Source: Nitratidesulfovibrio vulgaris str. Hildenborough
Lineage (GTDB): Bacteria; Desulfobacterota; Desulfovibrionia; Desulfovibrionales; Desulfovibrionaceae
Assembly: GCF_000195755.1 (NCBI RefSeq)
Contig: NC_002937.3
Coordinates: 2,820,001-2,852,000 of the forward strand
Reading direction: 5' to 3'
Length of the DNA stretch: 32,000 bases
Part shown: one piece after another, positions 1-32,000 of the stretch
How positions within the stretch are numbered: the first letter of the stretch is position 1
Layout: the number at the start of each line of letters is the position of its first letter
Position numbers and translations under genes: made by a program
The notes under the pieces: generated by a model
Told to the model about the DNA's origin: nothing
Seen by the model: the letters and a program-made list of their open reading frames with translations, nothing else
Databases searched by the model: none

Positions 1-2
1 CC

Positions 3-347
3 ATGCACGTGGGCACCTACCAGATGCTTGAAGACGTGCGCGCCCTGTTGCTGGGGCAGGACTTCGAGGCGTGGGGCCTTGAGATGGACCCGCTACGCCC
101 CGGCCGCGTCCGCAGCCTGTTCAACGGCAAGCTCCAGTCCCAAGGCGTCAGCATCTACGCGCAGGAATGGCACACCCGCTACGCCCTGCACCTTCCGCCC
201 ACCGCCCTTGGTGGCGTCGCTGCCGAGACCGCCCCCGGCACGGTGCTGCCCCCGCTTTCCGGCGTGGGCCTGCGCTACCACCTGCAACCCGACGACGGCA
301 CACCCGATGCCGTGGACCTTGTGACCCTGCAACAGGGGAGGATGTGA
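3..347 (+). CDS. C-terminal part of a Mu-like late protein (gp37 position); may continue upstream of the window
   Basis: ORF open from the window edge and ends at TGA 345-347, 2 nt before the next ATG. High-GC third-position bias. Lies directly upstream of a small gp38-position ORF and the sheath gene. Assignment by synteny only. Confidence 0.5.
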   Translation: MHVGTYQMLEDVRALLLGQDFEAWGLEMDPLRPGRVRSLFNGKLQSQGVSIYAQEWHTRYALHLPPTALGGVAAETAPGTVLPPLSGVGLRYHLQPDDGTPDAVDLVTLQQGRM

Positions 348-349
348 CC

Positions 350-535
350 ATGTACGTCAAAGCCGCAGACGGCCTCCGGGTGCCCATGGAAGAGCACCCG
401 CGCCGCTACATCGAAGAGACCCCGGTGCATGTGCCGGATACGGCCTACTACCGTCGCCGCATGGCGGACGGGGATTTGATCGCCTTACCCGAACCCGACA
501 GCGTTAACGAGGAGGCCCGCCGTGGGAAGCGCTAA
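350..535 (+). CDS. Small (61 aa) Mu-like conserved protein at the gp38 position, upstream of the sheath gene
   Basis: ATG at 350 in the frame of track ORF 167..535 (MYVKAADGLRVPMEE...). Tightly packed, overlapping the sheath GTG start by 14 nt. Position typical of the small ORF preceding sheath genes in Mu-like prophages. Confidence 0.5.
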   Translation: MYVKAADGLRVPMEEHPRRYIEETPVHVPDTAYYRRRMADGDLIALPEPDSVNEEARRGKR

Positions 536-1943
536 CGTCTCGTTCGACACCGTGCCCGCGTCCGTCCGCAAGCCGGGCAAGTACCTTGAATTCAACACCC
601 GCCTTGCCGTGCGCACCTTGCCCGCCAACGCCCAGCGGGTGCTCATCGTGGCGCAGGCCCTGCCCGGTGCCAGCCAGCCCGTGTTGCAGCCGGTGGACGT
701 GTTCTCCGATGTGGAGGCCCGCGCCCTCTTCGGTGAAGGCAGCGTGGCGCACCTGATGGCCCGTGCCGCCATCGTGGCCAATCCCTACATCTCCCTCGCC
801 GTCATGGGCGTGGCGGACGACGCGGCAGGCGTGGCCGCATCCGGCAGTGTGGCCGTGGGCGGCACCGCCGTGAGTTCGGGCGTGCTCTCCGTGCAGGTGG
901 GCACGGCCATGGTGCGCGTGGCCGTGGCGAAGGACGATGCCGCAGCCGCCATAGCCACGGCCTTGGCCGCCGCCTTCGCCGCCACGCGCGACCTGCCCGT
1001 CACCGCCGGGGCACAGGCCGGGACGGTGACGCTGACCGCCCGCAACAAGGGCACGCTGGCCAACGCCATCCCGCTTGCTGCGCACAGCACCGCGCAGGGC
1101 ATCACGGTGACGCTGACCCCCATGAGCGGCGGGCAGGCCGACCCCGACATCAAGCCCGCGCTGGCCGCCGTCTACAATGCCGGGCATCACGTCATCATCA
1201 GCCCCTACGGTTCGCAAGAGGCCCTCACCGCCTTGCGCGACCATCTGGACGGCGTCTCGCACGCCATGGAACAGCGCGGGGCCGTGGGCGTGTACTCCAC
1301 CACCGGCACGCTGGCGCAGGGCACCACCCTCGCCGGGCAGGTGAACGCCGGGCGCATCACCGGCGGACTGTTGCCGGGCACGGCCAGTCTGCCGTGCGAA
1401 GTGGCCGCCGCTTACGGGGCCGTCATCGCCAGCGAAGAAGACCCGGCCCGCCCGCTGAACACCTTGCCGCTCAAGGGCATCGCCCCGCCCCCCGTCGCGG
1501 TGCGCCTTGGCCGCATGGAGCAGGAGACGGCCCTGCACAACGGCGTCACCCCGCTGGAAGTGGGGCCGGGCGACGTGGTGCAGATAGTGCGCGCCGTCAC
1601 CACCTACACCCGCGACCCGCAGGGCATTGAAGACGTGGCCCTGCTGGACCTGACCACCATCCGCACGCTGGACTATGTGCGCCGCGCCGTGCGCGACCGC
1701 ATCAGCCTGCGCTTCCCGCGCGAGAAGCTTTCGGAACGCACGCCCCCCAAGGTGCGTAGCGAGATTCTCGACGTGCTGCTGAAGCTTGAAGAACTGGAAG
1801 TGGTGGAGGCGGTGCAGGCCAACCTTCCCGCACTCATCGTGGAACGCGATGGCCAAGACCCCAACCGGCTGAACGCCAAGATACCGGTCGACGTGGTGAA
1901 CGGGCTGCATGTGTTTGCGGGCCGCATCGACCTGCTTCTATAA
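522..1943 (+). CDS. Contractile tail sheath protein (Mu gpL-like)
   Basis: 473-aa ORF with a GTG start. Size and position (before tube, chaperone and tape measure) fit a sheath. N-terminus SFDTVPASVRKPGKYLEFN and C-terminal part LEELEVVE...INAKIPVDVVNGLHVFAGRIDL are typical of Mu/P2-type sheath proteins as I recall them. Confidence 0.88.
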   Translation: MGSANVSFDTVPASVRKPGKYLEFNTRLAVRTLPANAQRVLIVAQALPGASQPVLQPVDVFSDVEARALFGEGSVAHLMARAAIVANPYISLAVMGVADDAAGVAASGSVAVGGTAVSSGVLSVQVGTAMVRVAVAKDDAAAAIATALAAAFAATRDLPVTAGAQAGTVTLTARNKGTLANAIPLAAHSTAQGITVTLTPMSGGQADPDIKPALAAVYNAGHHVIISPYGSQEALTALRDHLDGVSHAMEQRGAVGVYSTTGTLAQGTTLAGQVNAGRITGGLLPGTASLPCEVAAAYGAVIASEEDPARPLNTLPLKGIAPPPVAVRLGRMEQETALHNGVTPLEVGPGDVVQIVRAVTTYTRDPQGIEDVALLDLTTIRTLDYVRRAVRDRISLRFPREKLSERTPPKVRSEILDVLLKLEELEVVEAVQANLPALIVERDGQDPNRLNAKIPVDVVNGLHVFAGRIDLLL

Positions 1944-1954
1944 TAATCGCCCCC

Positions 1955-2017
1955 TTGCCATGTGTAGCTTTTTGCGTATCTTATAGTCACTTTTACAAAC
2001 TACACATGGCAGGGAGG
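1955..2017 (+). promoter_or_regulatory. Putative promoter/operator and RBS of the low-GC cassette
   Basis: TTGCCA (1955-1960), 16-nt spacer, TATCTT (1977-1982). Perfect 12-bp inverted repeat TGCCATGTGTAG (1956-1967) / CTACACATGGCA (2000-2011) with a 32-nt AT-rich spacer. GGGAGG (2012-2017) lies 4 nt before ATG 2022. Confidence 0.35.
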
Positions 2018-2021
2018 CACT

Positions 2022-2849
2022 ATGAGTCAACATGCGACGTGGCGCGAAGAAATGGTCATCAACCTAACTGGGGGCATGGCTGATGAACATGAAATTGACG
2101 CCGGGGTGCTCTGTGAATCCTTGACTGGTTTGACTAAGCTCGCGGAGAAAACGCGAGCATCAATTTATAGAGATGCTAAGATTTCCATCAAAATAAAAGG
2201 TGGTTTTAAAGAAGGTTCATTCGATTACTCTATTGTTTTTGACATGTTTGCTGCTGTAGCCCCTGTTGCCCCTCAACTTGTCAAAACAATAAAGGAAGTT
2301 ATAGAATTCAGGAAGTTTTTGAATGGGGGAGAGCCTGTGAAAACTGAACCTGAAGCTAATAATAGTTCAAGAGTTGAAAACAATAGTGGCGCAACAATGG
2401 TCGTCCAAAACAGTACTATAATAATCAATAATAGCCCCTTAACAACAAAGGCACTTCAAAAGTTTTTTTCACCACTCGGCAGTGGAATAAATGCTTTTGA
2501 AGTAAGCGACAGCGAAGAAAAAAACGTTACAGTTGGCTCTCAAGAAAAGAATTTGTTCTTAGATACAACATCAAAAGAAGTAGATTCAAATGATTCTGAA
2601 AGAATTCTCGAAATTCTAACAGCTCAAATGGATGGAAAGCCAAACGGATGGCGCTTTTACGATGTTGAAGAAGAAATTGAATTTTCAGCAGGAGTTGCTG
2701 ACTCAAGTTTTCTTATGGCTGTAAATTCTGGTAAATATGGAATTCTTCGAGGAAGCCACGTATCCGCAACAGTCCGTACAAACAGGATGATAGTAGATGG
2801 CCGACGAAGAACAGAAAGAACAATAATTAGTCTTATTCCGATTGAATAA
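2022..2849 (+). CDS. Orphan 275-aa soluble protein in a low-GC accessory (moron-like) cassette; function unknown
   Basis: Clean ORF with its own SD and ATG. About 32-33% GC in hand-counted lines against about 65-75% in the flanks. A/T-rich codon usage. No hydrophobic segments. Two-part architecture joined by an N/S/T-rich linker (EANNSSRVENNSGATMVVQNSTIIINNSPLTT). I recognise no family. Confidence 0.8.
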   Translation: MSQHATWREEMVINLTGGMADEHEIDAGVLCESLTGLTKLAEKTRASIYRDAKISIKIKGGFKEGSFDYSIVFDMFAAVAPVAPQLVKTIKEVIEFRKFLNGGEPVKTEPEANNSSRVENNSGATMVVQNSTIIINNSPLTTKALQKFFSPLGSGINAFEVSDSEEKNVTVGSQEKNLFLDTTSKEVDSNDSERILEILTAQMDGKPNGWRFYDVEEEIEFSAGVADSSFLMAVNSGKYGILRGSHVSATVRTNRMIVDGRRRTERTIISLIPIE

Positions 2850-2868
2850 AGCAATACACCTCGAATCA

Positions 2869-2898
2869 AAGCCCCGCCACTGCGGGGCTTATCTTTTA
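2869..2898 (+). terminator. Rho-independent terminator of the low-GC cassette
   Basis: AAGCCCCGC (2869-2877), loop CACT, GCGGGGCTT (2882-2890), followed by ATCTTTTA. Confidence 0.7.
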
Positions 2899-2984
2899 TA
2901 TACTGAACTCCTTCCATATAGAGTGACGTTATATTCTAACATACCATACTCTGACATCAACAATGTAACGGGTAGGAGTATGCC

Positions 2985-3359
2985 ATGGCCCTGAAGGAAT
3001 ACCTCGGCGCAATCGTGCTGGAAGTGGACGGCAAGGAATACGAGGTCGAATCGGTAGACATCGACCACAAGTCAGGCCGCAAACTGGTGAAGACCATGAA
3101 CCGCAAGGGCAGGCCCAGCGGCTATGCCGAAGGCGTCCACGAATGGACGCTGAAGATATCCGCCCCCGTGCCCAAGGAAGGCGGCCCGGACTGGAACAGC
3201 ATCGTGGGCGCAAAGCTGACCATCTACCCGGTGACGCCCGGCGGCAAACGCACGTCGTACCTTGATTGCGTCGCCCTCGATGACGCCGACAAGTACAACG
3301 TGGACAACGAGGCGAAAGTGGATGTGACACTGGCGGCCATGGACAAGGTTGTAGAATAG
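2985..3359 (+). CDS. Tail tube protein (Mu gpM-like)
   Basis: 124-aa ORF with SD GGTAGGAG 2971-2978. Size and position between sheath and chaperone genes fit a tube protein. Somewhat more A/T at third positions than neighbouring phage genes. Confidence 0.8.
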   Translation: MALKEYLGAIVLEVDGKEYEVESVDIDHKSGRKLVKTMNRKGRPSGYAEGVHEWTLKISAPVPKEGGPDWNSIVGAKLTIYPVTPGGKRTSYLDCVALDDADKYNVDNEAKVDVTLAAMDKVVE

Positions 3360-3484
3360 GACACGCCCCGGCGCACGCCGCGTTGTCCAGCCGTCGCAGA
3401 CGGCGCAAGCCCGCAAGGGAAGCTTGCTTCCCCAAGGGCGGCACAGGCCCTGAAGGCGAAACCTGAAGGGCCGTCATCTGGTCA

Positions 3485-3541
3485 GACAACGAGGCCAAGG
3501 TCGACGTGACGCTGGCGGCCATGGACAAGGTTGTAGAATAG
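3485..3541 (+). pseudogene. 57-bp relic of the 3' end of a second tail-tube allele (duplicate of 3303-3359)
   Basis: Both copies encode DNEAKVDVTLAAMDKVVE plus TAG. The 5 nucleotide differences (GCG/GCC, AAA/AAG, GTG/GTC, GAT/GAC, ACA/ACG) are all synonymous third-position changes. The relic frame is closed by TGA at 3464-3466 and similarity stops exactly at 3485. Confidence 0.85.
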
Positions 3542-3556
3542 CGAGGAGCACAGACC

Positions 3557-3886
3557 ATGAGCATGAAGAACGCCACCGGCAAGGGCACGCTGGCCATCGG
3601 CTACCGCGACGAGGCAGGCACCTGCCACAAGGACTTCGAGATGCGCCTTCCCACGCTGGAGGACATCGAAGAGGCCATAGCCGATGCGGGCGAAGGGGCC
3701 TGTCAGGCGCGTGTCAGCCGTCATGTATGGGCACGCACCATCACCCGCCTTGGCACCCTGCCTGCCGAGGCCATCGACGCCAGCCTTCTGGCAGGCCTTG
3801 CCGACGTGGAATACGGCCGCTTCGCCGATGTGGAGGCCAGCATCAGAAAAAAGCTGCTGGCCGAGAGCGAGAGCTCCGGCAGTTGA
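3557..3886 (+). CDS. Tail assembly chaperone, short form (Mu gp41 / P2 gpE analogue)
   Basis: 109-aa acidic ORF between the tube and tape-measure genes. Contains a slippery site near its 3' end. Confidence 0.8.
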   Translation: MSMKNATGKGTLAIGYRDEAGTCHKDFEMRLPTLEDIEEAIADAGEGACQARVSRHVWARTITRLGTLPAEAIDASLLAGLADVEYGRFADVEASIRKKLLAESESSGS

Positions 3887-4041
3887 GAGCGGCGGAACTG
3901 GCCCTAGTGCGTCACGGTTTCAGCCTTGCGGACATACGCAGCCTGACCGTGCCTGAACTGCAAAGCTACATCGACCTTCTGACGGGCCGCACCTCCACCG
4001 GAGGGCAACGCTTCGTCAACCGAAGGCTGAAGGGGAGATAG
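3557..4041 (+). CDS. Tail assembly chaperone, long form made by a programmed -1 frameshift at 3847-3853
   Basis: The -1 frame (track ORF 3727..4041) is open across the slippery site and continues 63 codons (…KKAAGRERELRQLRAAEL…RRLKGR) to TAG at 4041, 3 nt before the tape-measure ATG. This is the canonical G/GT or E/E' arrangement. Confidence 0.7.
3847..3853 (+). promoter_or_regulatory. -1 ribosomal frameshift slippery heptamer A_AAA_AAG
   Basis: Zero-frame codons are AGA AAA AAG (3845-3853), so the heptamer is phased as X_XXY_YYZ. Same heptamer as E. coli dnaX. Confidence 0.7.
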
Positions 4042-4044
4042 CGC

Positions 4045-5985
4045 ATGGGAGACATGGCCCTGCAACTGCGCCTGCAACTGCGCGACCAGATGGGCGCACG
4101 GGCCACCCGCGCCCTTGAGGACGTGCGCCGGGCCGCCGGGGGAGCCTCCACGGCGGCCTCGGCCCTCGGCCGTAACACGGCAGCCCTTGGCCGGGTCAAC
4201 TTCAACGGCATGGTGCAGGGGCTGAAGCGCGTGGAACAGGCGGCCACCGCTGCCATGCGTGGCCTGAAGCGCATGGGCGGCACGGCCTCCGAGGTCATGA
4301 AGGCGGCCGGTGGCGTCGGGGCCGGTGCCATGGCGGGCGGCTACGTCGCAGGCCGCGCCTTGGCCCCGGCCATAAGCTACGAATCGAAACTGGCCAGCAT
4401 GGCCAACGTGGCCTTCAACGACCGGGACGCCGCCGGGCGCATGGCGGGCATGAAGGAACTGGACGCCGCCGTGAAGCGCGCCACCGACGTGGGCGGCGGT
4501 TCGCGCGAACAGGCCGCCGATGCCCTGAACACCATGCTGGCCATGGGCATGAAGTCCGACACGGCCACGAACCTTCTGCCGCAGTTGCAGAAGGCCGCCA
4601 CCGCCTCCGGTGCGGACGTGAACGAGCTGGCCCAAGTGGTGATGAAGGGCATGGAACAGGGCTTCTTCACCGAGGCGCAGGTGGGCGAGGCCATCGACAA
4701 GGCGGTGAAGGCGGGCGAGGCCGGACAGTTCGAACTGAAGGACATGGCCCGCTGGCTGCCGCAAATCATGGCCAACGCCAAGGGCATGAAGGGCATGGCG
4801 GGTTACGAGGCCATCCTCGCCTCGTTGCAGGGCGTCTCCGTCGTCACCGGCACCAACGACCAGGCAGGCAACGCCCTGTTCAACCTGCTTGGCAAGGTCA
4901 CCAGTGCCGACACCGCACTGGACTTCAAGAAGCAGGGCATCGACCTGCACGGCACGCTGGCCAAGGCCACCGCCAACGGCCAGTTGCCGCTGGATGCCTT
5001 CGTGGAACTGGTCGAACGGCAGGTGGTGGGCAAGGACAAGCGCTTCCAGTCCATCAAGGCGCAGATGGCCACGGCCAAGGACGGCGAGAAGATGGCCCTC
5101 ATGGAACAGGCGGCCGACCTGTTGCAGGGTTCCGCCATAGGCAAGGTGGTGCAGGACCGCGAGGCGTCGCTGGCCCTCGCCGCCATGCTGACGCAGAAGC
5201 AGCGCATCGCCGAGGTCAAGGGCCAGCTTGGCGAAGCCCACGGCGCGGTGGATACCTCCTTCGCCGTCATGTCGAACACGTCCGACTTCAAGCTACAGCA
5301 GGCGAAGAACGAGGTGGAGTCAGCCCGCTCGCGGATGCTGGCAGACGTGAAGCCCGCACTGGACGGGGCCGTGGCCGGGGCCACCGGCCTTGCCAGCCAG
5401 TTCCCCAAGCTGACCACCGTGGCGATGGAAGCCTCTACCGCCATAGGTGTCATGGCGGCGGCCGCTGCCGCCTATGGCGGGGCGGGTGTGCTCATGGGGC
5501 GCGGCGGGGCTGGTGGCGTGGGCAGGCCCCGCGATGAACACGGCCGGTTCATCAAGCCCGAAGCGGGCGCGGCAGGTTCCGCCACCGGACGCGCGGGCGC
5601 GTTCAAGGCCGGGGCGAAGGCTGGCGGCCTGCTGGCCTTGGCCGGGGCGGGGGTGAACGCCGTCATGACCGAATCCAGCGACATGAGCCGGGCCGAGAAG
5701 AACGCGGCCCACATGGGCACGGCAGGCGGTGCAGTGGGCACGATGGCGGGCACCGCCGTGGGCGCGGCGCTGGGGTCCGTTGTCCCCGTGGTGGGCACGG
5801 CCATTGGCGGTGTGCTGGGGGGCATGGCGGGTGGCTGGCTTGGCGACATGCTGGGCCAGAAGCTTGGCGACCTCATCTTCAAGGACGAATCCACCGTGCG
5901 CGTCGAGAGCGTGGTGCAGGTGGACGGCCGCGAACTGGCCCGCGCCGTGAATGAGGTGAATGGGCGCGACGCCGCACGTCGTTAA
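4045..5985 (+). CDS. Tail tape measure protein
   Basis: 646-aa Ala/Gly-rich ORF directly after the chaperone pair. C-terminal glycine-zipper-like hydrophobic stretch (GTAGGAVGTMAGTAVGAALGSVVPVVGTAIGGVLGGMAGGWLG), typical of tape measure proteins. Confidence 0.88.
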   Translation: MGDMALQLRLQLRDQMGARATRALEDVRRAAGGASTAASALGRNTAALGRVNFNGMVQGLKRVEQAATAAMRGLKRMGGTASEVMKAAGGVGAGAMAGGYVAGRALAPAISYESKLASMANVAFNDRDAAGRMAGMKELDAAVKRATDVGGGSREQAADALNTMLAMGMKSDTATNLLPQLQKAATASGADVNELAQVVMKGMEQGFFTEAQVGEAIDKAVKAGEAGQFELKDMARWLPQIMANAKGMKGMAGYEAILASLQGVSVVTGTNDQAGNALFNLLGKVTSADTALDFKKQGIDLHGTLAKATANGQLPLDAFVELVERQVVGKDKRFQSIKAQMATAKDGEKMALMEQAADLLQGSAIGKVVQDREASLALAAMLTQKQRIAEVKGQLGEAHGAVDTSFAVMSNTSDFKLQQAKNEVESARSRMLADVKPALDGAVAGATGLASQFPKLTTVAMEASTAIGVMAAAAAAYGGAGVLMGRGGAGGVGRPRDEHGRFIKPEAGAAGSATGRAGAFKAGAKAGGLLALAGAGVNAVMTESSDMSRAEKNAAHMGTAGGAVGTMAGTAVGAALGSVVPVVGTAIGGVLGGMAGGWLGDMLGQKLGDLIFKDESTVRVESVVQVDGRELARAVNEVNGRDAARR

Positions 5986-6004
5986 AGCACAGGGGAACAA
6001 CGCC

Positions 6005-7345
6005 ATGTCATGGAAGGACGACCTGCTGGACGCCAGCTTCAGGGGTGCCCGTTTCGAGGTGGTACGCACCCGCGACCACGGCGAACGCGCCCTCGTGGAA
6101 CACGAATACCCCTACCGCACCGGGGCAGAGATAGAAGACATGGGCCGCAAGGCCCGGCGCATCAGCATCACGGCGGTCTTCTACGGCCCGCACTACGCGG
6201 CCGGGCTTGCAGCCCTGCTTGAGGCACTTGAGAAGCCCGGCAAGGGCGAACTCATCCACCCCGTCTTCGGTTCCGTCACCGTATGCGCCGGGCCGTATGA
6301 CGTGACCCACGACGCGGAACAGCCCGACCACGCCGAAGTCACGCTCGAATTCGTCGAAGCCGAACCCGACAACCCCTTCCTTGCCGCCGGGGGCCGCCGT
6401 GCCACCGCGCAGGACGCGGGCCTGCGCGTGGAAGACGCCACCGCGCGTGGCAAGGAATCCAGCGGCCGCAGCTTCGCCCGCTGGCTTGAGAGCACCGCCA
6501 AGGGCTACAGCCTTGCCGAACGTGTGTGCGTGCTGGATACGCTGCATCAGGGGCTGGACGACTACGACGCAACCCACGGCGCACTGCGGGCGTCGGTCAG
6601 CTATCTGGACTTCCCCACCGCCTACCTTGCAGACCTCGACGCCGCGCAGGACATGGCCGCCGGGCCGTTCCGCCCCGTGCAGGGCTTCGGCAACTGGCAA
6701 CGCCTGTCGCAGACCTTCCAAGGCCGCAGCCTCACGGGTGGACGCGGGCGGGCCTACCCCGTGGGCACCAGCGCCTACGCGGGGGCCGTGCTCACCGGCC
6801 CGGCATCCGGCCTTGCCGAGCCTTCGCCCGTGGTGCCCGGTGACGAGGCCCCCCGGCCCGGGCGTCCTGCCCCGGTAGCCGACCTCTCCAGCGCACAGGG
6901 TGCCGCCACGGCCCATGCCGCCGCTCACGCCGAAGTGGCCCAGACGGCGCTCTTGGCGGGCGAGGCCGCCACCCTGCTTGAAGCGGAGACCGAGACCCCC
7001 ACGCTGACCCCGCACGAGGTCGAAGCCGTGGTGGGCAACGTGCGCGACCGCCTGCAAGACGCCATGGACGCCAGCCGCGCCGTGCTGCCGCCCCACGAAT
7101 CGCACCCCGTGGTGGAGGCCCTGCGCGATGCCGCCCTTGCAGTGCAGCAGCTTGGGGCCTTGGTGCTGGCGGCCCGTCCGCCCTTGGTGCGGTACGCCGT
7201 GCCGTGGCCCTGCAACCTGCACCTTCTGGCGCACCGCCTGTACGGCGACCATCGCCGCGCCGCCGAACTGGCCCGGCTGAACCCGGCCCTGCGCAATCCC
7301 AACTTCATCGCCCAAGGACAGGAGTTGCTCATCCATGCCCAGTGA
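6005..7345 (+). CDS. DNA circulation protein (Mu gpN-like) with a C-terminal LysM/gpX-like segment
   Basis: ATG at 6005 (MSWKDDLLDASFRGARFEV...EHEYPYR), the typical gpN N-terminus. C-terminal NLHLLAHRLYGDHRRAAELARLNPALRNPNFIAQGQELLI resembles the P2 gpX LysM-type motif. The track ORF start at 5960 overlaps the tape measure and is less likely. Confidence 0.85.
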   Translation: MSWKDDLLDASFRGARFEVVRTRDHGERALVEHEYPYRTGAEIEDMGRKARRISITAVFYGPHYAAGLAALLEALEKPGKGELIHPVFGSVTVCAGPYDVTHDAEQPDHAEVTLEFVEAEPDNPFLAAGGRRATAQDAGLRVEDATARGKESSGRSFARWLESTAKGYSLAERVCVLDTLHQGLDDYDATHGALRASVSYLDFPTAYLADLDAAQDMAAGPFRPVQGFGNWQRLSQTFQGRSLTGGRGRAYPVGTSAYAGAVLTGPASGLAEPSPVVPGDEAPRPGRPAPVADLSSAQGAATAHAAAHAEVAQTALLAGEAATLLEAETETPTLTPHEVEAVVGNVRDRLQDAMDASRAVLPPHESHPVVEALRDAALAVQQLGALVLAARPPLVRYAVPWPCNLHLLAHRLYGDHRRAAELARLNPALRNPNFIAQGQELLIHAQ

Positions 7346-8489
7346 CCGCAGGCCCGACGAGACCATGCCCGCAGGCGACGCACGGCAGGCCGTCACCCTC
7401 ATGGTGGGCGGACGCGAGCACCGCGACTGGACGAGCTATGAAGTGGACAGCGACCTCATGACCCCGGCGGACGCATGGCGCGTCACGCTTGGCATCCCCG
7501 CCGACGCCGTTCCGGCCACGGTGCGCCCGTGGGAGCCGGTGCAACTGGCCGTGGGCGGCGAGGTGGTGCTTTCGGGCCGCATCGACAGGGTGGAACGCAC
7601 CATCCGCAAGGGTGAGCTTTCCCTTGCCATCAGCGGGCGCGACGGGGCCGCCGTCTTGGTGGACTGTTCCGCGCCCATCTTCACCTCACGGCAGGTGAGC
7701 GTGGCAGAGGCCGTGGCGCACATCGTGCGGCCCTTGGGCATTGCGCGGGTGCGCGTGGCCCCCGGTGCCGGACATGCGACCGGGCACACTGCCGGGCACG
7801 AGAAGGTGGCCATCGAACCGGGCATGACCGCATGGGACGCCCTGCAACAGGTGGCAGAGGCCAACGGCATGTGGCCGTGGTTCACCCCTGACGGCACCTT
7901 GGTGGTGGGAGGCCCCGACTACACCGCGCCCCCCGTGGGCGGCCTCGTGCTGCGCATGGACGGCACGCAGAACAACGTGCTGGCCCTCTCCGTGCGCGAC
8001 GGCGTGGAAGAACGCTTCTCCGAGGTGACGGTGCTTGGCCAGAGTCACGGCACCGAAGACGCCGAAGGGGCCAACGCCCTGCGCGCCATAGCCCGCGACA
8101 CCACGGCGCAGTGGCACCGCCCCCGCGTTGTGGTAGAGGCGGAATGCGACACCGCCGACATGGCCCGCCGCCGGGCACGCAAGCTGCTTGCCGACGGCAG
8201 ACTGGCCGCCTTCGAGATGCGGGCCACCGTGCGCGGGCACCGGGCCAGCGGCCCCACGGGCGATGGCGTGCTGTGGCAACCCGGCCAGCGGGTGCGGGTG
8301 CTGTCAGAACCGCACGGCATCGACGGCGTGTTCTTCCTCACCCGGCGCACGTTCATGGGCGGCCGCGACCGGGGGCAGGTGACGGAACTGACGCTGAAGG
8401 AGGACGGCGTGTGGCTGCCCGACGTGGGCAAGCGCCGCAAGCGCAAGAAGCAAGATGGCGAGACAGCCATGGAGGTGGTCGACCTATGA
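7335..8489 (+). CDS. Baseplate hub protein (Mu gpP / gp44, gpD-like)
   Basis: 384-aa ORF overlapping the gpN stop. Synteny between gpN and gp45. Basic C-terminal tail KRRKRKKQ. An alternative start at ATG 7365 is possible. Confidence 0.82.
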   Translation: MPSDRRPDETMPAGDARQAVTLMVGGREHRDWTSYEVDSDLMTPADAWRVTLGIPADAVPATVRPWEPVQLAVGGEVVLSGRIDRVERTIRKGELSLAISGRDGAAVLVDCSAPIFTSRQVSVAEAVAHIVRPLGIARVRVAPGAGHATGHTAGHEKVAIEPGMTAWDALQQVAEANGMWPWFTPDGTLVVGGPDYTAPPVGGLVLRMDGTQNNVLALSVRDGVEERFSEVTVLGQSHGTEDAEGANALRAIARDTTAQWHRPRVVVEAECDTADMARRRARKLLADGRLAAFEMRATVRGHRASGPTGDGVLWQPGQRVRVLSEPHGIDGVFFLTRRTFMGGRDRGQVTELTLKEDGVWLPDVGKRRKRKKQDGETAMEVVDL

Positions 8490-9112
8490 TGCAGCAGGTG
8501 AACCGGGCCATAGCCCGGACGTTGGCCACCATCCGGCAGGCGTTCCGCGCCCGCCTCACCGGGCTGGACACCACGCCCGGCGTCCAGTTGGCGCAGGCCG
8601 GGGGGCTGGCAGGCGAACAGGTGCAGGCGTCCGAACTGTTCCAGCACTTCGGCTTCACCTCCGCCCCGCCCGAAGGCACCCAGTGCATCGTCCTGCCCCT
8701 AGGCGGCAAGACGGCCCATAGCGTGGTGGTGGCCACAGAGAACGGGGCCTACCGGGTGCAGGCCCTGCAAGGCGGCGAGGTGTGCATCTATAACCAGTGG
8801 GGCGCGAAGATAACCCTGAAGAAGGAGAAGATTGTGGAGGTGGATTGCGACCACTTCCGGGTGGCCGCCAAGGAATCCATCACGATGGACACCAAGCGCT
8901 GGCAGGCCACCGCCACCGAGGGCACCGCCTTCACCTCGCCTTCGGTTGCCATTGGCGGCATGGGCGGGCTGAAGGCACAGGCAAGACTCGACGCCGACCT
9001 GCAAACGACAGGCGACGTGACCTCACAGGGAGACCACGTCGCCGGGGGCATCAGCTTGCGTCATCACCGCCATCCGGGGGATTCGGGCGGGACGACTGGA
9101 GAATCTTTATAA
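8486..9112 (+). CDS. Baseplate spike/assembly protein (Mu gp45, P2 gpV-like)
   Basis: ATG 8486 overlaps the gpP stop (ATGA). MMQQVNRAIARTL...ELFQHFGFTSAPPEG is typical of gp45/gpV. C-terminal RHHRHPGDSGGTTG is a His-rich spike-tip motif. The last few codons (GAA TCT TTA TAA) lie in the AT-rich insert. Confidence 0.85.
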   Translation: MMQQVNRAIARTLATIRQAFRARLTGLDTTPGVQLAQAGGLAGEQVQASELFQHFGFTSAPPEGTQCIVLPLGGKTAHSVVVATENGAYRVQALQGGEVCIYNQWGAKITLKKEKIVEVDCDHFRVAAKESITMDTKRWQATATEGTAFTSPSVAIGGMGGLKAQARLDADLQTTGDVTSQGDHVAGGISLRHHRHPGDSGGTTGESL

Positions 9113-9506
9113 GGCTGAAGGTGGACAGGAAGAAATCGAGCTTCACAAAGAACAATCCTATGGCAACACATATCGCACCAGAGACTACGCTCTCACCGAG
9201 GGCTATAAGCCCACCACTGCTGTTAGTGCTGTTCCACCACTGATGCGGCTTCATCTCCACAATTACATAGACGTTTGATATCACAATCAAGCATCCGACA
9301 ATAAGTAAGCATAGTATTGCACCATTTGCCACTACATTTAACAAAGAAGAAAAGGATGTTGTTTTTTCATTATGTTCTATTTTCATATCATTACTAGACA
9401 TTTCTCTTAAATCTTTATTTTCATACGTTTCTGCCTTTTGGCGTAGCTGATGGTTTCCTTTGATAGCCTTCTCTTTGATAATTTTATATTCAGTTTGCAC
9501 AGGCAC
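9051..9506 (-). CDS. Small membrane protein (up to 151 aa, 2 predicted TM segments) in a low-GC antisense cassette; function unknown
   Basis: Only long ORF in the AT-rich block from ~9095 to ~9510 (about 32% GC in a hand-counted line). Charged N-terminus, then hydrophobic segments LLNVVANGAILCLLIVGCLIVISNVYVIV and LIALGESVVSGAICVAIGLFFV. Start is uncertain: GTG 9506, GTG 9500 (7 nt after GGAG) or ATG 9401. The last ~14 codons run antisense into the gp45 3' end. Confidence 0.62.
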   Translation of the reverse strand: MPVQTEYKIIKEKAIKGNHQLRQKAETYENKDLREMSSNDMKIEHNEKTTSFSSLLNVVANGAILCLLIVGCLIVISNVYVIVEMKPHQWWNSTNSSGGLIALGESVVSGAICVAIGLFFVKLDFFLSTFSLIKILQSSRPNPPDGGDDAS

Positions 9507-9572
9507 ACTCCATGATCAAACACTGAACCCCTTCCATCTGTCTTCCTCCCCATCCGCCACTAGAGTGGCGGC

Positions 9573-9929
9573 ATGGGAACCGACGCAGCCATAGACACCT
9601 TACGGGGAGACTATACGGGCGAACGCATCGCCAGTCTAGCCAACGCCGTCTATCTTCGCCTCATGACGCCCCTTGGTTCATGGTGGGGCGACACCGCCTT
9701 GGGGTCGCGCCTGCATGAACTGGCGCGAGAGAAAGACGTGCCCCGCATCCGCCGCCTTGCCGCACAGTACGCGGAACAGGCCCTTGCCCCGCTTCTCACG
9801 GACGGACGCGCCCGCGCCGTCACTGTCACCGCAGCCCAGCCGCACGACGGCCGCTGCATCCTGCATGTCACCGTCACAGACGCCACGGGCCAGCAACAGA
9901 CCTACACGCATCCGGTGCGTGTGGCCTAG
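9573..9929 (+). CDS. Baseplate protein (Mu gp46 family, gpW/gp25-like)
   Basis: 118-aa ORF. Motifs LANAVYLRLMTPLGSWWGD...GSRLHEL fit the gp46 family. Synteny between gp45 and gp47. Confidence 0.85.
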   Translation: MGTDAAIDTLRGDYTGERIASLANAVYLRLMTPLGSWWGDTALGSRLHELAREKDVPRIRRLAAQYAEQALAPLLTDGRARAVTVTAAQPHDGRCILHVTVTDATGQQQTYTHPVRVA

Positions 9930-9938
9930 GGGCAAGCC

Positions 9939-11000
9939 ATGCCGTACATCATCCCCACCTTCGAGGAGATACGCGCCGCCATCTTGCGCGACGTGAAGAA
10001 CCTGCTGCCCGATGCCGACACAGGCCCGGACAGCGACGCCTTCATCCGCGCATCCAGCACGGCCTCTGCCGTCTATGGCCTGTATCAGCACCAGCTATGG
10101 ATGGCCCGCCAGATTCTGCCCGACACGGCAGACACCGCCTACCTCGAATCCCACGCGGCCCTGCGCGGCATCACCCGCAAGCCCGCCACCAAGGCCACGG
10201 GCACCCTCACCCTGACGGGAACGCCGGGCGCGGCGGTGCCTGCGGGCACAGAGGCGCGGCACATTGCCACCGGGGCCACCTTCCGCACCACGGCCACCGT
10301 GACACTGGCCGAGAACGGCACGGCCAGCGCGCCGTGCGAGGCCTCCGTGGCAGGGGCCATGCCGGACTACACGGCAGAGACCGTGCTTTTAACGGCACCG
10401 CCGCCCGGCGTGCAGTCCACCGCAAGCCTTGCCCTCACGGGCGGCACCGACACGGAGACAGACGCCGAACTGCTGGAACGCCTGCTGTTCCACTTCCGCA
10501 ACCCGCCCGGCGGCGGCAACCGTTACGACTACAAGCGGTGGGCCTTGGAGGTGCCGGGCGTCACCGGGGCATGGGTCTACCCCCTGCGCCGGGGCTTGGG
10601 CACCGTAGACGTGGCCGTGCTTTCGGCGGGCGGCCTGCCCACACCGGAACTTCTGGCGGCGGCACAGGCCCGCATCGACGAACGTCGGCCCGTGGCCTGC
10701 AAAGACGCGCGGGTGCTTGCGCCCACCCCCTTGGCGGTGGACGTGCGCGTGCGGGTGCGCCTTGCGGGCACCACGTTGCCCGTGGTCACCACACAGGTGC
10801 GCGAGGCGCTGGCCGCACACTTCGGCGGCTATGAACCGGGCGGGCAGGTGGTGCGTTCGCGGCTTGAGGCCATCATCTCCGGCATCCCCGGCGTGGCAGA
10901 CCGCGACCTGACGGCCCCGTCCGCCAACGTGCAGGCCGTGGTGGACGCCTCCCGCGTGGAATGGCCGCGCCTTGGCACCGTCACCGTGGAGGCCATGTGA
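9939..11000 (+). CDS. Baseplate J-like protein (Mu gp47)
   Basis: 353-aa ORF. N-terminus PTFEEIRAAILRDVKNLLPDADTGPDSD and internal ETDAELLERLLFHFRNPPGGGNRYDYKRWALEVPGV are classic baseplate-J signatures. Confidence 0.9.
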   Translation: MPYIIPTFEEIRAAILRDVKNLLPDADTGPDSDAFIRASSTASAVYGLYQHQLWMARQILPDTADTAYLESHAALRGITRKPATKATGTLTLTGTPGAAVPAGTEARHIATGATFRTTATVTLAENGTASAPCEASVAGAMPDYTAETVLLTAPPPGVQSTASLALTGGTDTETDAELLERLLFHFRNPPGGGNRYDYKRWALEVPGVTGAWVYPLRRGLGTVDVAVLSAGGLPTPELLAAAQARIDERRPVACKDARVLAPTPLAVDVRVRVRLAGTTLPVVTTQVREALAAHFGGYEPGGQVVRSRLEAIISGIPGVADRDLTAPSANVQAVVDASRVEWPRLGTVTVEAM

Positions 11001-11590
11001 CGGGCCACGCCACCTTGCTGCGCAGCCTGCTGCCGCCCGTCAGTTACGACCCGTCAGGCCCGCGCCTTGCCGCCGCGCTGGACGCCGAAGGCATGACGCT
11101 GGACGCGGCGCTGGCCCTTTCGGTGCGGGCCGTCATGGGCATCAACCCCTTCCGGGCGCAGGAATGGATGGAAGACTGGGAGCGCGTCTACGGCCTGCCA
11201 GACCCGTGCGCCCGCGAGGGGCGCACCTTGCAGGAGCGCATAAGCGCGCTGGCCGTGGCCGTGCAGGAACAGGGCGGCATCTCGCGCGGGTACTTCGTGC
11301 GGCTTGCCGCCATGCTTGGCTACGCCGTCACCATCCGCGAGCATGTGCCGTTCCGGGCCGGTTCGCGGGCGGGCGACGCCCTGACCAACGGCGACTGGCA
11401 ATGGGCGTGGACGCTTCAGGCCCCCGCCGTCACCACGCACCGCTTCCGGGCGGGACGAAGCGCGGCGGGCGAACCCTTGGCCTTCTGGGGTGACGAGGTG
11501 CTGGAATGCGCCATCCGCCGTCTGGCCCCGGCCCATACCGTGGTGCTGTTCGCCTACGGGCCGCGCCTCGCCACCGCCACGCACGGCTAA
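10997..11590 (+). CDS. Tail/baseplate protein (Mu gp48, DUF2313-like)
   Basis: GTG 10997 overlaps the gp47 stop (GTGA). LLRSLLPPVSYDP...WERVYGLPDPC...TLQERISAL is typical of the gp48/gpI-like family. Synteny supports the call. Confidence 0.8.
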   Translation: MTGHATLLRSLLPPVSYDPSGPRLAAALDAEGMTLDAALALSVRAVMGINPFRAQEWMEDWERVYGLPDPCAREGRTLQERISALAVAVQEQGGISRGYFVRLAAMLGYAVTIREHVPFRAGSRAGDALTNGDWQWAWTLQAPAVTTHRFRAGRSAAGEPLAFWGDEVLECAIRRLAPAHTVVLFAYGPRLATATHG

Positions 11591-11673
11591 CCTTCGATGC
11601 ACACCGAACGTCAGAACGCTAACGCCGCCCCCGCCCGTGACGATGGCCGGGCAAGGGACGGCAAGGAGGGCAC

Positions 11674-12564
11674 ATGCACCGCATAGACACACCCGACGCC
11701 ACGCCGGACCACCGCTTCACCGAAGGCGACCCCACCATACCCTTGCCCGCCACCATGGTCAGCGCGGACTGGCTGAACGCCGTGCAGGAAGAGCTTTCGG
11801 GCGTCATCGAGGGCGCGGGCCTCACGCTGGACAAGGCGAGGCACGACCAGTTGAAGGCCGCCATCATCAAGATGATAACCGACCGGGCCGCACCGCTGGC
11901 CACCACGGAACAGGCGGGGCTGGTGGAACGCGCCACCGATGCCGAAGCGCAGGCCGGAACGGATGGCGAACGCTATGTGACGCCGAAGCAACTGAAGGAC
12001 GCCGTGGGGACTACTGACCTGACGGCAATGATGCGCGACACGTTCGCGGGCTGCATCGTGGAGTGGGAGTGCGAGACCATTCCCAACCTGACGGACGGAA
12101 AGCCACTCGGTATCGAACTTAACGGGGCCATCGTCAGTCTTACGGCGTGGCCTCGCCTCCTGCGCAAGTGGTGCGGGGCTGCGAAGAATGCAACCGCTCC
12201 GGCGTGGTATCGCTGCAACGCCTCCGGTGTGCGCGACGCCACCGGCGACCACATCCGGTTGCAGGATAGACGCGGAGAGTTCGCGCGCGGTTGGGACCAC
12301 GGGCGCGGCGTCGATGCGGGGCGCGTGCTGGGTAGTGCGCAGGGCGATGCCATCAGGAATATTGTCGGCTCAATGGGGTCGATTACGGCAGTTGTTGCCG
12401 GGACTGCTTCAGGAGCCTTTACCGTTACCACTCCATCCAATCGTTCTGCGGGCAGCAGTACCGGGCCTACATGCGACTTTACCTTCGACGCTTCTCGCGT
12501 CGTCCCCACCGCCAGCGAAAACCGCACCCGCAACATCGCCACCCTGTACCTCGTCCTCGTCTAG
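11674..12564 (+). CDS. Tail fibre protein
   Basis: SD AAGGAGGG lies upstream. N-terminus MHRIDTPDATPDHRFTEGDPTIPLPATMVSADWLNAVQEEL is the conserved fibre attachment region. C-terminal LQDRRGEFARGWDHGRGVDAGRVLGSAQGDAIRN is a tail-collar/fibre-tip motif. Confidence 0.85.
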   Translation: MHRIDTPDATPDHRFTEGDPTIPLPATMVSADWLNAVQEELSGVIEGAGLTLDKARHDQLKAAIIKMITDRAAPLATTEQAGLVERATDAEAQAGTDGERYVTPKQLKDAVGTTDLTAMMRDTFAGCIVEWECETIPNLTDGKPLGIELNGAIVSLTAWPRLLRKWCGAAKNATAPAWYRCNASGVRDATGDHIRLQDRRGEFARGWDHGRGVDAGRVLGSAQGDAIRNIVGSMGSITAVVAGTASGAFTVTTPSNRSAGSSTGPTCDFTFDASRVVPTASENRTRNIATLYLVLV

Positions 12565-12573
12565 GAGCACCCT

Positions 12574-13113
12574 ATGCCTACGATTCACACCTATGATGCC
12601 CGCACCCGTGAATACCTGAAGACCGTCGACTGGACGCCCCCGAACGAGTGGGTGGCCTTGCCCGCCGACGCCACGACGCTACAGCCCCCGGCACAGCGCG
12701 AAGGGTTCGCCTGTGTGCTGAACCTTGCGGGGGACATTTGGGAACACATTGAAGACCACCGGGGCAAGGCGGGTTACGTCGAAGGACAGCCCCACACCGT
12801 GCGCGACCTTGGGCCGCTTCCTGCCGGGTGGAGCACTACCGCCCCTGAAGTGCCGCTGGCGGACACCAAGGCCGCAAAGCGTGCGGAGATTACCGCCGGG
12901 CATGATGCCGCCCTCGCGGGAGTGGTCGCCATCTCCGACCCCACGCCCACGGTGGTGGCTGTTGAGGCGGCACTGCTGGCCACCACCGACCCCACCGGGC
13001 TGGACTACGCCCGGCAGAAGCTTGCCGCGCGCCGGGCAGAGCTTGAAGCACAGGTCGAAGCCGCAACGACGGCGGAAGCGGTCATGGCCGTGGTGGTGAG
13101 CTATCCGGTGTAA
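12574..13113 (+). CDS. Tail fibre assembly chaperone (Mu gpU / P2 gpG-like)
   Basis: 179-aa ORF 9 nt after the fibre gene. N-terminal pattern (Y...T.EY......P..W..LPADATTL.PP) is typical of fibre assembly proteins. Confidence 0.72.
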   Translation: MPTIHTYDARTREYLKTVDWTPPNEWVALPADATTLQPPAQREGFACVLNLAGDIWEHIEDHRGKAGYVEGQPHTVRDLGPLPAGWSTTAPEVPLADTKAAKRAEITAGHDAALAGVVAISDPTPTVVAVEAALLATTDPTGLDYARQKLAARRAELEAQVEAATTAEAVMAVVVSYPV

Positions 13114-13413
13114 GTGAAGCCCCTCCAGCGTGGGGGGGCACAGCTGAAGGGGCTTGCGAGGAAAAGTGTCAACCATAAACACAGGCTGGATTTATGGGCG
13201 ACATGGCCCACGAACAGCACTACGGAACAGATAATACGAATTGGGAGGAACAGGCGGGGGCGTAACAGCGCCCCCACTGGCCCAGCGCTGGAACGCTGGA
13301 CCACGGCCCCCGGCAGGCGGCAACCCGCCGGTTCGTTCCGCTGCTCCTTGGCCCTGTACAGGGGTGCCAAGCAAGCTAGCAGACGCTAACGGGCAATACA
13401 ACCACCCATAACC

Positions 13414-13614
13414 ATGAAGGAACACGACAACAGACGCGAAGTGCGGTGTGGCCATTGCCACCGCCTCCTCGCCAAAGGCGAAGCCCTAGACCTGACCATC
13501 AAGTGCCCCCGATGCGGCACCCTGAACCATGTGAGGGGCATGTCCCCCGACGCCGAAGGCCCGCGAGCCTCTGACAGGAGCGGACCTTGTACACAACAGA
13601 TGAAGAACGCGTGA
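13414..13614 (+). CDS. com: Com-like zinc-finger translational activator
   Basis: 66-aa ORF with VRCGHCHRLLAKGEALDLTIKCPRCGTLNHV. This is the CxxC-N17-CxxC layout and RCxxCxxLLxK...I.CPRC pattern of phage Mu Com. Overlaps the start of the downstream modification gene, as com does with mom in Mu. Confidence 0.72.
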   Translation: MKEHDNRREVRCGHCHRLLAKGEALDLTIKCPRCGTLNHVRGMSPDAEGPRASDRSGPCTQQMKNA

Positions 13615-14336
13615 CCCTGATTCAGGGAGAAGCCCTCACCGTGCTGCGCACCTTGCCTACGGGGGCAGTGGATACGGTGCTCACCGACCCGCCGTATTCC
13701 AGCGGAGGCATCACCATGGCGGCCCGTCAGGTTGACCCGGCGCAGAAGTATCAGCAGAGCAACACCAAGCGCACCTATCCCGCCATGCTCGGAGACAACC
13801 GCGACCAGCGCAGCTTCACCCTGTGGGCGACGCTGTGGCTCTCGGAATGCTGGCGGGTGGCGAAAGACGGGGCGCGCATCATGGTCTTCACGGACTGGCG
13901 GCAATTGCCAGCCATGACCGATGCCCTTCAGGCCGCGGGGTGGATGTGGCGCGGAGTGGTGACATGGCACAAGCCCAGCGCGCGGCCCAGCCTTGGCGAC
14001 TTCAAGCGCGACGCCGAGTACGTCATCACCGGAAGCAAGGGAAAGCCAACCATGCATACGCGCACCTGCCCTCCGGGGGTGTACCGGCATAGCGTCAATG
14101 CCGCGCGGAAGACCCACCTTACCGAAAAACCGGTGGCGCTGCTTGAAGACCTGCTGGCCGTGACAGCACCGGGGCCGGATGCCCTCGTGCTCGACCCCTT
14201 CGCAGGCAGTGGAAGCACCGGCGTTGCCTGCCTTAATACGGGCAGACGATTCGTCGGAATCGAGCTTTCCGCCGAGTACCATGCAAGGGCATCAAACCGC
14301 CTCGCCGAGGTCGCCCAAAACATGGCCCAAAACTAG
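13587..14336 (+). CDS. Beta-class DNA methyltransferase (N6-adenine or N4-cytosine, DPPY type)
   Basis: TTG 13587 lies 6 nt after AGGAG (13576-13580). Motif IV TDPPYSSGG precedes motif I DPFAGSGSTGVAC, which is the beta-class order. TEKP is also present. Alternative start at GTG 13611. Confidence 0.88.
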   Translation: MYTTDEERVTLIQGEALTVLRTLPTGAVDTVLTDPPYSSGGITMAARQVDPAQKYQQSNTKRTYPAMLGDNRDQRSFTLWATLWLSECWRVAKDGARIMVFTDWRQLPAMTDALQAAGWMWRGVVTWHKPSARPSLGDFKRDAEYVITGSKGKPTMHTRTCPPGVYRHSVNAARKTHLTEKPVALLEDLLAVTAPGPDALVLDPFAGSGSTGVACLNTGRRFVGIELSAEYHARASNRLAEVAQNMAQN

Positions 14337-14345
14337 CCCAAAACG

Positions 14346-14381
14346 AAGCCCCCGGCAGACCATCCTACCGGGGGCTTTTGC
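14346..14381 (+). terminator. Rho-independent terminator after the methyltransferase gene
   Basis: AAGCCCCCGG (14346-14355), 12-nt loop, CCGGGGGCTT (14368-14377), then TTGCTGTAATTTCTT. Confidence 0.7.
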
Positions 14382-14619
14382 TGTAATTTCTTGTGCCAAT
14401 TCGCCCGCTACACAATGTCAAAGCGTTCGCGCGCGTACACGCACAAGCACTGGGACAGCGCCACGTGCCCTCGCCATGCGACAACAAGGACACGGTCGGT
14501 GCTTCGACCTTTGCGAGGAAGACATGCAGTGGCAGGAAGCCTGTGACGACGGCGCCGTGCACCGCCAAGCAGAAGACAAACGAAAAGGCTGACATTGCTG
14601 CCAGCCTTATGCGTCCGAA

Positions 14620-14706
14620 TGGTGCCGAGGGAGGGACTCGAACCCTCACGGGATTTCTCCCACTACCCCCTCAAGATAGCGTGTCTACCAATTCCACCAC
14701 CTCGGC
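14620..14706 (-). tRNA. tRNA-Leu (anticodon GAG), type II with long variable arm, CCA encoded
   Basis: Reverse complement reads GCCGAGGTGGTGGAATTGGTAGACACGCTATCTTGAGGGGGTAGTGGGAGAAATCCCGTGAGGGTTCGAGTCCCTCCCTCGGCACCA. Acceptor GCCGAGG/CCTCGGC; anticodon stem CTATC/GGTAG with loop TTGAGGG; T arm GAGGG-TTCGAGT-CCCTC. Nearly identical in its 5' half to E. coli tRNA-Leu(GAG) as I recall it. Confidence 0.92.
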
Positions 14707-14719
14707 GTCGGGGAAGCAC

Positions 14720-14790
14720 CGTATAGCCCCAACGCCGAGAAGCTTGCAAGTCTTTTTTTGCACTTTTCCTGTTTTTTTCTTGCAGCATGC
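14720..14790 (-). promoter_or_regulatory. Putative tRNA-Leu promoter with an A-rich UP-like element
   Basis: On the minus strand: TTGCAA (14749-14744), 18-nt spacer, TATACG (14725-14720), about 13 nt before the mature 5' end. Upstream is AAAAAAACAGGAAAAGTGCAAAAAAAGA. The -10 element is weak. Confidence 0.3.
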
Positions 14791-15037
14791 GCACGAACCC
14801 TACAGCCACGCGGATTGTACCCTTCACGTCCCTGTGGCAGCCTTTCCCATGAAACGGCCGCCGCAGGCAGTCCCCCTGCGGCAAGGCGTCATGGCTTGCC
14901 GGGGGCAGCGCTTTCCCTGTATGCCTTCGTGCTGTGGGCAGAGTGCTTCGCGGGCGACGCACCGCACGAACGCCACCCGCCCTTCGTATACCGCCAACCC
15001 TCCGGCACGCCGGAATCTTCATTTCAGGCAGGACAGC

Positions 15038-16108
15038 ATGACCCATTCCGCATCCGCCCTTCTCGACCGCATCGGCCCCGTTCTCTGTCTCGACATCGGC
15101 AGCGGCACGCAGGACGTGCTGCTGGCCCTGCCCGGCCTTGAGCCTGAAAACTGGCCTCGCCTCGTCCTTCCCGCACCGGCGCGCGCCGTCGCGGGGCGCA
15201 TCGCCGCCGCCACGGCAGCACGCCGTCCCGTGTGGCTGCACGGCACCAACATGGGGGGCGGATTCGCACGCGCCGTCATGCAGCACATCGAAGCCGGGCT
15301 GTCCGTGGCAGCGCACCCTGCGGCCGCCATGGCCCTGCATGACGACCCAGCCCGTGTGACCGCCATGGGCGTCTCCATCACCGAACGTCCACCGTCAGGT
15401 TCCGTTCCCGTCATGCTTGCGGACTACGAACCCGGCTACTGGCGCGCCCTCGCCGCCGTGGCGGGGCTGCCCGCCCCGGCACTGGTGGTTGCGGCCGCAC
15501 AAGACCACGGCGTGCACCCGGTCGAAGGCAACCGCATAGGCCGTTTCGGCATGTGGCGCAGCTTCGTCACCCAGGAAGGGGGCGACCCGGCACGCCTCGT
15601 CCACGACACCCCCCCGCAGCCCTGCACGCGCCTTGCAGCATTGCAGGACGCCATCGGGGGCGGCCCCGTCGCGGACACGGGCGCAGCCGCCGTGCTGGGG
15701 GCCCTCTCCATGCCCGAGGTGGCGGCACGCAGCCACCGCGAGGGCATCACCGTCGTCAACGTGGGCAACAGCCACATCATCGCCTTTCTCGTCTTCCGCG
15801 AACGTGTGGTGGGCATCTATGAACACCACACCGGGATGCACGACCGTGAAAGCCTGCTGCACGACCTGCACGAATTCCGCATGTGCTGGCTGCCCGACGA
15901 ACAGGTGCGCGCCGCAGGGGGGCACGGTTGCATCTTCGCCCCCGATATCGCCCCCGAATCGGAAGGCTTCCGCCCCACGTTCGTCATCGGCCCGCGCCGC
16001 AACCTGCTTCAGGGCCACGGGCAGTTCATCGCCCCCTACGGCGACATGATGCTGGCCGGATGCCACGGCCTGCTGCACGGACTGGCAGCCCGCGAAACCA
16101 CGGCATAG
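15038..16108 (+). CDS. DUF1786-family protein (ASKHA/actin-like ATPase fold; often annotated as pyruvate formate-lyase activating-related)
   Basis: ATG 15038 is in the frame of track ORF 14393..16108. Upstream of it the ORF overlaps the tRNA and its promoter, so it cannot be coding there. N-terminal LCLDIGSGTQDVLL is a phosphate-1-like motif. Confidence 0.7.
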   Translation: MTHSASALLDRIGPVLCLDIGSGTQDVLLALPGLEPENWPRLVLPAPARAVAGRIAAATAARRPVWLHGTNMGGGFARAVMQHIEAGLSVAAHPAAAMALHDDPARVTAMGVSITERPPSGSVPVMLADYEPGYWRALAAVAGLPAPALVVAAAQDHGVHPVEGNRIGRFGMWRSFVTQEGGDPARLVHDTPPQPCTRLAALQDAIGGGPVADTGAAAVLGALSMPEVAARSHREGITVVNVGNSHIIAFLVFRERVVGIYEHHTGMHDRESLLHDLHEFRMCWLPDEQVRAAGGHGCIFAPDIAPESEGFRPTFVIGPRRNLLQGHGQFIAPYGDMMLAGCHGLLHGLAARETTA

Positions 16109-16218
16109 CCCACCATAACCGCATACGACGAGGACAAGCGCCCCGGAGGCGCAACCGCATATACACGGGCCACGGGCCCACAGGCAGGACGGGGCCTTGC
16201 GCCCCGGGGAAGGGAGTC

Positions 16219-17517
16219 ATGGAGTTCTTCGACATCGCAGAGACATGGAACCGCGACGAAATCCGACAGGCACAACTGGTGAGACTGCGCAACACCGTGG
16301 AACAGGCCATGCGCTCCTCCTTCTATGGCGCCACCCTCCGCAAGGCGGGCATCACCCCCGATTCGATACGCAGCCTCGACGACCTGCGCCGCATTCCCTT
16401 CACCACCAAGGACGACCTCCGCAACCAGTATCCCGACGGGCTCAACTGCGTACCGCGCACCGAGATGGTGCGCATGCACGCCTCAAGCGGCACCACCGGT
16501 TCACCCACGGTGGTCTACCACACGCAGTCAGACCTCAACGCATGGGCCGACCTCATGGCGCGCTGCCTGCACATGGTGGGCGTACGCCGCGACGACGTGT
16601 TCCAGAACATGACGGGCTACGGGCTGTTCACCGGGGGGCTTGGCCTGCACTACGGTGCGGAACGCCTCGGCTGCCTCACCATCCCCGCCGGACCGGGCAA
16701 CACCAAGCGGCAGGTCAAGCTCATGCGTGACTTCCGCACCAGCGTCGTCCACATCATCCCCTCCTACGCGCTGTATCTCGCCGCCGCCGTCGAGGAAGGC
16801 GGTGAAGACCCGCACGCCCTGCCGCCACGCATCGCCGTCATCGGTGCGGAACCCCACACCGAAGAGGCCCGCCGTCGCATCGAGGAGATGCTGGGCCTCA
16901 AGGCCTTCAACTCCTACGGCCTGTCGGAGATGAACGGGCCGGGCGTGGCCTTCGAATGTACCGAGCAGAACGGCATGCATGTGTGGGAGGATGCCTACAT
17001 CGCCGAGATCATCGACCCCGCCACGGGCGAGCCCGTGCCCGACGGCGAGGTGGGCGAACTGGTCATGACCACCCTGTGCCGCCGGGGCATGCCCGTGCTG
17101 CGCTACCGCACCCGCGACCTCACCCGCTTCCTGCCCGGCGAATGCCCCTGCGGGCGCGTGCACCGCCGGCTAGACCGCATGGTGGGCCGCGCCGACGACA
17201 TGCTCATCATCAAGGGCGTGAACATCTACCCCATGCAGATTGAACAGGTGCTCATGGCCTTCCCGGAAGTGGGCCAGAACTACCTCATCGTGCTGGAGCG
17301 AGAAGAGTTCATCGACCAGATCAAGGTCAAGGTCGAACTGCGCGACGAGGCGTTCGTCGAAGACATGCGCGTGTTGCAGGGCCTGCAGAAGGCCATCGCC
17401 CGCCGCCTCAAGGACGAGATACTGGTCACGCCGCGCGTGGAACTCGTCCAGAACAACAGCCTGCCCAAGGCCGAAGGCAAGGCGCAGCGAGTGCTCGACC
17501 TGCGCGAGAAGCCCTGA
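16219..17517 (+). CDS. paaK: Phenylacetate-CoA ligase family adenylate-forming enzyme (PaaK / coenzyme F390 synthetase-like)
   Basis: ATG 16219 follows GGGAAGGGAG. Motifs RRIPFTTKDDLRNQYP, MHASSGTTGSPTVV (AMP-binding core), NSYGLSEM and IIKGVNIYPMQIE are diagnostic of the PaaK family. Confidence 0.9.
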   Translation: MEFFDIAETWNRDEIRQAQLVRLRNTVEQAMRSSFYGATLRKAGITPDSIRSLDDLRRIPFTTKDDLRNQYPDGLNCVPRTEMVRMHASSGTTGSPTVVYHTQSDLNAWADLMARCLHMVGVRRDDVFQNMTGYGLFTGGLGLHYGAERLGCLTIPAGPGNTKRQVKLMRDFRTSVVHIIPSYALYLAAAVEEGGEDPHALPPRIAVIGAEPHTEEARRRIEEMLGLKAFNSYGLSEMNGPGVAFECTEQNGMHVWEDAYIAEIIDPATGEPVPDGEVGELVMTTLCRRGMPVLRYRTRDLTRFLPGECPCGRVHRRLDRMVGRADDMLIIKGVNIYPMQIEQVLMAFPEVGQNYLIVLEREEFIDQIKVKVELRDEAFVEDMRVLQGLQKAIARRLKDEILVTPRVELVQNNSLPKAEGKAQRVLDLREKP

Positions 17518-17698
17518 CCGAAGACGATACACGGGGGTGCGGCATCACGCCGCACCCCATTCGCCGGAACGGGGTGGCTCCGAGGTGCCCATCCCCGGAA
17601 GAGTACATGACGTTTCCGCCCTGCGTGGCATCAGGCCCCTCACCGACCTGACGCCCCCTCCTTCTCCACACCCAGAACCATGACGGAGGCTCCCCCAC

Positions 17699-18208
17699 AT
17701 GGAGTTCGCCATTGCCGCCGTGTTCATCGCCCTGCTTGCGGGCGCTCTCACCCTCAACGTGCTCTCCCTGCCCGCCAACTGGGTCGTGCTGGCGCTGCTA
17801 GGGCTGTGGAAGCTGCTGCATCCCGCCCCCACCGGGATGGACACCATGTTCTTCGCCATCGTCATCGGGGCCGCACTGGTGGGCGAAGTGCTGGAATTCC
17901 TGACGCAGACCGTGGGGGCGAAGCGCTACGGGTCCACGGGGAAGGGCAACCTCGGCGGCATCATCGGAGCCATAGCGGGCGCCCTGCTGGGCGCACCCTT
18001 CCTGTTCGGCCTCGGGGCGCTCTTCGGGGCGCTGGCTGGCGCATGGGCCGGGTGCTACCTGCTGGAAATCGGGCACGGCAGGTCACGCACCGAAGCTGCA
18101 CAGGCCGCCAAGGGGGCCATGATGGGCCGCTTCCTCGGGCTGGTGCTCAAGACCGGCATCGGTGCGGGCATGGTCATCTACGCCGCCCCGCGCATCTGGC
18201 CCGGCTAG
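17699..18208 (+). CDS. DUF456-family integral membrane protein
   Basis: 169 aa with 4 hydrophobic segments. The motif GEVLEFLTQTVGAKRYG is typical of DUF456. Confidence 0.65.
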   Translation: MEFAIAAVFIALLAGALTLNVLSLPANWVVLALLGLWKLLHPAPTGMDTMFFAIVIGAALVGEVLEFLTQTVGAKRYGSTGKGNLGGIIGAIAGALLGAPFLFGLGALFGALAGAWAGCYLLEIGHGRSRTEAAQAAKGAMMGRFLGLVLKTGIGAGMVIYAAPRIWPG

Positions 18209-18541
18209 ACGAACGACAGGCACAGCCCTCCTGCGTCCCCATGGGGCAGCCACCCGCCCGAGTTGACGTTGGCGTCATCGCCCCCCGGCCGGACGGGCAG
18301 ACAGGCGGACGGGCGGTCGGGCAGACGGGCGGGGGGCCCGCCGCACCTGAACACGGCACCGGGCCTTCACTCGCCCCACAGGCACCGCAACTGCAACCCT
18401 GCCCACACGTTCCCGGGGCGGCATCACGCCCTCATGCGCGAGGCATATCCGGCACGACGTCACTTGGCGTCTGCGGCACGAGATGCTATCTCCGCCACCG
18501 GGCGCAGGTCGCGCCTGATGACTCGCTGCAAGGAGAACGCG

Positions 18542-19306
18542 ATGCTGCCCGGACTCACCGTCGTCATGGTCAAGACCCGATTCCCGGAGAACGTGGGCAT
18601 GGTGGCCCGCGCCTGCGTCAACATGGGCGCACAGGACATCGTACTGGTAGACCCCGAGCGATGGGAGATAGACAAGGCGCGCCCCCTCGCCACCGCCAAG
18701 GGTGAACCCTTGCTGGAAAGGGTGAAGGTGGTCGGAACCCTTTCAGAGGCCGTGGCCGACTGCACGGCGGTATGGGGGACGACGGCACGCACGGGCGGCT
18801 GGCGGCGCGAGATTCTCACCCCCGAGAAGGCCGGGCCGGAGATGGCCGCCTCCCTCGCCGACGGCGAACGGGTGGCCCTGCTGCTGGGGCCCGAGGACAG
18901 GGGGCTGAACAATGACGAAATCGAGCACTGCACCCGCCTGCTGACCATCCCCACCGCGCCCGAGGCTTCGTCCCTCAACGTGGCGCAGGCCTCGCTCATC
19001 GTCCTCTATGAGTGTCACAAGGCCTCGCTGGCCCACCCCTTCCGCCCCGGCCCCGGGCCGGAATCGCGTCGCATAACACAAGACGAGAACGAACTGCTGC
19101 TGGCGACACTACGCGACATGTTGCTGGACATCGATTTCCTGCGCCATGACAACCCCGACTACTTCATGATGCCGGTGCGCCGCTTCATGGGCAAAGCCGG
19201 GTTGCGACGCCACGAATTCGACATGCTGATGGGCGTGTGCCGTCAGGTGCGGCGCGTCGCCACCCTCGCACGCGACAGGAACAGACCCGACTCGCCCGCC
19301 TCGTAG
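18542..19306 (+). CDS. trmJ: SpoU/TrmH-class RNA 2'-O-methyltransferase, TrmJ-like
   Basis: ATG 18542 (MLPGLTVVMVKTRFPENVGMVARACVNMG...). Motifs LLLGPEDRGL and IPT...SSLNVAQASLIVLYE are the SPOUT knot motifs. The C-terminal extension matches TrmJ. Confidence 0.85.
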   Translation: MLPGLTVVMVKTRFPENVGMVARACVNMGAQDIVLVDPERWEIDKARPLATAKGEPLLERVKVVGTLSEAVADCTAVWGTTARTGGWRREILTPEKAGPEMAASLADGERVALLLGPEDRGLNNDEIEHCTRLLTIPTAPEASSLNVAQASLIVLYECHKASLAHPFRPGPGPESRRITQDENELLLATLRDMLLDIDFLRHDNPDYFMMPVRRFMGKAGLRRHEFDMLMGVCRQVRRVATLARDRNRPDSPAS

Positions 19307-19507
19307 CCACCGCATAGCCACCATCGATAACAGGCCCGCCGTTATCGGGTCGCAAGCCACCATACTTGCATCCCCTTCAGGAACGTGGCACACTTGCCGG
19401 GTTGTCACAGACTGGACGCCGGTAGAGTCGTGCTGCCATCCGCTCTGCCGCCGCCTCAGTCCAGAGTCAATGCAACGCAAGGACGCCACAATCCGGGGAG
19501 GTGCACC

Positions 19508-21949
19508 TTGAGTCTTGGCAGTTCATTGAAAATCAACACTAAAATGTTCATTGGTGTGCTGGGTGTCGTGGCCAGCACGGCCGTTTTCGTCGGTCTCATC
19601 CTCTCATGGCGGATGCAGGCCGAACTTGAGGATTTCGGACACGAGAACCTCGCCAGCTTCATGGACACCATGGAACGTTCCGTAGCCATGCAGGACCAGC
19701 AGGTCAGGGCACAGCTACAGACCAACATGGAGTATCTCACCACGGCGCTGGTGGGACAGGGCAGCTTCGTGCTGGACGACGAGTCGGGCATGGAGACCAC
19801 CGTGACCAATCAGGCCACGGGCGCACAGGAGAAACTTCGCCTGCCGGGCCTCGCCCTCGAATCTGACGGCATGCTCCAGAGTTTCTCGCCATTCTCGTTC
19901 GTGGGCAGGCAGAAGCGCGTCACCGGGTCGGAGTGCACCATATTCGTCAAGGTGCCGGGAAAACTCGTCCGCGTCGCCACCACGGTGCATACCGCTGACG
20001 GCAAGCCCGCCATCGGCACCTACATCCCCGCAGAAAGCCCGGTGTATCAGGCCATCGAGAAGGGGCAGGAATATGTGGGCGTCGCCAATGTGGTGGGGCA
20101 GCCCTTCCTCACCCACTATCGCCCCATCCGCGACGCACGCGGTCAGTTCACCATCGCCCTCTTCGCGGGCGTGCCGCTTCTCCAGCCCTCCTTCACCGAG
20201 ATGTTCGCAGGTGCCAAGGTCGGCGGTGCCGGATATACCTTCATCCTCGACGAGACGGGCAAGCGCCTCGCGCATCCCACCCGGGTCGGCACCAACGTCA
20301 ACGACGACAGCTACGGCAAACGCCTGATGGAGACCCGCAACGGCTTCGTCGAATGGGAGTACAACGGTTCCAAGGTCGGCTACCTCTTCGAGTACGCACC
20401 GTGGAAGCTGCGCTTCGGCGTCGCCATGACCCATGACGAGATGCTGCGCGGGGCTGATGCCGACGTGCGCATGTGGGCCGCCGGATGCGCCGTGGTGGCC
20501 GTTGCCATCGCCTCCTTCTTCGTACTTCTGCTGGTTCGTGAGGTCACACGCCCCATGCAGCGCCTCTCCGCCTACGCCGCCGCCGTCTCAGCGGGGGACT
20601 TCTCCGCACGCATGGACTACCCTGCCGACGACGCCATCGGGCGCACCATCGGTGCGGTCAACGGCATGGTCGCCGAGATGAAGACCAAACTGGGCCTCAC
20701 GCAGGGCGTGCTGAACGGCATGACGCTTCCCTTCGCCGTCTGCGACACAGATGCCAAGGTCATCCACACCAACACGGCCCTCATCGACCTGCTGCAACGC
20801 CCCGGCACCCCCGCTGACTGGACGGGCAAGCCCCTCGACATTCTCGTCTACGGTCAGACCAAGGAAGACATGGCCACCGCCCGTTGCCTGCGCGAAGGAT
20901 GCGCCCTGCGCAACATCGAGGTCGACCTCACCACATCGAAGGGCGAGACCGTGCACACTCTCGTGGATGTGGCCCCCCTGTCCGACCTCGACGGCAGCCT
21001 CATCGGTTCGTTCACCATCTACGCCGACATCACCGCCCTCAGGCAACAGCAGCAGCGCATCGAGGCGCAGCGCGACGCCATGGCCGAAGTGGCGACCGAG
21101 GCCGATGGCATCGCCCGCGACCTCAACGCCGCCGCCAACGAACTGGCAGCACAGGTTCGCGAGGCCAGCAACGGCAGCGACGTGCAACGTGCCCGCACCA
21201 CCGAAACGGCCACTGCCATGGAACAGATGAACGCCACGGTGCTTGAAGTGGCCCAGAGTGCCGGACATGCCGCCGAGAACGCAGAGAATGCCCGAAAGAA
21301 GGCCGACGAAGGCGCACGCCTCGTGGGTGACGTGGTCGAAGCCATCGAGGCAGTCCGCGAGATGGCCCTCGAACTGCAACAGAGCATGCAGGGGCTTGCC
21401 ACCGAAGCGGAAGGCATAGGTCACATCATGCAGGTCATCGAGGACATCGCCGACCAGACCAACCTTCTCGCCCTCAACGCCGCCATCGAAGCGGCCCGTG
21501 CGGGTGATGCGGGCCGTGGCTTCGCCGTCGTCGCCGACGAGGTGCGCAAGCTGGCCGAGAAGACCATGAACGCCACACGCGAAGTGGGGCAGGCCATCCG
21601 CAACATCCAGACGGGCGCCCGCAACAGCATGGAAGCGACCTCCAACGCCGTCGAAGCGGTGGTGGCATCCAACATGCTCACCACCCGTTCCGGTGAGGCA
21701 CTGTCGTCCATCGTCAAGATGGTGGACGACACCGCCGACCAGGTGCGCGGCATCGCCACGGCCTCGGAACAGCAGTCCGCAGCCAGCGAACAGATAAGCC
21801 GCGCCACCGAGGAAATCACCGCCATCGCCGAAGTCACGGCGCAGACCATGAACCGTTCCAGCGACGCCGTGCAGCAACTCACGCGGCTTGCGGGCGACCT
21901 TGGCGGGCTCATCGAACAGATACGCACAGGCACCAGCGAGAACGCCTGA
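19508..21949 (+). CDS. Methyl-accepting chemotaxis protein (double Cache-like periplasmic sensor, HAMP, PAS, MA domains)
   Basis: TTG 19508 lies 7 nt after GGAGG; ATG 19544 is an alternative start. TM1 [21 protein letters not shown]. About 300-aa periplasmic region. TM2 [21 protein letters not shown] plus HAMP. The signalling hairpin core [38 protein letters not shown] is diagnostic. Confidence 0.9.
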
Positions 21950-21974
21950 CGCGCGCGTACACGCACCGGACATC

Positions 21975-22004
21975 AGAAAGGGGTCGCCATGGCGACCCCT
22001 TTCT
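21975..22004 (+). terminator. Hairpin/terminator downstream of the chemoreceptor gene
   Basis: AGAAAGGGGTCGCC/ATGGCGACCCCTTTCT. Contains the perfect 20-nt palindrome GGGGTCGCCATGGCGACCCC, followed by TTTCT. Confidence 0.6.
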
Positions 22005-22256
22005 GCGTACGGCGAAGATTTTCAGTCTGTGAAGGATGCGGAAGGCAATGCGCTGTACCAGACCTGCGCCCCTTGGCCTTCCCCATCCTCTGCACTTCTG
22101 CACGGGCATCACGTGTCCTTCGCCGATATCGCACGCCCTCTGTCCGCTGACACCTTGACGGGCATGCGCGGCTGGGCGAGAGTCGGATAAGGTGCGCAAG
22201 GCCGGTGCGCGCACCCGTCCGGCGTTTGCCAGCCGGACGAACAACGGCGGAACGGC

Positions 22257-25200
22257 ATGTCGTTCTTCGATTTTCTGACCCGAGGCCGCAACACATGCGA
22301 CCTGCTTCATGCCGAAGAAGGTGCCGCAGCAAGAAAATACAGGCACTTCAAAGATTTCTTGCACGACAATCACCGTGCCCTCTCCGCCGTGGCCGACCTT
22401 GAGGGGCTCTATCACCAGGGGGCCTACAGCCTGCCCGAAGCCCGCCGCCACCTCAATGAACTTCTGGAGGCCACGGACAATCTTCTTGGCGACCTCGACC
22501 GGCTCACCGGGGGACGCTACCCCGCACTTCACGACGTACTCGCCCGCCTGAACGAAGAGACCGGGGTCATCCTCTCGGCGGCAACCCCTGCCCCCTGCGT
22601 ACCTCCGGTGCTTTCACTTGCGGATGTGACGCCCGACATGGCATCGGCCTGCGGCACCAAGTCGACCAACCTCGCCACCATGCGGAATGTCCTCGGCATT
22701 CCCACCCCGCCGGGGTTCGTCGTCACCGCACGGGGTTTCGAGCGGTTCATCGAGGAGAACGCACTGGGTGAGCGCATCGCACAGGCCCTGTCACGATGTG
22801 CCGCCACCGCGAGACCGGGTGACGACCCCGTGATGCTGGAACGCGTGAGTGCCGAAATCCGCGACATGGTGCTCCATGCCCCCGTCCCCGCGTCGCTGTC
22901 GGACGCCATTCTCGATGCCTACCGTGCCCTTGAGGCCGCCACCCATCCCGGTGTGCATGTGGCCATGCGCAGCAGCGCCGTGGGCGAAGACACCGAGGCG
23001 TCGTTCGCGGGGCAGTACGTCACGGTGCTCAACGTCACCGCCGCCGACATCCTCACCGCGTACAGGGAAGTGCTCGCCAGCAAGTACTCGCCCCGCGCCA
23101 TCCTCTACCGTCTCAGCTACGGTCTCGAAGACCGCGATACGCCCATGTGCGTTGCGGGCATCACCATGGTGCGTTCGCGTGCCAGCGGCGTCATCTACAC
23201 GGTCGACCCCTCCGCGCCGGACTCTGGCAGCCTCAAGGTGGCTGCCCTGCTTGGCCTTGGCGAACTTCTCGCCGGGGGTGAAGGCAGTGCCGACGTCTTC
23301 CATGTGGACAGGGCCACAGGCGACCTGCGCAACACCGAACTCACCGAGAAGACACATCGCCTTGTCTGCCTTCCCGACGGTGGCATCAGCCTTGAAGCGG
23401 CGACGGCCGAAGAACGCACCCGGCCCGCCATCGACGACGCCATCGTGCAACGGCTGCATGGCTATGGCATACGGCTTGAAGAGTATTTCAAGTGCCCGCA
23501 GGACATCGAATGGGCCGTCGCCCCCGACGGTGACCTCTTCATCCTGCAATCGCGGCCTCTCGGACTCGTCAGCGCCCATCGGCCGCAGACCGCAGTCGAG
23601 TACACCGGGCACCCCCGACTCATCACCCGCGGTCGCGTCGCCTCTCCCGGGGCGGCTTCGGGCGTGGTCTACAACGCCTTGGGGAACAACCCCGACCATG
23701 TTCCCGCGGGGGCCATTCTCGTTGCCCGCACCGCGTCGCCCGACTATGCGGGACTCATGGGCCGGGTGCGCGGCATCGTCACCGACGTGGGCAGCGGGGC
23801 CAGCCATCTGGCATCCGTGGCCCGCGAATTCGGCATTCCCGCACTGTTCGACACACGCGATGCCACCATGCGCCTCACCCACGGGGCCACGGTGACCCTC
23901 GATGCCGATACGACCTCTGTCTACGAAGGCACCGTGGACGAACTTGCCAGCCGCACGGCCCCCGCCCGCAAGCCATTCTTCGACTCGCCCGCGCACCACA
24001 AGTTGCGCCGCGTTCTCGACCTCGTCTCGCCGCTGCACCTTCTCGACCCGCGCTCACCGGAATTCGACCCGGCGCATTGCGCCTCTGTGCACGACATCAT
24101 CCGCTTCGCGCACGAGAACGCCATGCGCGAGATGTTCGGCCTGTGTGACGACTCTCTTGACGTGACCCGCGCCGTGCGTCTGCATCTCGGTATCCCCATC
24201 ATGCTCTACTGCATCGACCTCGGTGGCGGGCTTGATGACGGGCTTACCTCGTGCGAACGTGTCGAGACGGCCCATGTGCGCAGCGTTCCCATGCGCGCCC
24301 TCCTCGACGGGCTGACGCATCCCGGCATCTCGTGGCAGGGCGGCGTGGCACTCAACGCCCACAGCCTGCTTTCGGTCATGGCTTCAGCGGCGACGGCAGA
24401 CAGCGAGAACCTCGGCGGTGACAGCTTCGCCGTCGTCTCACGCGACTACATGAACATCTCGGCGAAGTTCGGTTACCATTACGCAAACATAGACGCCCTG
24501 TGCAGTGACAGGCCAAGCCAGAACCATGTCGTCCTCAAGTTCGCGGGCGGCGCAGGCAGCTATTTCGGGCGGTCGCTACGCGTCTCGTTTCTCGCGTCGG
24601 TCCTGCAACGACTTGGCTTCGGGGTGGACATCAGGGGCGACATGCTCGAAGCCACCCTCACCGGGCTGGATGGCGACGCGCAGCAGGAACTTCTCGACCA
24701 GACCGGACGACTGCTGGCCGCAGCACGGCTGCTGGACATGACCATCGGCAACGGGGCCGACGTGGAACGCATGGTGAGCATGTTCTTCGACGGCAACTAC
24801 GACTTTCTCGGCACGGCACGCCCGCGCCAGATAGAGGGCTTCTACACCGACACGGGCAACTGGAGCATGGAGCAGTGCGACGACGTCCGCTGTATCCGGC
24901 AGGACGGTTCCGAATGGGGGCGTAGCGTGGGAGGCGAGTCCTCCGCCGTGTTCGCCCGCATGTTCGGCCCGCGCTATCAGGAGGCACTGGACAGGGTGGA
25001 GACCTTCTTCCACTTTCCGCTCGCCATCTGTCAGGAAAGCCGCATGGCCGATGGCAGCCTGCGTCTGCATGTCCGTCCTGAAGGCGGACGCATGGACAGG
25101 GCGGGCGGGCTCGCCTTCGGCATCCGCAACGCGGGCAACTACTTCGTGCTGCGACTCAACGCCGTCGAGAACAACGTCATTCTCTTCGAATTCGTGAACA

Positions 25201-25445
25201 GCAGACGGGTACGCCTTGAGCGGGTCGACGTCCGCATCCGCAGCGGCACATGGGCCGAACTTGGTGTGGACATCTGCGGCAAGACAGTGCGCTGCCTTCT
25301 GGACGGGGTGCCGCTCTTTGAAACGGTTCTGCGCATCACGCCCTACGGCTACGCCGGACTCTGGACCAAAGGGGACTCTGTGACCCTCTTCCGCGACTTC
25401 ACGGTCGAACCCGCACTGGGCCTTGCCCACCCTATCATGCAGTGA
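22257..25445 (+). CDS. PEP/pyruvate-binding dikinase-like enzyme (PPDK_N ATP-grasp plus mobile phospho-His domain) with a long non-canonical C-terminal region
   Basis: 1062 aa. CGTKSTNLATMRNVLGIPTPPGFVVT and MRSSAVGEDTEASFAGQY are PPDK_N motifs. GRVASPGAASGVVY...ILVARTASPDY...GIVTDVGSGASHLASVAREFGIPAL is the swivel domain with the catalytic His. The last ~470 aa lack the PEP-utilisers TIM-barrel motifs I know. Confidence 0.85.
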   Translation: MSFFDFLTRGRNTCDLLHAEEGAAARKYRHFKDFLHDNHRALSAVADLEGLYHQGAYSLPEARRHLNELLEATDNLLGDLDRLTGGRYPALHDVLARLNEETGVILSAATPAPCVPPVLSLADVTPDMASACGTKSTNLATMRNVLGIPTPPGFVVTARGFERFIEENALGERIAQALSRCAATARPGDDPVMLERVSAEIRDMVLHAPVPASLSDAILDAYRALEAATHPGVHVAMRSSAVGEDTEASFAGQYVTVLNVTAADILTAYREVLASKYSPRAILYRLSYGLEDRDTPMCVAGITMVRSRASGVIYTVDPSAPDSGSLKVAALLGLGELLAGGEGSADVFHVDRATGDLRNTELTEKTHRLVCLPDGGISLEAATAEERTRPAIDDAIVQRLHGYGIRLEEYFKCPQDIEWAVAPDGDLFILQSRPLGLVSAHRPQTAVEYTGHPRLITRGRVASPGAASGVVYNALGNNPDHVPAGAILVARTASPDYAGLMGRVRGIVTDVGSGASHLASVAREFGIPALFDTRDATMRLTHGATVTLDADTTSVYEGTVDELASRTAPARKPFFDSPAHHKLRRVLDLVSPLHLLDPRSPEFDPAHCASVHDIIRFAHENAMREMFGLCDDSLDVTRAVRLHLGIPIMLYCIDLGGGLDDGLTSCERVETAHVRSVPMRALLDGLTHPGISWQGGVALNAHSLLSVMASAATADSENLGGDSFAVVSRDYMNISAKFGYHYANIDALCSDRPSQNHVVLKFAGGAGSYFGRSLRVSFLASVLQRLGFGVDIRGDMLEATLTGLDGDAQQELLDQTGRLLAAARLLDMTIGNGADVERMVSMFFDGNYDFLGTARPRQIEGFYTDTGNWSMEQCDDVRCIRQDGSEWGRSVGGESSAVFARMFGPRYQEALDRVETFFHFPLAICQESRMADGSLRLHVRPEGGRMDRAGGLAFGIRNAGNYFVLRLNAVENNVILFEFVNSRRVRLERVDVRIRSGTWAELGVDICGKTVRCLLDGVPLFETVLRITPYGYAGLWTKGDSVTLFRDFTVEPALGLAHPIMQ

Positions 25446-25774
25446 CGTCAGGTACGCCTCCGGCCGCCAGAGTGGTCTCCGTCCGATGCCTTGAGGGAAC
25501 CCACCCGCCTTGCGGTGGAGTCCTGTCCGTTATTGCCGCTGCGATGCCCTGCCCGCCGCCCCGTACCACCCGGGCAGTGCGCCGGTTGGTCCCACGCCGG
25601 TCCGCGACGCATCGCGCCCCGCACATCATGCACCAGCGACGCAAGGCCTGCGGCAAACCCTGACCCGACGTTTGTCGCATGACGAGGTCATCCGAATCGA
25701 CTCCACCTGCATTGCGGGTGGTGTTCGTTGCATCCACCTCTCGCCTTCAGGCAGCTAACGCCATGGAAACGAAA

Positions 25775-25797
25775 GGAGGCGGGCCAAACCCGCCTCC
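25775..25797. terminator. Bidirectional GC hairpin between the convergent dikinase-like gene and liv operon
   Basis: GGAGGCGGG, loop CCAAA, CCCGCCTCC. T-rich runs follow on both strands (GACTTTTCC on plus, TTTCGTTTCC on minus). Confidence 0.55.
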
Positions 25798-25922
25798 GAC
25801 TTTTCCGATTCATTACGCCATTCGGCAAAACGCCATCACGCAGCAGGCAGCCAGAATGTCTCGAAGCCACCCGGCAGCATACTGCCGGACATCACATCCC
25901 GAAAGGCTGCCGTCAGCAGAGA

Positions 25923-26648
25923 CTATCCGCCGAGATACGCCTTCTTGACCTCCGGGTCGCTGGCAAGTTGCTCGCTGCTTCCCTCGGCCACAATCTCGCC
26001 GGTGTCCAGCACATAGCCACGGTCGGCGACCTGCAAGGCGAGTCGGGCGTTCTGTTCGACAACCACGATGGTCAGCCCTTCACGGTTGAGTTGCTTGAGC
26101 GTGCGGAACATCTCGTACATGAGCAGCGGCGCAAGGCCCATCGACGGTTCATCAAGCAGCAGCAGTTCACAGTTGGTCATCAGCGCGCGCCCCACGGCAA
26201 GCATCTGCTGCTCACCACCTGAGAGGGTGTCGCTGCGCTGGTCGCGCCGTTCGGCAAGTCGCGGAAAGAGGTCGAAGATGCGGTCGAGGTCCTTCCCGAT
26301 GGCGGGGTCGCTCCCGCGCGAGTAGGTCGCCAGCATCAGGTTCTCCATCACCGAAAGGTTGCCGAAGATATGCCGCCCTTCCGGTACGAGGGCGATACGC
26401 AGCTTGCGTACCACATCATGCGGCTCGACGTTCAGCAGCGACTGCCCCTTGTAGGTGATGTCGCCAGCCGAGACCCGCGGTGCCTCCGGCGGAGGCAGAC
26501 GCATGATGGACTTGAGCGTCGTGGACTTTCCGGCGCCGTTGGCTCCGATAAGGGTGACGATCTCACCCTCGTTCACGTGGAACGTGAGGCCGTGCAAGGC
26601 CTCGATGTTGCCGTACCTGACCTTGAGGTTGTCTATGGAGAGCAGCAT
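25923..26648 (-). CDS. livF: Branched-chain amino acid ABC transporter ATP-binding protein LivF
   Basis: ATG at 26648 overlaps the livG stop (ATGA). MLLSIDNLKVRYGNIEALHGLTF..., Walker A GANGAGKST, signature LSGGEQQML, Walker B LLLLDEPS, ending EVKKAYLGG. The track ORF extension to 27083 overlaps livG and is rejected. Confidence 0.9.
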   Translation of the reverse strand: MLLSIDNLKVRYGNIEALHGLTFHVNEGEIVTLIGANGAGKSTTLKSIMRLPPPEAPRVSAGDITYKGQSLLNVEPHDVVRKLRIALVPEGRHIFGNLSVMENLMLATYSRGSDPAIGKDLDRIFDLFPRLAERRDQRSDTLSGGEQQMLAVGRALMTNCELLLLDEPSMGLAPLLMYEMFRTLKQLNREGLTIVVVEQNARLALQVADRGYVLDTGEIVAEGSSEQLASDPEVKKAYLGG

Positions 26649-27415
26649 CAGATTGTATCGTCCCCCAGATAGGCCTTGATGACCACCGGATTCGTCTGGA
26701 TCGTCTCCGGGGTGCCGTCGGCAATGGTGCTGCCGAAGTCGATGACCTTGATGCGCTGGCACAGCGACATCACCACCTTCATCTGGTGTTCGATCATCCA
26801 GATGGTGATGTCGAACTCGTCGTGAATCCAGCGAATGAGCCTGATAAGACCATCCACATCTACGGAATTGAGGCCCGCCGCAGGCTCGTCGAGCAGCAGC
26901 AGCTTGGGCTTCATGGACATGGCGCGTGCAATCTCGACCCTGCGCTGCATGCCGTAGGGCAGGTTGCGGGGCACCTCGTTCGCATACTCCTTGAGGTCCA
27001 TGGCCTCGAGCATCTCCCAGGCGATGGCGTCGATGGCCTTCTCGCCTGCTGTGTAGCGCCGGGTACGCAGGAAGGCATCCCACAGGGTGTACCCCAGGCG
27101 GTGATGCTGTGCGATGCGGATGTTGTCGAGCACCGACAGGTCGTGCCAGAGACGGATGTTCTGGAACGTACGGGCGATGCCGAGCGCCGTCACCTGATGT
27201 GGACGCAGGCCGCGTGTGGGAGTGCCGTCGAAGGTGATGGAACCTTCCGTGGGCGTATAGAACCCCGAGGTGAGGTTGAACACCGTGGTCTTGCCCGCAC
27301 CGTTGGGGCCGATGAGCCCCGCCAGTTCACCCGCTTCCAGCTCGATGTTGAAGTCGGAGACCGCCTGCAACCCGCCGAAGCGCTGCGTCAGTCCCTTGAT
27401 TTCAAGTAGTGCCAT
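26648..27415 (-). CDS. livG: Branched-chain amino acid ABC transporter ATP-binding protein LivG
   Basis: 255 aa. LLEIKGLTQRFGGLQAV, Walker A GPNGAGKTT, LPYGMQRRVEIARA, LLLLDEPAAG, IEHQMKVVM, IKAYLG. Confidence 0.9.
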   Translation of the reverse strand: MALLEIKGLTQRFGGLQAVSDFNIELEAGELAGLIGPNGAGKTTVFNLTSGFYTPTEGSITFDGTPTRGLRPHQVTALGIARTFQNIRLWHDLSVLDNIRIAQHHRLGYTLWDAFLRTRRYTAGEKAIDAIAWEMLEAMDLKEYANEVPRNLPYGMQRRVEIARAMSMKPKLLLLDEPAAGLNSVDVDGLIRLIRWIHDEFDITIWMIEHQMKVVMSLCQRIKVIDFGSTIADGTPETIQTNPVVIKAYLGDDTI

Positions 27416-27424
27416 GACCTCCCC

Positions 27425-28501
27425 CTATTTGAGCGTGTACCAGCGGCGCAGTTTCGGGAAGACGTCGGACAACTCGCGGTTGCCCATGATGCCCTCCGGT
27501 CTGAACTGCATGAGCAGAATGAGGATGAGCGGGATGATGACCCACTTCCATATCTGGCTCAGCTCATACCCGTCGGGGAGCAGCCCAACGCTGTGCAGTA
27601 CCGAATCGAGACCGGGAATGACGAACCGCAACGACTCGATGAGCAGCGTGAACAGGATGGCGGACATCACCGACCCCGAAAGCGAGGCCATGCCGCCAAG
27701 GTAGACCATCACCAGCCCTTCGGTGGACTTGAGGATGTTGAAGGCCTGCGGGTTCACGTAACCGAAGATGTGCGCGTACAGCCCCCCCGCCACCCCGGCA
27801 AGACCGGAGGAGACCATGAAGGCCGTCAGCTTGATGTGGTTGGTGTCGACGCTCATGATTTCCGCCGCGACCTCGTCCTGACATACGGCGGAGATGCCCT
27901 TGCCGTAGGTCGAGGTCACAAGGCGGCGCAGCAGCCACAGTGAGAACAGCGTTCCCAGAAGCACCCAGATGAGCATCCACGGTATGTCTGCGAGGTCGCG
28001 CATACCGTTGATGACCTTCTTCATGCCATGAAAACCGCGCGGCCCTCCGATGAACTCGAGGTTCTCGATGAGCGAGATGACGATGTAGTTGGCCGCGATG
28101 GTGATGATGGCGAGATAGTCGCCACGGGTGCGGAACGAGGGCAGGGCCACCAGCAGGCCGAAGCCCGCCGCCACGAAGCCCCCGATGGCGATGACCACGG
28201 GGAACAGCAGCGGTGCGAGCTCAGGGGGGAGCAACGCGGCCCCGAGCAGCTTGTTGTTGGTGAACAGCGTCACGGAAAGCAGCGACGAGACATAGGCCCC
28301 GACGCACATGAACCCGGCATGACCGCACGAGAACTCGCCCATGTAGCCGTTCACGATGTTGAGGCTGGCGGCGAATATGATGTTGATGCCGATGAACATC
28401 AACACCGTCTCGGAGTACTGGTCGAGCACGCCGAACTGCGACAGGCCCACCACCAGCAGGCAGAGGGCCGCGAGCACGATGTTGAGGGTGTAGTTGCGCA
28501 T
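27425..28501 (-). CDS. livM: Branched-chain amino acid ABC transporter permease LivM
   Basis: 358-aa polytopic membrane ORF. SLNIVNGYMGEFSCGHAGFMCVGAY is typical of LivM. Operon position fits. Confidence 0.88.
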   Translation of the reverse strand: MRNYTLNIVLAALCLLVVGLSQFGVLDQYSETVLMFIGINIIFAASLNIVNGYMGEFSCGHAGFMCVGAYVSSLLSVTLFTNNKLLGAALLPPELAPLLFPVVIAIGGFVAAGFGLLVALPSFRTRGDYLAIITIAANYIVISLIENLEFIGGPRGFHGMKKVINGMRDLADIPWMLIWVLLGTLFSLWLLRRLVTSTYGKGISAVCQDEVAAEIMSVDTNHIKLTAFMVSSGLAGVAGGLYAHIFGYVNPQAFNILKSTEGLVMVYLGGMASLSGSVMSAILFTLLIESLRFVIPGLDSVLHSVGLLPDGYELSQIWKWVIIPLILILLMQFRPEGIMGNRELSDVFPKLRRWYTLK

Positions 28502-28523
28502 GTCGTATCCCGTCGGGTGAGCG

Positions 28524-29444
28524 TTAGATCTTGGTGGTCTTCGCCACGCCGAACAGTCCGGTGGGCCGCTGCCACATGATGAAGAGCAGAATCGAGAAGG
28601 CGAACAGGTCGCGGAACGTGGAGGGGAAGACCGCCGCCACCATGATCTCGATGAACGCCAGCAGGAAGCCTCCGATGAACGCCCCGCGGATATCGCCTAT
28701 GCCGCCCACGACGGCGGCGATGAAGGCCTTCCACCCCACCATGGCTCCCATGTAGGGATCGAGGATGGGGTACGACATGGCGAAGAGCAGCCCCGCAAGA
28801 CCGGCAAAACCGGAGCCGAGCACGAAGGTGAAGACGATGATACTGTCGAGCGGGATACCCATGAGCGGCAGCGCGAACTTGTCCCACGCCACCGCGCGCA
28901 TGGCCATGCCGATGCGGGTACGCGTGACGATGAACTGCAGAAGCGCGAAGACGAGAAAGGCGGTGACGATGACCATGAGCTTCAGGTTGGTCACCGAAAC
29001 GGTGCCGATGGTGTACACCACCTTGTCGATCATCTCCGGCAGAGCCTTGCGGCTGGCGCCCAGCAGGGCGAGGTTGCCGTTCTCGAGCATGATGCCGCAC
29101 ATGAGTGCGGTGATGACCACATACAGGCGGTGGGCCCCCTTGCGGCGCAGGGGTCTGTAGGCCACCCGTTCGAGGGTGACCCCGACGCCTGCGGTCAGGA
29201 CCATGGTCAGCGGCACGGTGAGGGCAAGGGCCATGGGCCCCGAAAGTTCGAAGAATCCCCCTATCTGCCCGAGCAGGATGGAGGCAACGAAGAACGAGAT
29301 GTACGCGCCCACCATGAAGATGTCGCCGTGGGCGAAGTTGATGAGCAGAAGTACGCCGTACACCAGCGTATAACCGAGCGCGATGAGGGCGTAGAAACTC
29401 CCCCATTGCAACGCGTTGAATATGTTCTGGATGAACGTTTCCAC
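28524..29444 (-). CDS. livH: Branched-chain amino acid ABC transporter permease LivH
   Basis: GTG 29444 lies about 10 nt after GGAGGG (revcomp of 29455-29460). N-terminus VETFIQNIFNALQWGSFYALIALGYTLVYGVLLLINFAHGD is the canonical LivH start. The track ORF extension to 29612 overlaps the binding-protein gene and is rejected. Confidence 0.88.
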   Translation of the reverse strand: METFIQNIFNALQWGSFYALIALGYTLVYGVLLLINFAHGDIFMVGAYISFFVASILLGQIGGFFELSGPMALALTVPLTMVLTAGVGVTLERVAYRPLRRKGAHRLYVVITALMCGIMLENGNLALLGASRKALPEMIDKVVYTIGTVSVTNLKLMVIVTAFLVFALLQFIVTRTRIGMAMRAVAWDKFALPLMGIPLDSIIVFTFVLGSGFAGLAGLLFAMSYPILDPYMGAMVGWKAFIAAVVGGIGDIRGAFIGGFLLAFIEIMVAAVFPSTFRDLFAFSILLFIMWQRPTGLFGVAKTTKI

Positions 29445-29502
29445 TGTCGCCTGTCCCTCCGTGAAGCGCAGCCCCTGGCGCGGCGCGCGGGGGGCAATGG
29501 AC

Positions 29503-29527
29503 GGGCGGCGCGCGATGCGCGCCGCCC
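29503..29527 (-). other. Intercistronic GC stem-loop between the binding-protein and permease genes
   Basis: GGGCGGCGCGC, loop GAT, GCGCGCCGCCC (11-bp perfect stem), with no U-tract. Likely an mRNA-stabilising or attenuating hairpin that favours binding-protein excess. Confidence 0.45.
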
Positions 29528-29553
29528 CCTCGTGTCGATGCGGGTGTCGGCCG

Positions 29554-30711
29554 TTACGGGCAGACGGATTCGGTGAAGACGAACTCGCCCTTGTCGCTGA
29601 TCTTGACGACAACGGCGCACTTGATGGGGTCGCCTTCGGCGTCGAACTTCATCTTGCCGGTGATGCCGTCGAAGGTGGTGATGGCCGAGATGTTGTCGCG
29701 GATGAGCTTGCGCATCTTGCGGACATCCTTCTCGACCTTGCCGCCGTTCTGGATGGCGGTCAGCACGATGCGGGTGGCGTCCCAGGTCAGCGCGGCCACG
29801 TCGTCGGGGATGTAGCCGTAGCGGTTGGTGTACTTGTCGATGAATTCCTTGGTGGCGCCGGTGGCACCAGCCGCGGCGTAGTGGGTCGAGAAGAACTGGC
29901 CCACGCAATCCTTGCCGCACAGGGTCATGAGTTCGGCAGAACCCCACGCGTCGGAACCCATGAAGGGGCCCTTCCAGCCAAGGTCATGCGCCTGCTTCAC
30001 GATGAGTGCCACGATGTTGTAGTTCTCGGGCAGGAAGATGAAGTCGGGCTTGGCTGCGAGCAGCTTGGTCAGCTGGGCCGAGAAGTCCTGGTCCTTGGTG
30101 CCGTGCGACTCGAAGGCGACCACGGTGCCCTTGCCGTGCTTCTCTTCCCACTTCACGCGGAAGATGTCGGCAAGGCCCTTGGAGTAGTCGTTGGAGACGT
30201 CGAACATGACGGCGGCGGTCTTGGCGCCGAACTGCTTCGAGGCGAAGTTCACGACCACAGGAGCCTGGAAGGGGTCGAGGAAGGCGGCGCGGAACACCCA
30301 GGGACGCCCCTTGGTGGTGTCGGGGTTGGTGGACCACGGCGAGATGAGCGGGGTCTCGTTGTCGTCGGCGACGCCGCCAGCGGGCACAGCCTGCTTGGAG
30401 GAGTTGGGGCCGACGATGGCGAGCACCTGATCGCGCTCGATGAGCTTGAGTGCCGCGTTGACGGCCGACTCAGGCTTGGACTCGTTGTCCTCATACACGA
30501 ATTCGAGCATGTACTTCTTGCCGCCCACTTCGAGACCGCCCTTGGCGTTGATCTCGTCGCGCAGCATCTCGGCGGCGAACTTGGAGGCCTCGCCGACCTT
30601 GGGGATGTCACCGGTGAGCGGGATGTCGAAGCCTATCTTGATGGTATCGGCCGCATACGCTGCCGAAGCCATCAGAAGGAGCATCAGCATGGACAGAACG
30701 GTTTTCCTCAT
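29554..30711 (-). CDS. livK: Periplasmic branched-chain amino acid-binding protein (LivK/LivJ family)
   Basis: 385 aa. Signal peptide MRKTVLSMLMLLLMASAAYA. IKIGFDIPLTGDIPKVGE...AIVGPNSS is typical of type I periplasmic binding proteins of the Leu/Ile/Val family. First gene of the operon. Confidence 0.88.
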   Translation of the reverse strand: MRKTVLSMLMLLLMASAAYAADTIKIGFDIPLTGDIPKVGEASKFAAEMLRDEINAKGGLEVGGKKYMLEFVYEDNESKPESAVNAALKLIERDQVLAIVGPNSSKQAVPAGGVADDNETPLISPWSTNPDTTKGRPWVFRAAFLDPFQAPVVVNFASKQFGAKTAAVMFDVSNDYSKGLADIFRVKWEEKHGKGTVVAFESHGTKDQDFSAQLTKLLAAKPDFIFLPENYNIVALIVKQAHDLGWKGPFMGSDAWGSAELMTLCGKDCVGQFFSTHYAAAGATGATKEFIDKYTNRYGYIPDDVAALTWDATRIVLTAIQNGGKVEKDVRKMRKLIRDNISAITTFDGITGKMKFDAEGDPIKCAVVVKISDKGEFVFTESVCP

Positions 30712-31088
30712 CGCTAGCCTCCTCGCAAGGTGATGAATGAAATGACGGTTCGCAATTAGTACAGCAATCAGCGGGAGATGGGAACATCATTTATCAATTT
30801 TGTCCTTATTGTAAACAGCATATAAAATCAATATGTTATAACTTGACATTATTGTTATAATAAAATACGCGTATTTTCAGTATGTTAACTTTGTAGCATT
30901 AGATTACGGTCTGTTTTAATTCCATGCATACTGAATGACAAAACAGTCGTTTTTTAATATATTGATTTCAGTGCAGTTATGGAATGACAAGCCACCACCG
31001 AGATTTCTGTGCAACCGTTTTAGTGGTCTGAAAAACTACCATTTACAGCATCGTCAAACGATTAAACGCGCAAACACACAGGGTCGCC
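30712..31088. promoter_or_regulatory. AT-rich divergent control region between the liv operon and the epimerase-like gene
   Basis: About 375 bp that is far more AT-rich than anything else in the host part. Perfect TTGACA at 30843-30848. Repeated TGTTATAA (30834-30841, 30853-30860) and TATGTTA (30832-30838, 30881-30887). No convincing complete promoter could be assembled by eye. Confidence 0.45.
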
Positions 31089-32000
31089 ATGTTAGCCATC
31101 CCATTCCACAAAATGAGTCCCGGCGGAAACACCACCATCCTCGTCCCCCACTCCGCTGTAGATGCCCTTCACAGGGCCCCTGTCGCCACGCGGCTCATGC
31201 ACGGCCTCCACCTTGGGGCGGAACAGGTGGGCTTCATCGACATGGGGTCTTCCATCCCCCGCCTCGACATGATGGGAGGCGAATTCTGCGGCAATGCCTG
31301 CCGCTGCCTTGCCGCACTCCTCCTGCTTGAAGGACGGGTGCAGGACGACGGACAAGGAGGGAGCACAGGGCGCATCGCCGCCTCCGGCGTATCGACTCCG
31401 GTACACTTCACAGCAAGGCACCTGCCTGACGGTGCAGTGGACGCCTCCATACGCATGGACCTTCCCGCCATGCCAGACATGGTCGACATCGCACCGGGCA
31501 TGAGCCTTGTCCGCCTTCCCGGCATCAGCCACCTGTTGCTCGACCTTGCGCTTCACCCCTACCCCGGACGCCCCGGTGAGACAGTGCCAGGCATCCTGCG
31601 GCGCTACGGACTGGATGAGGCACCCGCTGCGGGGTGCATCTGGTTCGGTGAAAACGGCGGAAGGCGGTTCATCAAGCCGGTAGTGCATGTCCGGGACACC
31701 GCCACCATCCATGAAGAGACGGCGTGCGGGTCGGGGACGCTGGCGCTGGCATTGCACCTCTCGCGCCACGCCGCCCCTGCGGCTGATGCCATCGACAAGG
31801 CCGCAAGCCCCGCAACGGGCAAGCCAGCCGAACGCATCACCCGCGTACCCCGTGATTGCTGCACTCCTCCGGATGATGCGGAGTGCACGAACGACGCGTG
31901 GCACGTCATCGGACAACCAAGCGGTGCCGTCATCCGTGCCACAGTGAAGGCGGGTGCCGACGGCATCGAGGCATGGATTGGCGGGCCTGTGACCCTCATC
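31089..32000 (+). CDS. DapF-superfamily PLP-independent amino-acid epimerase/racemase, 5' partial view (runs off the window)
   Basis: Not in the ORF track because no stop falls inside the window. My translation: MLAIPFHKMSPGGNTTILV...MMGGEFCGNACRCLAALLL...IHEETACGSGTLALALHL... Two Cys motifs (FCGNACR, ACGSGT) sit at DapF-like spacing. The frame is open to position 32000. Confidence 0.7.
   Translation, partial: MLAIPFHKMSPGGNTTILVPHSAVDALHRAPVATRLMHGLHLGAEQVGFIDMGSSIPRLDMMGGEFCGNACRCLAALLLLEGRVQDDGQGGSTGRIAASGVSTPVHFTARHLPDGAVDASIRMDLPAMPDMVDIAPGMSLVRLPGISHLLLDLALHPYPGRPGETVPGILRRYGLDEAPAAGCIWFGENGGRRFIKPVVHVRDTATIHEETACGSGTLALALHLSRHAAPAADAIDKAASPATGKPAERITRVPRDCCTPPDDAECTNDAWHVIGQPSGAVIRATVKAGADGIEAWIGGPVTLI

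What the first reader, a model, noticed from the sequence alone, without database searches (positions are those of the whole stretch)
1944..2984. Self-contained low-GC gene cassette (275-aa orphan protein) between the tail sheath and tail tube genes
In Mu-type late operons the sheath and tube genes are normally adjacent. Here they are separated by about 1 kb of foreign DNA, with about 32-33% GC in hand-counted lines against about 65-75% in the flanks. The insert looks like an independent transcription unit: a sigma70-like promoter, a 12-bp inverted-repeat operator, a strong SD, an 828-nt ORF and a good intrinsic terminator. That is the classic moron layout, expressed from the repressed prophage. 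The protein is soluble and has two parts joined by an N/S/T-rich linker. I recognise no enzyme, DNA-binding or structural-virion motif in it. Prophage morons in such positions often encode anti-phage defence, superinfection exclusion or assembly-blocking functions. This is my best candidate for an undescribed function.
Basis: partly seen in the sequence, partly recalled or inferred. Interest (0 to 1): 0.8.

Follow-up and report, generated by a model that had tools for sequence, protein, structure and literature searches.

The report
Prophage defence-family gene in tail hotspot
The low-GC insert between the tail sheath and tail tube genes is a real, self-contained accessory gene, but it is not an orphan: it belongs to the protein family of mycobacteriophage MichelleMyBell gp29, which is reported to help a prophage protect its host against other phages by an unknown mechanism.

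Summary
A 1,041-bp insert (1944-2984) separates a Mu-type sheath gene from the tube gene. Its GC is 0.40 and GC3 0.30, against 0.88 and 0.81 in the flanks. It carries a 275-aa ORF (2022-2849), an inverted repeat, an SD and a terminator.

About 58 related prophages have the two genes 15-190 bp apart (two more: 299 and 442 bp). Kilobase-sized insertions occur only in Desulfovibrionaceae Mu-like prophages, where the site is a variable cargo hotspot.

The "orphan" claim is wrong. The protein matches phrog_3243 (2.4e-68), NCBIfam NF053583 (121 bits, cut-off 60) and PADLOC candidate PDC-S42 (9.4e-25). At least 373 clusters (50% identity) are related.

MichelleMyBell gp29 matches the same three models and aligns full-length (hhalign 98.6%). 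Secondary sources assign that prophage's abortive-infection-like defence to gp29 plus the small membrane protein gp30. The window gene has no adjacent gp30-like partner.

Relatives sit at varied places in prophages and beside a DISARM-like system. One survives in Desulfovibrio piger after the prophage decayed. This argues against a virion role.

The inverted repeat extends to about 18 bp. It pairs a conserved -35-like box with the SD and covaries across homologues.

Verdict: a new member of a known kind, mechanism unknown.

The parts
522..1943 (+). Mu-type tail sheath gene (473 aa), left flank of the insertion
   Evidence: phrog_165 5.8e-175; Pfam Phage_sheath_1 and Phage_sheath_1C. GC 0.698, GC3 0.878.
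1944..2984 (+). Inserted low-GC cargo cassette occupying the sheath-tube junction
   Evidence: GC 0.402. The junction is 15-190 bp in about 58 related prophages. The nearest sheath relatives in the tree have empty junctions.
1949..1967 (+). 5' arm of the conserved inverted repeat (anti-SD). It contains the -35-like box TTGCCA at 1955-1960.
   Evidence: Fold: -31.9 kcal/mol, z = -5.3. The core CCUUGCC:GGCAAGG pairing is present in 12 homologous leaders and the distal pairs covary. CTTG is invariant in 11 aligned leaders.
1977..1982 (+). -10-like hexamer TATCTT, 16 nt after TTGCCA, lying in the hairpin loop
   Evidence: Consensus scan, 9 of 12 positions. In most of the 10 leaders scanned a hexamer with A at position 2 and T at position 6 lies 17 nt after the TTGnnn box; the match is weak in L108 and L002. 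Not mapped experimentally.
2000..2018 (+). 3' arm of the inverted repeat. It contains the Shine-Dalgarno GGGAGG at 2012-2017.
   Evidence: at least 3 of the 4 SD bases are paired in the minimum-energy fold of all 11 leaders.
2022..2849 (+). 275-aa protein of the MichelleMyBell gp29 / PDC-S42 / phrog_3243 / NF053583 family, in a solo form without a gp30-like partner
   Evidence: phrog_3243 2.4e-68; PDC-S42 9.4e-25; NF053583 121.3 bits (cut-off 60); DUF7946 27.4 bits. hhalign of the family alignment against gp29: 98.6%, E 9.9e-16. AlphaFold2 pLDDT 93.1.
2869..2900 (+). Intrinsic-terminator-like hairpin (2869-2890) with a T-rich tail, at the right edge of the cassette
   Evidence: 9-pair stem with 7 G-C pairs, loop of 4, tail ATCTTTTATA. 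A GC-rich hairpin lies 35-95 nt before the tube start in 9 of the 10 filled junctions examined; none is evident in L047.
2985..3359 (+). Tail tube gene (124 aa), right flank
   Evidence: phrog_185 5.8e-29. GC3 0.808.

Best explanation
The insert is a moron, an independently expressed accessory cassette. It sits in a cargo hotspot that Desulfovibrionaceae Mu-like prophages have between their tail sheath and tail tube genes.

Its single gene encodes a soluble, acidic, non-enzyme-like protein of about 280 aa with a three-part fold. The protein belongs to the same family as mycobacteriophage MichelleMyBell gp29. By homology and context, the most likely role is prophage-mediated, post-injection (abortive-infection-type) protection of the lysogen against unrelated phages.

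Shown:
- family membership;
- hotspot position;
- foreign composition;
- the conserved leader and the terminator.

Inferred:
- The gene is transcribed in the lysogen from a sigma70-type promoter whose -35 box lies in the 5' arm of the leader.
- The C-terminal beta-barrel (OB-like topology) binds a phage-derived ligand.
- Protein activity or overdose is harmful to the cell.
- The anti-SD hairpin keeps translation low.

Unlike MichelleMyBell gp29, this gene has no adjacent small membrane partner, so it would act alone or with an unlinked factor.
For: Family:
- The window protein matches phrog_3243 at 2.4e-68, PDC-S42 at 9.4e-25 and NF053583 at 121 bits, cut-off 60.
- MichelleMyBell gp29 matches the same models at 7.3e-81, 1.6e-16 and 181 bits.
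- hhalign of the 86-sequence family alignment against gp29 gives 98.6%, E 9.9e-16 over 266 columns. The invariant W210, D227 and F230 are kept.

Function of gp29, from secondary sources:
- The MichelleMyBell prophage lowers Tweety plating by 4-5 orders of magnitude, and Tweety gp54 counters it (PMC8549241).
- Adsorption and injection proceed but phage production fails (PMC6426606).
- gp29 is described as toxic and gp30 as a membrane protein (PMC11856565).

Accessory, not structural:
- Empty junctions of 15-190 bp occur in about 58 related prophages, including the nearest sheath relatives.
- Family members sit after the sheath in three separate sub-lineages. Others lie upstream of lysis genes (L098, L114), between tape measure and baseplate (L095), between endolysin and integrase in phage A2, next to the integrase in Listeria phage 188, on Pseudomonas megaplasmids, and beside DISARM-like genes on an integrase island.
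- Other cargo at the same junction includes PDC-S31 (7.5e-38) and a DUF4145 protein.
- In D. piger the gene stays intact between 57 codons of sheath 3' end and a frameshifted tube remnant, with the rest of the prophage gone. This was seen on at least 24 contigs.

Expression module:
- The leader is conserved with covariation. In L083 it also precedes a different cargo gene.
- The covariance model hits only filled junctions.
- Terminators follow the gene.

Not an enzyme by sequence:
- The only invariant residues are W210 and D227; most highly conserved positions are hydrophobic or glycine.
- All three parts are acidic, with pI about 5.
Against: - No experiment exists on this protein or on any proteobacterial or Desulfovibrio member. 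PDC-S42 is an explicitly untested candidate (10.1101/2024.01.29.577857).
- Identity to gp29 is only about 17% at the profile level, so function may have drifted.
- The gp30-like membrane partner is absent here, and the system as catalogued needs both genes.
The gene assignment rests on secondary sources.
- No solved structure resembles the model (best PDB E 5.8e-03, partial OB-fold hits), so the mechanism is unsupported by structure.
- An acidic OB-like domain is not typical of nucleic-acid binders.
- The promoter is not mapped.
- A terminator in the middle of the tail operon raises the unresolved question of how the tube gene is expressed.
Confidence: 0.6

Rival explanations
1. It is a virion or tail-assembly accessory protein, as the NCBIfam name 'putative phage structural protein' implies. 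On this reading it is placed between sheath and tube because it acts on the tail.
For: - The gene lies inside the tail module on the same strand as the late genes.
- Homologues with only 34-48% identity occupy the same sheath-downstream position in several Mu-like prophages.
- In Snodgrassella the homologue is also inside a tail module.
- NF053583 carries that name.
Against: - The nearest sheath relatives lack it entirely, with gaps of 15-27 bp.
- Its position is not syntenic across phages: it is found near lysis genes, the integrase and the tape measure.
- It occurs on plasmids and on a DISARM-adjacent island.
- It is retained in D. piger after loss of the whole prophage.
- It has its own leader and terminator, and GC3 of 0.30 against 0.88.
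- The family member MichelleMyBell gp29 lies in the lysogenically expressed region and is linked to defence (PMC9262239, PMC11856565).
Confidence: 0.05
2. It is a lysogenic-conversion or counter-defence gene with a role other than protecting the host from phages. For example, it could inhibit a host defence system or alter host physiology.
For: - It is a small, acidic, non-enzymatic protein, as many anti-defence proteins are.
- Genes embedded in DISARM, BREX or RM loci need not be defences themselves (10.1101/2024.01.29.577857).
- No phenotype is known for any proteobacterial member.
Against: - Anti-defence genes are normally early genes without their own terminator.
- Homologues sit in lysogeny modules next to the integrase and repressor.
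- The cassette persists in D. piger without a phage, which points to benefit for the cell.
- The one member with literature is assigned to defence.
Confidence: 0.15
3. On regulation only: the inverted repeat is a DNA operator for a dimeric or looping repressor that overlaps the promoter. On this reading it is not an RNA hairpin.
For: - A perfect 12-bp palindrome brackets the promoter-like site.
- Both arms are conserved in sequence, TTGCC...GGCAA.
- The covariance model also scores the minus strand.
- C.A mismatches occur 5 times in the core.
Against: - The arm centres lie about 50 bp apart, far more than in a usual operator.
- The 3' arm always contains the SD, and at least 3 of its 4 bases are paired in all 11 leaders.
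- Wobble G.U pairs (12 in the core) outnumber C.A mismatches (5).
- The distal stem covaries while the sequence changes completely between lineages: CCGGAA/UUCCGG against AUGUGUAG/CUACACAU. One protein would have to follow these changes.
Confidence: 0.3
4. It is a functionless hitch-hiker, foreign DNA in the process of decay.
For: - The strongly foreign composition suggests recent arrival.
- One relative (L072) is frameshifted.
Against: - The ORF is intact and the predicted fold is highly confident.
- The family has at least 373 clusters of uniform length.
- Invariant residues are retained.
- Intact copies are kept in decayed prophage remnants.
Confidence: 0.05

Closest known systems
Mycobacteriophage MichelleMyBell gp29 (DefenseFinder system MMB_gp29_gp30; Dedrick et al. 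2017, known here through PMC8549241, PMC6426606 and PMC11856565)
   Same: - Both match the same curated families: phrog_3243, NF053583 and the PDC-S42 model.
- They align over the full length (hhalign 98.6%), have similar lengths (275 against 310 aa) and keep W210, D227 and F230.
- Both are prophage genes placed outside the core modules, in a variable region.
   Different: - Profile-level identity is only about 17%, and the host phylum differs.
- MichelleMyBell gp29 is followed by the overlapping gene 30, a 67-aa protein with two predicted transmembrane segments. The window gene has no such partner.
- Location differs: sheath-tube junction of a Mu-like myovirus, against lysis-integrase region of a siphovirus.
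PADLOC phage defence candidate PDC-S42 (Payne et al. preprint 10.1101/2024.01.29.577857)
   Same: - Full-length match to model PDLC05015 (9.4e-25).
- Single-gene layout.
- A 53%-identical relative lies beside DISARM-like genes, in line with how PDCs were found.
   Different: PDC-S42 is listed as untested, and no paper found names it. Searches show that it overlaps the MichelleMyBell gp29 family; no paper found here reports this.
NCBIfam NF053583 'LAPAL motif-containing putative phage structural protein', PHROG 3243 and Pfam DUF7946
   Same: The window protein passes the NF053583 cut-off (121 against 60 bits) and matches phrog_3243 over its whole length.
   Different: - The evidence here speaks against the 'structural' label.
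- DUF7946 matches only residues 12-45, at the threshold (27.4 against 27 bits).
- The motif region reads VAPVAPQL here.
Defence hotspots of temperate phages: P2-like and P4 hotspots, the central variable region of Cluster N mycobacteriophages, and lambda-type morons (recalled from own knowledge; Cluster N per PMC9262239)
   Same: - It is a fixed site between conserved genes where related phages carry different cargo, including defence candidates such as PDC-S42, PDC-S31 and a DUF4145 protein.
- The cargo is AT-rich and has its own promoter and terminator.
   Different: - The site lies inside the late tail operon, between sheath and tube, of Mu-like prophages of Desulfovibrionaceae.
- A shared promoter and anti-SD leader precedes different cargo genes (window and L083).

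Membership tests
phrog_3243 / NCBIfam NF053583 (the family that contains MichelleMyBell gp29) | Full-length match above the curated cut-off | tested here: met
   phrog_3243 2.4e-68, residues 2-274 against profile positions 3-284 of 293. NF053583 121.3 bits against a cut-off of 60. gp29 itself scores 7.3e-81 and 181.4 bits.
phrog_3243 / NCBIfam NF053583 (the family that contains MichelleMyBell gp29) | Family-invariant residues and uniform length of about 275-310 aa | tested here: met
   W210 and D227 are invariant; F230, G17, S66, G102, F212 and A223 are conserved in at least 90% of 86 sequences. W, D and F align with gp29.
DefenseFinder system MMB_gp29_gp30 | gp29 homologue | tested here: met
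hhalign 98.6%, E 9.9e-16. The DefenseFinder model itself was not available to run.
DefenseFinder system MMB_gp29_gp30 | Adjacent gp30-like small membrane protein | tested here: not met
   No ORF of 25 aa or more with a hydrophobic segment lies within 250 nt before to 450 nt after the stop codon, in the window or its Desulfovibrio relatives. Such a partner is present in MichelleMyBell, Vibrio PE001, a Pseudomonas megaplasmid and pAQU2.
DefenseFinder system MMB_gp29_gp30 | Expression in the lysogen and reduced plating of heterotypic phages | not testable with these tools
   This needs RNA-seq of a lysogen and plaque assays.
PADLOC PDC-S42 | Match to a PDC-S42 model as a single gene | tested here: met
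   PDLC05015 9.4e-25, residues 9-270 against positions 4-285 of 302. Neighbouring cargo varies between loci, so there is no conserved partner.
PADLOC PDC-S42 | Association with known defence systems (guilt by embedding) | tested here: inconclusive
   Met for relative P0004, which lies next to a C5 methylase, a DUF1998/MZB protein, a helicase and a NERD protein. In the window the gene has no defence neighbour. Other phages carry PDC-S31 or a DUF4145 protein at the same site.
Moron (independently expressed accessory cassette in a prophage) | Lies between genes that are adjacent in related phages, and has foreign composition | tested here: met
   Gaps of 15-190 bp in about 58 relatives; tree; GC3 0.30 against 0.88 and 0.81.
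Moron (independently expressed accessory cassette in a prophage) | Own promoter and terminator | tested here: inconclusive
   The terminator is clear. The promoter-like boxes recur at fixed spacing in the homologous leaders, including one on a non-phage island, but no transcription start has been mapped.
Pfam DUF7946 | Score above the gathering threshold across the domain | tested here: inconclusive
   27.4 bits against 27, covering only residues 12-45 of the protein and positions 2-35 of 183 in the profile. 26 of 86 family members match.

The most novel reading that the evidence does not exclude
The conserved leader may be a two-state switch that gives the prophage self-immunity.

- The cassette's own promoter has its -35 box inside the 5' (anti-SD) arm. 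The lysogenic transcript would therefore start in the loop, lack the anti-SD and be translated.
- Late-operon read-through from the sheath gene would carry both arms, so the SD would be sequestered. The abortive-infection protein would then not be made while the prophage itself is replicating.
- The same leader precedes a different cargo gene in L083, so it would be a general expression and silencing module for cargo at this hotspot.
Probability: 0.2. Interest if true: 0.6.

Novelty: new member of a known kind. Interest (0 to 1): 0.4.

Why it matters
- It corrects an annotation. One family appears under three names: 'putative phage structural protein' (NCBIfam), untested candidate PDC-S42 (PADLOC) and 'unknown function' (PHROGs). 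That family contains MichelleMyBell gp29, which the literature assigns to a tested prophage defence.
- It extends that family from Actinobacteria to Desulfovibrionaceae, Gammaproteobacteria, Firmicutes and Bifidobacterium, with at least 373 clusters at 50% identity.
- It defines a cargo hotspot inside the tail operon of gut Desulfovibrio and Bilophila-type Mu-like prophages. The hotspot has a shared promoter/anti-SD leader and right-edge hairpins, which could guide searches for further cargo.
- The fold has no solved relative and the mechanism is unknown. A solo member in a simple cassette, together with a domesticated copy in D. piger, gives tractable material for working it out.

Tried and rejected
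Searches that found nothing or too little:
- tblastn of the window protein against 50,697 phage records gave no match. A more central family member, P0091, was needed.
- Pattern scans of genome contigs failed with the family alignments, and the single protein found no relative. Viral contigs and metagenome contigs gave only 2 and 5 loci.
- The word-indexed search with the 86-sequence alignment returned only 9 proteins.
- The PDB sequence search found only a chance WRF repeat match to designed 'Cake' proteins.
- The PDB fold search had no hit at E <= 0.001. The best were partial OB-fold hits (ExoVII, RPA, Teb1) and M20 dimerisation domains. BFVD gave only uncharacterised phage proteins.
- Rfam gave nothing above threshold in 1800-3100.
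- Literature searches for PDC-S42, DUF7946 and 'LAPAL motif' returned 0 papers. The PDC preprint's supplements do not mention S42.
- Dedrick et al. 2017 and Hatfull 2020 were not held.

Ideas tested and dropped:
- Nucleic-acid binding by the OB-like domain was weakened, because all three parts are acidic.
- The low-GC 151-aa membrane protein at 9051-9506 was considered as the missing gp30-like partner. It has no homologue in any other locus.
- Target-site duplications at the insert edges: only a short T(A/G)TAA resemblance was seen, which is not convincing.
- Read-through against own-promoter SD accessibility gave mixed results. The short isoform is clearly more open in 5 of 10 leaders.
- The count of G.U against A.C mismatches (12 against 5 in the core) does not settle RNA against DNA.
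Full report
**1. What is in the sequence**

Window 1944-2984 separates a tail sheath gene (522..1943; phrog_165, 5.8e-175) from a tail tube gene (2985..3359; phrog_185, 5.8e-29). A tail assembly chaperone gene follows at 3557..3886.

The insert has GC 0.402. Its only long ORF (2022..2849, 275 aa) has GC 0.393 and GC3 0.297. The sheath has GC3 0.878 and the tube 0.808.

Upstream of the ORF is a perfect 12-bp inverted repeat, 1956-1967 / 2000-2011. As RNA it extends to 18 pairs (1949-1967 with 2000-2018) and takes in the SD GGGAGG (2012-2017). Its energy is -31.9 kcal/mol, z = -5.3, and none of 200 shuffles folds as well.

A promoter-like TTGCCA-16-TATCTT (1955-1982) lies across the 5' arm and the loop. 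A terminator-like hairpin (2869-2890, 9 pairs, T-rich tail) follows the stop codon.

**2. The junction is normally empty and is a hotspot in one clade**

I fetched 80 loci through the sheath protein and located the tube gene in each.

- About 58 loci have the two genes 15-190 bp apart; two more have gaps of 299 and 442 bp.
- The window's nearest sheath relatives (L010, L012, L013, L017, L070; 66-70% identity) have gaps of 15-27 bp.
- In those relatives the sheath stop codon runs straight into the tube ribosome-binding site.

Kilobase-sized insertions (1.0-4.6 kb, low GC) occur only in Desulfovibrionaceae phages. In a neighbour-joining tree of sheath proteins, homologues of the window ORF occupy this site in three separate sub-lineages:

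- window/L103;
- L092 with L100/L101;
- a gut Desulfovibrio clade.

These are interleaved with empty junctions and with junctions holding other cargo. That other cargo includes:

- a PDC-S31/DUF2971 protein (7.5e-38);
- a DUF4145 protein with a weak PD-T7-4 match;
- Rha-type regulators (Pfam Phage_pRha);
- a lipoprotein-like ORF;
- a recurrent 205-aa protein of unknown family.

**3. The protein is not an orphan**

It matches four curated models:

| Model | Score |
|---|---|
| phrog_3243 | 2.4e-68, full length |
| NCBIfam NF053583 | 121.3 bits, cut-off 60 |
| PADLOC PDC-S42 | 9.4e-25, full length |
| Pfam DUF7946 | 27.4 bits, at threshold, N-terminus only |

An exhaustive search found 373 clusters (50% identity) at E <= 0.001, almost all 275-310 aa long. 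In an 86-sequence alignment W210 and D227 are invariant, and F230, F212, A223, G17, S66 and G102 are nearly so.

**4. Link to a studied protein**

A tblastn search with a more central member (P0091) found the family in several places:

- Lactobacillus phage A2, ORF19, between endolysin and integrase;
- Listeria phage vB_LmoS_188, ORF27, next to the integrase and an ORF annotated 'putative superinfection immunity protein';
- Bifidobacterium phages;
- Mycobacterium abscessus prophages;
- Pseudomonas megaplasmids;
- a Vibrio prophage whose record labels the gene 'MMB_gp29_gp30__gp29'.

I fetched mycobacteriophage MichelleMyBell (KF986246). Its gp29 (310 aa) lies between the lysis cassette and the integrase. 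It matches phrog_3243 at 7.3e-81, NF053583 at 181.4 bits and PDC-S42 at 1.6e-16. It aligns with the family profile over 266 columns (hhalign 98.6%, E 9.9e-16), with the W, D and F positions conserved. The window protein and gp29 are therefore members of one family.

According to the papers I could read:

- The MichelleMyBell prophage reduces plating of phage Tweety by four to five orders of magnitude, and Tweety gp54 is a tunable counter-defence (PMC8549241).
- The system behaves like abortive infection, with adsorption and injection intact (PMC6426606).

The primary paper was not available to me.

PDC-S42 itself is one of 145 untested candidates, found because members are embedded in BREX, DISARM or type I RM loci (10.1101/2024.01.29.577857). 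In line with this, a 53%-identical relative (P0004) lies beside a C5 methylase, a DUF1998/MZB protein, a large helicase and a NERD protein on an integrase/AlpA island.

**5. Differences from MichelleMyBell**

gp30 is a 67-aa protein with two hydrophobic segments. Its gene overlaps the end of gene 29. A small membrane ORF also follows the homologue in:

- Vibrio PE001 (83 aa);
- a Pseudomonas megaplasmid (84 aa, visibly similar to the Vibrio one);
- pAQU2 (132 aa).

No such ORF follows the gene in the window, its Desulfovibrio relatives, phage A2 or Listeria phage 188. The window gene is thus a solo form, which fits PADLOC's single-gene model but fails the two-gene definition of the DefenseFinder system.

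**6. Structure**

AlphaFold2 with the family alignment gives a confident model (pLDDT 93.1, pTM 0.80) with three parts:

- an alpha/beta N-terminal part (about residues 1-100);
- a middle part (about 107-180), whose Asn/Ser/Thr-rich stretch forms beta-strands in blocks of mean pLDDT 96-97, so it is not a linker;
- a C-terminal part (185-273) with the strand-strand-strand-helix-strand-strand order of an OB fold, which holds the invariant residues.

No solved structure matches at E <= 0.001. The best partial hits are OB folds of ExoVII, RPA and Teb1. BFVD returns only uncharacterised phage proteins.

All three parts are acidic, and apart from D227 the most conserved positions are hydrophobic or glycine residues. 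I therefore infer a binding or sensing protein rather than an enzyme. This is inference only.

**7. Evidence against a virion role**

The NCBIfam name suggests a structural protein. Five observations speak against it:

- absence from the nearest relatives;
- non-syntenic positions across phages;
- presence on plasmids and on a defence-type island;
- its own leader and terminator;
- a remnant in Desulfovibrio piger.

In that remnant, 57 codons of sheath 3' end, an intact homologue (P0160, 40% identity), a hairpin and a frameshifted tube 5' fragment lie between chromosomal genes and a tRNA gene. The rest of the prophage is gone. This was seen on at least 24 contigs.

**8. The leader**

Eleven homologous leaders share the following layout:

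- CCTTGCC, with CTTG invariant;
- a -10-like hexamer 16-17 nt after the TTGnnn box, clear in most leaders and weak in some;
- a 3' arm GGCAAGGAG that is both the partner of the 5' arm and the SD.

Seven of eight leaders fold far better than shuffles, with z from -3.6 to -8.5. L100 is the exception at -1.8.

In a lock-step table the 10-bp core is present in all 12 leaders. The distal stem changes sequence while staying paired, for example A-U, G-C and C-G at one position. The closest relative (L108) shows an A-U to G-C double change relative to the window.

A covariance model built from six leaders finds the window (E 0.0099), L108 and L083, but nothing in the empty junctions across 1.19 Mb. 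In L083 the same leader precedes a different, 398-aa cargo gene. It is also present on the non-phage island L002. It therefore behaves as an expression module for cargo.

The -35-like box stays constant in sequence although pairing alone would allow it to vary. This argues for a dual role as promoter element and anti-SD.

Whether the repeat acts as RNA or as a DNA operator is not settled. G.U pairs outnumber C.A mismatches 12 to 5 in the core, which is suggestive but not decisive.

I tested the idea that only late-operon read-through transcripts carry the anti-SD. The result was mixed: the predicted short transcript has a clearly more open SD in 5 of 10 leaders.

**9. Open point**

Nine of the ten filled junctions examined end with a GC-rich hairpin 35-95 nt before the tube start codon; L047 shows none. 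How late transcription reaches the tube gene past this hairpin is unexplained. The T-tracts are mostly interrupted, so partial read-through is possible.

**10. Verdict**

- The gene is a new, solo member of the MichelleMyBell gp29 / PDC-S42 family, placed in a previously undescribed sheath-tube cargo hotspot of Desulfovibrionaceae Mu-like prophages.
- The function is probably prophage-mediated defence (confidence about 0.6).
- The mechanism is unknown for the whole family.
- Interest is moderate (0.4). It does unify three database entries with a studied defence protein and shows a conserved regulatory leader worth testing.

Noticed in passing
window 9051-9506 (- strand): This is a second low-GC island (GC 0.44 in 9001-9500). 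It encodes a 151-aa protein with two strongly hydrophobic segments, on the opposite strand between baseplate-module genes. It looks like another moron. No homologue was found in any fetched locus.
   Followed up: partly
window 30500-31000: A third low-GC stretch (0.45) lies at the start of an ABC-type substrate-binding protein gene (29554..30711, - strand). It may be host DNA beyond the prophage end.
   Followed up: no
L110-L113, about 7690-9420 (Desulfovibrio piger metagenome contigs): This is a prophage remnant: 57 codons of sheath 3' end, an intact family member (P0160), a hairpin and a frameshifted tube 5' fragment, next to a tRNA gene and flanked by EamA and PPDK-like chromosomal genes. 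It was seen on at least 24 contigs.
   Followed up: partly
L083 7475-9588: The same promoter/anti-SD leader as in the window precedes an unrelated 398-aa ORF with no family match. That ORF is followed by a very low-GC (0.28) PDC-S31/DUF2971 gene and a Mu F-like fragment.
   Followed up: partly
Filled junctions: window 2869-2900; L001, L006, L008, L084, L049, L083, L104 and L107, 35-60 nt before the tube ATG: Related GC-rich hairpins (core GCCAC-N-GTGGC) with interrupted T-tracts mark the right edge of the hotspot. How late transcription passes them to reach the tube gene is unexplained.
   Followed up: partly
L118 6870-7121; L120 7917-8171: Small proteins with an N-terminal transmembrane segment follow the family gene in a Vibrio prophage and in Pseudomonas megaplasmids. 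They resemble each other (VILEIENEDGSWDKTSV against IVIRVKGTDGQVRETTV). This may be a conserved gp30-like partner in Gammaproteobacteria.
   Followed up: partly
L006/L009 (6856-7473 / 3536-4153, -), L047 7559-8164, L072 9109-9750, L084 9086-9703: A 201-213-aa protein (MMENYPQPCVDLVLSEEF...) recurs on the minus strand in the hotspot. It has no Pfam or PADLOC match.
   Followed up: partly
L095-L097 2962-3480 (Snodgrassella E217-like prophage): A P22_AR_N antirepressor-domain gene lies between the sheath-like (E217_gp31) and tube-like (E217_Gp32) genes. Sheath-tube cargo is therefore not limited to Mu-like phages. The family member there lies between the tape measure region and the baseplate.
   Followed up: no
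L072 7520-8396 and 10030-11722: The family gene is split by a frameshift, and three partial or complete copies of a Rha-type regulator gene (similar to the Phage_pRha gene of L001) follow it. This is a decaying or rearranged hotspot.
   Followed up: no

Follow-up and report, generated by a model that had tools for sequence, protein, structure and literature searches.

The closest known counterparts of the element reported here are the late promoters of phage Mu. These have a -10 but no -35 element, and their activator, C, binds a 16-bp imperfect dyad centred at -43.5 (PMC2582627; bioRxiv 10.1101/2025.05.02.651988). The comparison takes in the C-dependent P_lys, P_I, P_P and P_mom and the Mor-dependent middle promoter P_m, which likewise are present as several copies before late operons, including those for lysis and gpI. 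Variable gene content has also been described in such phages, as regions of genomic plasticity in Mu-like phages of Pseudomonas (PMC4378225). The DNA analysed here (the window, 32,000 nucleotides) is the tail module of a Mu-like prophage of Desulfovibrio (Nitratidesulfovibrio) vulgaris Hildenborough, in which two low-GC islands each end at a nearly identical 16-mer. From the comparisons below we consider it likely, with a probability of about 0.75, that these 16-mers are the binding site of the prophage's Mor/C-family late activator and mark late promoters, and that the first copy restarts transcription beyond the terminator of a foreign gene.

The 16-mers ACTGAACTCCTTCCAT (2902-2917) and ACTGAACCCCTTCCAT (9522-9537), both on the plus strand, differ by one base (15/16 identical). 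The first is separated from the tube ATG (2985) by 67 nt and the second from the gp46 ATG (9573) by 35 nt. Their presence, claimed in a sequence-only reading of this DNA, is confirmed: with up to two mismatches and on both strands they are the sole matches in the 32 kb, where the expectation is 0.05, and none of 100 dinucleotide shuffles of the window had two or more. A match of 15/16 or better between the islands (1944-2984, GC 0.40; 9113-9572, GC 0.42) did arise in 28 of 2,000 Markov-1 shuffles (1.4%), and the length of the motif was picked after the match had been seen, both of which favour a chance match between two AT-rich stretches. The exact 16-mer also occurs outside this setting: of its 23 exact matches in IMG/VR, 20 fall in unrelated contigs of lower GC and are of no help, and the other three belong to canonical blocks like those preceding lysis genes. 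Against chance, the motif family recurs at fixed positions in dozens of related phages, and a weight matrix made from 26 dyads of other phages, with the Hildenborough genome excluded, still places the 9522 copy first (23.2 bits) and the 2902 copy second (21.1 bits) in the window, the next match scoring 13.1. We consider chance refuted by these comparative data. An Rfam scan of the whole window, with E up to 5, returned no family at either motif site. The nearest Rfam match, RsmY-like and on the minus strand (2868-2964), was non-significant (19.5 bits against a gathering score of 57).

The 9522 copy is best understood from what follows it. The sequence-only reading placed both copies just inside the right end of an island, but this copy starts at the first base of a conserved block rather than lying inside the island. 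Its 16-bp imperfect dyad (TGAA..TTCC), the predicted activator site, forms the left edge of the block and is followed by a pyrimidine-rich spacer (9538-9560) that starts with CTGTCTTCC, of which CTGTC is conserved at all three promoter positions in the window's clade. With a transcription start at the A of the gp46 ATG, the -10-like hexamer TAGAGT (9561-9566) would span -12 to -7. It falls in the loop of a palindrome, CCCAUCCGCCAC-UAGA-GUGGCGG-C-AUGGG (9549-9577), whose 5' arm is within the spacer (9554-9560, or 9549-9560 in its extended form) and whose 3' arm takes in the start codon (9573) of the gp46 baseplate gene (9573-9929, plus strand; Pfam GP46, 1.5e-20), the first gene of the downstream late unit. 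The predicted fold of 9515-9610 has an energy of -30.1 kcal/mol (z -2.37).

This block is found, in the same order (imperfect dyad, spacer, -10-like hexamer in the loop of a covarying palindrome, start codon about 6 nt further on), in more than 30 related Mu-like prophages, where the motif opens it. The relatives were recovered by a profile query of genome contigs; a single gp44 protein query gave no relative, and neither megablast of window positions 1-10500 nor tblastn of the proteins of the two island genes matched anything in the annotated phage collection. The consensus (A)CTGAA[C/G]nCC[T/A]TC occurs at the gp45-gp46 junction of L001-L007, L038-L043, L053 and many betaproteobacterial prophages, with 51-53 nt from motif to gp46 ATG, and the dyad is perfect in L052 (CTGAA-N4-TTCAG; TGA-N6-TCA is perfect in both L052 and L044). 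Among 78 unique motif hits, 47 have a hexamer whose second base is A and whose sixth is T starting at block index 40/41, compared with 8.9% of control windows, an enrichment almost absent at other block positions, and 53 have an ATG at index 52-54. Of 76 motif hits, 61 have a palindrome of at least 7 bp centred at the block position, as do 10% of controls; its stems come in 10 or more sequences, and RNAalifold detected compensatory changes in six of nine pairs in the betaproteobacterial set; formal pair counts on the MAFFT hairpin alignment are hampered by 1-nt register shifts. The -10-like hexamers are weak (e.g., TATACC, CAATAT). In Mu-like prophages of Pseudomonas the hotspot is present and the motif is weaker.

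The distribution of the motif within genomes also points to late promoters. Complete relatives carry three copies, all oriented like the late genes. One precedes an SLT endolysin or holin-like gene, one the gene for the Mu gpI protease, and one gp46. In the Hildenborough prophage the copies precede gpI, the tube gene and gp46. The gpI copy (L174:6287) matches the 9522 copy at 16 of 16 positions and lies at the right edge of another low-GC island, and two sites of the prophage have an identical stretch of 25 nt in common. In relative L156 a gene for a Mor-family protein (PF08765, 2.2e-13) adjoins GemA on the upstream side of the copy at the lysis genes. SuMu, a phage of an independent lineage, shows a dyad of its own, GTGGAAGnnCTTCC, at three places and no others: between its annotated Mor-family late activator (gp16) and the amidase gene, ahead of gpI, and ahead of gp46. 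A TAnnnT hexamer stands at the same offset each time. The same element would thus serve the conserved promoter of the gp46 baseplate operon at 9522 and drive the gpI head-protease gene in the Hildenborough prophage and the lysis genes in close relatives. Of the meanings offered by the sequence-only reading, a shared regulatory element is the one supported, by the motif family, its fixed spacing to a -10-like hexamer and an ATG, and the copies before lysis, gpI and gp46 operons.

The resemblance to Mu extends to geometry. The centre of the dyad lies 31.5-32.5 nt from the -10-like hexamer; in the window, with the dyad centred at 9529.5, the -10 at 9561-9566 and the ATG at 9573, the centre falls at -43.5, a figure that rests on a start assumed at the ATG, about 7 nt past the hexamer. 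As in Mu, a -10 is recognisable and a -35 is missing, and a sigma-70 scan of the plus strand gave no paired -35/-10 at either motif site. A Mor/C-family activator would bind the 16-mer, with the dyad overlapping the missing -35 and the -10 about 32 nt past the dyad centre; the gene for such a protein is seen in the relative L156 and in SuMu, not within the window. The two systems differ in the dyad itself (TGAAC..CTTC here, the TTAT..ATAA type at Mu P_lys) and in the position of the tail promoter, which precedes gp46 here and gene P in Mu, where gp45 and gp46 overlap and no such element separates them. Unlike in Mu, moreover, a covarying palindrome holds the -10 in its loop, and transcription is predicted to start right at the start codon. 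Two other readings of the motif were rejected. As a -35 of sigma-54 or ECF type it has no conserved partner at a suitable distance, and the one A/T hexamer that is conserved lies 31 nt away. Its TGA, taken as a conserved stop codon, ends non-homologous ORFs in L047, L050 and L055, not elsewhere.

The 2902 copy occupies a non-canonical position, the junction of the sheath and tube genes. The first island gene (cargo1, described below) ends in an intrinsic terminator found by a terminator scan, AAGCCCCGC-CACT-GCGGGGCTT plus a T-run (2869-2899, plus strand), directly followed by the dyad, a -10-like TACCAT (2942-2947; block index 41-46, matching the canonical spacing of 40/41), the tube Shine-Dalgarno (SD) sequence GGTAGGAG (2971-2978) and the tail tube gene (2985-3359; phrog_185 tail tube, 5.8e-29), the first backbone gene after the island. 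The order of terminator, activator site and -10 is that of Mu P_lys (PMC2582627). The predicted start here would be near 2954, giving a 31-nt leader before the tube ATG, and at the canonical site at about the A of the gp46 ATG. This copy shares only the 16-mer with the others; it is without the conserved CTGTC and a tight palindrome, and its -10 is modest.

Comparison with relatives nevertheless argues for a promoter that accompanies cargo. Phages without cargo at the sheath-tube junction have no promoter there (in L002 and L003, 15 nt separate the two genes), whereas L180, L170-173, L006 and L007 have a dyad between cargo and tube gene, in each case following the phage's own version of the dyad; in L170 this is ACGCTGAAGTGCCGC, compared with ACGCTGAAGCCCCGC before gpI. 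In L180 the cargo1 homologue is 61% identical, and the order of terminator, dyad, -10 (CATAAT at index 39-44, the same layout as in the window), SD and tube gene is preserved, although the surrounding non-coding sequence has diverged. A stem homologous to the cargo1 terminator follows the cargo1 homologues of L170-L173, and an analogous terminator is present in L180. The 2902 copy probably restarts activator-dependent transcription into the tube gene after the cargo1 terminator, so that insertion of the cargo would not be polar. In L006 and L007 the sheath-tube dyad comes before, not after, a terminator-like palindrome, an order that fits a promoter only if transcription starts inside the palindrome.

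Alternatively, the motif could act in RNA, as an anti-SD or the target of a Com-like regulator, with a hairpin controlling translation of the tube gene and gp46. In Mu, Com, a small zinc-finger protein binding just upstream, opens a hairpin that covers the mom start. At gp46, the hairpin beside the motif sequesters the AUG, is more stable than shuffles (z -2.37) and covaries, and at the other site ACTCCTTCC is complementary at 8 of 9 positions to the SD region of the tube gene. This last pairing, put forward in the sequence-only reading, is however absent from the minimum-energy fold of 2895-3005. There, and in the centroid fold, the SD pairs instead with 2945-2952 in a hairpin (CAUACUCU / AGGAGUAUG, 2945-2981) that would form in read-through RNA, the 5' arm being upstream of the predicted start; overall this fold is weak and no better than shuffles (z -0.33). 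The copies before lysis genes have the same motif and palindrome with no start codon near, the first gene being about 100 nt away, and the dyad is of a DNA type at a fixed distance from the -10-like hexamer. A role of the motif in RNA is thus quite improbable. The MEGVQ frame that both copies were said to encode on the minus strand did not hold up either: at one site the ORF has 15 aa, at the other it runs antisense to cargo1, and its ATG is lost in relatives whose motif ends in CCCC, CCAC or CACC. Use of the minus-strand motif as an SD for minus-strand cargo works in L006 only. In L085, L088 and the L127 group an intrinsic terminator has the motif as its 5' arm, and a second role may exist there.

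The genes in the islands have features of morons. Cargo1 (2022-2849, plus strand; 275 aa), a candidate defence protein with a DUF7946 N-terminus, matches phrog_3243 (2.4e-68) and PADLOC PDC-S42 (9.4e-25), its residues 9-270 aligning to positions 4-285 of the 302 in the profile, though PDC-S42 is itself a candidate family only. It has a promoter-like site of its own (TTGCCA-16-TATCTT, 1955-1982) and the terminator (2869-2890), differs in composition from the backbone (GC 0.40 vs. about 0.68-0.70), and lies between genes that are adjacent in relatives. Its homologues are found in other Mu-like prophages, where they sit between sheath and tube genes, or else in an integrase/methylase island. Cargo2 (9051-9500, minus strand; annotated as 116 aa from the ATG at 9401) encodes a putative two-helix membrane protein (phrog_31912, 2e-104) that is 100% identical to the 'membrane protein, putative' of N. 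vulgaris Hildenborough, and is transcribed away from the promoter block.

It had been suggested that the two form one split system, a soluble sensor and a membrane effector, with the motif as their joint signature. Both are low-GC genes of one prophage, and a match to a candidate defence family beside a small membrane protein would fit such a pair. Their distribution does not: among 5.8 billion proteins cargo1 has eight homologues and cargo2 has two anywhere, and both occur together only in the Hildenborough genome. Neither has a homologue at the loci of 117 relatives, and the loci with cargo1 homologues have no cargo2 homologue among their called genes, although those loci end short of the gp45-gp46 junction. 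The third island of the prophage, on the gpI side, is unrelated to the other two and yet ends at the same motif. We regard a joint system as largely refuted and extremely improbable. A common origin of the islands is likewise unsupported, as each junction has different, unrelated cargo in each relative. In L163 the cargo is an ABC-3C system. A PADLOC scan of ten large cargo proteins of relatives gave two weak matches only, and most of the cargo is unclassified.

A further proposal, that the motif is a recombination site or cassette junction (integron-like or a homology anchor) and its promoter-like context secondary, draws on the same boundaries. In dozens of phages the variable and conserved parts meet at the same nucleotide with non-homologous cargo; L005 has two blocks with partial gp46 and gp45 duplicates that look like a scar; a similar gene-end duplication is present in the window (3303-3359 and 3485-3541); and the 25 nt common to two sites of one prophage could support exchange between them. 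However, the motif marks a single side; on the left, cargo begins at the stop codon of the upstream gene, and no integrase or recombinase is found among the neighbouring genes. Unrelated cargo at the gp45-gp46 junction is always directly left of the block, and the block or motif is retained where cargo is absent (L040, L045, L056, L071, L085). Recombination also leaves unexplained the fixed spacing to the -10 and ATG and the placement before lysis genes, gpI and gp46, and the sheath-tube copy, sharing the 16-mer only, fits selection for a binding site better than a recent junction. We therefore consider recombination an improbable explanation of the motif. Two specific forms of it were rejected: an integron attC-type site, for which there is no partner site and no recombinase and cargo-free sites keep the block, and a tRNA T-arm-like att site, for which there is no complementary arm. 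Under the activator-site reading, the islands would end at the motif because cargo accumulates in the slot directly upstream of the operator. Foreign low-GC genes (morons, some of them defence-related) would gather in the stretch from the preceding operon's stop codon to the operator.

These slots resemble the morons of lambdoid and Mu-like phages and the defence hotspots of P2/P4, in which one gene or a small set of genes of deviant composition, with its own promoter and terminator, lies between genes adjacent in relatives, at fixed positions with variable content and some defence cargo (here PDC-S42, ABC-3C in L163). Unlike known moron hotspots, they are at the upstream edge of each predicted activator-dependent late promoter, and an extra copy of the operator accompanies cargo at a junction without a promoter of its own. 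The T4-type phages reportedly have promoter-early stem-loops (PeSLs), proposed by Arbiol et al. in 2010 to be mobile regulatory cassettes. Like the block described here, PeSLs are short conserved promoter-hairpin units repeated at the borders of hypervariable slots, and could anchor homology shuffling; they are early sigma-70 promoters of lytic phages, whereas the elements here are late, predicted to be activator-dependent, and number three or four per genome.

The palindrome suggests, tentatively, that the late promoters of this group are composites of insulator and promoter, an idea we hold at somewhat less than even odds. Transcripts reading through from upstream, whether of morons or of lysogenic or middle origin, could be terminated or translationally masked by the palindrome, some copies of which are complete intrinsic terminators. 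Leaderless transcripts driven by the activator would start within the palindrome, at the AUG or close to it, and, lacking the 5' arm, would escape. The slot upstream of each late promoter would then be a safe harbour for inserts, and such insulation could be how, in the Mu-like prophages of both Desulfovibrionaceae and Betaproteobacteria, these slots became hotspots for cargo and defence genes. Copying of the operator behind an inserted terminator may make further hotspots viable, the sheath-tube junction being an example.

No description of this cis-element was found in the literature searched, and it appears to have been previously unannotated. As the predicted operator for the late activator of Mu-like prophages of Desulfovibrio, Betaproteobacteria and the SuMu type, it should improve the annotation of their operons. 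It is also a landmark for cargo, as accessory and defence genes lie between the preceding stop codon and the motif, and a motif scan finds cargo slots without protein homology. If true, insulation would explain where moron hotspots are located and why an insert bearing a terminator is tolerated in the middle of a tail operon.

The first part of the window (1-13,000) belongs to a Mu-like myovirus prophage, ~68-72% GC in its backbone, and holds its tail module, with genes for the sheath (522-1943), tube (2985-3359), chaperone (3557-3886), tape measure (4045-5985), gp43 (6005-7345), gp44 (7335-8489), gp45 (8486-9112), gp46 (9573-9929) and gp47 (9939-11000). The module is broken by two low-GC islands. 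Island 1 (1944-2984, GC 0.40), at the sheath-tube junction (J1), carries a foreign gene, cargo1, on the plus strand (2022-2849). Island 2 (9113-9572, GC 0.42), at the gp45-gp46 junction (J2), carries a second, cargo2, on the minus strand (9051-9500). A sequence-only reading had reported a shared 16-mer at the right-hand edge of each island, and both copies (2902-2917 and 9522-9537) are indeed present, differing at one base. They are the sole matches in the window at up to two mismatches (expected 0.05), and no shuffle gave two; a 15/16 match between both islands arose in 1.4% of composition-matched shuffles. These window statistics are suggestive, and the comparative data settle that the motif is real. 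With a matrix derived from other phages, the J1 site of the window reaches 21.1 bits, second to the gp46 site alone.

Other features of the window were noted along the way. A third AT-rich patch (30730-31090, GC about 0.40) belongs to the chromosome, where it is intergenic between two divergently oriented genes; the motif is absent from it, and it bears no relation to the islands of the prophage. A tRNA gene (14623-14706, minus strand, 50.7 bits) follows soon after the tail-fibre region, probably near the right end of the prophage. Downstream of the tube gene, overlapping ORFs (3557-3886 and 3727-4041) have the layout expected for the programmed frameshift of tail chaperones.

Relatives were fetched with the gp44 protein (14 IMG/VR contigs) and by profile (80 GTDB genomes), and their hosts are Desulfovibrionaceae, many Betaproteobacteria and Pseudomonas. 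In these relatives J1 and J2 are recurrent variable slots, with gaps from a few bases to 1.7 kb, and nearly all of their 62 cargo ORFs fall in singleton families. At J2, the DNA directly 5' of gp46 is a conserved block that opens with the motif regardless of cargo: (A)CTGAACCCCTTC, a pyrimidine-rich spacer, a palindrome and the ATG. In about 30 loci, drawn from two bacterial classes, the motif starts 51-53 nt ahead of the gp46 ATG. Cargo lies between the gp45 stop codon and the block. The copy at 9522, originally placed inside the island, is rather the first base of a backbone element, because cargo-free loci (L040, L045, L056, L071 and L085) retain the block; in L040 it begins 7 nt past the gp45 stop codon.

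The geometry of the block is that of a promoter class known from Mu. Of 78 unique matches to a stringent version of the motif, 47 have a -10-like hexamer, defined by A as second and T as sixth base, beginning at index 40 or 41 from the motif start, against 8.9% of control windows; elsewhere in the block the hexamer is almost absent. An ATG occupies index 52-54 in 53 of the 78. At the gp46 site of the window the dyad is centred on 9529.5, TAGAGT spans 9561-9566 and the ATG begins at 9573. With transcription starting at the A of this ATG, as we predict, the hexamer would lie at -12 to -7 and the dyad centre at -43.5. Mu late promoters have a -10 but lack a -35; C binds them at an imperfect dyad of 16 bp whose centre is at -43.5, and Mor works in like manner at the middle promoter (PMC2582627). 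Because architecture, copy number, position and associated activator gene all agree with the Mu Mor/C promoters, the motif is most likely the operator of the prophage late promoters, a predicted new member of this class. Mu differs in that its gp45 and gp46 genes overlap, with no element between them.

Whole-locus scans revealed a second full block, which lies immediately 5' of the gene for the Mu head protease gpI and ~3.3-4.2 kb before the sheath gene, and an IMG/VR pattern search with the motif plus CCTGTC returned 43 loci. Complete contigs hold three copies each, one 5' of gpI, one 5' of gp46 and one 5' of the lysis genes, the last being followed by an SLT transglycosylase gene (L163) or one for a holin-like membrane protein (L150). 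One such phage (L156) has the order GemA, Mor-family activator (PF08765, 2.2e-13), low-GC cargo, block, lysis genes. The suggestion of a shared regulatory element is thus borne out in the form of a putative late-promoter operator, which fits the fixed geometry, the copy positions and the Mor-family gene. SuMu, an independent lineage, has its own dyad, GTGGAAGnnCTTCC, at exactly three places (after the annotated Mor-family late activator and before an amidase gene, before gpI, and before gp46), each with a TAnnnT hexamer at the same offset. We also extended the Hildenborough prophage upstream by exact-protein look-up (L174). Here ACTGAACCCCTTCCAT lies 5' of gpI, matching the gp46 copy at 16/16 positions; the identity between the two extends to 25 nt. 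A third low-GC island (L174:5700-6286, GC 0.33-0.43), ~4 kb upstream of the window, has a plus-strand ORF that stops 7 nt 5' of ACTGAACCCCTTCCAT. Since the gpI copy, too, marks the right-hand end of a low-GC island, the pairing of motif and island edge holds for all three islands of this prophage.

In a different Mu-like phage (L127:4889-4990; also L146, L149 and L164) the block lies between Mor-like and C-like genes, the position of P_m in Mu. Next comes another motif, AATACTGAACACCTTCCAT, which is very close to TATACTGAACTCCTTCCAT of the window and serves as the 5' arm of an intrinsic terminator; the gp46 motif is likewise a terminator arm in L085 and L088. Left of the lysis-gene block of L163 (oriented 1720-4718) are Mrr_cat + CTD12, a 99-aa protein and a DUF2326 ATPase, an ABC-3C-type conflict system; the slots beside late promoters therefore carry defence systems.

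The J1 copy is read with less confidence than the gp46 copy. J1 without cargo has no promoter (L002 and L003 read TAAGGAGAGAACCCC-ATG), and J1 with low-GC cargo has a copy of the phage's own dyad between cargo and tube gene. The window dyad, 15/16 identical to the gp46 copy and with TACCAT at index 41-46, lies 3' of the cargo1 terminator (2869-2890 plus T-run). L007 has ACTGAACACCTTC and a CGCCAC-TATA-GTGGCG palindrome with TATAGT in its loop; L006 has a weaker dyad copy; and L170-L173 have ACGCTGAAGTGCCGC, where the gpI promoter of the same phage has ACGCTGAAGCCCCGC. L180, whose cargo1 homologue is 61% identical, retains the order terminator, ACTGAACAGCTTCCTT, CATAAT, SD, tube, and its remaining non-coding DNA has diverged. 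The same order is seen at Mu P_lys, where the C site lies between the terminator that follows gene C and the -10. On the simplest reading, the J1 copy would restart late transcription, from a predicted start near 2954, downstream of a terminator-bearing moron, an autonomous cargo gene.

On the minus strand of 2866-2960, a promoter-like TTGATG-16-TAGAAT with a TG extension is aimed at the terminator (2869-2890), which is bidirectional. The predicted product is a ~60-nt antisense RNA over the J1 dyad, carrying GGAAGGAG; an RsmY-like Rfam match in this stretch is weak and non-significant (19.5 bits, E 0.84).

A perfect stem of at least 7 bp is centred on the -10-like hexamer in 61 of 76 matches (controls, 10%). 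Its sequence takes at least 10 different forms, two of them within one phage, and RNAalifold found compensatory changes in 6 of 9 pairs of the betaproteobacterial set, which indicates that structure is conserved here rather than a sequence-specific protein site. The 3' arm differs by promoter, and at gp46 and gpI it holds or abuts the start codon. In the predicted fold at the window gp46 site CCCAUCCGCCAC pairs with GUGGCGG-C-AUGGG (z -2.37). In the blocks that precede lysis genes, and in L007 at J1, the palindrome takes the form of an intrinsic terminator, a long GC stem with a T-run. As a transcript begun ~7 nt past the loop hexamer would lack the 5' arm (9549-9560 at the window gp46 site), the palindrome may stop or mask read-through transcripts while activator-driven ones escape.

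Other proposed roles for the 16-mer fared less well. Pairing with the tube-gene SD as an anti-SD does not appear in the predicted fold, and the minus-strand MEGVQ ORFs are short or antisense, with an ATG that is not conserved. A functionally linked cargo pair finds no echo among 117 related loci, none of which has either protein, and the fetched loci with cargo1 homologues stop short of the gp45-gp46 junction. Cargo1 matches PADLOC PDC-S42 (9.4e-25), phrog_3243 and DUF7946; where context is readable, its eight homologues lie at J1 of other Mu-like prophages or, once, in an integrase/methylase/helicase island. Cargo2, which has two homologues in 5.8 billion proteins, matches at 100% identity a Nitratidesulfovibrio (Desulfovibrio) vulgaris Hildenborough protein annotated as "membrane protein, putative".

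The cargo1 leader has a 22-nt inverted repeat (1949-1970/1997-2018, 86% complementary) that encloses a promoter-like TTGCCA-16-TATCTT and overlaps the SD. Its retention in L180 with compensatory changes (CCATGTG/CACATGG to CCGTGTG/CACACGG) suggests an operator or RNA hairpin controlling the moron. The 3' end of cargo2 overlaps that of gp45 convergently by 62 nt (9011-9112 region); a minus-strand promoter-like TAGACT-17-TATAGT lies inside gp46 (9610-9638), and a 14-bp terminator-like hairpin on the same strand lies inside gp45, directly past the cargo2 stop codon.

A recombination site is disfavoured by the one-sided position of the motif, its persistence at cargo-free sites and its promoter geometry. 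The conserved block could nevertheless serve as a homology anchor for exchange, which does occur around the slots, as scars attest. J2 of L005 (7045-7350) has two promoter blocks together with fragments of gp46 (residues 1-58) and of the gp45 3' end (residues 173-208), a layout that is evidence of cassette exchange by recombination via flanking genes. In the window, 57-nt direct repeats (3303-3359 and 3485-3541, 91% identical) copy the 3' end of the tube gene with its stop codon and flank a GC-rich insert of ~125 nt. The arrangement resembles a scar left by recombination and would make tube-chaperone a third variable junction; the gap in L004 at this point is 190 nt.

The motif is thus real and functional-looking, yet ordinary in kind. 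Two features that emerged from these comparisons are of greatest experimental worth: every predicted late promoter in these phages is abutted by a cargo hotspot, and the -10 and predicted start site are embedded in a covarying palindrome or terminator.

What the first reader, a model, noticed from the sequence alone, without database searches (positions are those of the whole stretch)
9051..9572. Antisense low-GC cassette encoding a small two-TM membrane protein between baseplate genes gp45 and gp46
A second AT-rich block (about 32% GC in a hand-counted line) interrupts the gp45-gp46 junction and carries one ORF on the opposite strand to the whole late operon. The product has a charged, Lys/Glu-rich cytoplasmic N-terminus and two hydrophobic helices. 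That architecture recalls superinfection-exclusion or abortive-infection membrane effectors and holin-like proteins. The ORF converges on gp45 and overlaps its 3' end by about 60 nt. The last gp45 codons lie in the insert, so the insertion remodelled the gp45 C-terminus just after the His-rich spike tip. Convergent transcription could also couple lysogenic expression of this gene to late-gene read-through.
Basis: partly seen in the sequence, partly recalled or inferred. Interest (0 to 1): 0.75.

Follow-up and report, generated by a model that had tools for sequence, protein, structure and literature searches.

The report
Prophage accessory gene for membrane protein
A small AT-rich insert between two baseplate genes of a Mu-like prophage of Desulfovibrio vulgaris Hildenborough carries a real, expressed, backwards-facing gene (DVU2725) for a two-helix membrane protein found only in this species; it is an ordinary kind of phage add-on gene, probably protecting the host from other phages, though that role is untested.

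Summary
Between gp45 (8486-9112) and gp46 (9573-9929) lies a ~408-bp block (9113-9520) of 39.5% GC, with a 30-33% core, against ~66% in the flanks. It has one minus-strand ORF (9051-9506) that overlaps gp45 by 62 nt.

The window is Nitratidesulfovibrio vulgaris Hildenborough and the ORF is DVU2725, annotated 'membrane protein, putative'.

It looks like a real gene:
- It is longer than chance allows (9 of 2000 shuffles).
- dN/dS is 0.26 against a diverged allele.
- It has two hydrophobic helices.
- Published microarray RNA is 7-25x that of flanking late genes in uninduced cultures.

It is an orphan: one homologue, also from N. vulgaris, among 1.84 billion representative proteins, and no Pfam, NCBIfam or PADLOC match.

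In 88 related Mu-like loci, 20 carry unrelated 0.3-1.7 kb inserts at this same junction. These include ParE-toxin, HEPN and PD-T4-10-like cargo. So this is a moron in a recurrent accessory-gene hotspot.

A membrane-level phage-exclusion or abortive-infection role is the best inference, but it is untested. A holin role is unlikely. The gp45 'remodelling' amounts to its last two codons.

This is a new member of a known kind, of modest interest. A conserved hairpin that sequesters the gp46 start codon was noticed in passing.

The parts
8486..9112 (+). gp45 baseplate spike gene (DVU2724, 'phage baseplate assembly protein V'). Its Apex motif is encoded at about 9047-9100. The last two codons and the stop (9104-9112) lie at the edge of the insert.
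   Evidence: Pfam Phage_Mu_Gp45 2.4e-23 and Apex 1.2e-4. C-terminus compared with 13 relatives. DVU2724 name from PMC3114432 supplement.
9113..9520 (.). AT-rich accessory cassette (moron) inserted between the gp45 stop and the conserved gp46 leader.
   Evidence: GC 0.395 (core 0.30-0.33) against ~0.66 in the flanks. The block is absent from insert-free relatives, whose gp45-gp46 gap is 40-90 nt.
9051..9500 (-). CDS DVU2725, a two-helix membrane protein of 149 aa from GTG 9500 (RefSeq WP_010939993.1). Alternative starts are GTG 9506 (151 aa), ATG 9401 (116 aa, GenBank AAS97197.1) and ATG 9386 (111 aa). The last 18 codons are the antisense of the gp45 3' end.
   Evidence: ORF list. 100% match to P0001 and P0003. 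phrog_31912 matches residues 3-151. dN/dS 0.26 against the L001 allele. ORF length test. RNA signal.
9508..9511 (-). Shine-Dalgarno-like GGAG, 7 nt before GTG 9500 and 1 nt before GTG 9506.
   Evidence: Read from the minus-strand sequence. A similar GGAGG-N5-GTG context precedes the homologous ORF in L001.
9258..9356 (-). Hydrophobic helix 1 (residues 49-81 of the 149-aa product), containing the conserved CLLIVGC motif.
   Evidence: Kyte-Doolittle 19-residue window, peak 2.67. Conserved in P0002. AlphaFold2 helix 17-82, low confidence.
9144..9209 (-). Hydrophobic helix 2 (residues 98-119), with a conserved membrane-embedded Glu. An amphipathic continuation runs to about residue 134.
   Evidence: Hydropathy. 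Identical in P0002. AlphaFold2 helix 95-136.
9011..9043 (-). 14-bp stem-loop inside gp45, starting 8 nt after the DVU2725 stop codon and followed by UGUCGUUUGC. Candidate terminator for the minus-strand transcript. On the plus strand no T-run follows it.
   Evidence: Terminator-like call. RNA fold -23.1 kcal/mol, z = -2.98. Same hairpin in L001 and L005, but not in the relatives that lack this gp45 lineage.
9610..9638 (-). Sigma-70-like promoter candidate TAGACT-N17-TATAGT inside gp46 codons 13-22, reading towards DVU2725.
   Evidence: Consensus scan: 3 sites found against 0.5 expected in the region. The hexamers are built from rare codons: AGT is 6.6% of Ser, CTA 2.3% of Leu, TAT 23% of Tyr. 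They are identical in L005 although 5 of 17 spacer bases differ. Function is inferred only.
9522..9578 (+). Conserved gp46 leader of the phage backbone, which forms the right boundary of the cassette. It has an ACTGAAC..TTC motif (9522-9535) and a hairpin (arms 9547-9561 and 9564-9578) that pairs with the gp46 start codon.
   Evidence: Alignment of 31 loci. Per-locus folds. Pairing statistics. Window fold -22 kcal/mol, z = -3.61. Inverted repeat I2.
9573..9929 (+). gp46 baseplate wedge gene.
   Evidence: Pfam GP46 1.5e-20.

Best explanation
This is a moron: a horizontally acquired, AT-rich accessory cassette. It sits in a recurrent insertion hotspot between the spike gene gp45 and the wedge gene gp46 of a Mu-like prophage of N. 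vulgaris Hildenborough. Its single gene, DVU2725, faces against the late operon.

Shown:
- The cassette is an insertion relative to related phages.
- The ORF is under purifying selection.
- It encodes two hydrophobic helices.
- It is confined to N. vulgaris.
- Its array RNA signal in uninduced cultures is far above that of the neighbouring late genes.

Inferred:
- It is transcribed on the minus strand from a promoter next to or inside the 5' end of gp46, and terminated at the hairpin inside gp45.
- Translation most likely starts at GTG 9500.
- The product inserts in the cytoplasmic membrane with both ends inside and a 16-residue Trp-rich periplasmic loop.
- It acts there to protect the lysogen against incoming phages. 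It would either block genome entry (superinfection exclusion) or disturb the membrane once infection is sensed (abortive infection).
For: - Insertion and composition.
- Real gene: 154 stop-free codons against 81.5 +/- 20.5 in shuffles. dN/dS is 0.26 over the 58 diverged codons, with one in-frame indel, against allele L001.
- Membrane protein. K+R counts are 10 in the N-terminus, 1 in the loop and 3 in the C-terminus, which fits an in/in topology.
- Own signals: GGAG-N7-GTG. Promoter-like and terminator-like sites on the minus strand.
- Expression (PMC3114432 Suppl. Table 2): RNA at CT0/CT120/ST120 is 2475/4926/8895 for DVU2725. It is 358/336/359 for DVU2724 and 264/309/356 for DVU2723. For scale, rpoB gives 7955/5763/7725.
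- Hotspot: 20 of 88 related loci carry unrelated inserts at the same junction.
- Hotspot cargo: a PD-T4-10 A+B-like pair, a ParE toxin and a RiboL-PSP HEPN protein.
- In the Desulfovibrionaceae relatives L002, L003 and L005 the cargo is likewise AT-rich and antisense.
Against: - There is no functional evidence of any kind for phage exclusion.
- There is no similarity to any known Sie, Abi or defence family: Pfam, NCBIfam and PADLOC give 0 hits, and PHROGs gives only its own unknown-function family.
- The protein was never detected in the proteomic datasets.
- In the second array platform (dataset 1) the RNA signal is only 1.2-2.2x that of DVU2724. I could not verify the strand specificity of the arrays.
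- Only one diverged homologue exists, so the selection estimate rests on a single pair.
- Most hotspot cargo has no known function. Hotspot membership therefore does not prove a defence role.
- The promoter call is only a consensus match inside a coding region.
Confidence: 0.5

Rival explanations
1. Lysogenic-conversion membrane protein that is not about phages. The cassette is a genuine expressed moron, but its product changes host envelope physiology, for example stress tolerance, transport or surface properties.
For: The RNA signal rises from 4926 to 8895 under salt stress and from 2475 to 4926 with culture time. There is no match to any defence family. Many morons serve host fitness rather than defence (background cited in PMC10884400).
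Against: A 1.8-fold change on one array platform is weak evidence. A 108-149 aa two-helix protein has no recognisable transporter or enzyme features. Where cargo at the same junction is recognisable, it is toxin- or defence-like.
Confidence: 0.2
2. Membrane toxin or addiction element. DVU2725 is a toxic small membrane protein. Its expression is held down by the fully complementary late-operon transcript or by its own leader, and it either stabilises the prophage or kills the cell at a set point in the cycle.
For: The gene lies entirely inside the late transcription unit in antisense, so any late read-through produces a perfect antisense RNA. There is a conserved membrane-embedded Glu in helix 2. 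A ParE toxin occupies the same hotspot in L018.
Against: It gives a substantial RNA signal in healthy growing cultures. Type I toxins are typically single-helix peptides under about 60 aa (my own knowledge), whereas this protein is 108-149 aa with two helices. No antitoxin candidate lies in the 408-bp cassette.
Confidence: 0.1
3. Lytic-cycle function such as a holin, antiholin or another lysis or injection helper.
For: The size and the two hydrophobic helices with charged ends resemble class II holins. There is a weak phrog_689 holin match at E=0.25.
Against: The gene is oriented against the late operon and has no adjacent endolysin or spanin. It is absent from most related phages, which assemble and lyse without it. 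It appears to be expressed in uninduced cultures. The holin match is not significant.
Confidence: 0.08
4. Non-functional open frame in an AT-rich spacer. The block would be a remnant, a promoter region or regulatory DNA, and the ORF would be incidental.
For: The protein has never been detected. The family has only two alleles. The last 18 codons are simply the antisense of gp45. Plus-strand promoter-like sites occur in the block.
Against: dN/dS is 0.26 at dS ~1.5, with the frame kept across an indel. The ORF length is unlikely by chance in AT-rich DNA. The hydrophobic segments and the RBS are conserved in the diverged allele. Small hydrophobic proteins are commonly missed by proteomics (my own knowledge).
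Confidence: 0.07

Closest known systems
HK97 gp15 moron (superinfection exclusion; Cumby et al. 2012 J Bacteriol 194:5012, cited; details from my own knowledge)
   Same: A small inner-membrane protein gene inserted as a moron among tail-morphogenesis genes of a temperate phage. It is expressed from the prophage and is absent from close relatives.
   Different: There is no sequence similarity. DVU2725 is antisense to the late operon and overlaps the spike gene. Its exclusion activity is untested.
T4 Imm and P22 SieA (inner-membrane proteins that block phage DNA entry; PMC11436027; PMC10883804)
   Same: Small, phage-encoded cytoplasmic-membrane proteins that act alone.
   Different: There is no homology. 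T4 Imm comes from a lytic phage. The mechanism is unknown here.
P2 accessory hotspots (old/tin and Z/fun; Rousset et al. 2022, as summarised in bioRxiv 10.1101/2024.10.15.618418)
   Same: A fixed position between conserved phage genes, one of them next to a baseplate gene, where unrelated cargo alternates between related phages. The cargo includes PD-T4-10.
   Different: The phage lineage is different (Mu-like, gp45|gp46 junction). Usage is patchy: 20 of 88 loci in the sample, and 0 of 59 E. coli prophages of this type. Most cargo here is unannotated.
Tab of Pseudomonas Mu-like phage JBD26 (PMC10884400)
   Same: An orphan small protein encoded by a moron inside the late operon of a Mu-like prophage. 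There it was shown to give anti-phage defence.
   Different: Tab is an 83-residue protein between the terminase genes that blocks tail assembly. DVU2725 is a membrane protein at a different site and in the opposite orientation.

Membership tests
Phage moron / hotspot cargo gene | Present or absent between otherwise syntenic related phages at a fixed junction | tested here: met
   The gp45-gp46 gap is 40-90 nt in 68 of 88 loci, and 0.3-1.7 kb with unrelated content in 20. The window insert lies between the gp45 stop and the conserved leader.
Phage moron / hotspot cargo gene | Base composition deviating from the phage backbone | tested here: met
   GC 0.395 (core 0.30-0.33) against 0.66 for gp45 and gp46.
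Phage moron / hotspot cargo gene | Autonomous expression from the prophage (own promoter and terminator) | tested here: inconclusive
   Minus-strand promoter-like and terminator-like sites. Published array RNA is 7-25x that of flanking late genes in one dataset but only 1.2-2.2x in the other. No transcription start-site data were available.
Superinfection-exclusion inner-membrane proteins (HK97 gp15, T4 Imm, P22 SieA) | Small protein with transmembrane helices | tested here: met
   Two hydrophobic segments by hydropathy. The AlphaFold2 model shows helices, at low confidence: pLDDT 63.
Superinfection-exclusion inner-membrane proteins (HK97 gp15, T4 Imm, P22 SieA) | Sequence or profile similarity to a characterised Sie family | tested here: not met
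   Pfam, NCBIfam and PADLOC give 0 hits. PHROGs gives only phrog_31912 (unknown function). An exhaustive HMMER search finds only P0002.
Superinfection-exclusion inner-membrane proteins (HK97 gp15, T4 Imm, P22 SieA) | Blocks entry or establishment of superinfecting phage | not testable with these tools
   This needs plating, adsorption and injection assays.
Holins | Encoded in a lysis cassette with an endolysin and co-oriented with the late genes | tested here: not met
   The neighbours are gp44-gp48 baseplate genes, the gene is antisense, and no lysis gene is adjacent.
Holins | Profile match to a holin family | tested here: not met
   Best match is phrog_689 holin at E=0.25. No Pfam holin family matches.
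Known anti-phage defence systems (PADLOC-DB v2) | HMM match to a component of a listed system | tested here: not met
   0 families at E <= 1.
Type I toxin-antitoxin membrane toxins | Very small (under ~60 aa) single-helix peptide with a dedicated antisense RNA | tested here: not met
   The product is 108-149 aa with two helices. A dedicated antisense RNA cannot be tested here.
Bacterial lipoproteins (considered because of the LLIVGC motif) | Lipobox followed by a hydrophilic mature domain | tested here: not met
   IVGC resembles a lipobox, but the hydrophobic stretch runs on for 11 residues after the Cys (CLIVISNVYVIV). That fits a single long membrane helix instead. No dedicated predictor was available.

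The most novel reading that the evidence does not exclude
DVU2725 founds a new single-gene, membrane-acting phage-exclusion or abortive-infection family. It is expressed in the lysogen from a promoter embedded in the gp46 coding sequence that reads out into the hotspot. The gp45|gp46 junction, bounded by a conserved leader whose hairpin sequesters the gp46 start codon, is a dedicated cargo-exchange site of one Mu-like lineage. The leader would insulate gp46 translation from whatever is inserted upstream.
Probability: 0.2. Interest if true: 0.6.

Novelty: new member of a known kind. Interest (0 to 1): 0.35.

Why it matters
Prophage morons are a main source of new anti-phage and host-modifying functions. 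Almost nothing is known about phage-host conflict in sulfate-reducing bacteria.

DVU2725 is a short, expressed, lineage-restricted membrane protein in a genetically tractable model organism, so its role can be tested directly.

The comparative result is probably the more useful lead for discovering cargo functions:
- The gp45|gp46 junction is a recurrent cargo site in one group of Mu-like phages.
- A conserved leader structure bounds that site.

On its own, the gene is an unremarkable example of a well-known class.

Tried and rejected
- **Homology searches.** Pfam, NCBIfam and PADLOC gave nothing for the ORF. PHROGs returned only its own family.
- **Wider sequence searches.**
  - The word-indexed 5.8-billion-protein search and the exhaustive HMMER search of 1.84 billion representatives found only the N. 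vulgaris allele P0002. They also returned one spurious hit, P0006, at E=9.6e-5 over a short stretch.
  - tblastn of the INPHARED phages, IMG/VR and JGI metagenome contigs found none.
- **Structure.** AlphaFold2 on the two-sequence alignment gave pLDDT 63 and pTM 0.27. I judged this too weak for a meaningful fold search, so none was run.
- **RNA families.** Rfam on 8800-9800 gave only chance matches. RNAalifold on the MAFFT alignment of gp46 leaders predicted no pairs, because the hairpin arms were misaligned. I used per-sequence folds and an anchored pairing count instead.
- **Insertion scars.** There are no convincing target-site duplications or flanking repeats around the cassette.
- **Literature.** Lookups for Price et al. 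2011 and Cumby et al. 2012 failed because they are not held. No paper discusses DVU2725 beyond table entries.
- **Readings rejected.** Lipoprotein, holin and type I toxin (see the membership tests).
- **An error of mine.** A codon-position GC calculation used the wrong frame. It is not used.
Full report
**Observation.** The feature is there as described.
- The window carries a Mu-like baseplate operon on the plus strand. Pfam identifies four genes:
  - gp44 at 7335-8489
  - gp45 at 8486-9112 (Phage_Mu_Gp45 plus the Apex motif at residues 188-205 of 208)
  - gp46 at 9573-9929
  - gp47 at 9939-11000
- Sheath, tape-measure, DNA-circularisation and gp48 genes surround these.
- Between gp45 and gp46 the GC fraction drops from about 0.66-0.73 to 0.30 at 9300-9499. 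It is 0.395 over 9113-9520 and 0.333 over 9240-9500.
- The only long ORF in the block is on the minus strand, 9051..9506 (151 aa). It overlaps the gp45 3' end by 62 nt.
- A stop-free run of 154 codons in this region is reached by only 9 of 2000 dinucleotide-preserving shuffles, whose mean is 81.5 with sd 20.5.

**Identity.**
- The product is 100% identical to AAS97197.1, 'membrane protein, putative', of Nitratidesulfovibrio (Desulfovibrio) vulgaris Hildenborough. That entry is 116 aa, starting at ATG 9401.
- It is also identical to RefSeq WP_010939993.1, which is 149 aa starting at GTG 9500 and was seen on 31 contigs.
- The supplementary table of PMC3114432 names three consecutive genes:
  - DVU2723: 'tail protein'
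  - DVU2724: 'phage baseplate assembly protein V'
  - DVU2725: 'membrane protein, putative'
- The ORF is therefore DVU2725. This agrees with the gene order counted from the DVU2716 tail sheath gene (PMC2685097).

**Anatomy.** The left edge of the insert is at the very end of gp45.
- The window gp45 ends ...HHRHPGDSGGTTGESL*.
- Insert-free relatives end ...HHKHPGDSGGTTGEPE* (L007) or ...HHTHPGDSGGMTGTPVGG* (L006).
- The Apex motif is intact, and at most the last two residues come from the insert.

The right edge is at about 9520.
- From 9522 onward the sequence is a leader conserved in front of gp46 in many related phages, with or without an insert.
- The cassette is therefore about 408 bp and holds little besides the gene.

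Other features of the gene:
- The last 18 codons of DVU2725 (KILQSSRPNPPDGGDDAS) are just the antisense of the gp45 Apex-coding region.
- An antisense ORF across a duplicated Apex fragment in L005 ends in the same kind of tail.
- On the minus strand, GGAG lies 7 nt before GTG 9500.
- The only homologous allele (L001) has GGAGG-N5-GTG in a similar context, directly before its conserved core. I therefore favour GTG 9500 as the start.
- The ~41 Lys/Glu-rich residues that follow in the window are absent from that allele, so they are not a conserved part of the protein.

Predicted protein properties:
- Hydropathy gives two hydrophobic segments, residues 49-81 and 97-127 in the 149-aa numbering.
- K+R counts are 10 in the N-terminus, 1 in the loop and 3 in the C-terminus. 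This fits a topology with both ends in the cytoplasm and a 16-residue Trp-rich outer loop.
- AlphaFold2 on two sequences gives a helical hairpin at low confidence: pLDDT 63, pTM 0.27.

Candidate transcription signals:
- Eight nucleotides after the stop codon lies a 14-bp stem-loop (9043-9011 on the minus strand). It folds at -23.1 kcal/mol (z = -2.98) and is followed by UGUCGUUUGC. On the plus strand no T-run follows it.
- A sigma-70-like site, TAGACT-N17-TATAGT, lies at 9638-9610 on the minus strand inside gp46.

**Is it a real gene?** Three lines of evidence say yes.
- *Length:* the ORF is longer than chance allows (above).
- *Selection:*
  - The allele on metagenome contig L001 is identical in sequence to WP_164561667.1 of another N. 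vulgaris strain.
  - From the gp45 3' end to about 9205 it is ~99% identical in DNA to the window. Through helix 1 it is only ~70% identical.
  - Over the 58 diverged codons, dN/dS is 0.26 (dS 1.46, dN 0.38), and a 3-nt indel keeps the frame.
- *Expression* (raw fluorescence, PMC3114432 Suppl. Table 2):

| Gene | CT0 | CT120 | ST120 (salt stress) |
|---|---|---|---|
| DVU2725 | 2475 | 4926 | 8895 |
| DVU2724 | 358 | 336 | 359 |
| DVU2723 | 264 | 309 | 356 |
| rpoB (for scale) | 7955 | 5763 | 7725 |

Caveats on expression:
- In the other array dataset the excess over DVU2724 is only 1.2-2.2-fold.
- I could not check the strand specificity of the probes.
- The protein was not detected in any proteomic sample.

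**Distribution.** The protein is an orphan.
- Pfam, NCBIfam and PADLOC give no hits.
- PHROGs gives only phrog_31912 (unknown function, 2e-104), which is essentially this protein.
- The 5.8-billion-protein search and an exhaustive HMMER pass over 1.84 billion representatives find one homologue, P0002.
- Phage records, IMG/VR and JGI metagenomes give none.

**Comparative context.** I collected 12 genomic and 80 viral loci with related gp45 or gp46 genes.
- Of the 88 loci with both genes, 68 have a 0-90 nt junction. The other 20 carry inserts of 0.3-1.7 kb with unrelated content, in either orientation.
- Recognisable cargo includes:
  - a two-gene antisense cassette in L003 matching PD-T4-10_B (5.7e-6; also DUF6575, 5.7e-20) and PD-T4-10_A (2.9e-3)
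  - a ParE toxin in L018
  - a RiboL-PSP HEPN protein in L051
  - DUF551 in L008
- The remaining cargo is unannotated.
- The Desulfovibrionaceae relatives L002, L003 and L005 all carry AT-rich antisense cargo just after gp45.
- L005 holds two successive blocks separated by a duplicated gp45 Apex fragment. This suggests cassettes are exchanged by recombination within the gp45 3' end.
- Hotspot use depends on lineage. All 59 E. coli prophages of this type have an uninterrupted junction. In Mu itself gp45 and gp46 overlap.

**The gp46 leader (side finding).**
- In most loci a near-invariant CTGA(A/C)...TTCAC motif lies about 48 nt before the gp46 start.
- It is followed by a 10-14 bp hairpin whose 3' arm contains the start codon.
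- Stems differ between lineages while staying paired, for example GCCGCC/GGCGGC, GCCCCG/CGGGGC, GCTGCG/CGCAGC and GCCGAT/ATCGGC.
- In 26 of 55 distinct leaders, at least 9 of the 10 positions from -6 to +4 are paired. The figure is 4.5% after shuffling.
- The window hairpin folds at -22 kcal/mol, z = -3.61.
- Rfam has no match.
- Every insert sits upstream of this element. Its function is unknown.

**Mechanism.** The best-supported reading is a moron whose membrane protein is made in the lysogen and acts at the cytoplasmic membrane.
- *Support for a phage-exclusion or abortive-infection role:*
  - The gene is a prophage accessory gene that is expressed without induction.
  - It encodes a small membrane protein.
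  - The site collects toxin- and defence-type cargo.
- *Analogies:* HK97 gp15, T4 Imm and P22 SieA (cited; mechanistic details from my own knowledge).
- *Shown:* insertion, coding constraint, hydrophobic helices, restricted distribution and elevated RNA signal.
- *Inferred:* promoter, terminator, start codon, topology and function.
- *Promoter hint:*
  - The gp46-embedded hexamers use rare codons. AGT is 6.6% of Ser, CTA 2.3% of Leu and TAT 23% of Tyr.
  - They are identical in L005 although 5 of 17 spacer bases differ.
  - They are absent from six other relatives.
  - This hints at a backbone promoter reading into the hotspot. The argument is post hoc.
- *Rivals:* a host-physiology conversion gene (RNA up 1.8-fold in salt stress), a membrane toxin, a lysis function (unlikely given orientation, neighbours and expression), and a non-functional ORF (unlikely given dN/dS).

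**Verdict.**
- Its defence interpretation is reasonable but unproven.
- Its holin and 'remodelled spike tip' points are not supported.
- The feature is a new, orphan member of a well-known class: a phage moron in an accessory hotspot. The gene is already annotated as a putative membrane protein.
- Interest is modest. The hotspot and the gp46 leader are the more useful leads.

Noticed in passing
window 9522-9578; also L003, L004, L005, L008, L009, L012, L018-L020, L035-L046, L051-L053, L060-L093; L094:2500-2555: A conserved gp46 leader. It has a near-invariant CTGA(A/C)..TTCAC motif about 48 nt upstream of the start, then a 10-14 bp hairpin with many compensatory stem variants that pairs with the gp46 start codon. 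There is no Rfam match. It is absent from Mu proper and from loci where gp45 and gp46 abut. All hotspot inserts lie just upstream of it. Function unknown.
   Followed up: partly
window 9610-9638 (minus strand); L005 about 5814-5842: A promoter-like TAGACT-N17-TATAGT inside gp46 codons 13-22, built from rare codons (AGT, CTA, TAT). The hexamers are identical in L005, which also has antisense cargo, although 5 of 17 spacer bases differ. It is absent from six other relatives. It may be a backbone promoter reading into the hotspot.
   Followed up: partly
window 2022-2849 (+): The first AT-rich block (GC ~0.36-0.43), between the sheath and tube genes, encodes a 275-aa protein (DVU2717). It matches NCBIfam LAPAL_fam (4.9e-35), PADLOC candidate PDC-S42 (9.4e-25) and phrog_3243. 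Its array RNA (2775/2085/1528) is also far above that of neighbouring late genes, so it is probably a second expressed moron.
   Followed up: partly
L005:4520-5778: The related Desulfovibrio prophage has two successive blocks at the same junction. They are separated by a duplicated fragment of the gp45 Apex region (4894-5046, ...SLSHRRHPGDSGAT...). This suggests cassette gain by recombination within the gp45 3' end. The second block encodes an antisense 216-aa protein that looks by eye like it has a His/Cys (CHAT- or caspase-like) dyad. No Pfam hit.
   Followed up: no
L003:4631-6224 (minus strand): A 1.7-kb AT-rich antisense two-gene cassette at the same junction. It matches PADLOC PD-T4-10_B (5.7e-6; also Pfam DUF6575, 5.7e-20) and PD-T4-10_A (2.9e-3).
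   Followed up: partly
L018:1354-2172; L051:2064-2930: Other cargo at the junction: a ParE-family toxin (9e-9) next to a TPR-like protein in L018, and a RiboL-PSP HEPN protein (2.5e-9) in L051.
   Followed up: partly
L002:3989-6166 (Nitratidesulfovibrio liaohensis): A stranded gp45 fragment (residues 56-208, 78% identity) with no gp44 or gp46. AT-rich DNA flanks it. Downstream are an antisense 227-aa ORF (phrog_26663) and what looks by eye like an IS30-family transposase. It is probably a decayed prophage remnant.
   Followed up: no
L014:2375-2400, also L015 and L016: In the closest viral relatives without an insert, the CTGA motif sits in the loop of a terminator-like hairpin (GGTGGAAGC-GCTGAACA-GCTTCCACC followed by TTTTTT) between gp45 and gp46.
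   Followed up: no
window 14620-14706 (minus strand); window 30720-31090: A tRNA-Leu(GAG) gene lies just beyond the last phage-like ORFs. A third AT-rich stretch is an intergenic region upstream of a periplasmic binding-protein-like gene (29554-30711, minus strand). It looks like an ordinary promoter region.
   Followed up: no
L092:2184-2489 (minus strand): Another antisense ORF of about 101 aa with two predicted hydrophobic helices lies in the same hotspot of an unrelated phage, next to a 141-aa antisense ORF. It has no sequence similarity to DVU2725 and might be spurious, since the region is GC-rich.
   Followed up: no
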